A DNA stretch of 64,000 bases from an uncultured Anaerolineaceae bacterium (GTDB taxonomy: Bacteria; Chloroflexota; Anaerolineae; Anaerolineales; UBA4823): assembly GCA_964547225.1 (NCBI GenBank), contig CAZJMV010000113.1, positions 2,543 through 66,542 of the forward strand, written 5' to 3'. The notes beneath the pieces are model-generated. The model was not told the origin of the DNA. It made no database searches and saw nothing but the letters and a program-made list of their open reading frames with translations. Below, one piece after another: positions 1 through 64,000 of this stretch. The translations under genes were made by a program, and so were the position numbers. Each line of letters starts with the position of its first letter. The first letter of the stretch is position 1.

Positions 1-1098
1 TTCTGCTTTCAATTTTTTGATGAATTCTTCAGCATTTTGCTCTTCTACAAGGTTAATCGTACAACCACCAAAACCAGCGCCTGTTAACCTTGCCCCAATA
101 CAACCAGGTATTTTCCGTGTAAGCTCGACTAATAAATCCAATTCTGGGGTGCTAACTTCGTATAAATCTCGCAAACTATTATGACCTGAATACATTAAAG
201 CCCCAAAAGCTTTTTTATCGTTTCTTTGCAATGCACTTAATGCCGATTCTACACGTGCGATTTCCTTGACGATATGCTCTGCCCTTTTACGGGGAATTTC
301 AGGGATAAAAGCGCTAAGGGCAGCAAATTCGGTTGGTGTTACATCTCGCAAGGATTGTATATTGGGTAAATATTCTTGTAAATATTTTACAGCTTCTTCA
401 CAGGAAGCGCGCCTATCATTATAGGCGGAATTGGTTAAAGCCCTTCGTTGTCCGGAATCAGCTATGATGAGCGCTGTTCCATGGGGTAATGGTGCTGCTT
501 CCCAATCCAAACTGCGAATATCAAAATAAAGGGCGTGTCCTTCGACACCACAAGCGCTCGCAAATTGATCCATTAATCCACAAGATAAGCCTACATAATC
601 ATTTTCAGCTTTCTGGCATATTCTTGCCAAAGATAAGCTATCTAAATCCCATTTTTCTATTGCCTGCCATAGAGTTCCAAAAGCCACTTCTAGTGCTGCT
701 GAAGAAGAAAGTCCCGCACCGATGGGAATATTGGAAGTGATGATTGCTTTGACACCAGAAACACTCAATCCGGCATTTTTTAGCGCCCAAGCTACACCAG
801 CGGGATAAAGAGCCCAGTTCGGTAATGAATTTCCTGTAATGTCTGTTTTTCTTTCGAGATCTGAAAGATGAAAACTCGTTGAATCATCCAAATCAATCGC
901 ATATAGGGTAACACAATCATTTTCTTGAGGACTACTTGCTATAAAAACGGAACGATTTATCGCGGCAGGTAAAACGATCCCATCATTGTAATCAACATGT
1001 TCTCCAAGTAGATTCACACGACCTGGAGCTTGAACGATCATTTCTGGATCGTGATGAAATTTTTTTCCAAATAATGATACTAATTCTTCTCTTTTCAT
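1..1098 (-). CDS. galK: Galactokinase, C-terminus outside window
   Basis: Absent from the ORF track because it runs off the edge. My reverse-strand translation from ATG 1098-1096 reads MKREELVSLFGKKFHHDPEMIVQAPGRVNLLGEHVDYNDG... It has the galactokinase signature GRVNLLGEHVDYN and the GHMP motif PIGAGLSSSAALEVA. The frame is open for 366 codons down to position 1. Confidence 0.9.
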   Translation of the reverse strand, partial: MKREELVSLFGKKFHHDPEMIVQAPGRVNLLGEHVDYNDGIVLPAAINRSVFIASSPQENDCVTLYAIDLDDSTSFHLSDLERKTDITGNSLPNWALYPAGVAWALKNAGLSVSGVKAIITSNIPIGAGLSSSAALEVAFGTLWQAIEKWDLDSLSLARICQKAENDYVGLSCGLMDQFASACGVEGHALYFDIRSLDWEAAPLPHGTALIIADSGQRRALTNSAYNDRRASCEEAVKYLQEYLPNIQSLRDVTPTEFAALSAFIPEIPRKRAEHIVKEIARVESALSALQRNDKKAFGALMYSGHNSLRDLYEVSTPELDLLVELTRKIPGCIGARLTGAGFGGCTINLVEEQNAEEFIKKLKAE

Positions 1099-1280
1099 TT
1101 AATCACTAATTCAAATAGGTTGCCGGCTATAATTAAAACTAATAATACTACGATAATGATATTATTTCCCTTTTGCGCAGCGAAAAATAAAAAAATCGAT
1201 GGGATAGTTATTATTAAAAATACAAAAAGGTTTGCTTCAAATTTGTGAGTTTGTAACCATTTGAATGAAGATTTCATCAT
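1095..1280 (-). CDS. Small hypothetical membrane protein (61 aa, two hydrophobic segments)
   Basis: ORF track. Hydrophobic stretches LFVFLIITIPSIFLFFAA and IIIVVLLVLIIAGNLF. Its TGA overlaps the galK ATG (ATGA at 1095-1098). No family recognised. Confidence 0.4.
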   Translation of the reverse strand: MMKSSFKWLQTHKFEANLFVFLIITIPSIFLFFAAQKGNNIIIVVLLVLIIAGNLFELVIK

Positions 1281-1363
1281 GATTTCCTATTTTGATTTGT
1301 TTTGATAAGATGCAAAAAACTTGTAAATAAATCCTATCCTTATTCTCAAACTTGAAAAAATCT

Positions 1364-1924
1364 CTACTTTCTTTGGTCAAAGGTAAAAGCACCTTCGAAA
1401 TTTTCGCTAGCCTGGTTGCTTTTCGCGCTCCATTCATTAATTATTATTTTAATCACAGCCGTGCCATTAATTTCTTCAGACGTGATCTCTGGATAGTCTT
1501 TTCCAGACTTGTGATTGGGAAAATATTTTTGTATTAGTAACGTTAAACCGTGGATTCTTTCGCTCAGATCACATAATATTTCTGCGTGTCCAAAGATCAC
1601 AACACTGGCATATTCTGCACTGAAATTACATGCTTGCTTTCCAGGTAATAATCGTCCCATTATAGAGGTTGTGAAGCAAATTTTGTTATTCGATTGTATA
1701 TTACTTGGGGTACGACCGATTTCCGCATTATGAAGATAGAGAGCATGGTTATCTGAATCATACACAAAAAAATTTGTTTGTACAAAAGGTTGATCTTTAT
1801 CAACGGTGCAAAGAACACCACTAGGAGAATTTTCAAGGAAGGAGCGAATCCAATCATCATCGAGTACCGCCCGATCTTTACGTCGTATTTTGGACAGATT
1901 GCTTTGGTTGTGTTTTTCGGTCAA
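1364..1924 (-). CDS. Pyridoxamine 5'-phosphate oxidase-like FMN-binding family protein
   Basis: The N-terminus IRRKDRAVLDDDWIRSFLENSPSGVLCTVDKDQPFVQTNFFVYD matches the usual start of the PNPOx-like (Pyridox_ox_2 type) family. Size of 186 aa fits. Confidence 0.65.
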   Translation of the reverse strand: MTEKHNQSNLSKIRRKDRAVLDDDWIRSFLENSPSGVLCTVDKDQPFVQTNFFVYDSDNHALYLHNAEIGRTPSNIQSNNKICFTTSIMGRLLPGKQACNFSAEYASVVIFGHAEILCDLSERIHGLTLLIQKYFPNHKSGKDYPEITSEEINGTAVIKIIINEWSAKSNQASENFEGAFTFDQRK

Positions 1925-1938
1925 GTACGCGCTCCTCT

Positions 1939-3483
1939 TTAAATTGAATACAGATTATTGATCAAAATAGTACCCACGGTAATGAGGCTGATTAGGATTA
2001 ATAATGAACCAACATAGATCAATAATTTCCGCATTACATCACCTTCATGACCAGCCATTCCAGCTGTACTGGCTCCAACAACCACTTTGGTGGGAGCGAG
2101 AACTGAAGCAAGTGCCGCGCCAGAGGTTTGAGCGGCTAAGATGATCGGTATAGCGTATCCCAATATTTCTGCTGTACGCATTTGTAAAACCCCAAATACG
2201 ACATTAGAATTTGTATTGCTTCCAGTCATAAATGCACCCAGAGCTCCGATCCAAGGTGAAACAAGTGGAAATAAACTACCCACTCCTTCCGCTAATCCAT
2301 GTGCTATGTTTTCGGTCATTCCAACATGTTGCATGACAACAGCCATGGTGACCATAGAAGCAATACTCACACTAGATGACATCACCTTTTGAACAGTCCC
2401 GCTAATGATCCTTCCAACTGCGCCTGGTTGATAAAGACCAGCCAATTGATAGACAAAATAAGCAAAAATGGAAGAGTAAACCAGTATCATTCCTGTATGT
2501 CCAATCGTCAAGAGTTTTCTCCCTGGTTCTGCAGATGTGGTATAACCAAGATTGGAGATGATTTCTGGAAAGTCAGTTTGTATATAATAATTACCAAGCC
2601 AATTCTTTACAGAGGGAATTAGCTGAAAGATCAGTGTAAGCAGGATCAAAATTAAATAACCAGAAACAGCGATGAACAACAACTTATAATCTAACATTCC
2701 GTTGTTGTTTTTTACTTTTCGGCGTGTTTGGATTGCTAAAGGGAAACCAACTAACAGACCGGTCATACCTGCAATAAATGAACCAATATTCCAAGGACCT
2801 GATATCGTGACGAAGAATTGCGTAATTGCCATGGTTAAACCTAGAACAAGAATATGAAACCATAATCGTCTTATGGCTAGCCATCCTTCTGCGGCGTGGA
2901 CAACCAAATACCCTGTCAATAGACAAGCGCTTCCCAAAAAGAAAGCTGAGGGTGCAGCTAATAATTCTTCAGATACATCGGTTGCTGCTAATAATGCATT
3001 GAACGATGACCCCATAGAGCCAAAAGTGACAGCCCAACCGTGACCGATAGAAGGGATGACGACACCCGAGAGTGGAGTGAAGCCCAAACCAACCAGAATT
3101 GGTGCGATGACTGCAACCGGTACACCGAAGCCGCCAACGCCTTGTAGAAAAGAAGCAAATACCCATCCGATGAGTAATGCTTGCATACCACGATCAGGGG
3201 TAAGGTGTGGTAATGCTTTCCCAATTGTTTGTACAGCACCAGCTTCATCCGCTACTCGATACATTAGAAATGCTGCCCAGATGATTAGAAGTACGTCCAT
3301 TGCAAGAAAGAAGGCTTTTGCATGGGCATATGCGAGGAGGTCGAGGTTTGCTCCAAAAAAAAAGATTGACACGATCATAGCACACAGATAACCTGCAGCT
3401 CCAGCCCGTGCTGCTCCCCAACGATAACCGACCATCAACAGAAGAATCAACACGATTGGTGTGAGTGCTAAGATGAAGTGCAT
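1939..3483 (-). CDS. L-lactate/glycolate permease (LctP family)
   Basis: 514-aa polytopic membrane protein. GWVFASFLQGVGGFGVPVAVIAPILVGLGF resembles the conserved LctP core. Lies 14 bp upstream of the PNPOx-like gene. Confidence 0.8.
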   Translation of the reverse strand: MHFILALTPIVLILLLMVGYRWGAARAGAAGYLCAMIVSIFFFGANLDLLAYAHAKAFFLAMDVLLIIWAAFLMYRVADEAGAVQTIGKALPHLTPDRGMQALLIGWVFASFLQGVGGFGVPVAVIAPILVGLGFTPLSGVVIPSIGHGWAVTFGSMGSSFNALLAATDVSEELLAAPSAFFLGSACLLTGYLVVHAAEGWLAIRRLWFHILVLGLTMAITQFFVTISGPWNIGSFIAGMTGLLVGFPLAIQTRRKVKNNNGMLDYKLLFIAVSGYLILILLTLIFQLIPSVKNWLGNYYIQTDFPEIISNLGYTTSAEPGRKLLTIGHTGMILVYSSIFAYFVYQLAGLYQPGAVGRIISGTVQKVMSSSVSIASMVTMAVVMQHVGMTENIAHGLAEGVGSLFPLVSPWIGALGAFMTGSNTNSNVVFGVLQMRTAEILGYAIPIILAAQTSGAALASVLAPTKVVVGASTAGMAGHEGDVMRKLLIYVGSLLILISLITVGTILINNLYSI

Positions 3484-3495
3484 ATATTATGTCCT

Positions 3496-4491
3496 TTAAG
3501 TAAATTTGGTTTTTCTATATTTGCTATATAGTTGAATGAGTAGGATACTCAATAGTAATGCTGGAATTAATACTAAACCTGCTTCTGGACCAAAGTTCCC
3601 GCCGGTGATTATTTCGGGACCTATCGGTTTTTGATAAATCAACACGAAGCTTTCTGTTCCACTTACTGGAAATCCAAATATTGAACCTTGAAAGAAATTC
3701 CATCCTAGATGAAGTCCAATCGGTAACCAGAGTTGATGAGTCACTAAATAGGAGTAGGAAAGGAATATCCCAGCTATCGTGATCCCGATCAATGATTTCC
3801 AAGAAGCATGTGGGTTGAGGAAATGAAGGGCTGAAAATAAGAACGATGATGTTAATACCCCCATTAATATGGAACTTCCTTCGATCAAGTTTTGAAGGTG
3901 ATATCCTCGACTTAGCAATTCTTCTTGCCATGCAACTGCGATGTAGAGAAGTAAATCTAAACCTAATCCTTTAATGATCTCTTGGCTTGTATGTTTATTC
4001 CATGAGAAGTCATCAATGGTTAGCCAGCCAAAATACCACTCAATGAAAAAAATTAATCCCATCATTAAAGCTGGGATCAGAAAACCAATTATCAAGTCAG
4101 GGATGGTTGAAGGGTTGAGCTTTATCCCAAGTGTGGTAAAGGGACGTTTATCGAGAAATCTTCTGGATAAATAAATGCTACTTGTAATAGCCACTAAGCT
4201 AACCCCAATACCAAAAATTAGGTCCAGCTCCTCAATAGACCATCCAAAAATGGACATAATCACAAAAGGTATACTTGCAACGAATAAAAAAAATAATAAT
4301 AAACTACTTTGAATTAATATTCGCCATCCAGAACGGAAGCGATTGTCGATCGGGGAGAATAATAGTTTAGAAAGCAGCGGAAGTGTTTTGTTTTCCATAT
4401 TAAAAAGTTTACCAGGATAACGGAAATTCTGTCTATGAAAAAGTTGCTCTCCTGCAAGAAGTTGTTGTGATTTGTTGTAAGAACTACACAA
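3496..4491 (-). CDS. CPBP family intramembrane glutamic endopeptidase (CAAX protease-like)
   Basis: Motifs EELLSRGY and FSALHFLNP within a multi-TM protein. The start may instead be the internal ATG at 4398 (MENKTLP). Confidence 0.8.
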   Translation of the reverse strand: MCSSYNKSQQLLAGEQLFHRQNFRYPGKLFNMENKTLPLLSKLLFSPIDNRFRSGWRILIQSSLLLFFLFVASIPFVIMSIFGWSIEELDLIFGIGVSLVAITSSIYLSRRFLDKRPFTTLGIKLNPSTIPDLIIGFLIPALMMGLIFFIEWYFGWLTIDDFSWNKHTSQEIIKGLGLDLLLYIAVAWQEELLSRGYHLQNLIEGSSILMGVLTSSFLFSALHFLNPHASWKSLIGITIAGIFLSYSYLVTHQLWLPIGLHLGWNFFQGSIFGFPVSGTESFVLIYQKPIGPEIITGGNFGPEAGLVLIPALLLSILLIQLYSKYRKTKFT

Positions 4492-4549
4492 TAAAACCCG
4501 AGAAATTCGCCTCGGGTTATGGAAACTTGAGAAATATTCTTAAGAAAAA

Positions 4550-4921
4550 TCACCGTTCCTTTTCATCAACTAAGAGAATGGATAGGACAAAGGAGATGAT
4601 ACTAATTACGATAGAACCGAATAGCGCTGGGAAAAAACCATCCACATAAAATTGAAGTCCGAATTGTTGAGAGACCCAAGCGGTCAAACTTAATGTCATT
4701 GCGTTAATGACAAGCATGAATAAACCTAGCGTGAGGACTACGCAACCGCATGAAAAGAATGTCAATATGGGTCGAATGACTGCATTCATAAAGCCTAAAA
4801 TTATTGCTACGATTGCTATCGTGATAAAACCATTATCTCCTTCAACGCGGATACCTGGTATTAACCAAGCGGTTAAAAAAATTGATACCGCTACAATTAA
4901 CCACCTTATTATTAACTTCAT
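4550..4921 (-). CDS. Phage holin family 4 / DUF360-type small membrane protein
   Basis: MKLIIRWLIVAVSIFLTAWLIPGIRV... with 3-4 TM segments, typical of the YvlD/DUF360 family. Start moved to ATG 4921, which follows AGGAGG by 6 nt. The ORF track starts at 4978. Confidence 0.6.
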   Translation of the reverse strand: MKLIIRWLIVAVSIFLTAWLIPGIRVEGDNGFITIAIVAIILGFMNAVIRPILTFFSCGCVVLTLGLFMLVINAMTLSLTAWVSQQFGLQFYVDGFFPALFGSIVISIISFVLSILLVDEKER

Positions 4922-4988
4922 CGGGAACCTCCTAAAGACGGTATATCTAATTATTATTGATTTTAGTGTTTCAGTCAATAATATTTAT

Positions 4989-5021
4989 AGAGAAAGGTCT
5001 GAAAAAACCCGACCTTTCTCT
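4989..5021 (-). terminator. Perfect 11-bp stem hairpin downstream of the Pat-like gene
   Basis: AGAGAAAGGTC (4989-4999) pairs with GACCTTTCTCT (5011-5021) across an 11-nt loop. It lies 18 nt after the stop at 5039. The trailing sequence on the minus strand is A/T-rich but is not a clean U-run. Confidence 0.45.
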
Positions 5022-5038
5022 ATTCAGCCAATTTACTT

Positions 5039-7795
5039 TTATAACGCTAACTCCATCTTCGTCATGCCTTCATCGGTTTCTGAGAAGGTAAAACCAAATC
5101 TTTTCCCTAATGCTTGCATTGATTCATTATCAGAAGTCATTATTGCTTCTAGGCATTTGATTTTCTCTTCTCTTGCGATAGGAATTAATTTTTCCATCAA
5201 CTCGCTTCCAATTCCCATTCCTTGACATAGATCGCTAATTAATAAGCTAAATCGAGCTCGATCAGTCCCATGTAGCTTTGTCATACGAAGAGCCCCCATT
5301 ATGCGCAGTTCACCTTCTTTTGCATCTTCATGATCAGCAATAATTGTAATTTCACGTTCATAATCGCAGTGACAAATTCGGGAAAGGCGTTCATGCGCTG
5401 CTCGATCGCTTAGCAGCATTGGGTGAAGGTACCGTAAGTAAACGCTCCTATCTGAAAGCGTTGCATGAAATTGTACAATTAATGGCTCGTCTTCTGCTCG
5501 GATAGGGCGAATAGTAATATTTTTTCCGTCTTTTGTTTTCCAGTAGCTGATGTATTGAACAGGATAAGGTCGGATAGCGAGCTGTGGTAATTCACTTTCC
5601 TTGACTTCTTTTCCAAAAAGAAGAACACGGGCATCCAAGGATAAGATTTGCTCAGAAGAGGCGATTAGTGGATTAATATCCAATTCTTTAATCCATCGTT
5701 GTTCTGATATCAAATTGCTGAATCTGACTAAAATGCGTTCTAGGTCTTGAAGATTTACTGATTTCTCTCCTCGTACTCCTTTAAGAGCATTATATATCTT
5801 CGTATGTTCCATCATACGTCTTGCTAGGGTAGTGTTGAGAGGCGGGATACCAAGTGAACTATCTTTGAAGACTTCTACAAGGGTACCACCCATCCCAAAT
5901 AAAATGACAGGTCCGAATTGAGAGTCTATGCTACTGCCTAAGATTAATTCGTATCCTTTGAGACTCGCCATTGGTTGAACAGTTACACCTAAGAAATGGG
6001 ATTTGCCAGATTCATCCACTTTTCCAACATGCTCAGTCAAGGTCTTTTTTATTGATGTAAAAGCTTTCTTAACTTCCTCAGCATCATTAAGATTGAGTTG
6101 AACGCCACCGACATCCGATTTATGAGTGATTGTTTCTGAATGGAGTTTTAGTACAACCGGGTAACCGATTTCTTCTGCCGCTTCAATGGCTGCATCAGAG
6201 GTTTTTGCTATCCTTGTTTCGACTGTTGGAATACCATAGGCTGAAAGAAGTTCTTTAGATTCGAACTCAGTTAAAATCGTACGTCCATCTTTGCGCGCAT
6301 CTTCAATTATTTTTTTGGCTTTTTCTGTTTGCGGTGGATTCTTCTCATCGATTGCAATAATTGGTGTCTCGTAAAGCCGTTGAAGGATTGCCGTGTAGTT
6401 AGCCATATAATCAAACATCTGTGCTGCCGTATCGGGATAAGGGAAGGCGGGGATATTGGCTTGATTTAGAATATTTTCTCCTGATGAGACACCATCCCCC
6501 CCCATCCAACTACAGATAATTGGTTTTTCGAGTGAATTCGCGAAGGGAACAATTTCCTGTGCTGTTTTGGTCGGATCGGTCATATCCTGTGGGGTTAGAA
6601 TGACCATCAATCCGTCACTATTTGGATCTTTTGCAGCGATTTCGATTGATTTGGCATATCTCTCTGGGCTAGCATCTCCAAGGATATCCACTGGGTTATT
6701 GTGACTCCATGCGTCAGGAAGAATTTCATCAAACGCTTTCATGGTCTCATCAGATAAGACCGCTAATTCACCTCCGTGTGTGATCAATGCGTCGGTTGCT
6801 AATACACCAGGTCCACCAGCATTTGTGAGTATTGTTAAACGATTACCTTGAGGTTTGGGTTGTTTTGAGAGCACTTCAGCTAAGTAGAATAAATCTGAAA
6901 TCCCGACAACTCGTAAGACTCCACTACGACGAAAAGCAACTTCTAGAACTTCATCACTTCCTGTCAGCGAACCGGTATGGGAAGCAGCTGCTTTTGCTGC
7001 CCCGGCAGTTCGCCCTGGTTTGATCACGATGATCGGTTTAACATTGGCAACTTCTCTAGCTGCAGAGAGGAAAGCGCGTGCATCACCAATCGTTTCCATA
7101 TAAATTACAATGCTTTCTGTATTGGGATCATCTCCAAGATAATAAATAAGGTCACCCCAACCAACATCAAGCATAGAACCTACCGAAACGAAATGACTAA
7201 AACCAACATTCTCACGTAAACTCCAATCTAGGACTGCTGTACATAGTGCGCCACTTTGACTGATAAAACCTACAGATCCTTTGTGTGCCATGGAAGCAGC
7301 AAATGTTGCATTCATCCCGCTGACCGGGCTCATAACCCCTAGGCAGTTAGGTCCGATAATGCGCATTTTGCCACGTTCTGCATGCTCTAAGATTTGATTT
7401 TCTAATTCGACTCCTTCAGGTCCTGTCTCTTTGAAGCCGGCTGAAATAATGATTGCACCTCTAACCCCATTCTCGACACAATCCGAGATGATGCCGGGCA
7501 CTGTTTTAGCAGGGGTTACTATGACAGCAAGATCGACAGGTTCTGGTAAGTCACTGATATGTGGATAAGCTTTGACACCTAATACACTAGCTCTTTTTGG
7601 ATTTACAGGAAATACAGCGCCTCCGAAAGGGTTTCTGACTAGATTCCACATAATCGTTCGACCGACCGAGTTTGGAGTTTCGGATGCACCGATAACTGCA
7701 ACATTTTTAGGAGAGAAAATTGAATTTAATGCGATATGCTTGTAATGAAGTACGTCATGAGCTGGATCATAGGCATGTGTTTTAGCTTTTATCAT
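5039..7795 (-). CDS. Bifunctional ADP-forming acetyl-CoA synthetase-like / GNAT acetyltransferase (Pat/YfiQ-type protein lysine acetyltransferase)
   Basis: 918 aa. It has an N-terminal CoA-binding and succinyl-CoA-ligase-like region ([21 protein letters not shown]), an ATP-grasp section, and a C-terminal GNAT ([14 protein letters not shown]). Confidence 0.85.
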
Positions 7796-8059
7796 TTTTT
7801 ATAAACCTTTTTTTCTGAATCGATTAGATATTTTATATGGTATTTTCATTAAGTTCCGGTAACAAATGTAACTGATAATCAATGAATTATTTCATAGCTT
7901 ATTTTCATCGGTAATTCTAAGTATAATTCTAACCGATAATATTAATAAATAAACTCGACTAATCCATTTCATGAGATATTCTGTGTAATGAAAGCAAGTT
8001 TTGATAATGCTGAAGGTGATTTTTTTAATAACTCTATCTCTCACTAAAAAGGAAAAAAG

Positions 8060-8668
8060 ATGAATTTCTTGAAAAATGTGTTTACCAATAAAAAAAGAGA
8101 TCCAATTATCGTTGTTTCTGGATTACCGAGATCTGGTACCTCAATGATGATGTCAATGTTAAATGCGGGGGGGCTTGAAGTGGTTACAGATAATTTGCGT
8201 ATAGCTGATGAAAATAACCCAAAGGGTTATTTTGAACTTGAGCGAGTAAAGAAATTGAAAGACGGCGATAATCAGTGGCTAGAAGCGGCAAGTGGAAAAA
8301 CAGTAAAAATTATTTCCGCCCTGATAAAATATCTTCCAGAACACTATTCCTATAAGATCATCTTTATGTCTCGTAATATAAATGAAGTCTTGAAGTCACA
8401 GCGCAGGATGCTAGAAAGAGATGGAAAATCAGGGGATGATGTCGATGATCAAATAATGGCTAATTTATTTCATCAGCATTTAGATGATGTAAGTGAATGG
8501 TTAAAAACACAGAAGAATATTCAAGTTCTTAGAATACATTATAATGACATCCTTAAAGAACCCGAATCTCATGTGGAAAAAATTGATATCTTTTTGGGAA
8601 TGGATTTGGATAAAGAAGCGATGATGCGCGTAGTTGAACCTAAGCTTTATCGAGAGCGCATAAAATAA
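8060..8668 (+). CDS. Sulfotransferase family protein
   Basis: A PAPS 5'-phosphosulfate-binding-like motif GLPRSGTSMMMSML near the N-terminus, and a later RNINEVLKS (R-x7-S type) motif. 202 aa. Confidence 0.55.
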   Translation: MNFLKNVFTNKKRDPIIVVSGLPRSGTSMMMSMLNAGGLEVVTDNLRIADENNPKGYFELERVKKLKDGDNQWLEAASGKTVKIISALIKYLPEHYSYKIIFMSRNINEVLKSQRRMLERDGKSGDDVDDQIMANLFHQHLDDVSEWLKTQKNIQVLRIHYNDILKEPESHVEKIDIFLGMDLDKEAMMRVVEPKLYRERIK

Positions 8669-8710
8669 AAGTTTTAGTATTGTTAGTTATTGGATTGGAG
8701 GCTTAAGATC

Positions 8711-10120
8711 AAGATGGATCTTTTTATGCATTCGATGCAAGAGAGAATGAAAGAAGAAGCGCCTTTAGCTGCAAGAATGCGCCCTCGTCAGACATCTGAA
8801 TTTATTGGTCAAGAGCATATTTTAGGCACGGGAAAATTACTTCGTAGATCTATAGAGGCTGATCGACTTTTTTCCTCATTAATTCTTTGGGGACCACCGG
8901 GTTCAGGAAAGACGACTTTAGCGATGGTGATTGCCAATCAAACCAAAAGCCATTTTGAATCACTTTCAGCGGTTTTGGCTGGGAAAGCTGATTTGAGGCA
9001 GGTGATTAGTGATGCCTTAGAGCGTAGGAAGTATTATCAGAAGCAGACGATTTTATTCGTTGATGAAGTCCATCGATGGAACAAAGTCCAACAAGATGCC
9101 TTGCTACCTCATATTGAAAATGGAATAATCATTTTCATTGGTGCGACAACGGAGAATCCTTATTTTGAGGTGATTGGCGCATTGGTCTCTCGCTCACGAA
9201 TTTTTCAACTCTATCCATTAAGAGAATCTGATATTCGCAAAATCCTTTTATCAGCGATAGAAGATAAAGAGCGCGGTTATGGGACTAGGGACATCGTTGT
9301 TGAGGAGGAGGCTCTGCAACATTTTATTCGAGTGGCGGGTGGAGATGCGCGTAATGCCCTCAATGCATTAGAACTGGCAATTGAAAGCACACCGAAAAAT
9401 CCTGTTGGTTCGATAATCATTAATCTAGAAATTGCGCAGGAATCCATTCAGAGAAGAGCTATTCTCTATGATAAAGATGGTGATGTTCATTACGACACCA
9501 TCTCAGCTTTTATTAAGTCGGTGCGGGGATCAGATCCGGATGCGGCGCTGTTTTGGTTGGCGAAGATGTTATATGCTGGTGAAGACCCCAGATTTATCCT
9601 TCGCAGATTGATCATTTTAGCTTCTGAGGATATCGGATTAGCCGATCCAATTGGTTTGGTGATTGCCAGTTCTGCTGCGCAAGCGTTTGATTATGTCGGT
9701 TTACCAGAAGGTGTCTATCCCATTGTAGAAGCAACACTCTACTTAACCACTTCTCCTAAATCAAATTCTGCAGGAGCATATTTTAAAGCGTTTGAGAATA
9801 TTGAAAGGGAAGGGAATGTGAGCGTTCCACAACATTTACAAAATGGAAATAGAGATAGGACAGCTTTAGGTCATGGTAAAGGATATATCTATCCACACGA
9901 ATCGAATGAGCATTTTACACCTCAACAATATCTACCAAAACCATTACTCGGGACTTATTTCTATGAACCAACACAACAAGGATTCGAGAGTGTAATAAAA
10001 GAACGATTAGAGAAATGGCGTGAAGCTCAACGTCAAGCATTGGGAATAACACATGTAACCAATTTACCGTATTTGTCTGAGGAAAAACGAAAGGAAATCA
10101 TGCGAAAACATAGCAAGTGA
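8711..10120 (+). CDS. rarA: Replication-associated recombination protein A (AAA+ ATPase)
   Basis: PLAARMRPRQTSEFIGQEHILG, Walker A GPPGSGKTT, Walker B LFVDEVHRWNK, and a C-terminal MgsA domain (DPDAALFWLAKML). Start set at ATG 8711 downstream of GGAGG. The ORF track starts at TTG 8690. Confidence 0.9.
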   Translation, partial: KMDLFMHSMQERMKEEAPLAARMRPRQTSEFIGQEHILGTGKLLRRSIEADRLFSSLILWGPPGSGKTTLAMVIANQTKSHFESLSAVLAGKADLRQVISDALERRKYYQKQTILFVDEVHRWNKVQQDALLPHIENGIIIFIGATTENPYFEVIGALVSRSRIFQLYPLRESDIRKILLSAIEDKERGYGTRDIVVEEEALQHFIRVAGGDARNALNALELAIESTPKNPVGSIIINLEIAQESIQRRAILYDKDGDVHYDTISAFIKSVRGSDPDAALFWLAKMLYAGEDPRFILRRLIILASEDIGLADPIGLVIASSAAQAFDYVGLPEGVYPIVEATLYLTTSPKSNSAGAYFKAFENIEREGNVSVPQHLQNGNRDRTALGHGKGYIYPHESNEHFTPQQYLPKPLLGTYFYEPTQQGFESVIKERLEKWREAQRQALGITHVTNLPYLSEEKRKEIMRKHSK

Positions 10121-10280
10121 TTTCATTTATTAATGAACATAGGTGAATTCATAGTTTAGTAAAGCAAATTTCTGTCGATTGAATTTACTAAATTATTAAC
10201 CGTTCTCCAAATTTCCGAATAAATAATCCTGGTATACTACAAATAGAGATCTAGCTATAAACTTTTTTGGAGAAATAATT

Positions 10281-10805
10281 TTGACAGAGGTAATTGAATT
10301 AACAAGGATAACTCATATCACGACAGATGCGATCGGAGAACCAGGTAAAAGAGTTTTTTATATTCAAGCCTGGCAAGATCAAAGGTCCATTACCTTAATC
10401 CTTGAAAAGATACAAGTGCAGTCTTTAGCTGTTGGTTATGAACAATTCTTGAAAGAGGTCAAAAAGAAAATTTCTGACATTCAAGATGCAAAATCAAAGT
10501 ATGATGAAGATGAAATGCGGATTCTTCCTCCAGTAGATCCATTATTCAGGGTGGGAGAAATAGGTTTAGGCTATGATGCGAAAAAGGACTTAGTCATTTT
10601 AGAAGCGAAAGAGTTAATTATTGGAGATTTTGAGGAAGATCAACGTCGGATAGTCAAGTACTGGTGTACTCGTTCTCAAATGGCAGCATTATGTCAATGG
10701 GGATTGGAAGTAGCTTCGCGGGGGAGACCAATCTGTCCTCAGTGTGGTGAACCTATGTCTCCGGAAGGACATTTTTGTCCAAAAAAGAATGGTCATAAGC
10801 ACTAG
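10281..10805 (+). CDS. DUF3090 family protein
   Basis: 174 aa. The N-terminus has ITTDAIGEPGKRVFYIQA and the C-terminus has the zinc-ribbon-like CPQCGEPMSPEGHFCPKKNGH, as in the DUF3090 family. TTG start lies 8 nt after GGAG. Confidence 0.7.
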   Translation: MTEVIELTRITHITTDAIGEPGKRVFYIQAWQDQRSITLILEKIQVQSLAVGYEQFLKEVKKKISDIQDAKSKYDEDEMRILPPVDPLFRVGEIGLGYDAKKDLVILEAKELIIGDFEEDQRRIVKYWCTRSQMAALCQWGLEVASRGRPICPQCGEPMSPEGHFCPKKNGHKH

Positions 10806-11000
10806 GTATCTTATAAGGATAAGACTTATCGTCACACAAGCTTTGTGATAAGACACATAAAAATACCCTATCTAAAAAATGTTATTAACAAACTCCTCTT
10901 GAATGAAAAATAGAGGTAAAAGGGGAATTTTCTACATCCTAACGAAGAATGTCGATTTTATCCTTTGCTGCGACTATAATAAACATTAATAGGAGAAATT

Positions 11001-12017
11001 ATGAAAAAAAATATTGCCTTTCTTGGATTTGGAAACGTTGGAAAAGCCCTGGCGAAATTATTGTTAAAGAAAAGAGCTCAGCTTATTATTGATTATTCAC
11101 TAGACTTTTTGGTAACTGGAATCGCCACTTCAAGTCATGGCACAGCGATCAATCCTGATGGATTGGATCTTGAGCTAATCCTAAAAGATGGGGCTGCTTT
11201 GCAGGACCAGAGTAAAGTATCACATATTATCGATTCTTTTGATTTCATTCGCAAATCACAGGCTGACGTTTTATTTGAAACCACGCCAGTCAATTATCAG
11301 ACTGGGCAGCCGGCGATGGATTATATTCGTGCAGGGCTGGAAAATGGCATGCATATCATTACCGCAAACAAAGGTCCAGTCGTGCACGGTTATCGAGCGT
11401 TAACCAAACTAGCACATCAAAAGGGAAAGCAGTTCTATTTTGAAGCCGCGGTGATGGATGGCGCGCCAATCTTCTCCTTGTTCCGGGAGACACTGCCCGC
11501 CGCTAATCTGACCTCTTTCAAAGGAATCCTGAACTCGACCACCAATATGATCCTGACCCGCATGGAAGAAGGTGATAGTTTTGATGAAGCGGTTGCATAC
11601 TGCCAGAAAATTGGCATCGCTGAAACTGATCCCTCGGGGGATGTCGATGGTTGGGATGCAGCTGTGAAAGTCTCTGCCTTGGTGAATGTCTTGATGGGTG
11701 GGTCGATTAAACCCGCTGATGTGGAGCGAGAGGGGATTCGCAAAGTTAGCTCAGAGGATATTTTTTCTGCCAAAGAAAGGAATATGCGCTGGAAATTATT
11801 ATGTTCTGCTGAGAAAGTGTCTGATGGTTTTAATACTTGGGTGCGTCCCGAATTGGTTGGAATTGACTCTCCACTCTATCAAGTTAACGGTACCACAAGT
11901 ATGGTTGAATTTCAAACGGATGTTCTGGGAAATCTTTCAATTTTTGAAAAGGATCCAAGCCCACACACTACAGCATACGGACTTTTAGCTGATTTTATTA
12001 ATGCTGTGAAAAAATGA
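11001..12017 (+). CDS. hom: Homoserine dehydrogenase (short form, no ACT domain)
   Basis: NAD-binding IAFLGFGNVGKAL, then ITANKGPV, FEAAVMDGAPI and GILNSTTNMILTRM. GGAG lies 6 nt before the ATG. Confidence 0.8.
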   Translation: MKKNIAFLGFGNVGKALAKLLLKKRAQLIIDYSLDFLVTGIATSSHGTAINPDGLDLELILKDGAALQDQSKVSHIIDSFDFIRKSQADVLFETTPVNYQTGQPAMDYIRAGLENGMHIITANKGPVVHGYRALTKLAHQKGKQFYFEAAVMDGAPIFSLFRETLPAANLTSFKGILNSTTNMILTRMEEGDSFDEAVAYCQKIGIAETDPSGDVDGWDAAVKVSALVNVLMGGSIKPADVEREGIRKVSSEDIFSAKERNMRWKLLCSAEKVSDGFNTWVRPELVGIDSPLYQVNGTTSMVEFQTDVLGNLSIFEKDPSPHTTAYGLLADFINAVKK

Positions 12018-12039
12018 TGATGTTGAATAAAGTGTTGAT

Positions 12040-13290
12040 TTATGAATTCTGGTTGTCAGAAGAGATGTTATTTAACTCTTCTGATTCTGTTTCTAATTCA
12101 GTAATACTTGTTTCGGTTAAATCTGCATCATCTTGAATTTCTTTTTGGCTGAAGTTATCGTATTCATTACTAACATCTTCCATCGCCCAGGCGATTTGCT
12201 TTTCCAATGGTACCTGTCTCATACTAAGTGCAATCCTCTTTTTTTCTGGATTTACTTCGAGCACTTTTAATAACACAGTCTCACCTGATTTGATAGCAGT
12301 TTTTGGGTCTTGTGATGATGAATAACCAACCTGACTGATATGAATCAATCCTTCAATTCCGTATGGTAGACGGACAAATGCTCCAAAGTCAACCTGTCTA
12401 GTGACTTTTCCTTCAATATAATCACCAGCTTCCAAGGTTTCTCCAATTGTATCCCATGGGCTAGGCAGGACGGCTTTACGGCTTAGACTTACACGTTGTT
12501 TTTCCAAGTCTATGCTAATAATCTTCACATCGATTTCATCACCAACTTTTAAGATCTCAGTTGGATGTTTTACTTTCTTCCAGTCGATTTGAGATATATG
12601 AACTAGACCATCGACACCATCTAAATCGACAAAAACACCAAAATCTACAATACTTGAAACGCGTCCCTTTATGATTTGACCTTTTTTAAGTTCTTTAAGT
12701 CTTTCGCTTCTTTTTTCTTCTTGTGCTGCTAATGCCGAGAAAATTAGTCGATTTCGATATTGAGCTACTTCAATTACTTTTACTTCAATAGTTGAACCCA
12801 TTAGACTCTTTTTCACTTGTTCAGCATGTTTGGGATTTTTAATGCTTTGTATCTCAGGAACAAGCGAGAACGGTAGGAAACCTCGCAAATTATCAAATTT
12901 CAGAAGCAGACCACCACGATTATGTCCAACCACCTCTAGGTCAACCATTAAACCTTCTTCCATGATTTTTTCTGCTTTTTTCCAGCTAGCGTATTCGATA
13001 CCTTTGCTAATCGATACCTGTAATTCTCTATCTCCCTCTGCTTGACCTAGTACAAAAACCGTCACTACATCGCCAACTTTTAATGATGAAACATAGTCTT
13101 CATCTAATCTGCTTAGGTCTTTTGTTTGGATAAGAGCATCTCTTTTTAACCCAACATCAACGAGGAACCCTTCATCTTCGATACTCAGGATTGTTCCTTC
13201 GATAATATCTCCTGTTTTAGGGTTATGGTAATCGTATTCGTTGAGAAAATTTTCGTACCATTGTGGTTGTTTTTCGTTATTCTGATCCAT
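12040..13290 (-). CDS. rpsA: 30S ribosomal protein S1 (four S1 domains)
   Basis: Repeated S1 OB-fold modules (GDIIEGTILSIEDEGFLVDVG, GQIIKGRVSSIVDFGVFVDL, GDYIEGKVTRQVDFGAFVRL) and an acidic C-terminal tail. Confidence 0.85.
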   Translation of the reverse strand: MDQNNEKQPQWYENFLNEYDYHNPKTGDIIEGTILSIEDEGFLVDVGLKRDALIQTKDLSRLDEDYVSSLKVGDVVTVFVLGQAEGDRELQVSISKGIEYASWKKAEKIMEEGLMVDLEVVGHNRGGLLLKFDNLRGFLPFSLVPEIQSIKNPKHAEQVKKSLMGSTIEVKVIEVAQYRNRLIFSALAAQEEKRSERLKELKKGQIIKGRVSSIVDFGVFVDLDGVDGLVHISQIDWKKVKHPTEILKVGDEIDVKIISIDLEKQRVSLSRKAVLPSPWDTIGETLEAGDYIEGKVTRQVDFGAFVRLPYGIEGLIHISQVGYSSSQDPKTAIKSGETVLLKVLEVNPEKKRIALSMRQVPLEKQIAWAMEDVSNEYDNFSQKEIQDDADLTETSITELETESEELNNISSDNQNS

Positions 13291-13388
13291 ACTTAATGAT
13301 TTATATTCGTCTCCTTAATGGTTTATGTGTAGGTGATTTGAAATAATGAATAAAATTATTCCGTTCGATTCCACCAATGACTTGTCAC

Positions 13389-13417
13389 AATATATCATTG
13401 AATAATGAACCTGTCAA
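13389..13417 (-). promoter_or_regulatory. Near-consensus sigma70-type promoter upstream of rpsA
   Basis: On the minus strand: TTGACA (13417-13412), a 17-nt spacer, then TATATT (13394-13389). This lies about 95 nt upstream of the rpsA ATG. Confidence 0.5.
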
Positions 13418-13468
13418 ATTTTATCCAATCATCTGATTAATTTAATAAATATTAGGTAGTACGCTGAT

Positions 13469-14689
13469 TTATGTCATCCATTCGATGATCGTTGCTTCTC
13501 CTTGTCCAACGCCAACACATAAAGTTGCAATCCCGTAATATGGGTCCTTTTCCTCAGGCGCGCGTCTTTTCATCTCATGAATCAGGGTTGTTAGGATGCG
13601 AGCGCCTGAACAACCTAATGGATGACCAAGAGCGATAGCGCCGCCATTTACATTGGTATTTTCTTGGGAAATACCAAGCTCTTGCATTACGTAAAGTGCC
13701 TGAACTGCAAACGCTTCATTAATCTCTATTAATCCGATTTGATCTATCGATAATTTGGCGCGTTTGAGAGCTTTCCTTGTGGCTTCGATCGGACCAGTTC
13801 CCATAATGCGTGGTTCAACACCTGCAGCAGCGGATGATAATACCCTTGCCATAGGTTTTAGACCGAGTTGCTTAGCTTTTTCATGGCTAGTAATCAATAC
13901 AGCAGCAGCGCCATCATTTAACCCTGATGAATTACCAGCAGTTACGCTTCCATTTTTTCTAAATGCGGGTCGTAATTTACCCAAGACATCTGGTGTTGTA
14001 TCACGTCGTGGTCTCTCATCTGTATCGATGATAATGGGATCACCTTTTCGTTGAGGAATGCTCACGGGAATGATTTCCTCTGCGAATTTACCAGAATCGA
14101 TTGCTGCAATCGCCCGTTGATGGCTTTGATAGGCAAATTCGTCCTGAAGTTCACGAGTAATATTAGGAGACATTTCGTAGATATTCTCAGCGGTTTCGCC
14201 CATTGCTTCTATTCCATAGGTGGCTTCGATTATTGGATTTGGGTAGCGCCAACCGAGTGCAGTATCCCAAGCTGTAATATTACCCCAAGCATAAGCCTTG
14301 GATTGTTTGGGTAATGAATAAGGGGCTCTGCTCATATTCTCCACACCACCAGCAATAAAAAGATCTCCCTCACCTACTCGAATTGCTCTAACAGCTTGGT
14401 TGATGGCATTTAGTCCAGATGCACAAAGACGATTGAAAGTTACCGCAGGTATTGTGGGTGGGAATCCAGCGATCAAGGATGCCATACGAGCGACATTACG
14501 GTTGTCTTCTCCTGCTTGATTCGCGCAACCCATATATACTTCTTCAATTTCAGACGGATCTATTTTTGTTCGTTCTATGATTGCTTTTAATACAATAGCT
14601 GCTAAGTCGTCAGCTCTGACATCAGCGAGTTCTCCGCCTAATGATCCAATTGGGGTTCTAATGGCATCAATTATAACAGCTTCTTGCAT
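13469..14689 (-). CDS. Acetyl-CoA C-acyltransferase (thiolase)
   Basis: Thiolase motifs [11 protein letters not shown] (active-site Cys), [12 protein letters not shown] and [12 protein letters not shown]. Start moved to ATG 14689 (MQEAVIID), 6 nt after GGAG. Confidence 0.9.
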
Positions 14690-14841
14690 AATAGTCTCCT
14701 TTGTTTTTATCAACGATGATTTACTATTTTACCATTGTGGTCATGGTTTTCGACCATAAATTGTAAGAATTGAGGTTCTCACGGTTGATTATTTATGAAA
14801 TGATCTTTACTTTGAGCGTTATTTTAGAGCGATTTGGAAAA

Positions 14842-15519
14842 TTATTCCAGGTTCTTTACATATATCTGCCGAGAAATATCTGGTCCAATTACAATAGTCT
14901 TTTCCCTCTCTGAAACTTGTAATTCTAAATTCTTATCGAAGGGGGAATAGTTCATCACCGTTATGTTTGTGTTTGGAGTTAATCCTATTTCGCTAAGATA
15001 ACGTAAGAGTTCTGGGCTATTATCGTTTACTCTTTGAATAATTACTTTTTGCTTTGAAGTGATTGTAGATAACTGTATCCATTTGGTGGAGGGTAGCTTT
15101 AAATCTCTGGTGGGGATTGGATCTCCATGTGGGTCATGGGTGGGATCTCCAAGAACAATAGCTATTCTTTCCTCTAATTCTTCTGAAATTGAATGTTCGA
15201 GGATATCAGCTTCGGCATGAACCTCATCCCATTTATAACCAAGAATCTGGTGAAGGAACATTTCAATAAGTCTATGATGACGAATGACTTCTAATGCTCT
15301 TGAACGACCAGTATCTGTGAGAATAACGCCGTGATGACTCTGATAACTAACTAAAGGTGGATTGGTACTGGACAACCGCTTGACCATTCCAGTAACAGAA
15401 GCGGGCGTAATATTCATGGCTTCTGCGATTTGGTTTGTACTGGCGCGTTCAGATGTTAAGGTAATTTCATAGATCACTTTTAGATAATCTTCGATGGTTT
15501 GGGTTAATTTATAGGTCAT
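14842..15519 (-). CDS. DtxR/MntR-family metal-dependent transcriptional regulator with C-terminal SH3/FeoA-like domain
   Basis: TIEDYLKVIYEI, a wHTH, IRHHRLIEMFL and the metal-site region THDPHGDPIP. Lies 31 bp downstream of the FeoB membrane gene. Confidence 0.85.
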   Translation of the reverse strand: MTYKLTQTIEDYLKVIYEITLTSERASTNQIAEAMNITPASVTGMVKRLSSTNPPLVSYQSHHGVILTDTGRSRALEVIRHHRLIEMFLHQILGYKWDEVHAEADILEHSISEELEERIAIVLGDPTHDPHGDPIPTRDLKLPSTKWIQLSTITSKQKVIIQRVNDNSPELLRYLSEIGLTPNTNITVMNYSPFDKNLELQVSEREKTIVIGPDISRQIYVKNLE

Positions 15520-15550
15520 ACTATTTCCTAAGTTTATTGTGATGATCTGA

Positions 15551-16984
15551 TTAATAAATCCCTGTTACTATTCTCCATATTTGCGCCACAAAGAAAGTAA
15601 CCAAAAAGCCTAAGAATAAAGGCAGCAAAGAAGCTATTAGTGTCCATTTTATGCTACCAGATTCTTTATAGATCGTGTAAATGGTTGTGCTACAAGGGTT
15701 GTGAATCAAGCTAAAGAGCATAAGGTTGACGGCGGTTAATAATGTCCAATTTCCAGCTTGCAGGATAGTAACAGTATTGTTTTCTCCAGTTTCAAACATT
15801 ACTCCTGCGCCACTTCCATAACTCGACATTCCAGTAACTAATATCGTTAACATTAAAATTGTGGGGATAACAATCTCATTGGCTGGTATTGCGATGATAT
15901 AAGCCAGCAGGATTATGCCATTCAATCCAATTAGAATTCCAAAAGGATTGAGGAAATTGATAATATGTTCTGCAAGCGTGAAATTTTGGATATAAATATT
16001 TGAAACTAACCAAATTACTGCGCCGGCAGGTGCTGCAAATACAATCGCGCGCCAAAGAACAAAAAGAGTACGATCAATGATCGATGTATAGATTGTTTGA
16101 AGAATTCTAGGTGGTCGATAGGGAGGAAGCTCTAAACTAAAGGTAGAAACCTCTCCTCGTAGAATGGTTTTAGATAACCCCCAGGAGATGAGAAATGTCA
16201 AGAGAATCCCCAATAATGCAATACTGATCACTGCCAGTGCGGATATGAAACCTGCAAGATGTGCTGGAACCAAGACCCCGATAAAAAGGGAGGCAATCAG
16301 GATCTGAGTTGGCCATCTTCCATTGCAGAGGGCAAAATTATTTGTAATCATGGCAATAAGTCGTTCACGAGGACTATCAATGATCCTGGTAGCAATAATC
16401 CCGGCTGCATTGCACCCGAAACCCATCATCATGCTCAAGGATTGTTTCCCATGCGCTCCACATTTTTTGAAGATATTATCTAGATTGAAGGCAACGCGGG
16501 GAAGATATCCCAAGTCTTCAAGCAATGTGAATAGCGGAAAAAAAATTGCCATAGGAGGTAACATCACGCTAACCACCCAGGCAGTTGCTAAATATATACC
16601 ATCAATGAACAGTCCGGATAACCAAAAGGGACTATGGATCATTTTCGCTACATGATGTAAAGCTGGATATAGTTTGCCTATTAGGAGATCCGAAAGTAAA
16701 GCTGAAGGATAATTTGCTCCGATAATAGTTAACCAGAAGATGAATGCAAATAGTAATAACATGATCGGAAACCCCCACATACGGCTGGTTACAATATGAT
16801 CTACTGTTCTGTCAAAATCAAATCTAGGTTTTTGTCCGGGTCGAGTTGTGGCACGGTCCGCAATCTGAGTAGCATGGGTGAATGTGGATTCCATAACACG
16901 CTCGTGAAAATCGCCTAATTGCCAGCGTAGCGATTGAGCAAGTTTGATCACATCCTCGGGCTTTTTTTTCTCCATAGTATTCAT
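15551..16984 (-). CDS. feoB: Ferrous iron transporter FeoB, membrane (permease) portion
   Basis: 477 aa. [22 protein letters not shown] followed by polytopic gate-motif regions typical of the FeoB C-terminal domain. Its ATG overlaps the stop of the G-domain ORF (ATGA at 16981-16984). Confidence 0.85.
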
Positions 16985-17859
16985 TTGACTGCCTCAACTT
17001 GGGTTTCAACAACTTGTGTTTTATCCTCTTCAGAGATAACTGATTCCAAAATTCCAATTTCTCCGTTTAAGAATGCTTCAGCAATTCGTTCATCACCATC
17101 TAGTAATCTTGTTGCAACCCAATGTACATTAGGTAATTCAGGATAAAGTTCAGTGATTTCATCAGACAATTTGTAGATTGCTTCCTTTAATTGTGGTGAA
17201 TCATGTTCGATTCGATAGGGTTTGCAAATCGTTTTTCCAGTAGCTACATTGTTTACTTCTTCTAGTAGCCTATCCAACCCTTTTTTCATTCGAGCAATGG
17301 TAGGCACAACTGGAACACCTAAGTCTCTCGCCAACCTGCGCTCATCGATGATCAGTCCATGGCGTTTAGCTTCATCGAGTAGATTCAGGCAAACAACTAC
17401 TCTATCTGTAATTTCTAGGACTTGTAACACCAAATTTAAATTGAGTTCTAATCGGGTTGCATCCACTACGACAACACAAACATCCGGGTGCCCAAATAAT
17501 ATAAAATCACGAGCGATTTCTTCATCAAGACTAGTGGCTAATAAGGAATACGTTCCTGGGAGATCAACGATTTTATAACGATAATCACCATATTCATATC
17601 CACCTTCTGCACGCGTAACCGTCTTTCCGGGCCAATTTCCGGTATGTTGTTTTAAACCAGTAAGCGCATTGAAGACAGTGCTTTTTCCGACATTGGGATT
17701 TCCGGCTAGTGCAACTACAAAATCCCAGTCCTGCATATCAACACCAAGTTTTAATAGATTGGATTTATTATGGATTGGGCAGTTCTGGCAGTTTCCCCCA
17801 GTAAGTTTTACTAAATTGGTACTCCCAAATTGATCTTCTTTCTTGGTTGGTATAGCCAT
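16981..17859 (-). CDS. feoB: Ferrous iron transporter FeoB, N-terminal GTPase plus helical domain, encoded as a separate ORF
   Basis: G1 [10 protein letters not shown]3 DLPG and the FeoB-type G4/G5 region. It also has a ~45-aa N-terminal extension containing CQNCP. Confidence 0.85.
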
Positions 17860-17869
17860 TAGGATTTTT

Positions 17870-18895
17870 TTACTCCTTTGATGTTTCTACACAAATTTGA
17901 GCTGCTTGTTCATTTCTCAAGGCGATCAATGTATCTCTGATGAAATAAGCAGTTGGGTCACCTCCCGGACTATTCATTTCAGTTTTGATGATTGTTCCTG
18001 GTAATATACCTAAGTCCATCATTCGCCGACGCTCCACACCTCTCATTCGGGGGGATATAGTGATTACCTTTCCAAATTGACCGGGTTTTAGAGCACTTAG
18101 CGGAGTACCACGACATTCTTTTTGCATCTCTTTTTCGGAAACAGGTATAACAGATACATTAGCAGCGACAATTGGGGCAAGGATATGTTCATCTTCATTT
18201 CCCCATACGATTATTCTCTGTGCAGTTTTATCTAGAATTCTTATATGCATTCCTGGATAAAAACCTTCTGCAATTAATTGTGAGTATATTTCTTTTGGTT
18301 CATCTTCTAGATGAACGATTTGCAAAGGCTGATCAATTTCCATATTTGTTAATGGTTCTCCACCATGAACAACGAATTCTAAGGAAGCTGTTGGGATTGG
18401 ATCACCATGTGGGTCATGAGAGGGATATCCAAGGTGTGAAGATAATGCGTTAATCTCTTCAACTGTTATTGAATGTTCCTTTTGTTCAGCTAGATCGTGC
18501 CAGTGAGATTCTTGATATCCAGTCTCTTCGGCAAGGTATCTTTCTAATAATCGGTGCGCGCGAATTATTCTCAAAGCATATTCGTTCCCCTTTTTTGTAA
18601 GTGAAAACCGCTCCCCTGTAAGTATTACCAAATCTTTAGATTGTATATCAGAGAGCAATTTTGTAGCATGGGATTGAGATATATTTAAAGCGCCAGCTAG
18701 ACTATCTATTGTTGTAGGATTACCATGCCTCTCACATTTGTGCATTTGCTTCAATGCATCTTCTTGTAGGACTTGGTTGGTGAGTCGCTGAGATCTTTGG
18801 ATGTATCCTACCAAGCCACCTTTTGGGAAAAATAATAGAGCTAGGCTGCTAATCATCAAAGATCCAATCATTAAAGCAAATAAGGGATTTATCAT
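17870..18895 (-). CDS. DtxR-family regulator with an N-terminal hydrophobic anchor and two C-terminal FeoA/SH3-like modules
   Basis: Hydrophobic MINPLFALMIGSLMISSLALLFFPK, then a wHTH, IIRAHRLLERYL and SHDPHGDPIP. The FeoA-like part is LSALKPGQFGKVITI...GILPGTIIK. Confidence 0.75.
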   Translation of the reverse strand: MINPLFALMIGSLMISSLALLFFPKGGLVGYIQRSQRLTNQVLQEDALKQMHKCERHGNPTTIDSLAGALNISQSHATKLLSDIQSKDLVILTGERFSLTKKGNEYALRIIRAHRLLERYLAEETGYQESHWHDLAEQKEHSITVEEINALSSHLGYPSHDPHGDPIPTASLEFVVHGGEPLTNMEIDQPLQIVHLEDEPKEIYSQLIAEGFYPGMHIRILDKTAQRIIVWGNEDEHILAPIVAANVSVIPVSEKEMQKECRGTPLSALKPGQFGKVITISPRMRGVERRRMMDLGILPGTIIKTEMNSPGGDPTAYFIRDTLIALRNEQAAQICVETSKE

Positions 18896-18942
18896 AAAGA
18901 AATCTCTCCATATAATCGTTAAATAAGATTTTTCAATATTGA

Positions 18943-18971
18943 ATCTTAGTTGATTTGACAGAATATGTCAA
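18943..18971 (-). promoter_or_regulatory. Candidate sigma70-type promoter of the feo cluster, with its -35 inside a palindrome
   Basis: On the minus strand: TTGACA (18971-18966), a 17-nt spacer, then TAAGAT (18948-18943). The -35 is one arm of the palindrome TTGACAGAATATGTCAA (18955-18971). GGAGAG precedes the ATG at 18895. Confidence 0.45.
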
Positions 18972-18987
18972 TAGATGAAATAATAAT

Positions 18988-19006
18988 TTAGTTTATCCTA
19001 AATTAA
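18988..19006. promoter_or_regulatory. DtxR/IdeR iron-box-like 19-mer
   Basis: TTAGTTTATCCTAAATTAA matches the 19-bp DtxR consensus TTAGGTTAGCCTAACCTAA at 15 of 19 positions by my count. It lies within the inverted repeat AATTTAG-N6-CTAAATT (18985-19004). Confidence 0.45.
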
Positions 19007-19086
19007 TTCTACACTCTTCTGGATAAAATTCAGCCCATTGATCAATAATTTAATTGTCGATGGATTTCGATTTTAATCCGTTTGGG

Positions 19087-20337
19087 TTAGAAAGAGTTGA
19101 TTATGTCTAATATCCCTTTGATATTTAATAGTGCTTTCGGTATGATGGATGATTTCAGGATATATTCCTGATCAATACCTCTTTCAGGATCCTTTTGTGA
19201 ACAATGAGAGTTTCCTCCTGAAGGTCCAAGTCCATCTAGAGTGGGGAATTTTTCCCACAATAGGTTCCCATCACTTAATCCACCACGAGATTCTCTCATG
19301 ACGTTAATATTCAGAGATAAGGCAGCATTTTCCCAGATCGAAAACAAGTATTCCGTTTTTGGGTTTACAGGCCATGGGCTGGTTTTGTCCAATACCTTAA
19401 TCGTAACCTTACTAAGGATCCCATCATAATTTTTTACTGTAGCATTTTCTTGTAAAGCGATGATATTCTTAATCCCATGATCAAATACATCAGGTGAAAA
19501 TGCACGCATCTCGCATTCTGCTTCAGCATAATGCGGTACGCGATTTATTAAAGTCCCACCTTCGACAGTTCCAACATTGAAAGTAATATCATGTTCGTAA
19601 TTGGTGAGTTTAGTGACAGCTTCAATCGTTCGCGCAATTTGATGAATTGCATTTATCCCTTTTTGATGATTATTACCAGCATGAGCAGATTTTCCTTCGG
19701 CGATAATCTTAAAGGTGGCGCGTCCTTTTCTAGATATGACTAATGGAAAATTGGGAGGCTGTAAATTTCCACCCTCAAAGACCAAGCAAGCGATGGTTTC
19801 TTTTTCTGGGAACCTACGCACACAAATTTCACCGAAATCATCAGAAAGAATTTCCTCAGAAGCATTCAACGATACCTCCCAATTGACTCTGGAAAAAATC
19901 TCTGGATAAAACCTTTTGATGCTATCTAAGACCAAATAAATCATAATGGTTCCGCCTTTGATATCGACGGTACCAGGTCCATAGATCAGATCTCCAATTT
20001 CTAACCATTTGAAGTCATTTTCTTTTTCTTCTTCGAGTGGAAAAACTGTATCTAGGTGTGAAATCATCGCAATAGTAGGGGTAAAGGGCTTCCTGGAAAA
20101 TCTATGTAGAGCATTAGACTTCATGAAAAGGTGATTTCCCAATTTTTTATTTGTGGATGGGAAAAATTCTGCTGAAAAACCCAATAAAGAAAAAACATCT
20201 TGAGTATATCTACCTAGTTTATTAACTCCACTTTGATTTTCACTAAACGTATTAATCGAAACCATTTCCTGAAGGATTTTCAAGTACTCATCTAATTTGT
20301 TCTCAAGGTGATTTTCTAAGGTTTTTTGATTATCCAT
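19087..20337 (-). CDS. M20 family metallopeptidase (carboxypeptidase G2 / deacylase-like)
   Basis: MISHLDTVFP (His/Asp metal ligands), GPGTVDIKGG, SEE and AHAG motifs. 416 aa. Confidence 0.8.
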   Translation of the reverse strand: MDNQKTLENHLENKLDEYLKILQEMVSINTFSENQSGVNKLGRYTQDVFSLLGFSAEFFPSTNKKLGNHLFMKSNALHRFSRKPFTPTIAMISHLDTVFPLEEEKENDFKWLEIGDLIYGPGTVDIKGGTIMIYLVLDSIKRFYPEIFSRVNWEVSLNASEEILSDDFGEICVRRFPEKETIACLVFEGGNLQPPNFPLVISRKGRATFKIIAEGKSAHAGNNHQKGINAIHQIARTIEAVTKLTNYEHDITFNVGTVEGGTLINRVPHYAEAECEMRAFSPDVFDHGIKNIIALQENATVKNYDGILSKVTIKVLDKTSPWPVNPKTEYLFSIWENAALSLNINVMRESRGGLSDGNLLWEKFPTLDGLGPSGGNSHCSQKDPERGIDQEYILKSSIIPKALLNIKGILDIINSF

Positions 20338-20430
20338 GTTAAATTTTCCTAAAGATGTGTTTTTTTATCAAGCAATAGAAAATGAAAATAGTTTTATTCG
20401 TAATTATTTCTAAGGAGATCAATAAGTTTT

Positions 20431-22203
20431 TTAGGGATTTTCTTCAGGATTATTGTCGATATCTAGTAAGAGAATCCATCCAATGATTGGACTGTCTTGA
20501 TTCTGATATTCAACAAGCACACATTCCCGATTGAAATTATCAAACCTTCTCTCCATGGGGAGAAATTCTATCGAACTACCCGCTGGTATTCTCCCAGTAG
20601 CTGTATACCCTTCATAACAACCATTTCTCGCCCATACATCCCGGATTGTTATTCCAACGGTTGGGGTAGTCGTAGGAGTGTAGGTTATTGTGGGTGAAGG
20701 ACTAGGAGTCAGCGTTGCTGTGAGGGTTGGTAAGGGTGTTAGGGTATAGGTTGCGGTCGCTGTAGGTGTAGAAGTAGGAGTTAAAGACAGAACATATGAA
20801 TCAAATTGTCCTTTCAACCAAAAACCGATCATGATCGTTATCCCGATCATTAGCAGAATACCAATTATTTTTATCAGATTCATTGAAAGAAAAAATGGGC
20901 TCAGTGTCTTCTTAAGTCGCATAATTTGAGTGTCATCAGGAAAACGTTGACGCACTTCTTGACTGATCTTGGCAGCCTTTCTAGGAAAGTTCTTGTTATT
21001 CTCAAAAGAGATAAATGCTTGATTGATTTCATCTTGATACTGTTCAAATTCAGAAATAAGCTTATCAATTGACTTTGTTAATGGATCAATACCTTCCACG
21101 TTCTTGTCAAGCGTAAGGATCTGCATCACATTTTTTTTCGCCTTTTTTGCAAGTAAAAGACCATCATCGATTGTCGTAGCTCTTTTTGCCTGAGAATAAA
21201 GAGAATCTGCTAGATCCTTCAATGGTGAAATGGCGCGTGGTATAGCAGCGGATAATTGAGGTTTGATACGAAGGATTGCAGGATTTTCACCGTACTCTGC
21301 AATCAACGTATCGAACTCAGTTTTTGCAGCAGCGATCATTTCAGGTTCAATATCAAAACCGCTTATGGAATCCAAAATAGACCGGTACTTATTTTTCAAT
21401 TCGTATAGTTTTTGAGCTTTTTCAGAATATTTAGGTAAACCCGTCATCCTTGCTGCAGTTTCAATGCGTTCGATTGCATCATCAAGGTTGCCATTTTCAA
21501 ACAGCGATAAACCTTCTAGATAAGTTTTTTCTGCATCGATATTTTCCTGTAATTTTTTCTCGAATTCCAATCCTTCTTGCCACCGATGAATTCCATATTT
21601 ACTCAGCGCTTCTTTGGAAGTCTCAATATGTTTCATGGCATCTTCAAAACGACCTGCTCTTGCAGCAGATTGCGCTTTTCCGAAAGCTGAAGCTGCTTCG
21701 GATGGAAGCGCTATTGGTGGAATGTATCCTGTTCTTAAATAATTCTCTGCCTCTTCACGATGTTGTTTTGCTCTTTCCCAACTTGGTTCACGGTAAAGCG
21801 CTTTGTCATAGTTTTTAAGAGCCTCTGCATATCTCCCACTATAAAAATATTTTTCAGCTTCTTCCATATACTCAATTGCTAGAGGATCTCTTGGTTTATT
21901 CGTTTCTTTTTCACTTTTGGTGTTTTGATGGTCCGGTGAACTTTCTTTGGGTTGAATCTGTTCTAATGAATTTTTGTTGTCAGATGCGGGTACTTGGTCA
22001 GAATCCATTTCGTTGATCTTCGACCGATATTTACGTCTAAGTTCTTGTAATAAATCCTTTAATGATTGGTCAATTAAAAGATACTGATCGGATTCAATGA
22101 AATCGCTGATTTCAAGTAGATTCCTTCTAAGGTCAACAATTGAAGTATTGTTTTGAGTGATATCGTTTTCGGCATTTGAAAGCAGTGTATCTAAATCAGT
22201 CAA
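20431..22203 (-). CDS. Single-pass membrane protein: cytoplasmic TPR-like helical region, TM, Pro/Thr-rich linker, small SH3b-like extracytoplasmic domain
   Basis: TPR-like EEAEKYFYSGRYAEALKNYDKAL, the TM segment IIGILLMIGITIMIGFW, the linker LTPTSTPTATATYTLTPLPTLTATLTPSPSPTITYTPTTTPT, then a ~70-aa beta-rich tail (...IIGWILLLDI). No family name recognised. Confidence 0.5.
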   Translation of the reverse strand: MTDLDTLLSNAENDITQNNTSIVDLRRNLLEISDFIESDQYLLIDQSLKDLLQELRRKYRSKINEMDSDQVPASDNKNSLEQIQPKESSPDHQNTKSEKETNKPRDPLAIEYMEEAEKYFYSGRYAEALKNYDKALYREPSWERAKQHREEAENYLRTGYIPPIALPSEAASAFGKAQSAARAGRFEDAMKHIETSKEALSKYGIHRWQEGLEFEKKLQENIDAEKTYLEGLSLFENGNLDDAIERIETAARMTGLPKYSEKAQKLYELKNKYRSILDSISGFDIEPEMIAAAKTEFDTLIAEYGENPAILRIKPQLSAAIPRAISPLKDLADSLYSQAKRATTIDDGLLLAKKAKKNVMQILTLDKNVEGIDPLTKSIDKLISEFEQYQDEINQAFISFENNKNFPRKAAKISQEVRQRFPDDTQIMRLKKTLSPFFLSMNLIKIIGILLMIGITIMIGFWLKGQFDSYVLSLTPTSTPTATATYTLTPLPTLTATLTPSPSPTITYTPTTTPTVGITIRDVWARNGCYEGYTATGRIPAGSSIEFLPMERRFDNFNRECVLVEYQNQDSPIIGWILLLDIDNNPEENP

Positions 22204-22251
22204 TTTTATTCCTTTGATAAGAATTTATTAGATGATGATACCAAATATTTC

Positions 22252-25200
22252 TCATCGGTGATTAATTAATTCCATGAGATTAGAAAATATGTCGAATAAA
22301 TCATTGCGAAGATTTTTTGCATTTTGATATTCGTTGGAAAGCACTTTCTCTAATAGGTCTTTAATATAATCAGGAAGTCTTTGATCATCGTATGTCCAAT
22401 TTGGATGATATCGTTTGGCTGCATTTTCTACTTCGGTGGATAGGTTAGGACCAAGGGGTAATGCGCCAGCTGCTGATCTCCCTGTGAAAATGTGGTGGAG
22501 TCCTCTGGCGCCAAATTGGACTAAATCGAATTGAATATCTTCTCGTGTTAGACCTTCTGGATGACGTTTGGCGATATTCCAATCGATAATGTGGACACCA
22601 TTATGTTCCTCGCTCCAATAATAATGTAGGATTTTATGATCTCTGTACACAATATTGCGACTGTGTATTTCAGATAAGATATCACATATTTGTATAGCGA
22701 TCACTAAACCATTAATGATGGGTTGAAAACGACCTTTGTTATACCCGATATCGTAGGACTTGATGAGGTTGTCTTCATGGGTAAATTCCTCTAGCGCTAG
22801 GTAAGGAATATAACCATCATTGGTATATTTTTCGATGTCCCACAAAAAGTGATGAACTGAGTCACGCCCATAACGAACAACTTCACCATTAATTTCATGG
22901 GATATGGGCGCAATGCTATCGTCAAATTGATCATTTAAATCATCAGATCTAATAAAACCACTTTCATAGAGATTGATGATACCTGGGATATTGTTTAATA
23001 AGGATAATACTTGGATTTCTTCAATGAATAAAGGTAAGGCATATTCGATTTGATCTGGTCTCATTATTTTTATCGCTACTTGATTGGACCTATTATTCAT
23101 GCCTTTTATCTCACCCTGGTAAACACGGGCGGAAGAGCCTTTGGCTTCAGGAGCCCAGGTATCAAGCGGAGTTTTTAGAGAGATATCTTTATTTTCTCCT
23201 AAAAACCCATAGGATATTCCAAAAAGCGTTGGTTGGATTTTCTCGTTTCTACTAATTCTATTTAGATGTATCTTCTTGCTGGAAGATGAAATGATCGGTC
23301 TATTCGGATCCAATTTTGTCAACCAATTAAAATCTTGGAATCCTTCTTTATTTTTCATCAGAGCTTCTGTTGGATCAATATTATTCCGAAGTTCTCGGAG
23401 TATTGACAGGTTAGTATCCAACCAACTCGCTGGTCCGGTTCTAATTCTAATTTCGCGACCTTCAATTTCACACCGAGTAATGAATTCAATTAAAGATTCA
23501 TCTTTTGCTGGTCCTCTTTTTACGATGTCAACCCATTCTTGTGCACTCTGCATAGCTCTATCTGCACTGAATACTCTAATTCTTTCCGGATCAAGAAGAA
23601 GTAATTCTCGTAAACCAAGACGGGCTGATCCAAACTCTTTCTTGTCCCACTTCTCTAAAATAAAATCAACTTGTAAGATTGTGTTTGAAATTGCATTGGA
23701 CAACTCACTTAAGGAATTTGGAATATAATTTTCTAGAAGATGGATATTGTCTTTTAACTCATCATAGCGAATGTCAGCAAGTGGTGGATCTGGTTCGAGT
23801 TCTACCCATCGTTGGCTGATTTTGTCAAATTTCTCTATTAGTTCTTTGAGTAATTGACCATCGATCTTGTCTGAATGATTGATCGATTTTAAGGCAAATA
23901 TCACCCGGTTTAATTCTATTTTTGGTCTTCTTTTTTTATTGCCTACTGCCAGTTTTCTTACTTCTGGAATGATCTGATCAATGATTGAAGATAGATTTTG
24001 ATATAAGCTTTGTTTTTTTAATTCCCAAATAAGAGAAACCCAGTCTTCATTTATCGTGTATATCAGATATTGGATGATTATGCTATTAGATAACTCTAGT
24101 GAAATAATATCTTTCATGATGGATAAAACATCATGATTCAAAAAAGGAATTTTTGTAGGTAGATTTATTAATTGAGAGATTGATTCCAGGTCATTATTTT
24201 CCAAGTAGTTCTTCGCAAGGGCATTGAAATAATCACTGGTAAGAATAAGATCTGGTATTTCACCGTTAAGAAGGAGGTTTTCTTGGATATTTTGAAGTTC
24301 TATAAAGTCTTTGATGATTGCCGGTTCGGAAGCACGAAATTTGGTTTCTTGCTCTTTGAATTCCTTCAGTTCAGCTTCTAGTGAAATTTTTTTTTCCGTG
24401 ATAATTTCTTTCAGATCAAGTATTCCAGATGTATATACTTTTTCTATTGGAAGATCGTTTTGCCAATTAAGTTCTTCATGTAAATTGTTGGAATATCCAG
24501 ATAGCAATTCACTAAATTCATCTAGAAATTGTTGATAATCATTGAGGATTGTGAATTGCTGATCAAAACTTCTCCCATTTTTATCCACGAATTTTGCATT
24601 ACCAAAATCGATTAGTGTGATCGTGTTAAATCTAGGGTTCCAAAAAATGTGATCTAACTTAATATCATTCCAGATGATTCCATTCATCCGTTGATTTTTA
24701 TAAGTAATTGGATTAACGTGAATTGTTTCTAGAAACTCGATGATATTGTCAATGATACGCAACAGGATTAAGGTAGGGATTTTTCTTTCCTGTATGATAC
24801 GGTCAAGCATCAATTGATTTGTATTATCCAATTTCTCCCTTGGAAATTGATTATTTGGTTGATGATTAAGATGACCAAAGTGTATTGATTTAACAATGAA
24901 ACTAAGATCGAATCCACTAGCTACGGATATGACTATAAAAAATTGGTCGGTTAATCCAGTACCAGATCGGCTTCTGTCTAAAATTTTTGGAGTACGAATC
25001 TGATTATTATTTGAGTTAAGTTGTACGATAGTTTCTAGGATCTTTCCTTCTTGCTCAATTTGGGAAGCTTGTCTTACAATATCACCAGCAAATGAGCTAT
25101 AAGAAGGCTTCTTAAGCACTCCTATTGTTGAGTCTGTAAGCGATTCAACAAGGAACACTTCACCAGCATCACCTGCTCCTATTTTATTAACCAGATTCCA

Positions 25201-25308
25201 GGACTGTTTTTGACCTATAAAGATATGGTTTCGAGACATTTTTTTAATATTATTACTTTGATATCTGTCGTATAAGCTCGGTAAATAATGGTTCAAATTA
25301 TAGTACAA
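22252..25308 (-). CDS. Tandem protein-kinase-like domain protein (no TM)
   Basis: Domain 1 has GAGDAGEVF, GVLKKP, WNDIKLDHIFW and LIDFGNA. Domain 2 has KGSSARVY, QVAIKIMRP, IVYRDHKILHYYW and IIDWNIAK. The true start may be ATG 25239 (MSRNHIF), because the track's first codon is a TTG next to a TATAAT hexamer. Confidence 0.65.
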   Translation of the reverse strand: MYYNLNHYLPSLYDRYQSNNIKKMSRNHIFIGQKQSWNLVNKIGAGDAGEVFLVESLTDSTIGVLKKPSYSSFAGDIVRQASQIEQEGKILETIVQLNSNNNQIRTPKILDRSRSGTGLTDQFFIVISVASGFDLSFIVKSIHFGHLNHQPNNQFPREKLDNTNQLMLDRIIQERKIPTLILLRIIDNIIEFLETIHVNPITYKNQRMNGIIWNDIKLDHIFWNPRFNTITLIDFGNAKFVDKNGRSFDQQFTILNDYQQFLDEFSELLSGYSNNLHEELNWQNDLPIEKVYTSGILDLKEIITEKKISLEAELKEFKEQETKFRASEPAIIKDFIELQNIQENLLLNGEIPDLILTSDYFNALAKNYLENNDLESISQLINLPTKIPFLNHDVLSIMKDIISLELSNSIIIQYLIYTINEDWVSLIWELKKQSLYQNLSSIIDQIIPEVRKLAVGNKKRRPKIELNRVIFALKSINHSDKIDGQLLKELIEKFDKISQRWVELEPDPPLADIRYDELKDNIHLLENYIPNSLSELSNAISNTILQVDFILEKWDKKEFGSARLGLRELLLLDPERIRVFSADRAMQSAQEWVDIVKRGPAKDESLIEFITRCEIEGREIRIRTGPASWLDTNLSILRELRNNIDPTEALMKNKEGFQDFNWLTKLDPNRPIISSSSKKIHLNRISRNEKIQPTLFGISYGFLGENKDISLKTPLDTWAPEAKGSSARVYQGEIKGMNNRSNQVAIKIMRPDQIEYALPLFIEEIQVLSLLNNIPGIINLYESGFIRSDDLNDQFDDSIAPISHEINGEVVRYGRDSVHHFLWDIEKYTNDGYIPYLALEEFTHEDNLIKSYDIGYNKGRFQPIINGLVIAIQICDILSEIHSRNIVYRDHKILHYYWSEEHNGVHIIDWNIAKRHPEGLTREDIQFDLVQFGARGLHHIFTGRSAAGALPLGPNLSTEVENAAKRYHPNWTYDDQRLPDYIKDLLEKVLSNEYQNAKNLRNDLFDIFSNLMELINHR

Positions 25309-25425
25309 AACTGATTCTACCTCTTGAAATGATCTTGAATAGAATGCTCATTTGATATTTATAAATGGTTATCAAGAATGTGAAATTTTTAGAAAAAAAA
25401 TCCAATTAATCAAAATTGTTAGGTT

Positions 25426-25445
25426 ATCGTAGGGGAATCGTAGGG
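25426..25445. repeat. Direct repeat ATCGTAGGG x2 with 11-bp period
   Basis: ATCGTAGGG at 25426-25434 and again at 25437-25445, in the 336-bp intergenic region upstream of the kinase-like gene. Confidence 0.6.
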
Positions 25446-25532
25446 TAAACGTATATAAACCGTCAAGCATGAATGTTCGATATTGAGTATCATAATAGGC
25501 GAAATGCGATTTCTCTTCTTCTCCTCCTTAGA

Positions 25533-25561
25533 GAGAGCCGGGAGCGGCGTACCCGGCTCTC
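25533..25561 (-). terminator. GC-rich 10-bp stem hairpin downstream of the ATL gene (a terminator, or part of a small RNA or leader)
   Basis: GAGAGCCGGG (25533-25542) pairs with CCCGGCTCTC (25552-25561) across a 9-nt loop. It stands out in AT-rich surroundings. There is no clean U-run on either strand. Confidence 0.35.
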
Positions 25562-25644
25562 GTTAGTTTAATGTCCTGATCGATTGGTTTGTAAACCTTT
25601 TTTAGTACTTTGAATTATTAGTCTATTTTCGTTAGCTTTTTATC

Positions 25645-26085
25645 TCATTTAATTCTTATTGATTGATCATACTTCCAACCAAAGATATTTTGGTTAATTT
25701 TTCCATTCGATTCAAATTTCACGCCTTCTTTTATGAGTAATTCCTTCTGGATTGTAAAACTATCACCTTTTCGATAACTGATTTCACCTTTGGAATTGAT
25801 CACTCGATGCCACGGCACATCATTTGGGCACTCTGATAAAGCTTTTCCAACCCATAGGGGGGCAAGGAAAAAATAACTACTTGGATTAATATTAGAGGGT
25901 GAAGAAATCATGGCAGCGATACCTCCATATGTGATGACTTTTCCAACAGGTACTCGGCGAACAATATCCCATACCTTTTGATAATATTCCTTTTTCCAAT
26001 CCTGAGGTGGATTTTCTTTAACCATTTTTCTAGCTCTTTCCAGAATTATACAATAATTATTTTTAATCGCTCCTTTATTTTCCAT
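25645..26085 (-). CDS. Alkyltransferase-like protein (MGMT-fold DNA-binding domain without the catalytic Cys)
   Basis: VPVGKVITYGGIA, and PWHRV (25801-25815) where MGMT has PCHRV. The start may be ATG 26025 (MVKENPP), giving 126 aa. Confidence 0.75.
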   Translation of the reverse strand: MENKGAIKNNYCIILERARKMVKENPPQDWKKEYYQKVWDIVRRVPVGKVITYGGIAAMISSPSNINPSSYFFLAPLWVGKALSECPNDVPWHRVINSKGEISYRKGDSFTIQKELLIKEGVKFESNGKINQNIFGWKYDQSIRIK

Positions 26086-26099
26086 ATTCGTATTTGTTA

Positions 26100-26128
26100 T
26101 TCGGAAATAACATCTTCTCAGATATAAT
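26100..26128 (+). promoter_or_regulatory. Possible murJ promoter placing the transcription start at or next to the ATG (leaderless)
   Basis: TATAAT at 26123-26128 lies only 7 nt before ATG 26136. A weak -35, TTCGGA, sits 17 nt upstream. TATAAT-like hexamers are frequent in AT-rich DNA. Confidence 0.3.
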
Positions 26129-26135
26129 TATAAAA

Positions 26136-27722
26136 ATGACTATCTCAGAGAATAATCGCCAAATTGCACGCGCAGCAGGAACTGTGATGTTTGCTTTTGT
26201 GCTTGGTAACCTAGTAGGATTGGTTCGTCAAATCCTAGTTGCAAATGCGTTTGGCACCCAAGCCGAAATTGAAGCTTTTAATGCTGCTAATCGTGTTTCA
26301 GAGACATTGTTCAATTTGATGGCTGGTGGAGCGCTTGCTTCAGCCTTTATTCCTACCTTCACAGGTTTGTTATCAAAAGGTAAACAGTCTAAAGCTTGGC
26401 GATTAGCTTCTTCGATTGCTAATCTAATCTTTCTGATAGTGATGATCATTTCAATATTAACTGCCATCTTTGCACCCTGGATTGTGAGAAATTTATTAGC
26501 TCCTGGATTCGTTGTTGATCCAGAGAAAGAGTTATTAACAATCCAATTATTAAGACTAATGTTACCATCAGCTTTATTGTTTAGTTTAAGTGGGTTGGTT
26601 ATGGGGGTTTTGAATTCCAATCAAATCTTCCTGTACCCAGCTCTAGCTCCATCAATGTATCAGTTGGGATTGATCTTTGGAGTATTGCTGTTATCTCCCC
26701 GATTAGGAATTTATGGATTAGCTTTTGGTGTTATTATTGGAGCTTCTTTGCACCTCTTGATTCAGGTGCCGGTATTATTCAGATTAAACGGGAAATACTA
26801 TCCAACACTTGGATTACGATTTGATTATGTACATGAAGTAGCTAGATTGATGGCGCCAAGATTATTAGGGGTTGGGGTCGTTCAAATTAATTTTTGGGTT
26901 AACACTCGACTTGCATCACAATTTGCAGAAGGAAGTGTGACTAGTTTAGTTTTAGCATTTACTCTAATGCTAATGCCCCAAGTTGCAATTGCCCAATCCA
27001 TTGCCATCGCGGCTATGCCGACTTTCTCTAGACTGATTGCATTGGGCAAGCAAGATGAAATGCGGAGTTCGCTCGCCTCAAGTTTAAGGGGAGTGTTAAT
27101 CTTGTCAATTCCTGCATCGGTTGGATTGATATTATTACGCAAACCAATTATTACTTTGCTCTACCAGCGTGGTGAATTTGATATTCACTCAACTGAATTA
27201 GTTGCATGGGCGCTGCTTTGGTATGCTCTTGGACTTTTTGGTCATGCTTTAGTGGAAATCTTATCTAGGGCTTTTTATTCTTTGCATGATACAAAGACGC
27301 CAGTATTTGTTGGGATTATTGCGATGAGTTTCAATATAATCCTCAACTATGCGATATCTTCATTCTTCTTGAAGATAGGATGGATGGCTCATGGGGGATT
27401 AGCCCTCGCTAATACCATAGCTACTTCTATTGAAGCATTAATCCTAGTTTTTCTTATGCATCGTCGTATACAAGGTATTAATGCAAAATTTATTTCCAAT
27501 GGAGTCTATAAAACCATGATTGCTTCTTTGATTATGGGATTAGGTTTGATTATTTGGATGCATTGGACAGAATATAACTCTATCTGGTTGATTTCGATAG
27601 GTGGTATTGTTATTGGAGGTATGATATTCTTATTTGTGACGATTATTCTTCGTTTAGAAGAAGTTGATCTAATGATGAAATTTGGATTTTCACGTATATC
27701 TAGATTGTTTATATTGAAATAG
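26136..27722 (+). CDS. murJ: Lipid II flippase MurJ
   Basis: IARAAGTVMFAFVLGNLVGLVRQILVANAFG, ~14 TM segments, and RAFYSLHDTKTP, all characteristic of MurJ/MviN. Start moved to ATG 26136. The ORF track starts at TTG 26094. Confidence 0.85.
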   Translation: MTISENNRQIARAAGTVMFAFVLGNLVGLVRQILVANAFGTQAEIEAFNAANRVSETLFNLMAGGALASAFIPTFTGLLSKGKQSKAWRLASSIANLIFLIVMIISILTAIFAPWIVRNLLAPGFVVDPEKELLTIQLLRLMLPSALLFSLSGLVMGVLNSNQIFLYPALAPSMYQLGLIFGVLLLSPRLGIYGLAFGVIIGASLHLLIQVPVLFRLNGKYYPTLGLRFDYVHEVARLMAPRLLGVGVVQINFWVNTRLASQFAEGSVTSLVLAFTLMLMPQVAIAQSIAIAAMPTFSRLIALGKQDEMRSSLASSLRGVLILSIPASVGLILLRKPIITLLYQRGEFDIHSTELVAWALLWYALGLFGHALVEILSRAFYSLHDTKTPVFVGIIAMSFNIILNYAISSFFLKIGWMAHGGLALANTIATSIEALILVFLMHRRIQGINAKFISNGVYKTMIASLIMGLGLIIWMHWTEYNSIWLISIGGIVIGGMIFLFVTIILRLEEVDLMMKFGFSRISRLFILK

Positions 27723-27770
27723 ATAATGATCGATTAACGATCAGAGGTAGATCTGGATTAATATCAAAAG

Positions 27771-28949
27771 ATGAGATTTTGGGAAGATATTCCGTTAAAA
27801 ACTAAAATTTTATTCGTTCTTTTCATTGTCATTCTTTATTGTTTTATTTTAATGATCTTCCTTAGAGTTCGTCAGCAAAACATAAATATGTCAATCGTTG
27901 ACTGGATAACGAGTTCAAAGGAAGTTAATTCGCTTGAGGTACCTTTGCCAGAGCAGGGAAAGGCGAATATTATCTTGGAATTTGAGATGGGTGTTTTTAA
28001 TGGACCTGGTGATGATTATGATTTGTTGGGAGTAATAGAGAAAGGGGTAAATGTTCAAATTGAGGGAACTTCTCAAGATGGGAATTGGTTAGCAATTAGA
28101 ATAGACAAGGAAGATAATATTATCGGATGGTTTAAGAAGGAATCTCTCCAAGTGGAAAATATTGCATTATTACCCGTCCTTAGTAGTTCTGGGGAAGTTA
28201 TCTCAATAAGTACACCTACTCCACTAGTTCCATCTGTCACTGCGTTAATGAAAGCAAGCATTTTGTCTGGACCAGGTTCTACTTATGATGAGCTAGCTAT
28301 TTTAGAAGTTGGTAAAAGTGCAGAAGTGGTTGGAAAAAGTCAGGATGAGCAATGGTGGGTAATTAAAGTACCTTATTTAGATCAAGGTATTGGTTATATA
28401 TCTGCTGAGGAAGTTATTGCAGAATATGTAGATTCAGTACCTGTGGAAGAAATTCCAGTCGTTACAGCAGTGATGAATGTAAATATTCGAAGTGGGCCTG
28501 GTTTAGATTTTAGGATAATTGCTTTGCTTGAAAATGGACAATCAACAACAATATTAGGAAAGAGCGCTGATGAATTGTGGTGGTTTGTGGAAGTACCGGA
28601 AAGCGCTGAAAAAGGCTGGATATCGATAGATTATGTTGTTAGCAATAGTCTTGGAGATGTGCCGGTTATTAATGTTGAAGAAGATAATCAAAAAATTAAT
28701 ATCCCAACGCCAGATTTAAATCAGCCAAGCTTATCCACAAGTGTAAACGTGAATGTACGTAGTGGACCTGGCGAAACATATGATGTATTAACTAGATTAG
28801 AGTATGGAAAGACGGCTTTTATTGTAGGTATTTCTTCTGATAATCGCTGGTGGGCGATTAAGATCCTGAATTCACAACAAGAATATGGTTGGGTTTCAGG
28901 GGATTATGTCATCGTGATTGATGTGGAAGATGTGCCAATATTGGAATAG
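27771..28949 (+). CDS. Membrane-anchored protein with four bacterial SH3 (SH3b) repeats
   Basis: N-terminal TM ILFVLFIVILYCFILMIFL. Four repeats of the pattern (V/I)(N/L)xRSGPG...G....(V/I)xGxSxDxxWWxI(K/E)V...GW(I/V)S. Confidence 0.7.
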   Translation: MRFWEDIPLKTKILFVLFIVILYCFILMIFLRVRQQNINMSIVDWITSSKEVNSLEVPLPEQGKANIILEFEMGVFNGPGDDYDLLGVIEKGVNVQIEGTSQDGNWLAIRIDKEDNIIGWFKKESLQVENIALLPVLSSSGEVISISTPTPLVPSVTALMKASILSGPGSTYDELAILEVGKSAEVVGKSQDEQWWVIKVPYLDQGIGYISAEEVIAEYVDSVPVEEIPVVTAVMNVNIRSGPGLDFRIIALLENGQSTTILGKSADELWWFVEVPESAEKGWISIDYVVSNSLGDVPVINVEEDNQKINIPTPDLNQPSLSTSVNVNVRSGPGETYDVLTRLEYGKTAFIVGISSDNRWWAIKILNSQQEYGWVSGDYVIVIDVEDVPILE

Positions 28950-29020
28950 GATGATTTCATAAAAAAAATTTTTTTATATCAGCTAACTTTAATATCCATA
29001 ATACTTTTTTCTCCTAAGTA

Positions 29021-29476
29021 TTATCGAACAATAAGCCAGTAAATATGTGCAGTAATTATCCCTAAGATTGTACCCGCGAAAGCTTCTTTAGGTGTATGAC
29101 CTAGGACTTCCCATAATTTCTCATCTTTTTTTAAGGGATGACCGCTTGCTAGGTTGTTGATGATTTTGTTAATAATTTCGGCATGTTTTCCAGCTTGCCT
29201 TCGTATTCCAGTGGCATCATAGATCACGATCATCGCCATGACAAGTGAGATCCCAAAATAAGGTGAACCGAAACCATAAAATAAACCAGAGGAATGAGCG
29301 AGTCCCGTTATCAGAGCAGAATGCGAACTTGGCATACCTCCAGGACGTAATAATAAAACCCAATTTAACTTTTTTGTTTGCATATATTCAAATGGAACTT
29401 TTACAACCTGAGCAATGATCCAAGCAATAAGTGCGCAAATAAGAATGTCATTATCTAAAAAATTATTAGAAACCAT
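29021..29476 (-). CDS. Divergent PAP2 family membrane protein (DUF212)
   Basis: GGMPSSHSALITGLA, VIYDATGIRRQAGKHA and LGHTPKEAFAG match the DUF212 / acid-phosphatase-related family. Confidence 0.75.
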   Translation of the reverse strand: MVSNNFLDNDILICALIAWIIAQVVKVPFEYMQTKKLNWVLLLRPGGMPSSHSALITGLAHSSGLFYGFGSPYFGISLVMAMIVIYDATGIRRQAGKHAEIINKIINNLASGHPLKKDEKLWEVLGHTPKEAFAGTILGIITAHIYWLIVR

Positions 29477-29502
29477 ATTTAATACCCTTTTAGTTATTGA
29501 TC

Positions 29503-29751
29503 TTAAGAATATTTTTCTTCAGGTGAGGAAATTTTGTGTTCTTCCAAGATTGATTTAATTTTTATCTCAGCCTCGGTGAGCAGTTTTAAACAATAGGTGG
29601 CAAGAATTTGCCCTTGTTCGAATTTATTCAAAGCTTCGTCTAGTGAGTGTTCATTCGTCTCTAGGGAATTGATTGTTTCTTCGAGTTTTTCAAGAGCTTC
29701 TTCATATGTGAGATTAATATTTGATAGATCTAATTCATTATTCTTCATCAT
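29503..29751 (-). CDS. xseB: Exodeoxyribonuclease VII small subunit
   Basis: 82-aa helical protein (YEEALEKLEETINSLE...LDEALNKFEQG) immediately downstream of xseA. Confidence 0.85.
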   Translation of the reverse strand: MMKNNELDLSNINLTYEEALEKLEETINSLETNEHSLDEALNKFEQGQILATYCLKLLTEAEIKIKSILEEHKISSPEEKYS

Positions 29752-29783
29752 TCATAGTTCCTCATTTACAAACTGATAACTGC

Positions 29784-31055
29784 TTATCCTATTTTTTGTT
29801 TGGATAATGTGAGATCATTGTTTTGGGTAGTCTCACCTACTTGTACTTTTGCTTTGCCGTCAATAAATATTATATTCAAGTGATCGTGATCTTTAACCTG
29901 ATTAATACTTCGAGCAATTTTTCCATCTTCTTTTGTAACGATTGTATAGCCTCTTTGTAAAATTTTTTCTGGACTGAGGCTAATTAGTTTTTGATTGACT
30001 CCGTATAGATAGGTTTTTTTGATTACGATATTATGGTTTGTTTGTTTTTCCATATTTTGGATTAATGTATCAATCTTCTGAGAATTTGATTGGACCATCA
30101 TTAATGGATTTTGAGACCGCAAACTCTGACAATTCAAATTTAAACTTTGTTTTTCAATTGACATGATTTTCTTGATTTCACCATTAAGGTTTTCTCTCAG
30201 ATCGAATAAGTATTCAATTTGTTCTTCGCGATTTGGAGTGGCTAATTCGGCAGCAGCCGTTGGGGTTGGGGCGCGTAAATCGCATACAAAATCTGCAATA
30301 GTAAAATCAGTCTCATGTCCAATACCACAAATGATGGGGATTGTCGAATTTGCAATCGCACGGGCAACAATCTCAGAATTAAACGCCCATAGATCCTCGA
30401 TAGAACCTCCACCACGAGCTACTATGATCACATCTGTTTTTGCATGATAATTGAGTTTATGAATTGCCTCAACGATCGATTGAGGCGCTTCTATTCCTTG
30501 TACTTGCGATGGAGATATCATTACTTCAGCGAGTGGATATCTGCGTGAAATTGTATTGATGATATCTCGGAAAGCTGCACCAGTCGGAGATGTTACTACA
30601 CCAATTGAATGAGGCCATTTTGGAATGGATCGTTTGATTTCCTCAGAAAAAAGTCCTTCATTTTCTAACTTCTGTTTTAGGATCAAAAACTCTTTATATA
30701 ATTCACCTTCACCAGCTGATTGGATTTTATCGACATAGAATTGATATTGCCCACCAGCTTCATAAACACTAACTTTTCCATGAATATCGATTGCCTCACC
30801 ATCGTTTGGCAATCGGGAAAGTCGATTAACATCCGAACGCCACATCACACAGCGCAAACTGCAATTACGGTCTTTTAATGTAAAATACAAATGCCCAGAA
30901 TTAGGATGGGCAATGTTCGAAATCTCACCGCTTACCCAAATAACTTGGATCGCATTGTCATTTTCAAGGATTTTCTTTATATGACGTGTTAATTCTGTTA
31001 CACTCCAATATTTCTCTTGGAAAAGATTATGAGTATTCATTTTTATCTCGTTCAT
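29784..31055 (-). CDS. xseA: Exodeoxyribonuclease VII large subunit
   Basis: YWSVTELTRHIKKILE, an OB-fold, IGVVTSPTGAAFRDI, ARGGGSIEDLWAFN and GIGHETDFTIADF. Start placed at ATG 31055; ATG 31040 is also possible. The track's TTG at 31106 is a TTGACA hexamer. Confidence 0.88.
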   Translation of the reverse strand: MNEIKMNTHNLFQEKYWSVTELTRHIKKILENDNAIQVIWVSGEISNIAHPNSGHLYFTLKDRNCSLRCVMWRSDVNRLSRLPNDGEAIDIHGKVSVYEAGGQYQFYVDKIQSAGEGELYKEFLILKQKLENEGLFSEEIKRSIPKWPHSIGVVTSPTGAAFRDIINTISRRYPLAEVMISPSQVQGIEAPQSIVEAIHKLNYHAKTDVIIVARGGGSIEDLWAFNSEIVARAIANSTIPIICGIGHETDFTIADFVCDLRAPTPTAAAELATPNREEQIEYLFDLRENLNGEIKKIMSIEKQSLNLNCQSLRSQNPLMMVQSNSQKIDTLIQNMEKQTNHNIVIKKTYLYGVNQKLISLSPEKILQRGYTIVTKEDGKIARSINQVKDHDHLNIIFIDGKAKVQVGETTQNNDLTLSKQKIG

Positions 31056-31077
31056 AAACAAGTATTGTAATAGGTTG

Positions 31078-31106
31078 AGGATACTCTCATACAGAAAGCT
31101 TGTCAA
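31078..31106 (-). promoter_or_regulatory. Possible xseA promoter
   Basis: On the minus strand: TTGACA (31106-31101), a 17-nt spacer, then TATCCT (31083-31078). Confidence 0.3.
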
Positions 31107-31169
31107 CTATTCACCATGGTAAGATTCTTTGTTAAAATATGAAAGATTAAGATACAATGTAAAAATGAA

Positions 31170-31673
31170 GTGGAGCAATCATTGGAATATATTTGGTCAC
31201 CTTGGCGAATGAAATATATACAAAGTGATAAACAAAAAGATGGGTGTGTTTTTTGCAATGAGTTAAATAAAACTGATGGTCCCGATAATCTGATTGTAGA
31301 ACGTTTTAATCACTCTTGTGCAATTTTGAATAGATTCCCATATACGAGTGGACATATGATGGTCGTACCTTTTGAACATAAAGCCACTCTTGAAGATCTA
31401 TTAGATGAAACGCTTGCTGAGATCATGCAGGTTACCGTTAAAGTCATGAAGGTTTTAAGGATAGTGTATTCTCCGCAAGGGTTTAATATTGGGGTTAATG
31501 TTGGCGAGGCAGCTGGAGCAGGAATTCTGGAGCATGTACATTTGCATATCGTACCTCGATGGAGCGGGGATACTAATTTTGTATCGATTCTGGGAAATGT
31601 AAGGGTCTTGCCAGAAACATTGGAAGACTCTTATTCAAATATAAAGTCTGAGTGGCAGAAATTATTCTCGTGA
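31170..31673 (+). CDS. HIT family nucleotide hydrolase/phosphorylase
   Basis: WSPWRMKYI at the N-terminus and the histidine triad HVHLHIVPRW. The start could be TTG 31182, 6 nt after GGAG, rather than GTG 31170. Confidence 0.8.
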   Translation: MEQSLEYIWSPWRMKYIQSDKQKDGCVFCNELNKTDGPDNLIVERFNHSCAILNRFPYTSGHMMVVPFEHKATLEDLLDETLAEIMQVTVKVMKVLRIVYSPQGFNIGVNVGEAAGAGILEHVHLHIVPRWSGDTNFVSILGNVRVLPETLEDSYSNIKSEWQKLFS

Positions 31674-31727
31674 TCCGATTAGAATAACCTTAAACAAGGA
31701 CAAACATACCATTAATTGGAGGTAATT

Positions 31728-32939
31728 ATGGACAAAAAGGAATCAAATAAGGAAGCTGTCATTTTAAGTGCAGCTCGCACTCCCTCAGGGAGGTTTCAAG
31801 GGAGTTTACAAGGAATGTCTGCTCCAGAACTTGGTGCAGTTGTTATCAAAGAAGCAGTGAAGCGTGCTAATCTACCTGACTTGACATTAGTTGATGAAGT
31901 GATTATGGGTAATGTTGTTTCTTGTGGTTTAGGACAGGCACCAGCTCGCCAAGCGGCAATTTATTCCGGTCTGCCTGTCACTGTTGGAGCTACTACCATC
32001 AATAAGGTGTGTGGCTCTGGACTTAAATCGGTTATGTTTGGCGCTCAAGCAATTCATGCAGGAGAAAAACAGTTGTTCGTATGTGGTGGTATGGAAAACA
32101 TGAGCCGAGCTCCTTTTCTCATAGAGCATCGATCAAATCCACCTAGATTTGGACATACTGAATTGCGTGATGCATTGTTACATGATGGTTTGTGGGATCC
32201 TTTTGAGGATTGGAGTATGGGGAGGGCTGCGGAATTTATCGCTGAAGTATACGATATCTCTCGCGAAGAAATGGATGAATTCTCGCTAAATAGCCATAGG
32301 AAGGCAATTCAAGCCATTGAAAATAATAAATTTGAAGCGGAGATTGTCCCTGTTGAACTGAAAGATAGGAAGGGAAATGTCAATTTATTTGCAATTGATG
32401 AAACTCCACGCGCAGATACTTCATTAGAAGTATTAACAAAATTAAAACCTGCATTTCAAAAGGATGGAAAAGTAACAGCAGGAAATTCTCCAGGGTTGAA
32501 CGATGGCGCGGCTGCAGTGGTCGTATCAAGTAGGTATTATGCAGAGCAAAATGGAATTAAACCAATTGCAAGGATTGTTGGTTACGATCAGGCTGCTGTA
32601 GAGCCTAAATATATATTTGACGCTCCCTCAAAGGCGATCCCAAAACTATTAGATCGTATCGGTTGGAATTTGAAAGATGTTGACCTTATTGAAATTAATG
32701 AAGCTTTTGCAGCTCAGACCTTAGCGAACGGTAAAGCTTTAAAGGATAAAGGCTGGAACTGGGATAAAGTCAATATCCATGGAGGAGCTGTTGCTTTAGG
32801 TCACCCTATCGGAGCTAGTGGGGCGAGAGTATTAACTACACTTCTGTATGCTTTGAAAGAGACTGGTGGCAAACGCGGTGTTGCTGCATTGTGCTTAGGT
32901 GGAGCAGAAGCTGTTGCCATGGCTGTAGAGCTTGAGTAG
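31728..32939 (+). CDS. Acetyl-CoA C-acetyltransferase (thiolase II)
   Basis: [42 protein letters not shown] and ALCLGGAEA. Start moved to ATG 31728, 5 nt after GGAGG. Confidence 0.9.
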
Positions 32940-32965
32940 GTCACTGTGAAAAAAAAGGACGTAAT

Positions 32966-33808
32966 ATGAAATCAATATTTGTATTAGGGGCAGGTACGAT
33001 GGGACGCGGTATTGCTCAAGTAGCTGCTACTGCGAACTTCACTGTAACATTAATGGATATTGATAATGAGCAATTAGATTCAGCAAAAATTCAAGTACAG
33101 AAATCCTTAGAGAAATTATTATCTAAACAAAGAATTACGTCCCAACAATATGAAAGTGCACAGAATATTACCTATGTAAACTCTTACGAATTGATACCTT
33201 CGGTTGATCTAGTGATCGAAGCGGCGATAGAGCAAGAAAAAATAAAATTGGGTATATTTGCTGACGTCGACAAATTGGCTTCTCCGGATGCAATTCTGGC
33301 TTCAAACACATCATCAATAAGTATAACAAAATTGGGAGCAATCACTTCTCGTCCTGAGAAGGTAATTGGGATGCATTTTATGAATCCAGTTCCTTTGATG
33401 TCTCTAGTGGAGGTCATTCCTGGAATGGATACGAGTGAATCTACATTGAATGTTATCCAAGTCCTATGTAAGACAATGGGAAAAACCCCAATCAGTGCTA
33501 AAGATGCACCTGGTTTTATCTCTAATCGAATACTATGTCCTATGATTAATGAGGCGGTTTTTGCTTTACAAGAGGGAATTGGATCTACAACTGATATTGA
33601 TGGGATCATGAAATTAGGAATGAATCATCCGATGGGCCCATTGGAGTTAGGAGATTTAATTGGATTAGATGTTGTTTTAAATATTCTGGAGATCTTACAA
33701 CGTGACTTAGGTGATGATAAATACCGTCCAGCGTATTTATTAAAAAAAATGGTTAACGCGGGTCATCTAGGAAGGAAAACGGGTAGAGGTTTCTACGATT
33801 ATTCTTAA
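32966..33808 (+). CDS. hbd: 3-hydroxybutyryl-CoA dehydrogenase
   Basis: [14 protein letters not shown] (Rossmann), [29 protein letters not shown] and [11 protein letters not shown]. Confidence 0.9.
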
Positions 33809-33847
33809 TGAAAATGATCTTACCAACAATATCGCTTTATCATCATA

Positions 33848-33888
33848 AAACGGTTGATCATTGAAAAATGATCAACCGTTTGTTTTCT
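33848..33888. terminator. Strong bidirectional rho-independent terminator between the convergent hbd and degV
   Basis: A perfect 15-bp stem: AAACGGTTGATCATT (33848-33862), GAAA loop, AATGATCAACCGTTT (33867-33881). It is followed by GTTTTCTT on the plus strand and by TTTTAT on the minus strand. Confidence 0.75.
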
Positions 33889-33910
33889 TATTCTGGTACT
33901 CATGGTATGG

Positions 33911-34753
33911 TCAGCTTGTTCTAAAGAATCCCGCGGCTAATACTCCTGGACCTGCGTGTGTTATGATAGCCGGCGGTACATAGGTGATGGGGATATTTTC
34001 TTGACCGATTTTTTCCCCAAGTCTTTGAGCAAATATTTCTGCTTCTTCAGCATTTCCTGCGTGCATGACTGATAAATAGGCATCACCATTGAATGATATT
34101 TGTTTGAGTATCGTTTTTTCAAGGTGAGCTATAGCTCTTTTGTGTGTGCGTTCTTTTTCATAGACATCTATTTTGCCATCCTTGATCGAAAGGATTGGCT
34201 TTATTTGTAAAACACTTCCTAGTAAAGACGCAGCTCCACCTATACGCCCTCCTTTGGCTAAATATTCTAATGTACTAACTAAAAAATAGACCTTTACCCT
34301 TTTGATTAAATCATTGATTTTCTGTTCGATATCGTCAGCCGACTCACCTGATGCTGCCCATTGAGCGGCTAGCTCGACGATACTGCCAAGTGGACTGGCA
34401 ATTACACGCGTATCGATTACGCGAATATCCAGATCTGGAAAATCTTTGGCTGCAACACTCGCAGATCGAACTGTACCGCTGACTTCCGAAGATGGATGAA
34501 TACATAGAATAGGTTCCTTGTCAGAAGCTAGTCTTTCGAATTCCTTCGCGAACAATTCGGGGGGAGGCGCAGCTGTTTTTGGTAATTGATGAGATGATTG
34601 GAGTTTCTGCATAAAGGTATCAGTGTCGATATCCAATCCTTCGTAATATGAATCTTCTCCGAAAATGATTACTTGTGGAATGACAGGAATGTTGTATTTA
34701 TAAGCAATATCCTGAGAAAGGCAAGAAGTAGTGTCTGTGAGAATATTTACCAT
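33911..34753 (-). CDS. DegV family fatty-acid-binding protein
   Basis: ILTDTTSCL, TAAPPP, a typical length of 280 aa, and GPGVLAAGF at the C-terminus. Start moved to ATG 34753, 7 nt after AAGGA. Confidence 0.85.
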   Translation of the reverse strand: MVNILTDTTSCLSQDIAYKYNIPVIPQVIIFGEDSYYEGLDIDTDTFMQKLQSSHQLPKTAAPPPELFAKEFERLASDKEPILCIHPSSEVSGTVRSASVAAKDFPDLDIRVIDTRVIASPLGSIVELAAQWAASGESADDIEQKINDLIKRVKVYFLVSTLEYLAKGGRIGGAASLLGSVLQIKPILSIKDGKIDVYEKERTHKRAIAHLEKTILKQISFNGDAYLSVMHAGNAEEAEIFAQRLGEKIGQENIPITYVPPAIITHAGPGVLAAGFFRTS

Positions 34754-34831
34754 GATTATGTCCTTTTTTATTGGTATGAAAAAAAATTCGTAGATATCCC
34801 TAATTAATAATACTTTCAAATTAGATTTTTT

Positions 34832-37327
34832 TTATTTCTTGTACTCTAAGGCAGTTTTAACTGCTTCGTACGCATTTACTATGCCAAAGCCATAAGCAGT
34901 ACTGGGAACTTGATCAACACCAGGACATTCGGGGAGATATCCATTATATGGAGTAGCCGAATTTTTGATGATCTCTTCCGTAAGATCGATTTCACCAATC
35001 AGAGCAGGGTTCGCTGCCCAGATCAATGCGACAACGCCAGCGATATGTGGACCTGCCATGGATGTACCACTATAAGCTTCATAGGTATTGCCTGGAGTTG
35101 AAGAGATAATATCCACCCCTGGAGCAATAATATCTGGTTTGATCCTCTGACTACCGTCGGAAGATACAGGACCTATACTACTGAAATCTGCTAAGTCTCC
35201 CATTCGGTCGATTGCGCCAACGGAAAAAACCTCATCGTAAATTGGAAGAGGATAATTCAATGTACCACATTTGGGTCCATCGTTTCCAGCGCTCGCAACA
35301 ACAAATACTCCTGCAGATCTTAATGCCTTTACCGCGGGTAAAAAGACTAACGCATCACATCCTTCTATTTCGGGGCATCCCCACGAATTATTGATAATAT
35401 CAGCGCCAAGCAATGGAGCGCCATCTGTGAATGGGTCGCCGTTTTGAGGGAAAGGAGCAAGCATGAACTGCATGCAATCTAAGTACCGAGCAGGATTTCC
35501 AAGATTTCGTGCAAGATTTACACACGCGTACCAAGATGCTTCTGGTGCCAAGCCGACATTTTCACCAACAATCGATCCCAGTGTGTGGGTTCCATGACCT
35601 CCTTGATCTATGGGAGATCTGGAATGATTCCATGGATCGAACCAATTATAATCATCTCCCATTGTCTTTCCTCGATAAGAGTTTCTTAGCTCAGGATGAT
35701 CTCCTTGAACGCCACTGTCGGATTGTCCAATAATAATCCCCTCTCCTTTAACTCCAAATTCCTCCCAGACACGATCAGCTTCAATTAATGAGATATTCCA
35801 ATCTGATTCAGAAGGCTGGGTCAAAGATCCTTCCTCGGTAGGTAATTCGTTGATCAAAGGACGAAGGTGAGGGCTGTGTAGTATTCGGTCTACATTTGGA
35901 TTAATGGATAACCATATTCTAATAATTGGGTTATCAGGGGCTTCAATAGCATTGACCAAATAATATGGTGTATAAGGAATTTTTAATGACTCAAATACAG
36001 AGCGAATATTTTTCTGTGAATTTTCCGCATTTTTTACAAGAGTATTGTAAACATATTCTTTTCGTTGTTCGTATGTTGCATCGCTGGGTAGATCATCAAA
36101 TGATGCTTGTTGCTTTAGGATAATGAATATATATTCACCATAAAAACCAGGACGACCATTTTGAGTATAACTAAGGATTGCTAAACCAATTGAGAAAATT
36201 GAAATAGTAGCTAACGAAAAAGTGGTCAATTTATCTGAGAATAGATTAGTCTTGATTGCCTTAAAGATCAAAGAAAGGATGATTAAAAAAGTTGTTAGGG
36301 CGATGATTCCAAATACAGACATACCCACAGCCTTATACGTACTGGATAGTATTTCTCCTTCTGCCATACTGAGCACTAAAACGAGTTCATCAGGGTCAAT
36401 AAAAGCTAAGGGAGCAAGGAATAATGATCCGAGAAACATGATTATGGGTAGATTATTCTTGATTCTCAACGTTGAAAACTGCTCCTGGCTTTCCCGATTA
36501 GGTTTAATTATTCCAAGGTACTCAATTGTGGCTATTAACCATCCAGAGGTTGGAAGAATGAGAAGAAGTATTAATTGAATACCGCTGTAACCGTAGTTGA
36601 TCGCACTAGAGATCATGAGTAAAATACCACCAAATACTAAGCTATTTAAGAAATATGTACTAAGATTATTCTGAATATCGATTTGAGATAGGTAATTATT
36701 CATAATGATCAGTGAAATGATACCCAACTCAAATGCAAATATTACCTGCAAAATTGTATCCGATACAGAACCCAGTGATCCATAGATCAGCCAAGGGATA
36801 AACAAGAGTACAGATAGAAAAATTAAAATGAGCCATCGGTTTTTTTCTAGATTAAACACCGATTCGGGTTGCGCATAGTTTTTCTCGTTAAGTATAGAAC
36901 TTGGTTGTTTCCTTCCTGTTATGAATTGAAGGAATAGGATATAGATCAATGCTAATATGATGTGGAAAAGGGTGATCATTTGTGCTGAACTTGGGTCTAA
37001 AAGTAATCCTGGAAGAAAGCTTATGATCGTTCCCCAAGCAAATAATAATGATTGATAAGCGATTCGAAAGTTCCTGGATGGATAAAGAACAACTAGAAGT
37101 ATGAGTGGAATTCCAATGAATAATAATTGTGTGATAGTAGAGAAAAAGGCAGTTATTCGAATGGCTGGAGTTGGGTTTATGGTAGAAAAATATACAACGA
37201 TGTGACGAATAAATGAAAAAATGATCATCCATGTAATGACAGCCAAGAAGATAAAACCATTTAGACATGCACTATCTTTGGATGTCTTTTGATATTTTGT
37301 TTGATTTGGTATGTTACTGTTTTCCAT
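34832..37327 (-). CDS. S8 (subtilisin-family) serine peptidase fused to a large N-terminal polytopic membrane domain
   Basis: Catalytic motifs GQSDSGV (Asp), HGTHTLGS (His), NNSWG and SGTSMAGPHIAG (Ser) lie in the C-terminal ~340 aa. The first ~480 aa contain roughly 11-12 hydrophobic segments. Confidence 0.8.
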   Translation of the reverse strand: MENSNIPNQTKYQKTSKDSACLNGFIFLAVITWMIIFSFIRHIVVYFSTINPTPAIRITAFFSTITQLLFIGIPLILLVVLYPSRNFRIAYQSLLFAWGTIISFLPGLLLDPSSAQMITLFHIILALIYILFLQFITGRKQPSSILNEKNYAQPESVFNLEKNRWLILIFLSVLLFIPWLIYGSLGSVSDTILQVIFAFELGIISLIIMNNYLSQIDIQNNLSTYFLNSLVFGGILLMISSAINYGYSGIQLILLLILPTSGWLIATIEYLGIIKPNRESQEQFSTLRIKNNLPIIMFLGSLFLAPLAFIDPDELVLVLSMAEGEILSSTYKAVGMSVFGIIALTTFLIILSLIFKAIKTNLFSDKLTTFSLATISIFSIGLAILSYTQNGRPGFYGEYIFIILKQQASFDDLPSDATYEQRKEYVYNTLVKNAENSQKNIRSVFESLKIPYTPYYLVNAIEAPDNPIIRIWLSINPNVDRILHSPHLRPLINELPTEEGSLTQPSESDWNISLIEADRVWEEFGVKGEGIIIGQSDSGVQGDHPELRNSYRGKTMGDDYNWFDPWNHSRSPIDQGGHGTHTLGSIVGENVGLAPEASWYACVNLARNLGNPARYLDCMQFMLAPFPQNGDPFTDGAPLLGADIINNSWGCPEIEGCDALVFLPAVKALRSAGVFVVASAGNDGPKCGTLNYPLPIYDEVFSVGAIDRMGDLADFSSIGPVSSDGSQRIKPDIIAPGVDIISSTPGNTYEAYSGTSMAGPHIAGVVALIWAANPALIGEIDLTEEIIKNSATPYNGYLPECPGVDQVPSTAYGFGIVNAYEAVKTALEYKK

Positions 37328-37371
37328 TATCTATTCCAAAAAAAATATGGTTTGTAAAATCAAATAAAGGA

Positions 37372-38322
37372 CTATGATAGGATTAACTTTTCAGAAATAC
37401 TAATACCTCGATGAATGCGACTTATGATTTCAGCAAGCATTGGAGCTACAGATAGGATTTCAATTTTTGGATGAGGTTTTTCTAAGGGAAGTGGGATGGT
37501 ATTGGTTGTGATCAATTTTTCGATATGCTCATCTTTATCCAGTATCTCCAAAGCAGTGGGTAGAAGAACGGGATGTGTGACAGCAAAATAAGCTTTTCCT
37601 TCAGCGCCACGATCATATAATGTATTTATTTGGCGTAGTACACTTCCACCTGCCATTAAATCATCGATGACAATCGGTCTATGTCCGGAGATATTGCCAA
37701 CGACATGCGTTGTTTCGACTTGTGTAATTCCCTTCCTTCTTTTATGCATTACAACTAGAGGTAATTGTAATAATTCAGCATATCTTCCAGCCATCCCTGC
37801 TCTACCTACATCTGGACTAACAATAGCTGCATTTTCGAACTCTGGTTTTCGAAAATAATTAGCCAACAAAGGAAGAGCGGTTAATGGATCGACAGGTATA
37901 TTGAAGAAACCTTGAATCGCTCGATTATGAATATCGATAAAGATAACCCGCGATGCGCCTAATGTTTCTAATAGATTGGCAACAACTCTTGCGCTGATCG
38001 CTTCTCTTCCTCTTGCCATTCGATCTTGTCGTGCATATGGGAAGTAGGGTATGACAATATTTATACAATGCGCACTCGCTCGACGAAAGGCATCAATGTA
38101 AAGAAGTACCTCCATGAGATTATCATTTACTGGAACAGAGCAAGGCTGTATAAAGAATATATCTTGACCACGGACTACTTCATCAAGCATGACGTAAACT
38201 TCACTATCTGGCATTCTTCTTGTGGTTGATAATCCAAGAGGTGTGTCAAGTAAATTAGCAACTTCTCGTGCAAGAGCTGGATGCGCAGATCCAGAGAAGA
38301 TCCTTAAAGCGTGATTAGTCAT
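37372..38322 (-). CDS. prs: Ribose-phosphate pyrophosphokinase
   Basis: [22 protein letters not shown] and the PRPP-binding loop [10 protein letters not shown]. Confidence 0.9.
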
Positions 38323-38397
38323 TAAAGATCACCTTCAAAGTAATTCTTAGAAAATTGCTTTTATTACTAAGGTATTGTTTTTGCATACGAACTTAAA

Positions 38398-40869
38398 TTA
38401 CTCCACTGGCTTCAGTTTTAAGTGATTTTCCGATTTGTTCTTTATTTCATCAATATCGAAAAGCAGCGTATGGTAAGTTCCTGTAAACCAGTCATTAATT
38501 TGATTGCTATAGAATTTGCTAGATGGATGTCCAGATTGACCTGGCATTAATAACCCTTTTGATGAATTGAGATTGGAGAGATTGATAATCATTTTAAAGG
38601 GAGGCCCGATCATCGGAGCATCCTGAATTGTGTGATATGAATTACCTGAAGCCCAAATAGTTGTATGATCACCTCCAATAGGATAAGGACCACAATTGAA
38701 ATAGCTTTCTAAATAATTTGATGCAGCCAGATTATGTTTGAGATGTAAACGATGTACTTTCCCCCAAGACCAAGTCTGAATTTCCTCTCCGAATTTCTCC
38801 TCAAGTTCTTGTATTGTTTTTCGCAAAGATTGTGAAAGGATATCATCTCGGGACTCATTATTTCCAAGATTAAACCAATGTGATTTTGGATGCTCTAGTT
38901 GATTGATTAACCAAGGCAACCAATGTTCTCCGAATAAACCAACTTCTGCAACAAATGGTGTTGGTCCTTTTCCCATAATTCTCTCAGTAAGGTTAATACG
39001 ATCCTTTTGATCCTTTTCAAATGAGTGTGAATTTTTAATCTTGCTTTCTAAAATGATCGTCACCATTTTTTGAGTGAGGTATTTATAAATAAGAGCTTGA
39101 GGTTTTTCTGTGGAAAGTTCTCCATCCCAATCTTTAAACATCTTGATCACTTTTTCATATTTTGAATCGATATCTTTTTTCTCTATTGGGAGAGCGCCTA
39201 TATAGCGAGAAAAATGGCGTGCTGAAGTTGAATGTTGATCATATTGCATCTTTCTGATATCAGAAATCGTAATTTTTTCTGTATTGTCCTCTTCAATTCT
39301 ATTTTGCAAATCAACGATCAATTCTGCGATACGTTGAGCTCGGTCACCTGAAATAGCTTCAATATCTATACGGATCGGATAATTGTCAGGAATTGGATCA
39401 TTATTTGCTGTAATAATGTAACCTTGTGGAGGATTATATAAATGTGGTAATCCTTCAAAAGGTATATATCCAACCCACTCATAATCATCGATCCAACCAG
39501 GAACGGGTATCCGTCCATTTCCCTTTGCTCTTACGGGGATATTTCCAGCTAAGGTATACCCAATATTGCCCTGTGTATCTGCATAAACCACATTTTGAAC
39601 TGGAGAAGTCCATTTTTTAAGAGCGTTGTGAAATTCTAAGCTATCACGCGAATAAATCATTTCAAACAATCCATCAATAATGGATGGATTTGGATCAAGT
39701 GAAGTCCATTTTAATGCGAGGTGGTCTTTGGTGATCAAATCTGGAGATAGAGAATTAATGATTGGTCCATGTCGAGTAAGGATAACTTCTTCACATTCTG
39801 ATTTATGTCCTTTAATTTTGATTTCTTCTTTAATAACAGAGGCTTTTTCCCATTTTCCATTGTATTCAACTAAAATAGAACCATCTTGATCTTCCTTGAG
39901 GTGTTCAATATACAAGTCTTGAACATCTGCAAACCCATTTGTAAATCCCCAAGCTACATTGCCATTATGCCCTGAAATGATCCCTGGTATACCTGGAAAT
40001 GTGATGCCTGTTATGTGGTTATCCTCAGTAATGAGTTGGTTTTCATACCAAATCGAAGGGATGCTCAACATCAAGTGCATGTCATTGGCGAGAATTGGAA
40101 GACCATCTTCTGTCATATTTCCTGATATTACCCACGAATTACTACCAACACCGACCCTTGGTGAACCATAGTTCGCGACACCATTTGTTTCACCAGGATT
40201 TTTTATTAGTGTGTTCAATTTTGAAAAATCCGTACCAGGTGGAATGATATAAGGCCATCGTATCAAATGAGGGGGTTCAAGTTCAGATGCGAGATCTTTC
40301 CCAAAAACTTCTACCAAATTTGCTCTTAGAAGCTCTGATTCCCAATTTACTGATAAACTCCATGACATCATTTTTACCCACGCGAGGGTATCAGCAATCT
40401 GCCAAGGTTCAGGTTTATATCGAAGTAGTAGAAATTCAATCGGGAGCTTAAAATGTGAAATAAAGTAATTTATTCCAGCCGCGTATGCCTCAAGGAGCTT
40501 GAGAGAATTCCCCTTTATCATGGGTACTTCTTTTGTGGCTGTATCATACATACGTAATGTTCTGAGCCACCGATCTAAAGGAACGGTTGCATTACCAATA
40601 ATCTCTGACATTCTGCCTGAGACAAATCTGCGATTGAATTCCAATTGCCACAACCGATCTTGAGCATGGACAAATCCCTGAGTAAAAAAAAGGTCGGTTT
40701 GATTTTGAGCAAAGATATATGGAATCCCTAGATTGTCTCTATAGATATCTACTTCAGATTGTAATCCACTGATTTTCACTTGTCCCTGCAGTTTGGGAAG
40801 GCGTGTTTTTCCCAGCAAAGATAACGGGAATTGAAAAATTGACTGGATTATTTTTTTTCTCTTTGTCAT
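38398..40869 (-). CDS. Penicillin acylase family Ntn-hydrolase (penicillin amidase / acyl-homoserine-lactone acylase-like)
   Basis: 823 aa. DRLWQLEF in the alpha part. GVGSNSWVISG contains the expected beta-chain N-terminal Ser nucleophile. ANNDP and GQSGHP motifs are present. Confidence 0.8.
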   Translation of the reverse strand: MTKRKKIIQSIFQFPLSLLGKTRLPKLQGQVKISGLQSEVDIYRDNLGIPYIFAQNQTDLFFTQGFVHAQDRLWQLEFNRRFVSGRMSEIIGNATVPLDRWLRTLRMYDTATKEVPMIKGNSLKLLEAYAAGINYFISHFKLPIEFLLLRYKPEPWQIADTLAWVKMMSWSLSVNWESELLRANLVEVFGKDLASELEPPHLIRWPYIIPPGTDFSKLNTLIKNPGETNGVANYGSPRVGVGSNSWVISGNMTEDGLPILANDMHLMLSIPSIWYENQLITEDNHITGITFPGIPGIISGHNGNVAWGFTNGFADVQDLYIEHLKEDQDGSILVEYNGKWEKASVIKEEIKIKGHKSECEEVILTRHGPIINSLSPDLITKDHLALKWTSLDPNPSIIDGLFEMIYSRDSLEFHNALKKWTSPVQNVVYADTQGNIGYTLAGNIPVRAKGNGRIPVPGWIDDYEWVGYIPFEGLPHLYNPPQGYIITANNDPIPDNYPIRIDIEAISGDRAQRIAELIVDLQNRIEEDNTEKITISDIRKMQYDQHSTSARHFSRYIGALPIEKKDIDSKYEKVIKMFKDWDGELSTEKPQALIYKYLTQKMVTIILESKIKNSHSFEKDQKDRINLTERIMGKGPTPFVAEVGLFGEHWLPWLINQLEHPKSHWFNLGNNESRDDILSQSLRKTIQELEEKFGEEIQTWSWGKVHRLHLKHNLAASNYLESYFNCGPYPIGGDHTTIWASGNSYHTIQDAPMIGPPFKMIINLSNLNSSKGLLMPGQSGHPSSKFYSNQINDWFTGTYHTLLFDIDEIKNKSENHLKLKPVE

Positions 40870-40967
40870 AATTCTCTTCTCTCATAAGCAACAGCGAACC
40901 ATAATATTTTGATCATTGTTTAGTTTATCATATTAATGATGCGAAATATCGAATTGATTTCTTAAAA

Positions 40968-42239
40968 TTATTCAGGAAAAATATCTGCAAGTACTCCTTC
41001 AGGTTTATATCCATATGCAATGGCTAAGATCTCAACGGGATGAACTGTGGGAAACCCCGTTAATTTTGTTATTTGCCATCTACATGTCTCACTATCACAG
41101 ATGACAACAGGTGCATTCATTTCATGGATGAAATCAAATAAGGGTTTACCAATTTTTTGAGAGATCTCATATTTCTCAACCTTATAACCGTACGTCCCAG
41201 CGATTCCACAGCAATCAGCTTCGCTATCAACAATCTCTAAATCTGGGATAAGGGATAGTATTTCAATACCTGGTTTACCTAGTCGGTGAGCTCGGTATTG
41301 ACAAGGCACATGGTAAGGGAGTTTGATTGGCATCGATCGAAAATTCCGATTCAAAGTGTTCTGATCTAATAAGTTTAAGAGATATTCATTAAAATCGAAT
41401 GTTTGACTAGAAACAAGTTGAGTTTCTTCATCATACATATCCAGTAATTCTGGCGCCTCTTCTTTCAAGGTTAGTGTACAGCTAGTTGAAGTACCAACAA
41501 TCGCATACCCTTCACGTGCATAGCTGATCAATTTACGAACATTGCTCTGATGATAACGACGGGCAGCGTTGAATTCTCCATTCGATAGTAAAGGTAATCC
41601 ACAACAGTTTTGTGGCGGCACGATTACCTCAAATCCATTTGCTTCTAAGACCCGAACAGCTGCTCGTCCCACTCTTGGTTCATAATATTGTGTTGAGCAT
41701 CCGTGAAAATAGGCGATTTTTCTTGTTGCTGGATATCTTGGATCTCGATTATGTTTCTTAAACCAATTTGTAAATTTTTCAGAAGAGAATTTCGGTAATG
41801 GTGCATGTCGCGCTATGCCTAAGGTTTTTTCGGTGATTATTCTCGCTGTGGGCAGATTGAGTGCAAGATTGGCGATAGGGGCGATTGGTTGAGCTACTTT
41901 TCCGAGCAATTCTGCACGTGCGACTAAATTATTTCTCAAACGCTGGATTGGTGGCACTTTTCCTTGATTGACCAGATCTGCTCTTGCTTTTGCATTAATT
42001 TCTGCAATCTTAACCCCTGTAGGACATACCATATTACAGACACGGCATCCTGTGCAATAATCTACAGACATATCGGGTGTATCTTGGTTAGATTTTCGGA
42101 ACCTTTGTGCCTGTGGTGCTTCGTATTTTGGTCCTGGAAATAGGTCAGTGACTGCTGATACTGGACAAGCTGTGGTACATATATTGCATTTTATGCATTG
42201 ATCGAGTGTTAATTCAACTGGAAGATGTTTGATATCCAT
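40968..42239 (-). CDS. glpC: Anaerobic glycerol-3-phosphate dehydrogenase subunit C
   Basis: Two ferredoxin-type clusters (CIKCNICTTACP, CTGCRVCNMVCP) followed by two CCG domains (CCGLPL, CCGIAG). Confidence 0.85.
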   Translation of the reverse strand: MDIKHLPVELTLDQCIKCNICTTACPVSAVTDLFPGPKYEAPQAQRFRKSNQDTPDMSVDYCTGCRVCNMVCPTGVKIAEINAKARADLVNQGKVPPIQRLRNNLVARAELLGKVAQPIAPIANLALNLPTARIITEKTLGIARHAPLPKFSSEKFTNWFKKHNRDPRYPATRKIAYFHGCSTQYYEPRVGRAAVRVLEANGFEVIVPPQNCCGLPLLSNGEFNAARRYHQSNVRKLISYAREGYAIVGTSTSCTLTLKEEAPELLDMYDEETQLVSSQTFDFNEYLLNLLDQNTLNRNFRSMPIKLPYHVPCQYRAHRLGKPGIEILSLIPDLEIVDSEADCCGIAGTYGYKVEKYEISQKIGKPLFDFIHEMNAPVVICDSETCRWQITKLTGFPTVHPVEILAIAYGYKPEGVLADIFPE

Positions 42240-42260
42240 GATTATATTATTTTCGCTTTC

Positions 42261-45221
42261 TTATAGTTTACTTCCTAAGGTGTAACCAGTAACTAAGGCA
42301 ACGCCATCATAAGATCTTTCTCTTAGAAAATCAAAACCATCAATCGTCGTTCCTGCGATAAAGAGATTTTCAAAGAAGGGTTTCCCTTCCAGGTCTATAG
42401 GTTGAAAATTGTAATTAATTTGAATACCAGTCTTGAAAATGGGATGACCATGTTTGGATAAGAATTCTCTTTGGAACCACTTTGTTTGATGGTTTGGATT
42501 ATTTATCGCTAAATCAAAGATATTTTCGATTATTCTTCCACTGTAGTCTGCGAACAAACCACCACCAAGTATTCCTCCTGTTGCTAGAATATAAGCTTTG
42601 GCATGATGGGCTACTTTCCGGGCTGCTGCCTCAGTCCATACGGCATCGATCTTTTGATTGTTACTAGTCGGATCAGTACTTGTTTCTGATCCAATTGCTT
42701 CTAATCCTATATTGACTTTTCCTCCCAAAGAAATAATGGTTGCTTGAAGCAAGTTACTTAAACGGATGCCTGGTACAGATGGTGGCAAGGTCGGAATTTC
42801 AAAGATGGGAAGATCCAATTTGTCACGTAGGTCTTCCAGAATAGTGATTGAATTTTCGATACCAAAAATGGCAGGAAAACCAATTCTCTTGGGCGAAAAA
42901 TCGGACATAATAGTCATTTTTTCTTTAATCGCTTGAATTACTTCATGACGGAAAGATGGGTCTTCGAATTTCTTTGCCATTGTAATGGTATTGATATTCT
43001 TGACATCTTTTAAAGACTCAATTTCTAACATGATTCCTTTTGCACGAATTCCTTGACTACTGATATTATCAGCGATCAATTCCGGATAGAAATCGAAATA
43101 TCCATTAAAGCCAATAATCAACATAGGCTCTTTGATAGATAAATCTCCTGATATCATAGTCGTGGGAGCAAGGCAGGTTGGTCTTTTCGCACCTAATGAA
43201 CTGGGTAGAATCCAGTTTGATTCTAATGAGCCGATCAATGGATAATTTTTCTTTTGGCTTAGTTCCTTTAGTTCATTGATTGCCTTTTCAATACCGTGAA
43301 TGCCAATTAAGGCATAAGGATGGTTGGGAAATTCATTTACAATCGTCTCTAATGCACGGATTGGCTCATGGATTAATTCGTGACTATCCTGGATTGAGTA
43401 GCCAATTAGATCTATACATCCAGCATGCCAATATAAAGTCCCCATACCCTTACTGATTAGGTTTGTTTTCTTTTTATTTTTTGCAGATATTAAGGCTGCG
43501 GTTAGTCCTGCTAATCCAGATCCGATCACCAGAGTATCTGTCGACCCTCCTAAAGAGGTTTCTTGGATATTATGTTTTATGTCCCTTTGTTTTTCATCTT
43601 TTATTTCAATTTGAATTTCTTCAATAACTTTGTTTGGTTCTTGATAGAGAGTTGGACTAATAGGTGATTTTCTTTCTCCAGGGAGATGGTCAGCGTTAAG
43701 GACGCTTAAGTAAATTAGTTCATCCAATCTTTCTTGGCGCAGTTGCTGTCCCCACAAGATGGGAAGTAACCCCTTCCACCGTTCTTGTAAGAAATCGTAA
43801 AGCATCACATTTGTTTGATCTATTGATGGTTGGCGTAGTCTGTGTAAGATACCAGCAATTCTCAGAGAACAGTAACCTCCTTGACAGGGCCCCATACCAA
43901 CGCGGGTGCTGCGTCGGATGTCATCGATTGATTTTGCATTGTCTTCAAAGATAGCTGTTTTAACATCGTCATAAGTAACTAATTCGCATTCACAAATTAA
44001 ACGACTGGCAAGCTTGTTCTTCTCAATATGAGATAATCTTGACCCCAAATGATGATATTTCTTTTCTTCTGATTCCGGAAGGATTTCGAGATGAGTTCGA
44101 CATTCACGCTTGATTCCCAATTTGTCGCAAACTAAATCAACAGTAACCTCAGCCATTCTGCGGTAAGTCGTCCATTTTCCACTGGTGATTGTAATAAACC
44201 CATCAATGCCACCTTGTTGTGCATGATCAAGAAGAACAAAGGATCTTGTTACTTCTCTTGTGTCATCGACATTCGTTTCTTGATATAAAGGACGAACACC
44301 CGCCCAAGCCCTTAAAATTCTCATATCTTTGAATCCTGGAATTAAAACATTTCCTTCATTGAGCAATAAATTGACTTCCCAAGGTTCAATAGAGAAATGA
44401 TCGGGATCAGGTACTTGTACATCGGTTGTACCCATGATTGAAACCGTATGGGCAGGAACAAGGATATCTCCATCAGAAGGTTTTTTACAACGGTTAATTA
44501 CGGTATTCACAATCCGATGATTCATCGCTATCATTGTGCCTTTGCCAGAAATGACATGCACATCTATCCCAGCTAATTTTGCAATTTTTCCAGCCCAAGC
44601 GCCAGACGCGTTTACAACGATTTCAGCATAAATTTCAATTATTTGATCATTGAGAATATCATGGCATTTAATTCCTTTAACTTGATGATTCTCGATGATC
44701 ATTTCACTGACTTCGTGATATTTTAAAATTTTCGCACCATGCTGAATCGCTGATTGAATATTTACCTTAGCTGCGAGAAATGAATCAGCAGATCCATCTG
44801 GAACTCGAAAACATCTCTGGATATTTGGATTTAGTAGAGGCTCTTCTCTGAGCATTTCATTTATTTTAATTTCTTCGATAGGGATATTGGCTTTTTTACA
44901 TCCTTCTATGAATGAATCTGCATATGCTGGATCATCTTCAGGTGTTTGTACAAAAAAACCACCTGTGTCTTCTATACAATTCGGCATGATCCGACGGAGA
45001 ATAATATTTTCTTCGATGCATTCTTTTGCGGTTTCAAGGTCTCGAATGACATACCTGCCTCCACTATGTAATAGTCCATGGTAGCGTCCACTTGTTCCAG
45101 TTGATAAATCGCTTTTTTCAACCAAAATTGCGTCAAATCCTCTCATGGCTACATCTCGGATGATCCCTGTACCCGTTGCACCTCCACCGATTACTAAGAC
45201 TTGAGTTTCGTATTTATGCAT
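42261..45221 (-). CDS. glpA: Fused anaerobic glycerol-3-phosphate dehydrogenase subunits A and B
   Basis: The N-terminal ~540 aa is GlpA-like (VLVIGGGATGTGI, GRYHGLLHSGGRY, BFD-like CECELV...GPCQGGYC). A charged linker (IEIKDEKQRDIKHN, near 43560-43650) follows. The remainder is GlpB-like (DTLVIGSGLAGLTAAL...). Confidence 0.8.
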   Translation of the reverse strand: MHKYETQVLVIGGGATGTGIIRDVAMRGFDAILVEKSDLSTGTSGRYHGLLHSGGRYVIRDLETAKECIEENIILRRIMPNCIEDTGGFFVQTPEDDPAYADSFIEGCKKANIPIEEIKINEMLREEPLLNPNIQRCFRVPDGSADSFLAAKVNIQSAIQHGAKILKYHEVSEMIIENHQVKGIKCHDILNDQIIEIYAEIVVNASGAWAGKIAKLAGIDVHVISGKGTMIAMNHRIVNTVINRCKKPSDGDILVPAHTVSIMGTTDVQVPDPDHFSIEPWEVNLLLNEGNVLIPGFKDMRILRAWAGVRPLYQETNVDDTREVTRSFVLLDHAQQGGIDGFITITSGKWTTYRRMAEVTVDLVCDKLGIKRECRTHLEILPESEEKKYHHLGSRLSHIEKNKLASRLICECELVTYDDVKTAIFEDNAKSIDDIRRSTRVGMGPCQGGYCSLRIAGILHRLRQPSIDQTNVMLYDFLQERWKGLLPILWGQQLRQERLDELIYLSVLNADHLPGERKSPISPTLYQEPNKVIEEIQIEIKDEKQRDIKHNIQETSLGGSTDTLVIGSGLAGLTAALISAKNKKKTNLISKGMGTLYWHAGCIDLIGYSIQDSHELIHEPIRALETIVNEFPNHPYALIGIHGIEKAINELKELSQKKNYPLIGSLESNWILPSSLGAKRPTCLAPTTMISGDLSIKEPMLIIGFNGYFDFYPELIADNISSQGIRAKGIMLEIESLKDVKNINTITMAKKFEDPSFRHEVIQAIKEKMTIMSDFSPKRIGFPAIFGIENSITILEDLRDKLDLPIFEIPTLPPSVPGIRLSNLLQATIISLGGKVNIGLEAIGSETSTDPTSNNQKIDAVWTEAAARKVAHHAKAYILATGGILGGGLFADYSGRIIENIFDLAINNPNHQTKWFQREFLSKHGHPIFKTGIQINYNFQPIDLEGKPFFENLFIAGTTIDGFDFLRERSYDGVALVTGYTLGSKL

Positions 45222-45256
45222 ATATGCTCCATTAAAAAAAGAAAGCTTGGAAAAGT

Positions 45257-48200
45257 TTATGGTTCTTGATCGCTAATTTGAACGACTCGATTTCTACCGG
45301 CTTGTTTTGCTTTATAAAGAGCTTGGTCAGCTTTAGATATCAGAATATCTAGATCCTTTTTTACTCTCGAATGTGAACCCTCGAAATAGTCGATAGAATA
45401 AACTCCAATGCTAACTGTAATATTCAGTTTAATCGATTTTTCTTTAATTGTTGTGGTAAAAATCGTTTGACGAAGTCTCTCTGCCGCTTGAAAAGCGTGT
45501 TCTTTATCTGTTTCAGGTAATATGATGATAAACTCTTCGCCTCCATACCTACCGATAATATCGTTATTTCGCATAGCGTCTTGACATATCTCGGCTAGCT
45601 TTTTAAGAACTAAATCACCGACTTTATGTCCATACTCATCATTGACGATTTTGAAATGATCAATATCCAACATCATGACTGATAATGAATGATGATATCT
45701 TCTAGAACGTATGATTTCTTTTTCAGCAAGATCTAAAAAGTTTCTGCGATTATGAAGTTCAGTCAATGGGTCAGTGATCGCTAATTGATGAACTTCTTCA
45801 TATAATAATGTATTCTCTAATAAAACCGCTACTTGATCAGCAAAACTCAAAGCTAATCGTGAATGCTCTTGCGTAAATGCATTCGGTTTTGTACTATCAA
45901 GTGAGATTATGCCAATAATTCGATCCTGAGCAACGAGAGGAATGCCCATCCAAGCTAATATTCCTTTATGTGGTTCTTTGAGAAATACTGGATAGGCTTC
46001 AGGAGCATTATCCAAAATGAAGGGTTCTTCTGTCTCAAAAACAATCGCGGATGGGTTTTCTCCACTGATTGGAAATTTTAATCCGATAATTTCCGATAGA
46101 TTATCAAACCCTCTCCCACCTACGATTTCAAGAACATCATCGTGCAATAGTTGTACTGAGGCGCTATCATAGGGAACGACATTATTTAATTGTTCTAGTA
46201 TTCTCTTGATAGTTTCATCTTGTCGCAATGTTGTGGCTACAGCTGATCCAGCTAGGCGGAGTGTCTCTGCTTCTCTAGCTCGTTTTTGAGCGCTATCTAT
46301 AGTTCTTGAATTCGCTATCGCTAGCGCAATTTGTCTGGCTGCTTGTTCCCCATTATTAATTTCTTCTACTGGAAAAAAGTGAGCTTCATCGAAAACAGCA
46401 AAAATCACACCTAACTCTTGCATGTTAGCTATTAATGGGAGTCCTAAAATGGTATTCCCTTTAAGGTTTTTTGCTAATTCCTTATATGGTTCGTTTTCTT
46501 CATTCCTGATGATCTTGGTTTTTCCTGAGTGGAGAATTTGAGTAATTAATGGATCGATATTCTCTGTTTGTTCGTGATGTTTCCCTAATCTTGAATTGTA
46601 AGATGATGTATATCGAAGTTTCCTGTTTGTTTCATCAAAAAAGAAGAAATAGCAATTGTCAGCGTTAGTTAATTCCCCCATTTTTTTAACTAACACATTG
46701 GATAGTTCATGAAAATTTGAAATTTCTATCGCTGCTGAAGTGATATCATTTAACAAGCTTAAAAATATTTCTCTTTTTTGAAGAGTTTTTGTTTGTTCGT
46801 TTAAAGCATTTTGGGATTTGACTTGCTCAGTGATGTCTCTTTTTACAGCACCATAATATACTATTTCTCCATTCAGATTTCTAATTGGAAATATTGTCGC
46901 AGATTCATGGAATAATTGACCATTCTTCCTTCTGTTGATAATTGAGCCATTCCAAGTTGATCCATATGAGATTTTTTCCCAGAATTGTGCATAAAATTCT
47001 TTATCTTGATATCCACTTTGTAAGAAGCGTGGATTTTTTCCTATAACCTCATCTCTTGAATATCCTGTTGATGATTCAAAATGCTGATTCACATAAACGA
47101 TATTCCCATTAAGATCTGTAAGCATGATGGTCTCTGAAGCTTGTTCAATAATTGCCACCAGTGTTTCTAGTTCGGCTTGAGATTCTTTCGTGGCTGTAAT
47201 ATCTTGAATAGTTCCCTTAATAGATTCTAATTTTCCTTTTAAATCTCTATAGATTGTTGACCGAATGATAAAAAATCGATCTCCTGACCCTTTTTTATAT
47301 CGATATTCGTATTCAAAATAATCTTGTTTTTTAGAATTTACTATTGAAGTGATTGAATCCCATAAATCGGTAATGTCTTCAGGAGGTAAAATCAAGTTCA
47401 AGAATTCAATCACATTATAGATTTGTTTTTGGCATGATTTATTCTTTAATTTAGGAGTTAATTCAATAAATTCTTTACTAATAAATATGGTTTGATTATT
47501 ATGATTGTATTCGAAATTACCAAGCTTTGCTAATTTCATGGCAATTCCGAGTTGTTCTTGACGAGCTTGAATTAGTTCAAGATATCTTTTATGCTCTTCA
47601 ATATATTCACAATTTTGTTCTGATGAGGAAACTTGAGAGGCTAGCATAGTGGCAATATTCAAGTCTTGATCGTTAAACCGATCTATTTTTTGACAATGTA
47701 ATTCCATTATGCCAATGAATTTATCACTTGAAATTAAGGGCAAAATCATGACTGATTTTGTCTCAGATAATTTAATAATAGGAAATGTTGATAAATTATT
47801 TGCAATATTATTGATGATAATCCCATGCTTCAAATTTGATGCTTCGTCAATCACAGATTTTTGTATAATAGGTGGTAAATTATGTTTAGTTAAATTTTTC
47901 CATCCATGTTGATCATATGATCCATGCATCCTAATTGTCTTTTTTGCTTGATCGATAAGTAAAATCGAAGCATGATAAAGATCGAATTTGAAGTATGCGA
48001 ATCTAAGCACCTCTTTGAAAATTTGATCGATGTCAAAAATCTTTGAGATAGTAAGACTAATTTCTGCTATGGCTTTTAATGCATCAGCTTGATTTTGTAA
48101 TTTATCTTCGTATAGTTTATCAGCTGTAATATCTGAGACAGTGATGATTGAAAATAATATTCGATCCGAAGGGGTTCTAATTTTTGACAGATTTATTTTA

Positions 48201-49141
48201 TACCATCGGTTATCATTTCCTTTAGCTTGTACTTTTTGAACATCATGTGTAGTGATGAAAGAAAATCCAGTATCCGTGATAAAACATTTTTCAAGAATTG
48301 CTTGACCTTGTTTGCCAATAATATCTTGTTTTGACTTCCCGATAATCTTCTTTGCTGCTGCATTAATATCAACGATGCGATATTTATCATCTAAAACAAA
48401 TATCGCATCATATAACGTCTCAATAATTTTGCTTCTAGCAACGGGGAGTAAATCGAGAAATTTTAGTTTATTGATCGCAATAGCTAGCAGTGAACCGGTA
48501 AGAAAGAAAGCAAAAGGAGTGATATCAAAACCAGGTATAGGTACTAAGCCAGTTAAATAAATTGCATTTCCCAACCAAGGCATGACCGCTGCAGTTAATA
48601 TCCAGGCTATGTGCAATTGCTGAAGATATTGATTTTGAAAAATTGTCCAAAGAATCAGAACAGTCCCAGTTAATAGTAATAAATAACTATACGCTGAGTG
48701 TATCCAAAACCAGAATCCATGGAGAAATTCTAGCTCATTATATTCTGGGACAGGTTTAAATCCATACCACAACAAATTGTGGTATGGATTTGTAAAAGCT
48801 GCAATTATTGTGATAATTGGAATAATCCAGAGGAAAATAATCCTCTTGAAATTTAGGTGTTTTTCAAGGTTGCAATAATATATTGCGAAAAGAAAGTATA
48901 GCGGGGAGACAATTGGGATCGATAAATACTCTAGCTGGGCAAAAAGAATTTTATCTTGGATTCCGATTACTGCATTTTCTAACGCAGCTAAAAGTGACCA
49001 AAATCCTGTAGCTAATAATAATAAAAAAAGAGGTTTGTTCCCTGTAGCATGGTGTCTTCGCCATACGAAATATGCCATGCTGAATGAAAGCAGTGCATTC
49101 AGTATGAGCAAATATTGAGGAAGCTTAAATGACCAAGACAT
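45257..49141 (-). CDS. Multi-sensor diguanylate cyclase: N-terminal 7TM, PAS/GAF array, GGDEF
   Basis: A 7TM N-terminus resembling the HisKA_7TM type, several PAS modules (e.g. SGYQDKEFYAQFWEKISYGSTWNG) and GAF modules. The C-terminal GGDEF domain has RYGGEEF and an I-site-like RNND five residues upstream. Confidence 0.85.
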   Translation of the reverse strand: MSWSFKLPQYLLILNALLSFSMAYFVWRRHHATGNKPLFLLLLATGFWSLLAALENAVIGIQDKILFAQLEYLSIPIVSPLYFLFAIYYCNLEKHLNFKRIIFLWIIPIITIIAAFTNPYHNLLWYGFKPVPEYNELEFLHGFWFWIHSAYSYLLLLTGTVLILWTIFQNQYLQQLHIAWILTAAVMPWLGNAIYLTGLVPIPGFDITPFAFFLTGSLLAIAINKLKFLDLLPVARSKIIETLYDAIFVLDDKYRIVDINAAAKKIIGKSKQDIIGKQGQAILEKCFITDTGFSFITTHDVQKVQAKGNDNRWYKINLSKIRTPSDRILFSIITVSDITADKLYEDKLQNQADALKAIAEISLTISKIFDIDQIFKEVLRFAYFKFDLYHASILLIDQAKKTIRMHGSYDQHGWKNLTKHNLPPIIQKSVIDEASNLKHGIIINNIANNLSTFPIIKLSETKSVMILPLISSDKFIGIMELHCQKIDRFNDQDLNIATMLASQVSSSEQNCEYIEEHKRYLELIQARQEQLGIAMKLAKLGNFEYNHNNQTIFISKEFIELTPKLKNKSCQKQIYNVIEFLNLILPPEDITDLWDSITSIVNSKKQDYFEYEYRYKKGSGDRFFIIRSTIYRDLKGKLESIKGTIQDITATKESQAELETLVAIIEQASETIMLTDLNGNIVYVNQHFESSTGYSRDEVIGKNPRFLQSGYQDKEFYAQFWEKISYGSTWNGSIINRRKNGQLFHESATIFPIRNLNGEIVYYGAVKRDITEQVKSQNALNEQTKTLQKREIFLSLLNDITSAAIEISNFHELSNVLVKKMGELTNADNCYFFFFDETNRKLRYTSSYNSRLGKHHEQTENIDPLITQILHSGKTKIIRNEENEPYKELAKNLKGNTILGLPLIANMQELGVIFAVFDEAHFFPVEEINNGEQAARQIALAIANSRTIDSAQKRAREAETLRLAGSAVATTLRQDETIKRILEQLNNVVPYDSASVQLLHDDVLEIVGGRGFDNLSEIIGLKFPISGENPSAIVFETEEPFILDNAPEAYPVFLKEPHKGILAWMGIPLVAQDRIIGIISLDSTKPNAFTQEHSRLALSFADQVAVLLENTLLYEEVHQLAITDPLTELHNRRNFLDLAEKEIIRSRRYHHSLSVMMLDIDHFKIVNDEYGHKVGDLVLKKLAEICQDAMRNNDIIGRYGGEEFIIILPETDKEHAFQAAERLRQTIFTTTIKEKSIKLNITVSIGVYSIDYFEGSHSRVKKDLDILISKADQALYKAKQAGRNRVVQISDQEP

Positions 49142-49188
49142 CTACTGTTATTTCTACTCAAAAAGAATAGAAAGGTTGTACCCCTGGG

Positions 49189-50703
49189 TTATGCTTCAAT
49201 CCAATCGAGGGTGCGTTGGACAGCTTTTTGCCAGGAATTGAATTCTAGCTTTCTTTTTAAGGGCTCCATTTCCGGATTCCATGTTTTGTCAATATGCCAA
49301 TTCGCGCGTAAATCATCTTCATTCTCCCAAAAACCAACGGCTAATCCTGCTGCGTAAGCAGCGCCTAGGGCAGTAGTTTCTGAGATGCTTGGACGTACAA
49401 CGGGAACACCGAGGATATCTGCTTGGAATTGCATTAATAACTCATTATATACCATACCACCATCTACTTTTAATGAGGTAAGTTTAACCCCTGAGTCTTT
49501 CTCCATTGCGTCTAAGACCTCTCTTGTCTGGAATGCAGTTGCTTCAAGCGTTGCCCGCGCAATATGACCTTTATTGATATAACTGGTCAAACCTACTATA
49601 ACGCCGCGCGCATCGGATCTCCAATAAGGCGCAAAAAGACCAGAAAATGCTGGTACAAAGTAAATTCCTCCATTATCTTCTACAGATTTTGCGAGTTCTT
49701 CCACTTCGGGAGATTTTTCAATAAATTCCAAATTATCACGCAGCCATTGTACTAAAGCACCAGTAAATGCAATTGAGCCTTCTAGGGCGTAAATTGCTTC
49801 CTTTTTACCAAATTTATATCCTAAAGTTGTCAATAGACCACTCTCTGATTGAACGATCTCTTTACCCGTATTCAGTAGCATAAAACAACCTGTTCCATAG
49901 GTATTTTTTGCTTCGCCTGGTGTGAAACAAGTTTGCCCAACAAGTGCAGCTTGTTGATCACCAAGATCACCAGCCACAGGGATTTCTTCTTCAAAAGGTC
50001 CTGAAAGTTGTGTAACTCCCCAAGTATTGGGATCGCTCGAAGGTACAATTTTAGGAAGCATTTGCTTGGGGATGCCAAATATGGATAAGATTTCTTCATC
50101 CCAATCAAGTATATTTAGATTCATCAACATGGTCCTAGATGCATTAGTTACATCGGTGACATGGCTCCCGCTGTTTGGACCTCCCGTGAGCCACCAAATG
50201 ACCCAACTGTCGATATTTCCAAATATTGCATCGCCTTTCTGCGCTGCTTCACGAACGCCTTCCACATTATCCAAAACCCATTTTATTTTTGGTCCTGAAA
50301 AGTATGTTGCTAAAGGTAAGCCAGTTTTTTCTCGAAAACGATCTTGTCCCCCATTTGAAGATAACTGATCGCATATCTTTTTTGTGCGTGTATCTTGCCA
50401 AACAATCGCGTTGTAATATGGTTTTCCAGTATTTCGATCCCAAATTACAGTTGTTTCTCGTTGGTTTGTAATACCAATTGCTGCTATTTCGCCTTTTTGA
50501 ATGCTTGCCTTTTTTATTGAATCTTGGATAACCACTTGCGTACGCTCCCAAATTTCAAGAGGGTTGTGTTCAACCCAACCAGGTTGAGGTGTGATTTGTT
50601 TATGTTCTTTTTGAGCGATGCTTATAACACTTCCTTCATGATTGAATATCATACAACGTGTGCTTGTAGTACCTTGATCAATGGCAGCAACATATTTCAC
50701 CAT
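49189..50703 (-). CDS. glpK: Glycerol kinase
   Basis: [40 protein letters not shown] and VDGGMVYN. Start moved to ATG 50703, 8 nt after GGAG. Confidence 0.92.
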
Positions 50704-50830
50704 CAGAGTGTCTCCTTTCTTAAACATACTGGATATGATTTTGTATTCTATAATTATTAACTGATGTAGTATTAAAATCTTGATTGAAGATATTAAACCA
50801 TATAATTAATCATAAATTGTTTTAGTTTGT

Positions 50831-50858
50831 TAAAAATTACGAAATTATGGTTCGTAAT
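50831..50858 (-). terminator. Hairpin downstream of the esterase gene
   Basis: ATTACGAA (50836-50843) pairs with TTCGTAAT (50851-50858) across a 7-nt loop. There is a TTTT tract on the minus strand and T6 on the plus strand. The stem is AT-rich and weak. Confidence 0.4.
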
Positions 50859-50914
50859 CAGATTTTTTAATTAACGAATAACGATTGATGAAATACTTGA
50901 TTTGATTAATATTT

Positions 50915-51673
50915 CTAAATCGATGATAGAAAATCCAATGTAATCTGAGCTGCGAGGTGCATTTCTTTATCAATGATGACACAATGTTCCGTGTTCTCCA
51001 TCCAAACCACTTCTTTGATACTCGAATTTATTGTATTATAAATCATATTTGGAACGTCAGGATGGACTGTGGGATCCAGGCGACCTTGCATGATCAGTAT
51101 CGGCTGATTGATTTTTGGTAATCTTTGATAAACTTCAGATTGGAGAATGAGTAATTGTTCAGTACCTCGCAGTGGATATGAATAATACCCTTGCCATAGT
51201 TTATCCTCCCCGAGATCTTTTTTTTGGATACTCATTCTTAAACGCGCTAGAATCGGAACGAGCCATTGTTGGAATCTTGTCATATTGACCTTTAATGCAG
51301 GTGCATAAGTAAGTAATGCTTTGATTTCGGGGTAAACACTGGCTAAATATAACGTTAACAATCCTCCCATTGATTCACCCCCAACAATTACGTGGTCGTA
51401 TGAGTTATTTAATTCTTCATATTGGCTTCTAACAAAATTTACCCAATCTTGCCACTTGATCTGGTTGAGGTCTTCAGGTTTTGTATAGTGCCCTGGTAAA
51501 AGCGGTCCTGCTACGGTATAACCTTTTTCAAATAATACTTTTGCTAAAGGGCGCACCTCTGCAGTTGTAGCAGTGAAACCATGGATGAGCATGATTGCTG
51601 TCTTTCCCGCCTCCCAAAAGAAGGCGCTTCCGTCGAGATGTTCATTGTAAATCACTTGATTTGATGGTTGCAT
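50915..51673 (-). CDS. Alpha/beta hydrolase (Est30/YvaK-like carboxylesterase)
   Basis: LIHGFTATTAEVRPLAKVLFEKGYTVAGPLLPGH and the nucleophile elbow GGESMGG. 252 aa. Confidence 0.75.
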   Translation of the reverse strand: MQPSNQVIYNEHLDGSAFFWEAGKTAIMLIHGFTATTAEVRPLAKVLFEKGYTVAGPLLPGHYTKPEDLNQIKWQDWVNFVRSQYEELNNSYDHVIVGGESMGGLLTLYLASVYPEIKALLTYAPALKVNMTRFQQWLVPILARLRMSIQKKDLGEDKLWQGYYSYPLRGTEQLLILQSEVYQRLPKINQPILIMQGRLDPTVHPDVPNMIYNTINSSIKEVVWMENTEHCVIIDKEMHLAAQITLDFLSSI

Positions 51674-51831
51674 ATGATCACTCTTTACTTGTTTTGATTT
51701 ATTAGTTAGAAGATATTATAATTTAAATTATCGTCTTTATAATATTCATTTAATTTCCCCAAAAATCCATACTTCTTCAATCATCGCTTTTTCTTTCAAT
51801 TCACCGCTATGTTGTACAATCGATCTTAAAG

Positions 51832-52101
51832 TCAGGATTGTGTCTTCGCGCCCAAATATTGGAATTTCCGACCAGATTCACCATTATCAACAATTGTATC
51901 TTCTGGAGTTGTTTCTCCATAATCTGGTTTTATAACAGCTACGCCAATATCAAAAATGGTTTTATCGGTATCAAAATACCATTGGTATACATCAGGATTC
52001 GTAAGATCAATAATTTCGCTAGTTATGAGATGGGGAATATCATATGCAAAGGGATAGGGGAACCATTTGCGGATATAGGGTTTGACTTTTTTAATATGCA
52101 T
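51832..52101 (-). CDS. Hypothetical protein (89 aa)
   Basis: ORF track. Preferred over the mirrored plus-strand ORF (51838-52104) because it has a balanced, acidic composition and is co-oriented with its neighbours. No family recognised. Confidence 0.35.
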   Translation of the reverse strand: MHIKKVKPYIRKWFPYPFAYDIPHLITSEIIDLTNPDVYQWYFDTDKTIFDIGVAVIKPDYGETTPEDTIVDNGESGRKFQYLGAKTQS

Positions 52102-52145
52102 TAAAATACTTGTCTAGTATTTTCCCTCAAAAGTTATTGAATATC

Positions 52146-53384
52146 TTACGGTCGATAGATTTCAGGATGATACCAATATGCTGCATTTTGCTCTGGATTA
52201 CCATTCCCGATTACCGCGAGGGTGAAAGAGATAAATTTTTCTCCTAATGAACTTAGATCGATATCTAACTTCTGTGGGGATCCATCTAGGATTTGGTGCC
52301 ATTGTCCGATTAATTGTTTTTCTTGATCGCCTTCTTTGAAATATAACTTGAAAGTGACATCACATTTTGGATACCCGTTTAGACATCCGATTTCAGCGTG
52401 AAATTGATCACCCGATTGGATATATATCGCAGGAAATTTTCCTTTTATGGTTGATCCTTTATTCAGTGGAGGGTGGGTCCAGAGAGCTGAGTCACTCACT
52501 TTTCCATTCTCTAAGATTGGTTGTTTATATTTCACAACAAATCCATATTTGCTACCAACAATTCCAGGACATGGAAGTGATTTATTATCACCAGTCCATT
52601 CTGCAGAACAATAACCATTTTGTAAGTTAGCAATAACACCTCGTGTATTAGCTTCGACGCTTATGTCTACAATAAATGGATTATCATGTTGATTTCCATA
52701 CCCGAAAATATAACCGACTTCATCCTCTATATACCAATAACCTGTATAGTCTCCATCAGAGCTAGGGGATGTCATATCAATCTCGATATCAATGTTTTCA
52801 CCTGGATATACTTTCTTTGATAAAAAGATATTTGAGCTTGAAAATTTTTCACCATCGTAAAAGATAAATTTATAATTTTTTGTCCAAACGCAAGAGCCAA
52901 CATTTTTAATTTTCCACACTTTGGTGAAATTTATGGAAGGTGGAAGTATTGTCCCATTTGGAATACTCACATGTTCGATAAAAGCTGCTGCATTACAAGG
53001 TGGTGGTACAACAGTATATCCACCTCCTCCACCACCTCCTCCACCCGGGTTCGTAATTGTCGGAAAGATCGAAGTCGGTGTAAATGTTGGGTTAGGTGTA
53101 CTAGTTGGTCTAGCCGTGATTGGGGTGATAGGAGTATAAGTTATCGTTGATGTGTTTGTGATTTTTAGGGGAGTATAAGATGGTGTGATCGTATTTGTCG
53201 ATGTTGCTGAGGTTGAAGTGTGGGTTGGCATGTTAGCTGCGTCGGTTTCTATAGCCGCCCATGTCATTGCTGCCAAGGTTTCTGGAGGAATATTGACATC
53301 CGAAGTTGAAGTCAAATTGCACGAAAGCGATAAAATTAATAACAGCAAAATGATTGCAGATATTTCTTGATGATTCTTGTTCAT
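52146..53384 (-). CDS. Secreted/lipoprotein-like protein: signal, Pro/Thr linker, Gly9, NBR1/FW-type Ig-like domain, Cys-containing C-terminal domain
   Basis: AIILLLLILSLSC, then PT-rich sequence and GGGGGGGGG. The Ig-like part is CNAAAFIEHVSIPNGTILPPSINFTKVWKIKNVGSCVWTKNYKFIFYDGEKF, with the W-x-x-x-N-x-G-x-C-x-W pattern of the NBR1-like Ig domain. Confidence 0.6.
   Translation of the reverse strand: MNKNHQEISAIILLLLILSLSCNLTSTSDVNIPPETLAAMTWAAIETDAANMPTHTSTSATSTNTITPSYTPLKITNTSTITYTPITPITARPTSTPNPTFTPTSIFPTITNPGGGGGGGGGYTVVPPPCNAAAFIEHVSIPNGTILPPSINFTKVWKIKNVGSCVWTKNYKFIFYDGEKFSSSNIFLSKKVYPGENIDIEIDMTSPSSDGDYTGYWYIEDEVGYIFGYGNQHDNPFIVDISVEANTRGVIANLQNGYCSAEWTGDNKSLPCPGIVGSKYGFVVKYKQPILENGKVSDSALWTHPPLNKGSTIKGKFPAIYIQSGDQFHAEIGCLNGYPKCDVTFKLYFKEGDQEKQLIGQWHQILDGSPQKLDIDLSSLGEKFISFTLAVIGNGNPEQNAAYWYHPEIYRP
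53019..53045 (-). repeat. In-frame (GGN)9 tract encoding Gly9
   Basis: The plus strand reads TCC ACC TCC TCC ACC ACC TCC TCC ACC, which gives nine consecutive Gly codons on the minus strand. Confidence 0.9.
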
Positions 53385-53426
53385 ACCAACATTTACTCCA
53401 TATAATAATAACTACTATAAGTATAG

Positions 53427-53463
53427 ACAAAAAAAACCTCGACTGCAAGCATTCGTCGAGGTT
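53427..53463 (-). terminator. Rho-independent terminator after the 231-aa NBR1-like gene
   Basis: On the minus strand: AACCTCGAC, an 11-nt loop, GTCGAGGTT, then a T-run (plus-strand A8 at 53429-53436). Confidence 0.65.
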
Positions 53464-53504
53464 CAGTTTCCTGATTAAACTAATCAGTTATCTTTACAAT
53501 GAGG

Positions 53505-54200
53505 TCAGGTTGGTGGAGGATCAGGATCGTATAATTCAGTGTATTGATTGACGATGAGGTTAATGATTAATGGTTCATCTGAATTAGTTCCTAATCCAAA
53601 TTGTTTACCTTGTGTGTCTTGAAAGAGCCATTTGCTAAAATAATCATCGGGTACGATTGGAGCAAATCCGTCTATGCGTAAGTCGATCACATCTCCGGGC
53701 TTAACCTCGATGGGTATCGCAATTCGTTCAGGGCTACCCATCGGATCCCCTTCGATCAATATCAATTGGTAACTGGTAGACCAAGTACAAGTGCCCGAAT
53801 TTTTTATCCTCCAAATTCTTGCAAATGCTTCTCCCGTTTTTAATTGTGTATATTCTCCAAGATTTAGAATTTTCATAAATTCAGCTTGGTTAGTACATGA
53901 TGGAGTAGGCGTATCCTTTTCTTCAATTGGGGTTTGACTAGCAGCCAAATTGGTAGACCCTTCTTGATTGTTTTCGATCGCGGTCGCAGTGGGAGCTAGG
54001 GTGGGTGTAAGAGATGGATAGATTATTGTTACGGTAGGTGTATATATATCTAATTCTAATATCTGAAATGATTGTGCAGTAGTTTCATTGTGATCTTTTT
54101 GTAAATTTGGTTCTACAGTTGCCTGAGGAGTATTAGTAGAGCAGCTACTAATCGCAATAATTAAAATGGCTAATAATAAAACTTTATGAAAACCAGACAT
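53505..54200 (-). CDS. Lipoprotein-like NBR1/FW-type Ig-domain protein
   Basis: Lipobox-like AISSC, a PT-rich linker, then CTNQAEFMKILNLGEYTQLKTGEAFARIWRIKNSGTCTWSTSYQLILIEGDPMG. Confidence 0.6.
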   Translation of the reverse strand: MSGFHKVLLLAILIIAISSCSTNTPQATVEPNLQKDHNETTAQSFQILELDIYTPTVTIIYPSLTPTLAPTATAIENNQEGSTNLAASQTPIEEKDTPTPSCTNQAEFMKILNLGEYTQLKTGEAFARIWRIKNSGTCTWSTSYQLILIEGDPMGSPERIAIPIEVKPGDVIDLRIDGFAPIVPDDYFSKWLFQDTQGKQFGLGTNSDEPLIINLIVNQYTELYDPDPPPT

Positions 54201-54290
54201 TCCACAAGATCTCCTAAATTAGATTATTTTAAATCCAACAGGAGTTATTGTATACCAAATTCAAGAATTTTGTGAATATTTTCATTAATT

Positions 54291-54307
54291 CTAGCGATAC
54301 ACGCTAG
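54291..54307 (-). terminator. Short hairpin after the 243-aa NBR1-like gene
   Basis: CTAGCG, ATACA loop, CGCTAG, 14 nt downstream of the stop at 54321. No U-run follows. Confidence 0.25.
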
Positions 54308-54320
54308 ATGTTTATCTCCC

Positions 54321-55052
54321 TCAACCTTTCGGACCACATCCCCCCTTCGCCTGCTCAATATAATCACTTTTCCCTTTTTCTGTTTTTACATCGATAGCCA
54401 CCCAAAACGGATTGCTAGCTTCAAAACCAGTTCCAAAGGAATTTCCATCAGATGTAATAAAAATCCAATTACCTTTATATGCACTTGAAGAATAGGGAGC
54501 TGTTAGATTAATTGAAATATCGACTTGTTCTCCAGGTAAGACCAACTGTCCAATCGGAGTGGGGGATTCACCTCCCATTTGTTCCCCGGACAAAAAAACA
54601 ATTGCATAATCAGCTGTCCATGGGCAGGTACCATTATTCTCAAATCGCCAAGTTTTAACAAACGTTTCTCTTGGTTTGATCATGGAATAATCAGGAATGG
54701 TAATATCCTGAATGAATTTCGCAGAATTCTTACAGAGGTCTTCCGTTGGGATGGGAGTCAATGAGGAAATCGGGATATTATTTCCTTGAGATTGTTCAAC
54801 GATATCAGATGATTGTGAATCTTGTTCTTGCATGACAGGAGTTGTTGTTGGGATTGTGGTCGGTGTTGCTGAAATCAAGATATGCATAAGTTCTGGACGT
54901 GCGACCATTGTCTGGACAGCTAAGGTAATTTCCAGTCCTGGGATTGAGACTTGATTTTTTAAAGGCTCATTTTTTGAGACACAAGAACTAAAGAAGATTG
55001 TAATAATTAATAATAAGACGATAAGGCTTATTCGTACTTTTTTGGGTACCAT
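54321..55052 (-). CDS. Lipoprotein-like NBR1/FW-type Ig-domain protein
   Basis: Start moved to ATG 55052 (MVPKKVRISL), 6 nt after GGAG. It has FFSSC, a linker, then CKNSAKFIQDITIPDYSMIKPRETFVKTWRFENNGTCPWTADYAIVFLSGEQMGG. Confidence 0.6.
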   Translation of the reverse strand: MVPKKVRISLIVLLLIITIFFSSCVSKNEPLKNQVSIPGLEITLAVQTMVARPELMHILISATPTTIPTTTPVMQEQDSQSSDIVEQSQGNNIPISSLTPIPTEDLCKNSAKFIQDITIPDYSMIKPRETFVKTWRFENNGTCPWTADYAIVFLSGEQMGGESPTPIGQLVLPGEQVDISINLTAPYSSSAYKGNWIFITSDGNSFGTGFEASNPFWVAIDVKTEKGKSDYIEQAKGGCGPKG

Positions 55053-55156
55053 AAATTTCTCCTTACCATGAATGCTGTACCTATTAATATCGAAAAAATC
55101 CTTACCGTCTTTTGTGCATTTTATATGCCAGAAATTCAATGAAAAAGTTCTTTTTT

Positions 55157-57937
55157 TTATACGAGCTCTATTTTAACAGCACATACTTTATATTCAGGGA
55201 TTTTTGCTATTGGATCTAGCGCTGCGATGGTTAATTCGTTTGCAGAGGCACTCGGGAAATGGAAATTCGCAAAAATCATTCCTTCCGGTACTCTATCCGT
55301 TACCCATACTTTAGATTCAATTTGACCACGACGAGAGGTGATACGCACTCGGTCTTTTCCATTGATACCAATATCATTGGCATCGATTGGATTAATTTCT
55401 ACTAAAGGTTCATCATATATTTCTGATAACCCTCTTGAACGTCGTGTCATTTCACCACCGTGCCAGTGATATAGAACTCGTCCAGTACTAAGCAGAATTG
55501 GATATTCTTCATCTGGTAGCTCTGCTGGAGGCACGTGATCGATGGCAAAGAATTTTCCTAAGCCTCTGGCAAATTTCCCAACATGTAGTATTGGAGTTCC
55601 TGGATCATCTTTTGATTTTACTGGCCACTGTAAACGTTCACCAGCAATTAATCGTTCATGATTTATGCCAGCATAGCTTGGTGTTAAACTTGCCATTTCA
55701 TCCATGATTTGTGATGTATTTTCATAATCCCAAGCTAAGAAAGGAGCCTCAGAGAATTTTCGTTTTCCCTTCGACATGATCCGCTTGGCTAACTCGGTAG
55801 TGATCTGCCAATCTGGTTTGGCTTCTCCTAGCGGTTCTATAGCTTTGTTGACCATTTGTACGCGTCTTTCTGTATTAGTAATAGTGCCATTTTTTTCTGC
55901 AAATGAAACCCCTGGTAATAGGATATCGGCGTAATGGGATGTTTCGGAAGGGAATATCTCTTGTAAAATGATCAGATCACATTCGTTTAGACATTCACGG
56001 ATATGCGAACTATCCGGATCACTCATCACTGGATTTTCCGCCATTATATATAGAGCTTTGATCTTGTCTTCTTTTATTGATGGGATCATTGTTGTAACGG
56101 TCAGCCCGAGTTTGTCCGACATAGGAGCTCCCCATGCCTGTTCGAATTTTACTTGAAATTCTTTTTGAGTTACTTTCTGATAACCTGGGTACACATCTGG
56201 TAGTCCTCCCAAGTCGCATGCACCTTGGACATTATTCTGTCCTCTTAGAGGATTGACCCCTCCTCCGGGGATACCCATATTCCCGAGTAACATTTGTAGA
56301 TTTGCCAGACTCATTACGTTTCGGACGCCAACAATATGTTGAGTAATACCCATTGCCCATATCACAGCCATCGGTCTATTGGTAGCTAATATTTCTGCAG
56401 CTTCGAAAAGAGTAGGAATTGGGACTCCAGTAATATCCGAAACGATTTCTGGGGAATATTTATCCACAGTCTCTTTGAATTCATCGAAACCCTCTGTTCT
56501 AGAAGCGATAAATTCTTTATCTTCCCATTCATTATCTAAGATGATTTTCATCAGTCCATTTATTAATGGAATATCTGTACCTGAACGATGTCGAATATGT
56601 AGTGTAGCAAATTCTGTGATATCAATTTTTCGGGGATCGGCGACAACCAACTTTACTCCTCGTTTACGGACCGCTTGTCGTATTTTTGTTCCAAACACCG
56701 GGTGTTGTTCGGTAGTGTTAGAGCCGATGATCAACATTGCTTTGGCATATTCGACAATATCATCCATTGAGTTTGACATAGCGCCAGAACCATATGATTC
56801 AGCTAGACCGGCTACGGTGCTGGCGTGACAAAGACGAGCACAATGATCGATACTATTCGTCCCAATAACTTGTCTGGCAAACTTATTCATTAAGTAATTT
56901 TCTTCATTTGTGCATTTTGCAGAGGTCAAGATACCTATGCTATCGGAACCGTATTTGTCCCTTGTATCTCTCAGTTTATTTGCTGCGATATCTAAAGCGG
57001 TATCCCAATCGACTTCAACCCATTCCCCTCGGCTATCACCTTCTCTAGCACCGACTTTTGGTCGAGGCTTACCTTCTAATAAATATTTCCTCACGAGAGG
57101 ATGTTCTAACCTTTCTGGATGATGGATAAAGTCATATCCATAACGCCCTTTCACACATAATGCCATTCCATTGACGGGCGCTTCTGGATTTGAGGTTACT
57201 CCTACAACTTTACCATCTTTAACATTCAGATCGAATTGACAACCAACACCACAATAATTACAGGTTGTAGTCACTTTAGTGATTTGGTGAGGTCGCCCCA
57301 TACCTTGAGACATTCGATTAGTTAATGCGCCTGTTGGACAATAGGCAACACACTGACCACATGATTCACAACGAGCATCGAGCAGGGTCGTTCCAGCGCC
57401 AGCCACGATTTCCTCCTCGAAGCCTCGGAATGCGATTCCCCAAACAAACCTGCCTTGTATTTCCTCACAAGCTTGAATACAGCGACGGCATAATATACAT
57501 TTGTTCTTATCTACGACAATAAATGGATTTGGATCGCTATCGACTTCATAACGGGTTCCTTGGCTTCCCCAACTTGGTACTTCGACTTTGTAGTCGTATG
57601 CTAGATCCTGAAGTTCACATGAACCATTCGCTTCGCAAGTTAGACAGTCTTGAGGATGATTAGCTAACATCAATTCGAGAGTCTGTTTTCGAGATTGTCT
57701 TACATGTTCATTGTCTGTCCATATCTTCATTCCATCCCAGACATTTGTCACACAAGCTGCTTGTAATGTTTGTGAACCTTCAACTTCGACAACGCAAATA
57801 CGACAATTTCCGGTCGGAGTTAGGTCTTTGTGATAACAGAGAGTTGGAATATTCATGCCATTTTCTCTCGCAGCTGTAAGGATGGTCTGGTTTTCATCAG
57901 CTTTCAACTCTTTATCGTTAATATATATCGTGATCAT
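55157..57937 (-). CDS. fdhA: Formate dehydrogenase alpha subunit (NuoG-like N-terminus plus molybdopterin domain), Cys-type
   Basis: 2Fe-2S CYHKDLTPTGNCRICVVEV, 4Fe-4S motifs, CNYCGVGC, and the active-site region IDHCARLCHASTVAGL, where the Cys codon TGT lies at 56828-56830. Confidence 0.9.
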   Translation of the reverse strand: MITIYINDKELKADENQTILTAARENGMNIPTLCYHKDLTPTGNCRICVVEVEGSQTLQAACVTNVWDGMKIWTDNEHVRQSRKQTLELMLANHPQDCLTCEANGSCELQDLAYDYKVEVPSWGSQGTRYEVDSDPNPFIVVDKNKCILCRRCIQACEEIQGRFVWGIAFRGFEEEIVAGAGTTLLDARCESCGQCVAYCPTGALTNRMSQGMGRPHQITKVTTTCNYCGVGCQFDLNVKDGKVVGVTSNPEAPVNGMALCVKGRYGYDFIHHPERLEHPLVRKYLLEGKPRPKVGAREGDSRGEWVEVDWDTALDIAANKLRDTRDKYGSDSIGILTSAKCTNEENYLMNKFARQVIGTNSIDHCARLCHASTVAGLAESYGSGAMSNSMDDIVEYAKAMLIIGSNTTEQHPVFGTKIRQAVRKRGVKLVVADPRKIDITEFATLHIRHRSGTDIPLINGLMKIILDNEWEDKEFIASRTEGFDEFKETVDKYSPEIVSDITGVPIPTLFEAAEILATNRPMAVIWAMGITQHIVGVRNVMSLANLQMLLGNMGIPGGGVNPLRGQNNVQGACDLGGLPDVYPGYQKVTQKEFQVKFEQAWGAPMSDKLGLTVTTMIPSIKEDKIKALYIMAENPVMSDPDSSHIRECLNECDLIILQEIFPSETSHYADILLPGVSFAEKNGTITNTERRVQMVNKAIEPLGEAKPDWQITTELAKRIMSKGKRKFSEAPFLAWDYENTSQIMDEMASLTPSYAGINHERLIAGERLQWPVKSKDDPGTPILHVGKFARGLGKFFAIDHVPPAELPDEEYPILLSTGRVLYHWHGGEMTRRSRGLSEIYDEPLVEINPIDANDIGINGKDRVRITSRRGQIESKVWVTDRVPEGMIFANFHFPSASANELTIAALDPIAKIPEYKVCAVKIELV

Positions 57938-57970
57938 AATACTGTCTCCAAGCTCTAAGTAATAAAGCGA

Positions 57971-59698
57971 TTATTTTAAACCGGCATTAAATTCTGAGTA
58001 AAAGTGCTTCAGCGCAGAATTCACTGGAATTGATACAGATTGACCTAAACCACAAAATGAAGACTCAAACATATAATTTGATAGTTGTGAGATCTCCTCA
58101 ATATCCCCCGACTTTCCATTCTTGTTTATGAACTCTCCTAAGATTTGATGTAGGCGGTGTGTACCAACTCGACAAGGAGTGCATTTTCCACAAGATTCTA
58201 CTTTGAAGAAATAAAGTAATTGGTGTAAAAATTCTACTACAGAGATGGATTGATCCATGAATAAAAACGCTCCTGCACCTAGGGATACTCCCTTTGCAGC
58301 AGATTGATAATTAATGGGGATATCTAATAACGATTCTGGGACTATTGTCCCCGCGGCTCCTCCGGTTAGAGCAAATTTGAAATTTGATCCTGATCTCATT
58401 CCTCCGGCATACTGATCTAAGAATTGTCTTAGTGTGAGGTCAAAGGGAGCTTCAAATAGACCGGGATTGTTTACATGCCCTAGCACCATATATAGTTTCG
58501 TCCCAGGGGTTTCTTTTCCACTCAAGGATTGGTACCAATCTGCGCCATTACGCAAAATAGCAGGAATTGTGGCAAATGATTCAACGTTATTCACATCTGT
58601 AGGTGAATTCCGAAATCCTTTACTGGGGGGATAGGGAGGTCTAATTCTGGGTTCTCCCCTTTTTCCTTCTAGAGACTCAATCAGCGCTGTCTCCTCTCCA
58701 CAAATATAAGCGCCTGCTCCTCGATGAACATGAATATGGAAGGAAAAGGTTGAATCTTGGATTCTCTCCCCTAACCATCCCATTTCTATTGCTTGTTGAA
58801 TGGCTTTTTCTAATCTCTGTGCTTGTAATTCATACTCCCCGCGGATATAAATATATGCTTCACTTGCGCCTGTGGCATATCCTGCGATTGCCATTCCCTC
58901 TAATATCAAGTGTGGATTTGTTTCCATCAATACACGATCTTTGAAAATTAATGGTTCGGATTCATCTGCGTTACAGATAATATATTTCTGTTTACCTTTT
59001 GACTCTGCAACAAAACGCCATTTTCTTCCGACAGGAAATCCTGCACCTCCTCTTCCTGCTAAGCCGGATGCTTCAACTTGATCGATAATATCGGAAGGTT
59101 TTATTTTAAGGGCTTTCTCTAGACCTAGATATGCTCCATGCTCGAACGCTGATTGAATTGATTCGGGATCAATTTTTCCTGTGTTTTCCAGCATGACCCG
59201 AAGTTCACCATAGCGTGGTTTTGAGTAGTTGGGATTTTCACCAATCCATTCCGAGGGAGGTGTGTGAATATGATCGAAATTCACTGGACCAGCTTGTTTA
59301 TCGCCAACTAAAACAGCAGGAGCACGATCGCATAAACCTAAGCAACTGCTGCGTTCTACTTTCCATTCAGGGTGGTCTTTTAGAACGTCATTGATTTTTG
59401 CCTCGATCTCCGCTGAACCATGAAGTCTGCAAACCGGCCCATCACATATTCGAATGGTCTTCTTTTCAATTGGTTCTAATGAAAGCATTGAATAAAAAGA
59501 AGCTACCCCATAAGCATGATGTTCAGGTATCTTTAATGCCTTGGCAACATCTGATACCTTTTCGTTTTTTAAATATCCATCCGCAAGATTAATTTCCTTC
59601 AAGATCTCTAAAAGCGCTTCATGATCTTTTTCATACTTGCTAGCTAGTTCAGTAATGCTAGGGTCTACGGTTCTAGTTGTCTTATAATGCTTTGTCAT
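57971..59698 (-). CDS. Formate dehydrogenase beta subunit, NuoE-like plus NuoF-like fusion (NAD/FMN/Fe-S)
   Basis: N-terminal thioredoxin-like 2Fe-2S (ICDGPVCRLHG...CLGLCDRAP), then the NuoF FMN site GLAGRGGAGFPVGRKW and the 4Fe-4S motif ESCGKCTPCRVG. Confidence 0.85.
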   Translation of the reverse strand: MTKHYKTTRTVDPSITELASKYEKDHEALLEILKEINLADGYLKNEKVSDVAKALKIPEHHAYGVASFYSMLSLEPIEKKTIRICDGPVCRLHGSAEIEAKINDVLKDHPEWKVERSSCLGLCDRAPAVLVGDKQAGPVNFDHIHTPPSEWIGENPNYSKPRYGELRVMLENTGKIDPESIQSAFEHGAYLGLEKALKIKPSDIIDQVEASGLAGRGGAGFPVGRKWRFVAESKGKQKYIICNADESEPLIFKDRVLMETNPHLILEGMAIAGYATGASEAYIYIRGEYELQAQRLEKAIQQAIEMGWLGERIQDSTFSFHIHVHRGAGAYICGEETALIESLEGKRGEPRIRPPYPPSKGFRNSPTDVNNVESFATIPAILRNGADWYQSLSGKETPGTKLYMVLGHVNNPGLFEAPFDLTLRQFLDQYAGGMRSGSNFKFALTGGAAGTIVPESLLDIPINYQSAAKGVSLGAGAFLFMDQSISVVEFLHQLLYFFKVESCGKCTPCRVGTHRLHQILGEFINKNGKSGDIEEISQLSNYMFESSFCGLGQSVSIPVNSALKHFYSEFNAGLK

Positions 59699-59707
59699 AA
59701 TTCTCCT

Positions 59708-60523
59708 TTATGATTTGTTTATTTGCCAATCGATTTGGCTATCTAAGGAAATCCGTTCTGGATGAGTATAAATTCTAAAGCCCGGACGTCTTGCGTAACC
59801 AACAATCGTAATACCTGCTGATTCAGCAAGTTTGATAGATAACGAAGTTGGTGAAGAGCGGGATATGATAATTGGTACTTGCATTTGTGCTGCTTTTTGT
59901 AACATGTCGGAACTAACCCTGCCCGTAGTTACGATTAACATGCTTTCTTCTTGAATATTTTCCATTAACATTCGACCAGCTATTTTGTCAAGTGTATTAT
60001 TACGTCCAATATCTTCGGTAATGAGGATAATATCATTACTGTTTGTTAGCGCAGATGTATGCACACCACCTGATTTCTTATAAAGAGATTGATAATCAAT
60101 GAGTAAATGGTTTAATTTGATGATTTGGTCAGGAGTTAATCTGTTATTATTGGGTATTTTCTTTGAAACAAGATCAAATTGTTCGGATTTCTCTCTAATT
60201 GGTGAAATTCCACCAGTACAACCAGAGGCTCTTCGCCATTCACCAGGTTCCTTGATCTCATGATGCAACCATACATCTATATTTTGTCCATGTTTACAAA
60301 CCCTTACCGAAGCAATTTCATCAAAGTTTTTTATAAGTCCTTCGTTAAATAAAAACCCCACTGCAAGAGCATCTAAATCTATCGGTGTACACATAAATGT
60401 CAGCCAGACGTTGCCATTAATGGATAAAGAAACGGCGGCTTCTCTTATGATTTCAGTTTTAATGGATTTAAAATCATGCCCGTTCACATCGATAAATTCT
60501 GATTTTATATGAGTATCAAACAT
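59708..60523 (-). CDS. fdhD: Formate dehydrogenase accessory sulfurtransferase FdhD
   Basis: 271 aa. EAAVSLSINGN, the loop ASGCTGG, GGVHTSAL and the ISRSSPTSL..A...GITIVGYAR pattern typical of FdhD. First gene of the fdh operon. Confidence 0.85.
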   Translation of the reverse strand: MFDTHIKSEFIDVNGHDFKSIKTEIIREAAVSLSINGNVWLTFMCTPIDLDALAVGFLFNEGLIKNFDEIASVRVCKHGQNIDVWLHHEIKEPGEWRRASGCTGGISPIREKSEQFDLVSKKIPNNNRLTPDQIIKLNHLLIDYQSLYKKSGGVHTSALTNSNDIILITEDIGRNNTLDKIAGRMLMENIQEESMLIVTTGRVSSDMLQKAAQMQVPIIISRSSPTSLSIKLAESAGITIVGYARRPGFRIYTHPERISLDSQIDWQINKS

Positions 60524-60614
60524 TAAACCTTTTTCTTTTATTGATATCTGAGTTTATTCTATCAACAGTGTCTTGGATAAGTAATAGGCACTCAATTTCA
60601 TTCACTATGGTTAG

Positions 60615-61853
60615 TTAATTGTCCAATTTCCAATAAGAAATTTGTTGTAGATTAACTGAAAAGTCTTGTTCTATAGTTGTTCGTATCGTAGGTCCATATA
60701 AACCACTAGGATAAGCGTTGTCAAGAAATTCGTAGATTAACATTCCGTTTATGTATAGTTGAAATAGATCCCCTCTTGCCAATACGCCCATTGCATTTGT
60801 TTGACCTTCTCCTTTTTTGATATTCTGATGGGGTGTCCAATCAACGATACTATTGTAATTACCATTATCCATACGATAAATGCGATAATTTCCATCACAA
60901 GAGATGGTGAATATATAACCAGTATCAATAATCCCATCAGGTTGGTCGGGGGCTCTAACTATCATTCCATAACTATCTTTCCCTTTACAAGGATTTATCG
61001 TGTTGAAAATGATCTCTAAAGCGAAATTGTCGATATAACCATTCGCTACTCTCCATTGATCTCCTGAGGGGGAAAAAGCAGTTATCTTTAGACGATTGTT
61101 TTTTACTTCAAACTTGGTTGTCGAATCGCTCCCTAGAGGAAAGATACTGGTGCCTTGATTAAAGCTCTGAGACCATGTGGGCGAATCGAAAGTGAAATTC
61201 TGTGGAGTGATTGTTTCTACTTGACCTTCAACTATAATTTTCACCCAAAAAGGAACACTACCATCATCACCTAATCCAAATATCAAGCCTTCTGTACTTC
61301 GTAATTTCCAATAGCCTTGATATTGTCCAGCCACTTCTGGGGCAGTTTGAGGTAAATTTATCTCAATTGTATTGCCCGGTGAGACCGTTTGACCAATTGG
61401 GGATGGACTAGTACCTCCAAGTTGGTCTCCTTCTTGAAAAACAATTTCATATTCTGGTGTCCATGTACATGTACCGGAATTCTGGAAAACCCAACTCTTG
61501 ATGAAGGCTTGATTGGGTGGGAATTTACTATTGTCCGGATAAGTCTCATTGATGAATTTAGCTAGATTTGTACAATCGGTATCGGAGGGTGTGGTTTGGG
61601 TTAATACTGGTTGAGTTGGAGATGAGATGGGTTGTGTTGGGGAAGGCGCCTCATTGGTTACAGTATTTTGAATAACAGGTGTAGATTCTACTGGTGAAGT
61701 AGCTGAATATTTGAGAAGCTGTTCAATGGCGATGGAGGTTTGTGTTTGGTTTAAGAATACAGAAATATCATCCGCTTCAGATTTTCTTGGCATATTACAG
61801 GATGAAAATAATATAAAAGATATCACTAATAAAATGAAATTGGTTTTCTTCAT
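60615..61853 (-). CDS. Lipoprotein-like protein: NBR1/FW-type Ig domain plus C-terminal beta-sandwich (concanavalin/LamG-like) domain
   Basis: LFSSC, a linker, then CTNLAKFINETYPDNSKFPPNQAFIKSWVFQNSGTCTWTPEYEIVFQEGDQLGG. The C-terminal ~190 aa is beta-rich (YGMIVRAPD..., GDLFQLYINGMLIYEF). The fold assignment is tentative. Confidence 0.55.
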   Translation of the reverse strand: MKKTNFILLVISFILFSSCNMPRKSEADDISVFLNQTQTSIAIEQLLKYSATSPVESTPVIQNTVTNEAPSPTQPISSPTQPVLTQTTPSDTDCTNLAKFINETYPDNSKFPPNQAFIKSWVFQNSGTCTWTPEYEIVFQEGDQLGGTSPSPIGQTVSPGNTIEINLPQTAPEVAGQYQGYWKLRSTEGLIFGLGDDGSVPFWVKIIVEGQVETITPQNFTFDSPTWSQSFNQGTSIFPLGSDSTTKFEVKNNRLKITAFSPSGDQWRVANGYIDNFALEIIFNTINPCKGKDSYGMIVRAPDQPDGIIDTGYIFTISCDGNYRIYRMDNGNYNSIVDWTPHQNIKKGEGQTNAMGVLARGDLFQLYINGMLIYEFLDNAYPSGLYGPTIRTTIEQDFSVNLQQISYWKLDN

Positions 61854-61875
61854 ATCATTTTCCTGAATACTATTT

Positions 61876-62733
61876 TTAATAGATAGATGCTAAATATTCC
61901 ATAACGGAATCTTCAATGGTGATTTCACTATTAAGGACTTTCTTTTGGTATCTCTCAGACCATGTATATAAATAAGAACGGCTGTCTTTTAATTCTTTTA
62001 AGACGATTTTTATTAAAGGACCTGCGTCTTCAATATATCCGGTGGAAAAGAAATCCTTTTCTGATCTTCCTATATCATATTCTACCCGATTAATTTGATG
62101 TCTCCAAATACCATCTTTGAATTCAAGTTTTACATACGCTGCACGATAATCTTGATCAAATGGAAGTCCTACAGAGCCAACATTGATGATCTTGGATGTA
62201 CTAATTTCTTTGTACATTGTTCGATGTGTATGTCCAACACAATATACTTTCGGGAGATGGTTATGGAGATCATCTTCTGTGATTTCCAGTTTTTCTTTTA
62301 ACTCGGAAATACTTGTTTCGGGATATATACCATCTCGGATACCTCTCATGGATGCATGGATGAAACGCAGCTCATCTCCATTTGGATCATAAATACTTTG
62401 TTGAAAAGGAAGAGATTTAATGTTCGCTACGCTCCCGATTTTCTCTAAAGTCCAAATAGAAGCTCTATGAACGTCAAGCGATGCTTGATCCCTTGGCGCA
62501 TCAAGAAGACTTTGATCAATGACATAATTCTCATGATTTCCTTTTAGAACTAACCAGTTATCTATCTCTTCTTTTTCCATGATGTATTCCAAACATTCAC
62601 GTGGTCTTGGACCTCTATTAATAATGTCCCCGCATACTACTACAAAATCTGGATGCCAATGGTCGATTTCATTAACCACAGTTTTCAGTGCTTCAAAATT
62701 CGCATGAATATCGGAAATGACAGCAATTTTCAA
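61876..62733 (-). CDS. Metallophosphoesterase family protein
   Basis: IAVISDIHAN, CGDIINRGP, GNHE and GHTH motifs. Start moved to TTG 62733, 5 nt after AAGGAG. This removes the 47-bp overlap with the ABC gene implied by the ORF track. Confidence 0.8.
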   Translation of the reverse strand: MKIAVISDIHANFEALKTVVNEIDHWHPDFVVVCGDIINRGPRPRECLEYIMEKEEIDNWLVLKGNHENYVIDQSLLDAPRDQASLDVHRASIWTLEKIGSVANIKSLPFQQSIYDPNGDELRFIHASMRGIRDGIYPETSISELKEKLEITEDDLHNHLPKVYCVGHTHRTMYKEISTSKIINVGSVGLPFDQDYRAAYVKLEFKDGIWRHQINRVEYDIGRSEKDFFSTGYIEDAGPLIKIVLKELKDSRSYLYTWSERYQKKVLNSEITIEDSVMEYLASIY

Positions 62734-62752
62734 AGGTACTCCTTGCAGGTTT

Positions 62753-64000
62753 TTAACTGAAATTACCAGATTGAAGGCTATACTCACCGATCTTTTCATC
62801 CATTTGGTATTGGAATTGCCTTGAATATAATCTATAGTAGTGTTTTTTATTTCTCAATAGTTCATCGTGAGAACCCATTTCTTCGATTCTTCCATTTTTA
62901 ATAACAATGATTCGATTAACCCGTCTAATGGTTGACAATCGATGAGCAATAATGATGCTTGTGCGGTTTTTCATCAATGCTTCTAAACCTCTTTGGATCA
63001 GAGATTCTGTTAGAGTATCTACTGAACTTGTCGCTTCGTCTAAAATAAATATATCAGGATCAGCTAGAATTGCTCTAGCAATGCTAATTAATTGTTTTTG
63101 TCCAGTCGATAAAAGGTTACCACCTTCTCCTACATCTGTTTCGTATTTATTATCTAATTTCATGATGAACTCATCTGCACCAGCTAGCTTACAGGCAGTC
63201 TCAATCTCGTCTTGAGTTGCGTCTAATTTACCATATCTGATATTCTCCCTGATCGATCCTGAAAAAAGATGTGGGGTTTGTAAAACCAAACCGATTCGAG
63301 ACTGAAGTGATGATAGGTTGATCTTTGAATATTCAATCCCATTGATGCGGATTGTGCCACTAGTTGGTTCATAAAACCGACAAAGAAGATTCACGATGGT
63401 TGTTTTTCCGCCTCCGGTTGGTCCAACCAGAGCGATTGTTTCACCTTGGTTTATATTTAGACTGAAATCCTTGATCACTTCTTCATCATCCTCATAATGA
63501 AAGTTTACTTGATCAAATTCGATATTGCCTGATACTGACTCGATAGACATTGCATTCGGATGGTTTTTTATTTTGATATCCGCATCAAGTAGTGAAAAGA
63601 TCCTTTCTCCAGAGGCAATAGATTGTTGCATTTCTGCATAGACCCTGGCAATGTCTTGGATAGGCCACATCATAAAACTGATATAGGAAATAAAAGCTTG
63701 TATGCCACCTATTGTCATTCCTCCGATTTGAGCTTGCCAACCTCCATACCATACTATACTACCTAACGCGAAGGCACTGATAATTTGTACTGCAGGTAAG
63801 AATAGAGCTGACAACCAAGCAGCACGATAACTGGATCGATACATTTTTCCAGTCAATTTACTAAATTCTTCGAGATTCTCTTTTTCACGACCAAGCGCTT
63901 TTACGACTCTGATACCAGAAATATTTTCATTATAAGCAGCTGTGATTTTCGAATTCTGTTTTCTTGCCTCGCGATATTCCTTGAGTATTTTTTTTCGAAA
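62753..64000 (-). CDS. ABC exporter, fused permease/ATPase (MsbA/multidrug type), N-terminus outside window
   Basis: Walker A GPTGGGKTT, signature LSTGQKQ, Walker B IFILDEATS. The frame stays open upstream of the track's Met (63856) to position 64000 (…ITAAYNENISGIRVVKALGREKENLEEF…). The gene therefore continues beyond the window. Confidence 0.9.
   Translation of the reverse strand, partial: FRKKILKEYREARKQNSKITAAYNENISGIRVVKALGREKENLEEFSKLTGKMYRSSYRAAWLSALFLPAVQIISAFALGSIVWYGGWQAQIGGMTIGGIQAFISYISFMMWPIQDIARVYAEMQQSIASGERIFSLLDADIKIKNHPNAMSIESVSGNIEFDQVNFHYEDDEEVIKDFSLNINQGETIALVGPTGGGKTTIVNLLCRFYEPTSGTIRINGIEYSKINLSSLQSRIGLVLQTPHLFSGSIRENIRYGKLDATQDEIETACKLAGADEFIMKLDNKYETDVGEGGNLLSTGQKQLISIARAILADPDIFILDEATSSVDTLTESLIQRGLEALMKNRTSIIIAHRLSTIRRVNRIIVIKNGRIEEMGSHDELLRNKKHYYRLYSRQFQYQMDEKIGEYSLQSGNFS

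Follow-up and report, generated by a model that had tools for sequence, protein, structure and literature searches.

Few enzyme folds have been studied as thoroughly as that of protein kinases, and the Asn of their catalytic loop, which ordinarily ligates the second Mg2+, is regarded as part of the invariant core. A 64,000-nucleotide stretch of DNA from an uncultured Anaerolineaceae bacterium, here called the window, carries an ORF for a protein with two kinase-like halves, both with His in place of that Asn. Are these halves active kinases, pseudokinases or enzymes of another kind, and with what do they work? A preliminary description had proposed a soluble 1018-aa protein whose paralogue-like halves, the second possibly a pseudokinase, are joined by a helical linker.

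The ORF at 22252..25308 is real and lies on the minus strand, where its TTG start yields 1018 aa; the plus-strand frame of the same interval is riddled with stops. Because the homologues all start where the ATG at 25239 falls, and the gene calls of three independent assemblies likewise give a 995-aa product, the true start is most likely this ATG and the protein 995 aa rather than 1018 (Table 1). A hydropathy scan of the 995-aa protein found no TM segment, its peak 19-residue window (1.77) lying inside the beta5/hinge region of the kinase core. The proposed solubility stands, the proposed length most likely does not, and strand and likely start had been overlooked. All 8 motifs quoted in the preliminary description were located in the translated ORF: in the N domain GAGDAGEV and WNDIKLDHIFW (Table 1), GVLKKP (40-45) and LIDFGNA (209-215), and in the C domain KGSSARVY (700-707), QVAIKIMRP (720-728), IVYRDHKILHYYW (863-875) and IIDWNIAK (884-891). 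The full-length AF2 model (pLDDT 84.8, pTM 0.52) does not fix the arrangement of the domains.

Table 1. Features of the dual kinase-like gene and its downstream partner in the window. Residues of the kinase protein follow the 995-aa numbering.
Feature	Position	Strand	Evidence or remarks
Dual kinase-like protein, CDS	22252..25239	-	995 aa + stop at 22252-22254; homologue starts, gene calls
Mechanical ORF of the dual kinase-like protein, reaches TTG	25308	-	
N-terminal minimal protein-kinase-like domain, aa 1-262	24454..25239	-	Pkinase profile, CK2alpha profile match, AF2
N-domain Gly-rich loop GAGDAGEV, aa 21-28	25156..25179	-	G23 and G26 invariant, n=151
N-domain beta3 Lys K43	25111..25113	-	151/151
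N-domain putative alphaC Glu E64	25048-25050	-	151/151
N-domain catalytic loop WNDIKLDHIFW, aa 190-200	24640..24672	-	His 197 in Asn position; D192 150/151, K194 149/151, H197 150/151, W200 147/151
N-domain DFG equivalent D-F-G-N, aa 211-214	24598..24609	-	family consensus D-W-G-N; D211 150/151, W 150/151, G 144/151, N 150/151
Conserved all-alpha middle domain, aa 263-685	23185..24453	-	invariant EPDPP, WDPDRxR; many invariant Trp/Arg
C-terminal full-length protein-kinase-like domain, aa 686-995	22255..23184	-	Pkinase profile, PknB profile match, AF2
C-domain Gly-loop equivalent AKGSSARV, aa 699-706	23122..23145	-	G701 109/112
C-domain beta3 Lys K724	23068-23070	-	110/112, remaining two are gaps
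C-domain catalytic loop YRDHKILHYYW, aa 865-875	22615..22647	-	D867, K869, H872 each 112/112
C-domain DFG equivalent D-W-N, aa 886-888	22576..22584	-	D 112/112, W 111/112, N 112/112
Partner gene, 590 aa	20431..22203	-	TPR/helical cytoplasmic region, one TM, Thr/Pro-rich linker, small ectodomain
Partner, most conserved cytoplasmic core, aa 107-260	21424..21885	-	TPR repeat
Partner, single TM helix, about aa 437-463	20815..20895	-	hydropathy 2.54
Partner, predicted extracytoplasmic domain, about 75 aa	20434..20658	-	two invariant Cys, C529 and C561

That both halves are protein-kinase-like, as had been proposed, is supported by profile, structure and alignment searches. Pfam Pkinase (PF00069) scored 41 bits on the whole protein, summed over three stretches, against a gathering threshold of 31.7, with both isolated domains under that threshold (N 27.3 bits, C 29.8 bits). 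The profile was matched by 21/21 aligned family members at E<=0.01; the C domains of three other members gave no Pkinase match when searched alone. A Foldseek query with the whole two-domain model, in which a match is not attributed to either domain, returned 1419 PDB matches at E<=0.001; the best 50 of the 1419 were all kinase entries, led by M. tuberculosis PknB (5u94 and 1mru, TM-score 0.70-0.72). One of these 50 entries carries only the title 'Structure of phosphotransferase'.

In profile searches against PDB sequences, the N domain matched CK2alpha best (E about 7e-5) and the C domain PknB (E 1.5e-5). The alignments place D192/K194/H197 and D211-F-G on H-R-D-V-K-P-H-N and D-W-G of CK2alpha', and D867/K869/H872 and D886-W-N on H-R-D-V-K-P-A-N and D-F-G of PknB. 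The N domain resembles CK2alpha in the rare D-W-G for D-F-G (alignment GIxxxDVKPxxxxxD...IDWG), whereas CK2alpha has the canonical Asn and a full C-lobe and the identity is limited to about 35 residues; the match implies no homology beyond superfamily level. In the AF2 models the N domain stops about 50 residues past D-F-G, with alphaF present and the alphaG-alphaI subdomain absent. The C domain has helices alphaF-alphaI and a very short activation segment, about 9 residues from DWN to P-E-G, and only 31/112 sequences have Glu at the APE Glu position. The missing alphaG-alphaI in the one domain and the short activation segment without a conserved APE Glu in the other are atypical for protein-substrate kinases. 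The two halves matched each other (BLASTP E 7e-4; profile-profile hhalign, 64 columns, E 8e-7) specifically in the stretch comprising alphaE, the catalytic loop and the DFG region, and have three derived characters in common, namely His in the Asn position, the subsequent [FY]-W and a Trp after the DFG Asp, which bears out their description as paralogue-like.

The linker of about 400-420 residues was all-alpha in the AF2 models and rich in L, I, E and K, and composition, hydropathy and modelling agree with the earlier picture of a helical, L/I/E/K-rich stretch without TM. That picture had not included its conservation as a domain with many invariant Trp, Arg and Pro. Its model reached pLDDT 86 and pTM 0.76; Foldseek against PDB structures found no known fold relative (best E 0.32), and searches of Pfam and PDB sequences gave no match. 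The middle region is a conserved domain, more than a spacer, with an apparently novel fold: a confidently modelled helical domain of 420 residues, with no PDB structural neighbour, accompanies the kinases.

We found 20 further full-length or near-full-length homologues with 33-42% identity. The family is small: a set of 1.84 billion proteins yielded 187 representative clusters at E<1e-30. On sequence grounds, the dual kinase-like ORF is far beyond chance. The family occurs in 55 species genomes, one locus each, with 28-58% identity (best tblastn segment), all of them Chloroflexota and most labelled Anaerolineae. It is a real gene family, uncharacterised and restricted to Chloroflexota, mainly Anaerolineae. 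Filamentous, abundant and poorly cultured, the Anaerolineae live in digesters, sediments and wastewater, and to our knowledge essentially nothing is known of their signalling. Database names for family members are only "hypothetical" or "Ser/Thr kinase". The preliminary description knew of no characterised bacterial counterpart, which agrees with these names and with the parts of the recent kinome literature covered here (PMC12599244; 10.1101/2025.01.12.632604). The main text of the bSTK atlas, from which the family seems to be absent, mentions no tandem or Anaerolineae-specific family and names Chloroflexota once, under family CCM1 (10.1101/2025.01.12.632604).

We drew conservation counts from 151 distinct N and 112 distinct C domains. 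In all N domains but one (150/151) and in every C domain (112/112), His stands in place of the metal-binding Asn of HRDxKxxN. The Phe in the D-F-G-N of the window protein is the sole exception among N domains, the others (150/151) having D-W-G-N. Conservation of about 99-100% in both domains also marks the beta3 Lys, alphaC Glu, catalytic Asp, catalytic-loop Lys and DFG Asp. Both domains retain the ePK-type alphaE His (H174, H859) and alphaF Asp (D234, D905) as well; E741, D867, K869, H872, D886, N888 and D905 of the C domain are each found in 112/112. The catalytic residues of both domains are under purifying selection, and these alignments make the Asn-position His and the D-W motif family-defining features. 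With His and DWN conserved across the family, the possibility that these substitutions are lineage noise falls.

Could one or both domains nonetheless bind nucleotide without catalysis and serve as a scaffold or an allosteric switch, in the manner of JAK JH2 or plant tandem kinases? Since the catalytic-loop Asn normally ligates the second Mg2+, its replacement by His could abolish canonical Mg-ATP chemistry, and the Asn-to-His change, together with DWN in the C domain, would then disable phosphotransfer. The canonical Asn is missing from both domains; the C domain moreover has Asn for the DFG Gly, a single Gly in its loop equivalent AxGSSARV, and the short activation segment and unconserved APE Glu described above. 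Invariance of the remaining residues would also be compatible with a purely nucleotide-binding role. CASK, though, is a Mg2+-independent kinase with non-canonical metal residues, active without both metal ligands, and replacement of the Asn and the DFG Asp need not end activity; we use it as an analogy only, as CASK is a eukaryotic CaMK with Cys at the Asn position and has lost the DFG Asp. By the classical definition, a pseudokinase has lost the VAIK Lys, the HRD Asp or the DFG Asp, if not several of them, and bacterial pseudokinase families have these motifs degraded (PMC12599244). Here all three are retained in both domains, along with the catalytic-loop Lys and alphaC Glu, so that neither domain is a classical pseudokinase; the suggestion that the second half is one finds no support, given residues invariant in 112 sequences. 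We consider a non-catalytic role for one or both domains unlikely.

The only other gene family common to most loci encodes a TPR-TM protein, which the preliminary description had missed. Its gene is the next one downstream, in the same orientation, at 51-52 of about 60 loci, and the median gap is 28 bp. In the window it begins 48 bp past the kinase stop with an AGGA-type ribosome-binding site, and co-transcription with the kinase gene is predicted. Its core carries the near-invariant segment YLR[TS]G.IP..ALP.EA....GKAQSA.R, and its topology is marked by Lys/Arg before the TM helix and the Thr/Pro linker and two invariant Cys after it. The ectodomain had no profile match in Pfam or PDB sequences; by eye it looks SH3b-like.

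The loci occur in several architectures, likewise absent from the preliminary description. In about 22-25 of them (22 by automatic count) a separate 336-aa C-kinase gene lies between the N-kinase and TPR-TM genes. In a third form, of 1.4 kaa, the N-kinase, middle domain and a helical extension are fused to a TM segment and a large ectodomain, with a separate C-kinase gene next downstream; at L061, the sole fused-form locus with a complete next gene, a TPR-TM protein without ectodomain follows. As these split and TM-fused architectures show, each kinase module is a subunit of one system that can exist apart from the other, and the two are not a JAK-like intramolecular regulatory pair.

Kinase-pseudokinase tandems are regulatory devices in JAKs and in plant tandem-kinase immune receptors. 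JAK JH2-JH1 and plant tandem kinases (WTK1/Yr15) resemble the present protein in having two kinase-like domains on one polypeptide, and differ from it in that both domains here retain all the defining catalytic residues, that many loci encode them as separate genes and that the conserved 420-aa helical domain lies between them; sequence kinship is at kinase superfamily level only. Assignment to the kinase-pseudokinase tandem class was rejected, as two domains are present and neither is degenerate by classical criteria.

From the gene-order pairing and the fusion/fission (Rosetta-stone) variants we infer that the kinase and TPR-TM proteins work together; a physical complex is inferred from gene order and fusions only. 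The reading we favour, and to which we give an even chance, is a membrane-associated dual-kinase signalling module in which both domains are phosphotransferases partnered with the TPR-TM protein. The cytoplasmic 995-aa protein would consist of two highly divergent Hanks/ePK-like domains, joined by the apparently novel helical domain, that are both active, or at least nucleotide- and metal-binding, phosphotransferases. Their His-containing metal site may prefer Mn2+ or another transition metal over Mg2+, and the substrate is assumed to be protein Ser/Thr. The partner, a single-pass protein with a cytoplasmic TPR scaffold and a disulfide-type ectodomain, would complete what amounts to a receptor kinase distributed over two or three polypeptides. 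The kinase/TPR-TM module is a conserved trait of Anaerolineae.

Such a module would resemble PknB in its bilobal fold, in the beta3 Lys, alphaC Glu, alphaE His, catalytic Asp, loop Lys, DFG Asp and alphaF Asp, and in its overall logic, with a cytoplasmic kinase coupled to one membrane-spanning segment and an extracellular domain. It differs in the Asn-to-His change in both domains, in WND or YRD for HRD and DWG(N) or DWN for DFG, in having two kinase domains, a far shorter activation segment and no PASTA repeats, and in leaving TM segment and ectodomain to a separate TPR protein or, in one variant, to the N-kinase protein. A PASTA/PknB-type receptor kinase was rejected: the kinase protein has no TM segment, NCBIfam PknB_PASTA_kin scored 10 bits against a cutoff of 450, and the partner ectodomain has no Pfam match. 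TPR-fused bSTK families (PknG, Strep1/2, GN-NS1, Myxo1), as described in the atlas main text, also associate a kinase with a TPR scaffold, theirs being C-terminal on the same polypeptide and not, as here, a separate membrane protein (10.1101/2025.01.12.632604). No PP2C phosphatase, FHA protein or other usual Ser/Thr-signalling partner was conserved near the loci compared.

The same membrane association would suit lipid, glycan or small-molecule kinases (APH/Kdo/choline-kinase-like) that act on an envelope precursor and are positioned by the TPR-TM protein. The closest relatives share a housekeeping neighbourhood of the locus (xseA, murJ, ogt-like), with a SH3_3 protein gene beside it, and a murJ neighbour would be in keeping with such a role, yet murJ synteny holds in only about 11/59 loci. 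Pfam APH (PF01636) was matched by 12/21 members (best E 9.4e-8), some N domains exceeding its threshold (L002, 31 bits against a cutoff of 23.2), and gave no match on the window's own N domain. The C-lobe of the N domain is minimal, as in APH, and its lack of alphaG-alphaI and the very short activation segment of the C domain also favour a small substrate. Both domains, however, have the D-x-K loop Lys of Ser/Thr protein kinases: their loops W-N-D-x-K-x-x-H and Y-R-D-H-K-x-x-H are not the H-x-D-x-x-x-x-N of APH, which is without the loop Lys. The ePK-type alphaE His and alphaF Asp are kept, and the best structural and sequence neighbours are the protein kinases PknB and CK2. Small-molecule kinases are, in our estimate, quite improbable.

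Another chemistry on the kinase fold, such as AMPylation or glutamylation as in SelO or SidJ, with a new catalytic role for His, would fit the invariant extra His in or next to the catalytic loops (H868 and H872 in the C domain, H197 in the N domain) and the isolation of the family in sequence space. It is very unlikely, with the canonical phosphotransfer residue set kept in canonical positions and no SelO/SidJ family similarity in Pfam, NCBIfam or PDB searches. An anti-phage or immune tandem-kinase sensor, like plant tandem kinases or PD-T4-6 and mad6, is the least probable reading of all, and PADLOC anti-phage kinases were rejected as relatives: the two-kinase layout resembles plant TKPs and there are weak partial matches (mad6 E 6e-12 over about 60 residues, PD-T4-6 E 7e-11), but these span only 45-90 residues of generic kinase motifs, a phage-integrase fragment lies near one variant locus only (L060), and the single locus in each of the 55 genomes, the mostly constant partner and the housekeeping context in the closest relatives indicate vertical inheritance rather than a mobile defence island.

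Two paralogous-looking domains with a strict His for Asn and the other catalytic residues kept amount to a natural experiment on metal and nucleotide use, and the family tests how reliable sequence rules are for calling pseudokinases. A bolder version, which we hold only tentatively and think unlikely, is that the domains are active and that the His, [FY]-W and D-W make a metal site and nucleotide pocket undescribed in ePK-like kinases, within a class-wide envelope-sensing machine. Examples would be obligate Mn2+/Fe2+/Zn2+ use or a different nucleotide, and the machine would include the novel helical domain and the TPR-TM-ectodomain partner and be specific to filamentous Anaerolineae. If true, bacterial transmembrane phospho-signalling would gain a new branch, complete in itself. 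Nature's own constructs for probing which parts interact are the variants in which the genes are fused, split or TM-fused.

Read on the minus strand, 22252-25308 is an ORF of 1018 codons opening at TTG; a plus-strand reading was discarded, as that frame is full of stops. The preliminary description had taken this ORF at its full length for the gene, and while the ORF exists, the start most likely lies further in: all 20 aligned homologues begin at the position of an in-frame ATG at 25239, and a 995-aa product is called in three independent public assemblies holding an identical gene. We therefore number the protein from this ATG. Every motif quoted earlier was found in the minus-strand translation. 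The feature is real, and the first reading of its motifs was correct, with an interpretation that was right in part.

Both ends of the protein, the N domain (residues 1-262) and the C domain (686-995), had been called kinase-like, an assignment borne out by profile and structure searches. Against Pfam Pkinase the whole protein scored 41 bits (gathering score 31.7), spread over three stretches, and this model matched 21 of 21 aligned family members, 12 of which matched APH as well. Scanned as single domains against the same gathering score, the N and C domains were borderline (27.3 and 29.8 bits); no match was obtained with the single C domains of three further members, and one other N domain exceeded the APH cutoff. 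NCBIfam returned nothing meaningful, with PrkT, LanKC and PknB_PASTA at 10-12 bits against cutoffs of 280-575. As kinase-like domains, the two ends are highly divergent. The AF2 model made from a 21-sequence alignment (mean pLDDT 84.8, pTM 0.52) yielded 1419 Foldseek matches in the PDB at E<=0.001, the best 50 of the 1419 being kinase entries, led by M. tuberculosis PknB (target TM 0.70-0.72).

Profile alignments to PDB sequences located the catalytic elements. The family profile aligned the N-domain loop with CK2alpha' (E ~7e-5), setting G-I-I-W-N-D-V-K-P-D-H-I-F-W...I-D-W-G on G-I-M-H-R-D-V-K-P-H-N-V-M-I...I-D-W-G, and the best match of the C-domain profile was PknB (E 1.5e-5), with V-Y-R-D-H-K-I-L-H-Y-Y-W...I-D-W-N-I-A-R on I-H-R-D-V-K-P-A-N-I-M-I...M-D-F-G-I-A-R. 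These alignments put H197 and H872 where canonical kinases have the metal-binding Asn, and make D-F/W-G-N and D-W-N the equivalents of DFG. As modelled, the N domain is a minimal kinase, with about 50 residues (alphaF) from D-F-G-N to the middle domain and no alphaG-alphaI; the C domain is predicted to have alphaF-alphaI. About nine residues separate D-W-N from the P-E-G position in the C domain, and the APE Glu is kept in only 31 of 112 sequences.

To assess conservation, we pooled the domain sequences obtained by searching for homologues and in the representative library with those encoded by ORFs at 59 related loci. In the 151 distinct N domains so gathered, G23, G26, K43 and E64 are each present in all 151, D192, H197, D211 and W212 each in 150, K194 in 149 and W200 in 147. 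Among 112 distinct C domains, E741, D867, K869, H872, D886, N888 and D905 are each invariant, W887 is found in 111, and K724 in 110, the other two having gaps. The ePK-type alphaE His (H174, H859) and alphaF Asp (D234, D905) are likewise conserved. The full set of phosphotransfer residues is thus under strong purifying selection in both domains, with His in the Asn position, and the concern that the His and the DWN might be lineage noise is excluded. The window itself carries F212 (D-F-G-N, residues 211-214, 24598-24609 on the minus strand), the sole exception to D-W-G-N among the 151 N domains.

Classical pseudokinases are defined by loss of the VAIK Lys, the HRD Asp or the DFG Asp (PMC12599244). 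As all three are kept, neither domain is a pseudokinase by this definition, which contradicts the suggestion that the second half might be one. A role in which one or both domains bind nucleotide without catalysing transfer is unlikely, though it is the foremost of the alternatives we weighed.

Similarity between the two halves centres on alphaE, the catalytic loop and the DFG region (BLASTP E 7e-4; hhalign E 8e-7 over 64 columns, 30% identity), and they have three derived characters in common: the His, the [FY]-W that follows it, and the Trp after the DFG Asp. This likeness and these characters make paralogy by an ancient duplication plausible from the sequences.

Between them lies a region (residues 263-685) that had been described as a helical linker with no TM segment. 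Both attributes were confirmed: the central ~420 residues are all-alpha in the prediction, and the top hydropathy window of the whole protein (1.77) sits in the beta5/hinge region of a kinase core, so that there is no TM helix. With some 30 columns that never vary, among them EPDPP, WDPDRxR and numerous Trp and Arg, this middle domain is more than a mere linker. Modelled singly (pLDDT 86, pTM 0.76), it had no neighbour in the PDB by Foldseek (best E 0.32, TM<0.2), with merely vague TPR/ARM-like solenoids, nor did it match Pfam or any PDB sequence (best E 0.35). It is an apparently novel helical domain.

Counting the query, a word-indexed search returned 21 proteins, which share 33-42% identity, are almost all ~1000 aa long and go under the names "hypothetical protein" or "serine/threonine protein kinase". 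Of 1.84 billion representatives searched exhaustively with a profile, only 526 passed E<=1e-3 and 187 passed E<=1e-30, which makes this a small family set apart from the mass of Hanks-type kinases. Scanning one genome per GTDB species with two peptide patterns gave at least 55 loci, all from Chloroflexota MAGs among the matches listed, where the finer labels were Anaerolineae, Anaerolineales, Anaerolineaceae, Anaerolinea or Brevefilum. In several long-read MAGs (loci L022, L023, L026, L040 and L059) 2-4 overlapping ORFs stand in place of one kinase gene, probably because of assembly frameshifts and not because these are real pseudogenes.

All-against-all clustering of flanking ORFs left only the kinase(s) and a TPR-TM protein as widely shared; the next clusters were antisense artefact ORFs. 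In 51-52 of ~60 loci, a homologue of this partner follows directly downstream in the same orientation (median gap 28 bp). In the window the partner comprises a cytoplasmic helical/TPR region, one strong TM helix (hydropathy 2.54), a Thr/Pro-rich linker and a C-terminal domain of ~75 aa with two invariant Cys. This ectodomain matched nothing in Pfam, either singly or in 26 homologues, and no PDB sequence; our impression is of an SH3b-like domain. Residues 150-185 of the partner hold a near-invariant YLR[TS]G.IP..ALP.EA....GKAQSA.R, and cytoplasmic T158, S179, T344 and S414, conserved in at least 95% of the 26 homologues, are possible docking or phospho-acceptor sites.

Coordinates of the dual kinase gene, its partner, flanking genes and TM-fused relatives (L060-L062, related loci, with positions within each locus)
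Feature	Position	Strand	Remarks
Dual kinase-like CDS, 995 aa	22252-25239	-	Homologue starts; gene calls of three independent assemblies
TPR-TM partner gene, 590 aa	20431-22203	-	Begins 48 bp past kinase stop; AGGA-type ribosome-binding site
TM-fused 1.4-kaa relatives	L060:988-5247, L061:6415-10860, L062:123-4388		~400-aa extracellular region without Pfam match
ogt-like protein, 146 aa	25645-26085	-	DNA_binding_1 domain only
Divergent murJ and SH3_3-repeat protein pair	26094-28949	+	

The unit occurs in three forms. In the fused form, as in the window, N-kinase, middle domain and C-kinase form a single chain. In the split form (~22-25 loci; automatic count 22), an N protein of 930-996 aa joins N-kinase and middle domain to an unrelated 340-aa helical extension; the C-kinase (336 aa) has a gene of its own, next after a median gap of ~25 bp, and the TPR-TM gene comes third. 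In the TM-fused form, a split-type N protein is extended to 1.4 kaa by a TM helix and a large ectodomain, with a separate C-kinase gene next; at L061, the one such locus where the gene after the C-kinase is complete, that gene encodes a TPR-TM protein without an ectodomain. An ectodomain thus sits on the TPR-TM protein in the fused and split forms and on the N-kinase protein in the TM-fused form. The split-class extension, which makes up the last ~340 aa of the N-kinase proteins of L027-L056, is helical and has a conserved HPL..W motif at its end. It showed no relation to the middle, C or N domain or to the TPR protein (hhalign E>0.09); its one relative was the TM-bearing class of 1.4 kaa (E 5e-20). 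By the Rosetta-stone argument, such fusions and fissions are evidence that the N-kinase/middle unit, the C-kinase and the membrane TPR protein work jointly at the membrane.

Judging from the sequences, each domain would act as a phosphotransferase that binds nucleotide and metal, with chemistry of the Ser/Thr type suggested by the D-x-K loop. The His would make a metal site with a possible preference for Mn2+ or another transition metal, the kinase(s) would dock on the TPR scaffold, and the ectodomain would supply the input. We hold this membrane-associated dual-kinase picture, taken whole, with middling confidence. Activity on small molecules or lipids, next in plausibility after a non-catalytic role, is doubtful; the APH cross-matches, the minimal C-lobe of the N domain and the very short activation segment of the C domain speak for it. 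Less likely than either, and quite improbable, is some other chemistry on the kinase fold. A defence role is the least probable reading of all: PADLOC gave only short, partial matches to generic kinase motifs, on which membership in its defence systems was rejected, and the conserved partner and housekeeping context speak against a mobile defence system.

PknB-type Hanks kinases are the closest structures to the C domain, and CK2alpha is closest to the N domain, with which it has the rare DWG in common. Unlike canonical protein kinases, the family lacks the metal-binding Asn, and its N domain lacks the GHI subdomain, which sets it on a divergent protein-kinase-like branch outside the described bacterial STK families. 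The likeness to JAK and plant tandem kinases is one of architecture only, an analogy. The preliminary description knew of no characterised bacterial counterpart, and none was found here: neither the main text of the bSTK atlas (10.1101/2025.01.12.632604) nor the review of bacterial pseudokinases (PMC12599244) mentions a tandem or Anaerolineae-specific family, literature searches on DxKxxH and variant motif strings found nothing, and those on bacterial tandem kinases found plant and animal papers only. The family represents a known enzyme superfamily in an uncharacterised form restricted to one lineage, marked by an unusual invariant His in the catalytic loop of two domains, an apparently novel helical domain and a conserved membrane partner. 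With a function proposed from sequence, it would clearly be worthwhile both to biochemists who study kinases and to the biology of Chloroflexota.

Outside this unit, upstream murJ, SH3_3-protein, ogt-like and xseA/B genes and a downstream M20 peptidase gene are common to the closest relatives only (4-11 of 59 loci). The arrangement at 25645-28949 recurs only in these relatives (~6-11 of 59), and a conserved cell-wall operon (murJ, SH3_3, ogt-like, xseA) was dropped as a candidate on that synteny. PP2C, FHA and other typical Ser/Thr-signalling genes are not conserved nearby, and none were seen in the scanned parts of the window. Rfam and tRNA scans across the window gave no matches, and promoter and terminator counts were not above those of shuffled sequence. 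A G+C-rich inverted repeat, gagagccgggtacgccgctcccggctctc (25530-25570, minus strand), lies ~75-105 nt past the ogt-like stop codon (25645-25647); not listed by the simple terminator scan, it could be a terminator parting the ogt-like gene from the kinase operon.

Elsewhere on the minus strand, 45257-49141 encodes a 1294-aa protein with an N-terminal 7TM HisKA_7TM, PAS, three GAF and a C-terminal GGDEF diguanylate cyclase domain. A ferrous-iron transport cluster (14842-18895) encodes FeoB in two genes, one for the GTPase (16981-17859) and one for the Gate/FeoB_C membrane part (15551-16984); fusion proteins of DtxR-type Fe_dep_repr_C and FeoA, two in number, flank it. The 918-aa product of 5039-7795 joins an ADP-forming acyl-CoA synthetase-like region (CoA_binding, Succ_CoA_lig, ATP-grasp_5) to a C-terminal GNAT domain, the architecture of a Pat-type protein lysine acetyltransferase.
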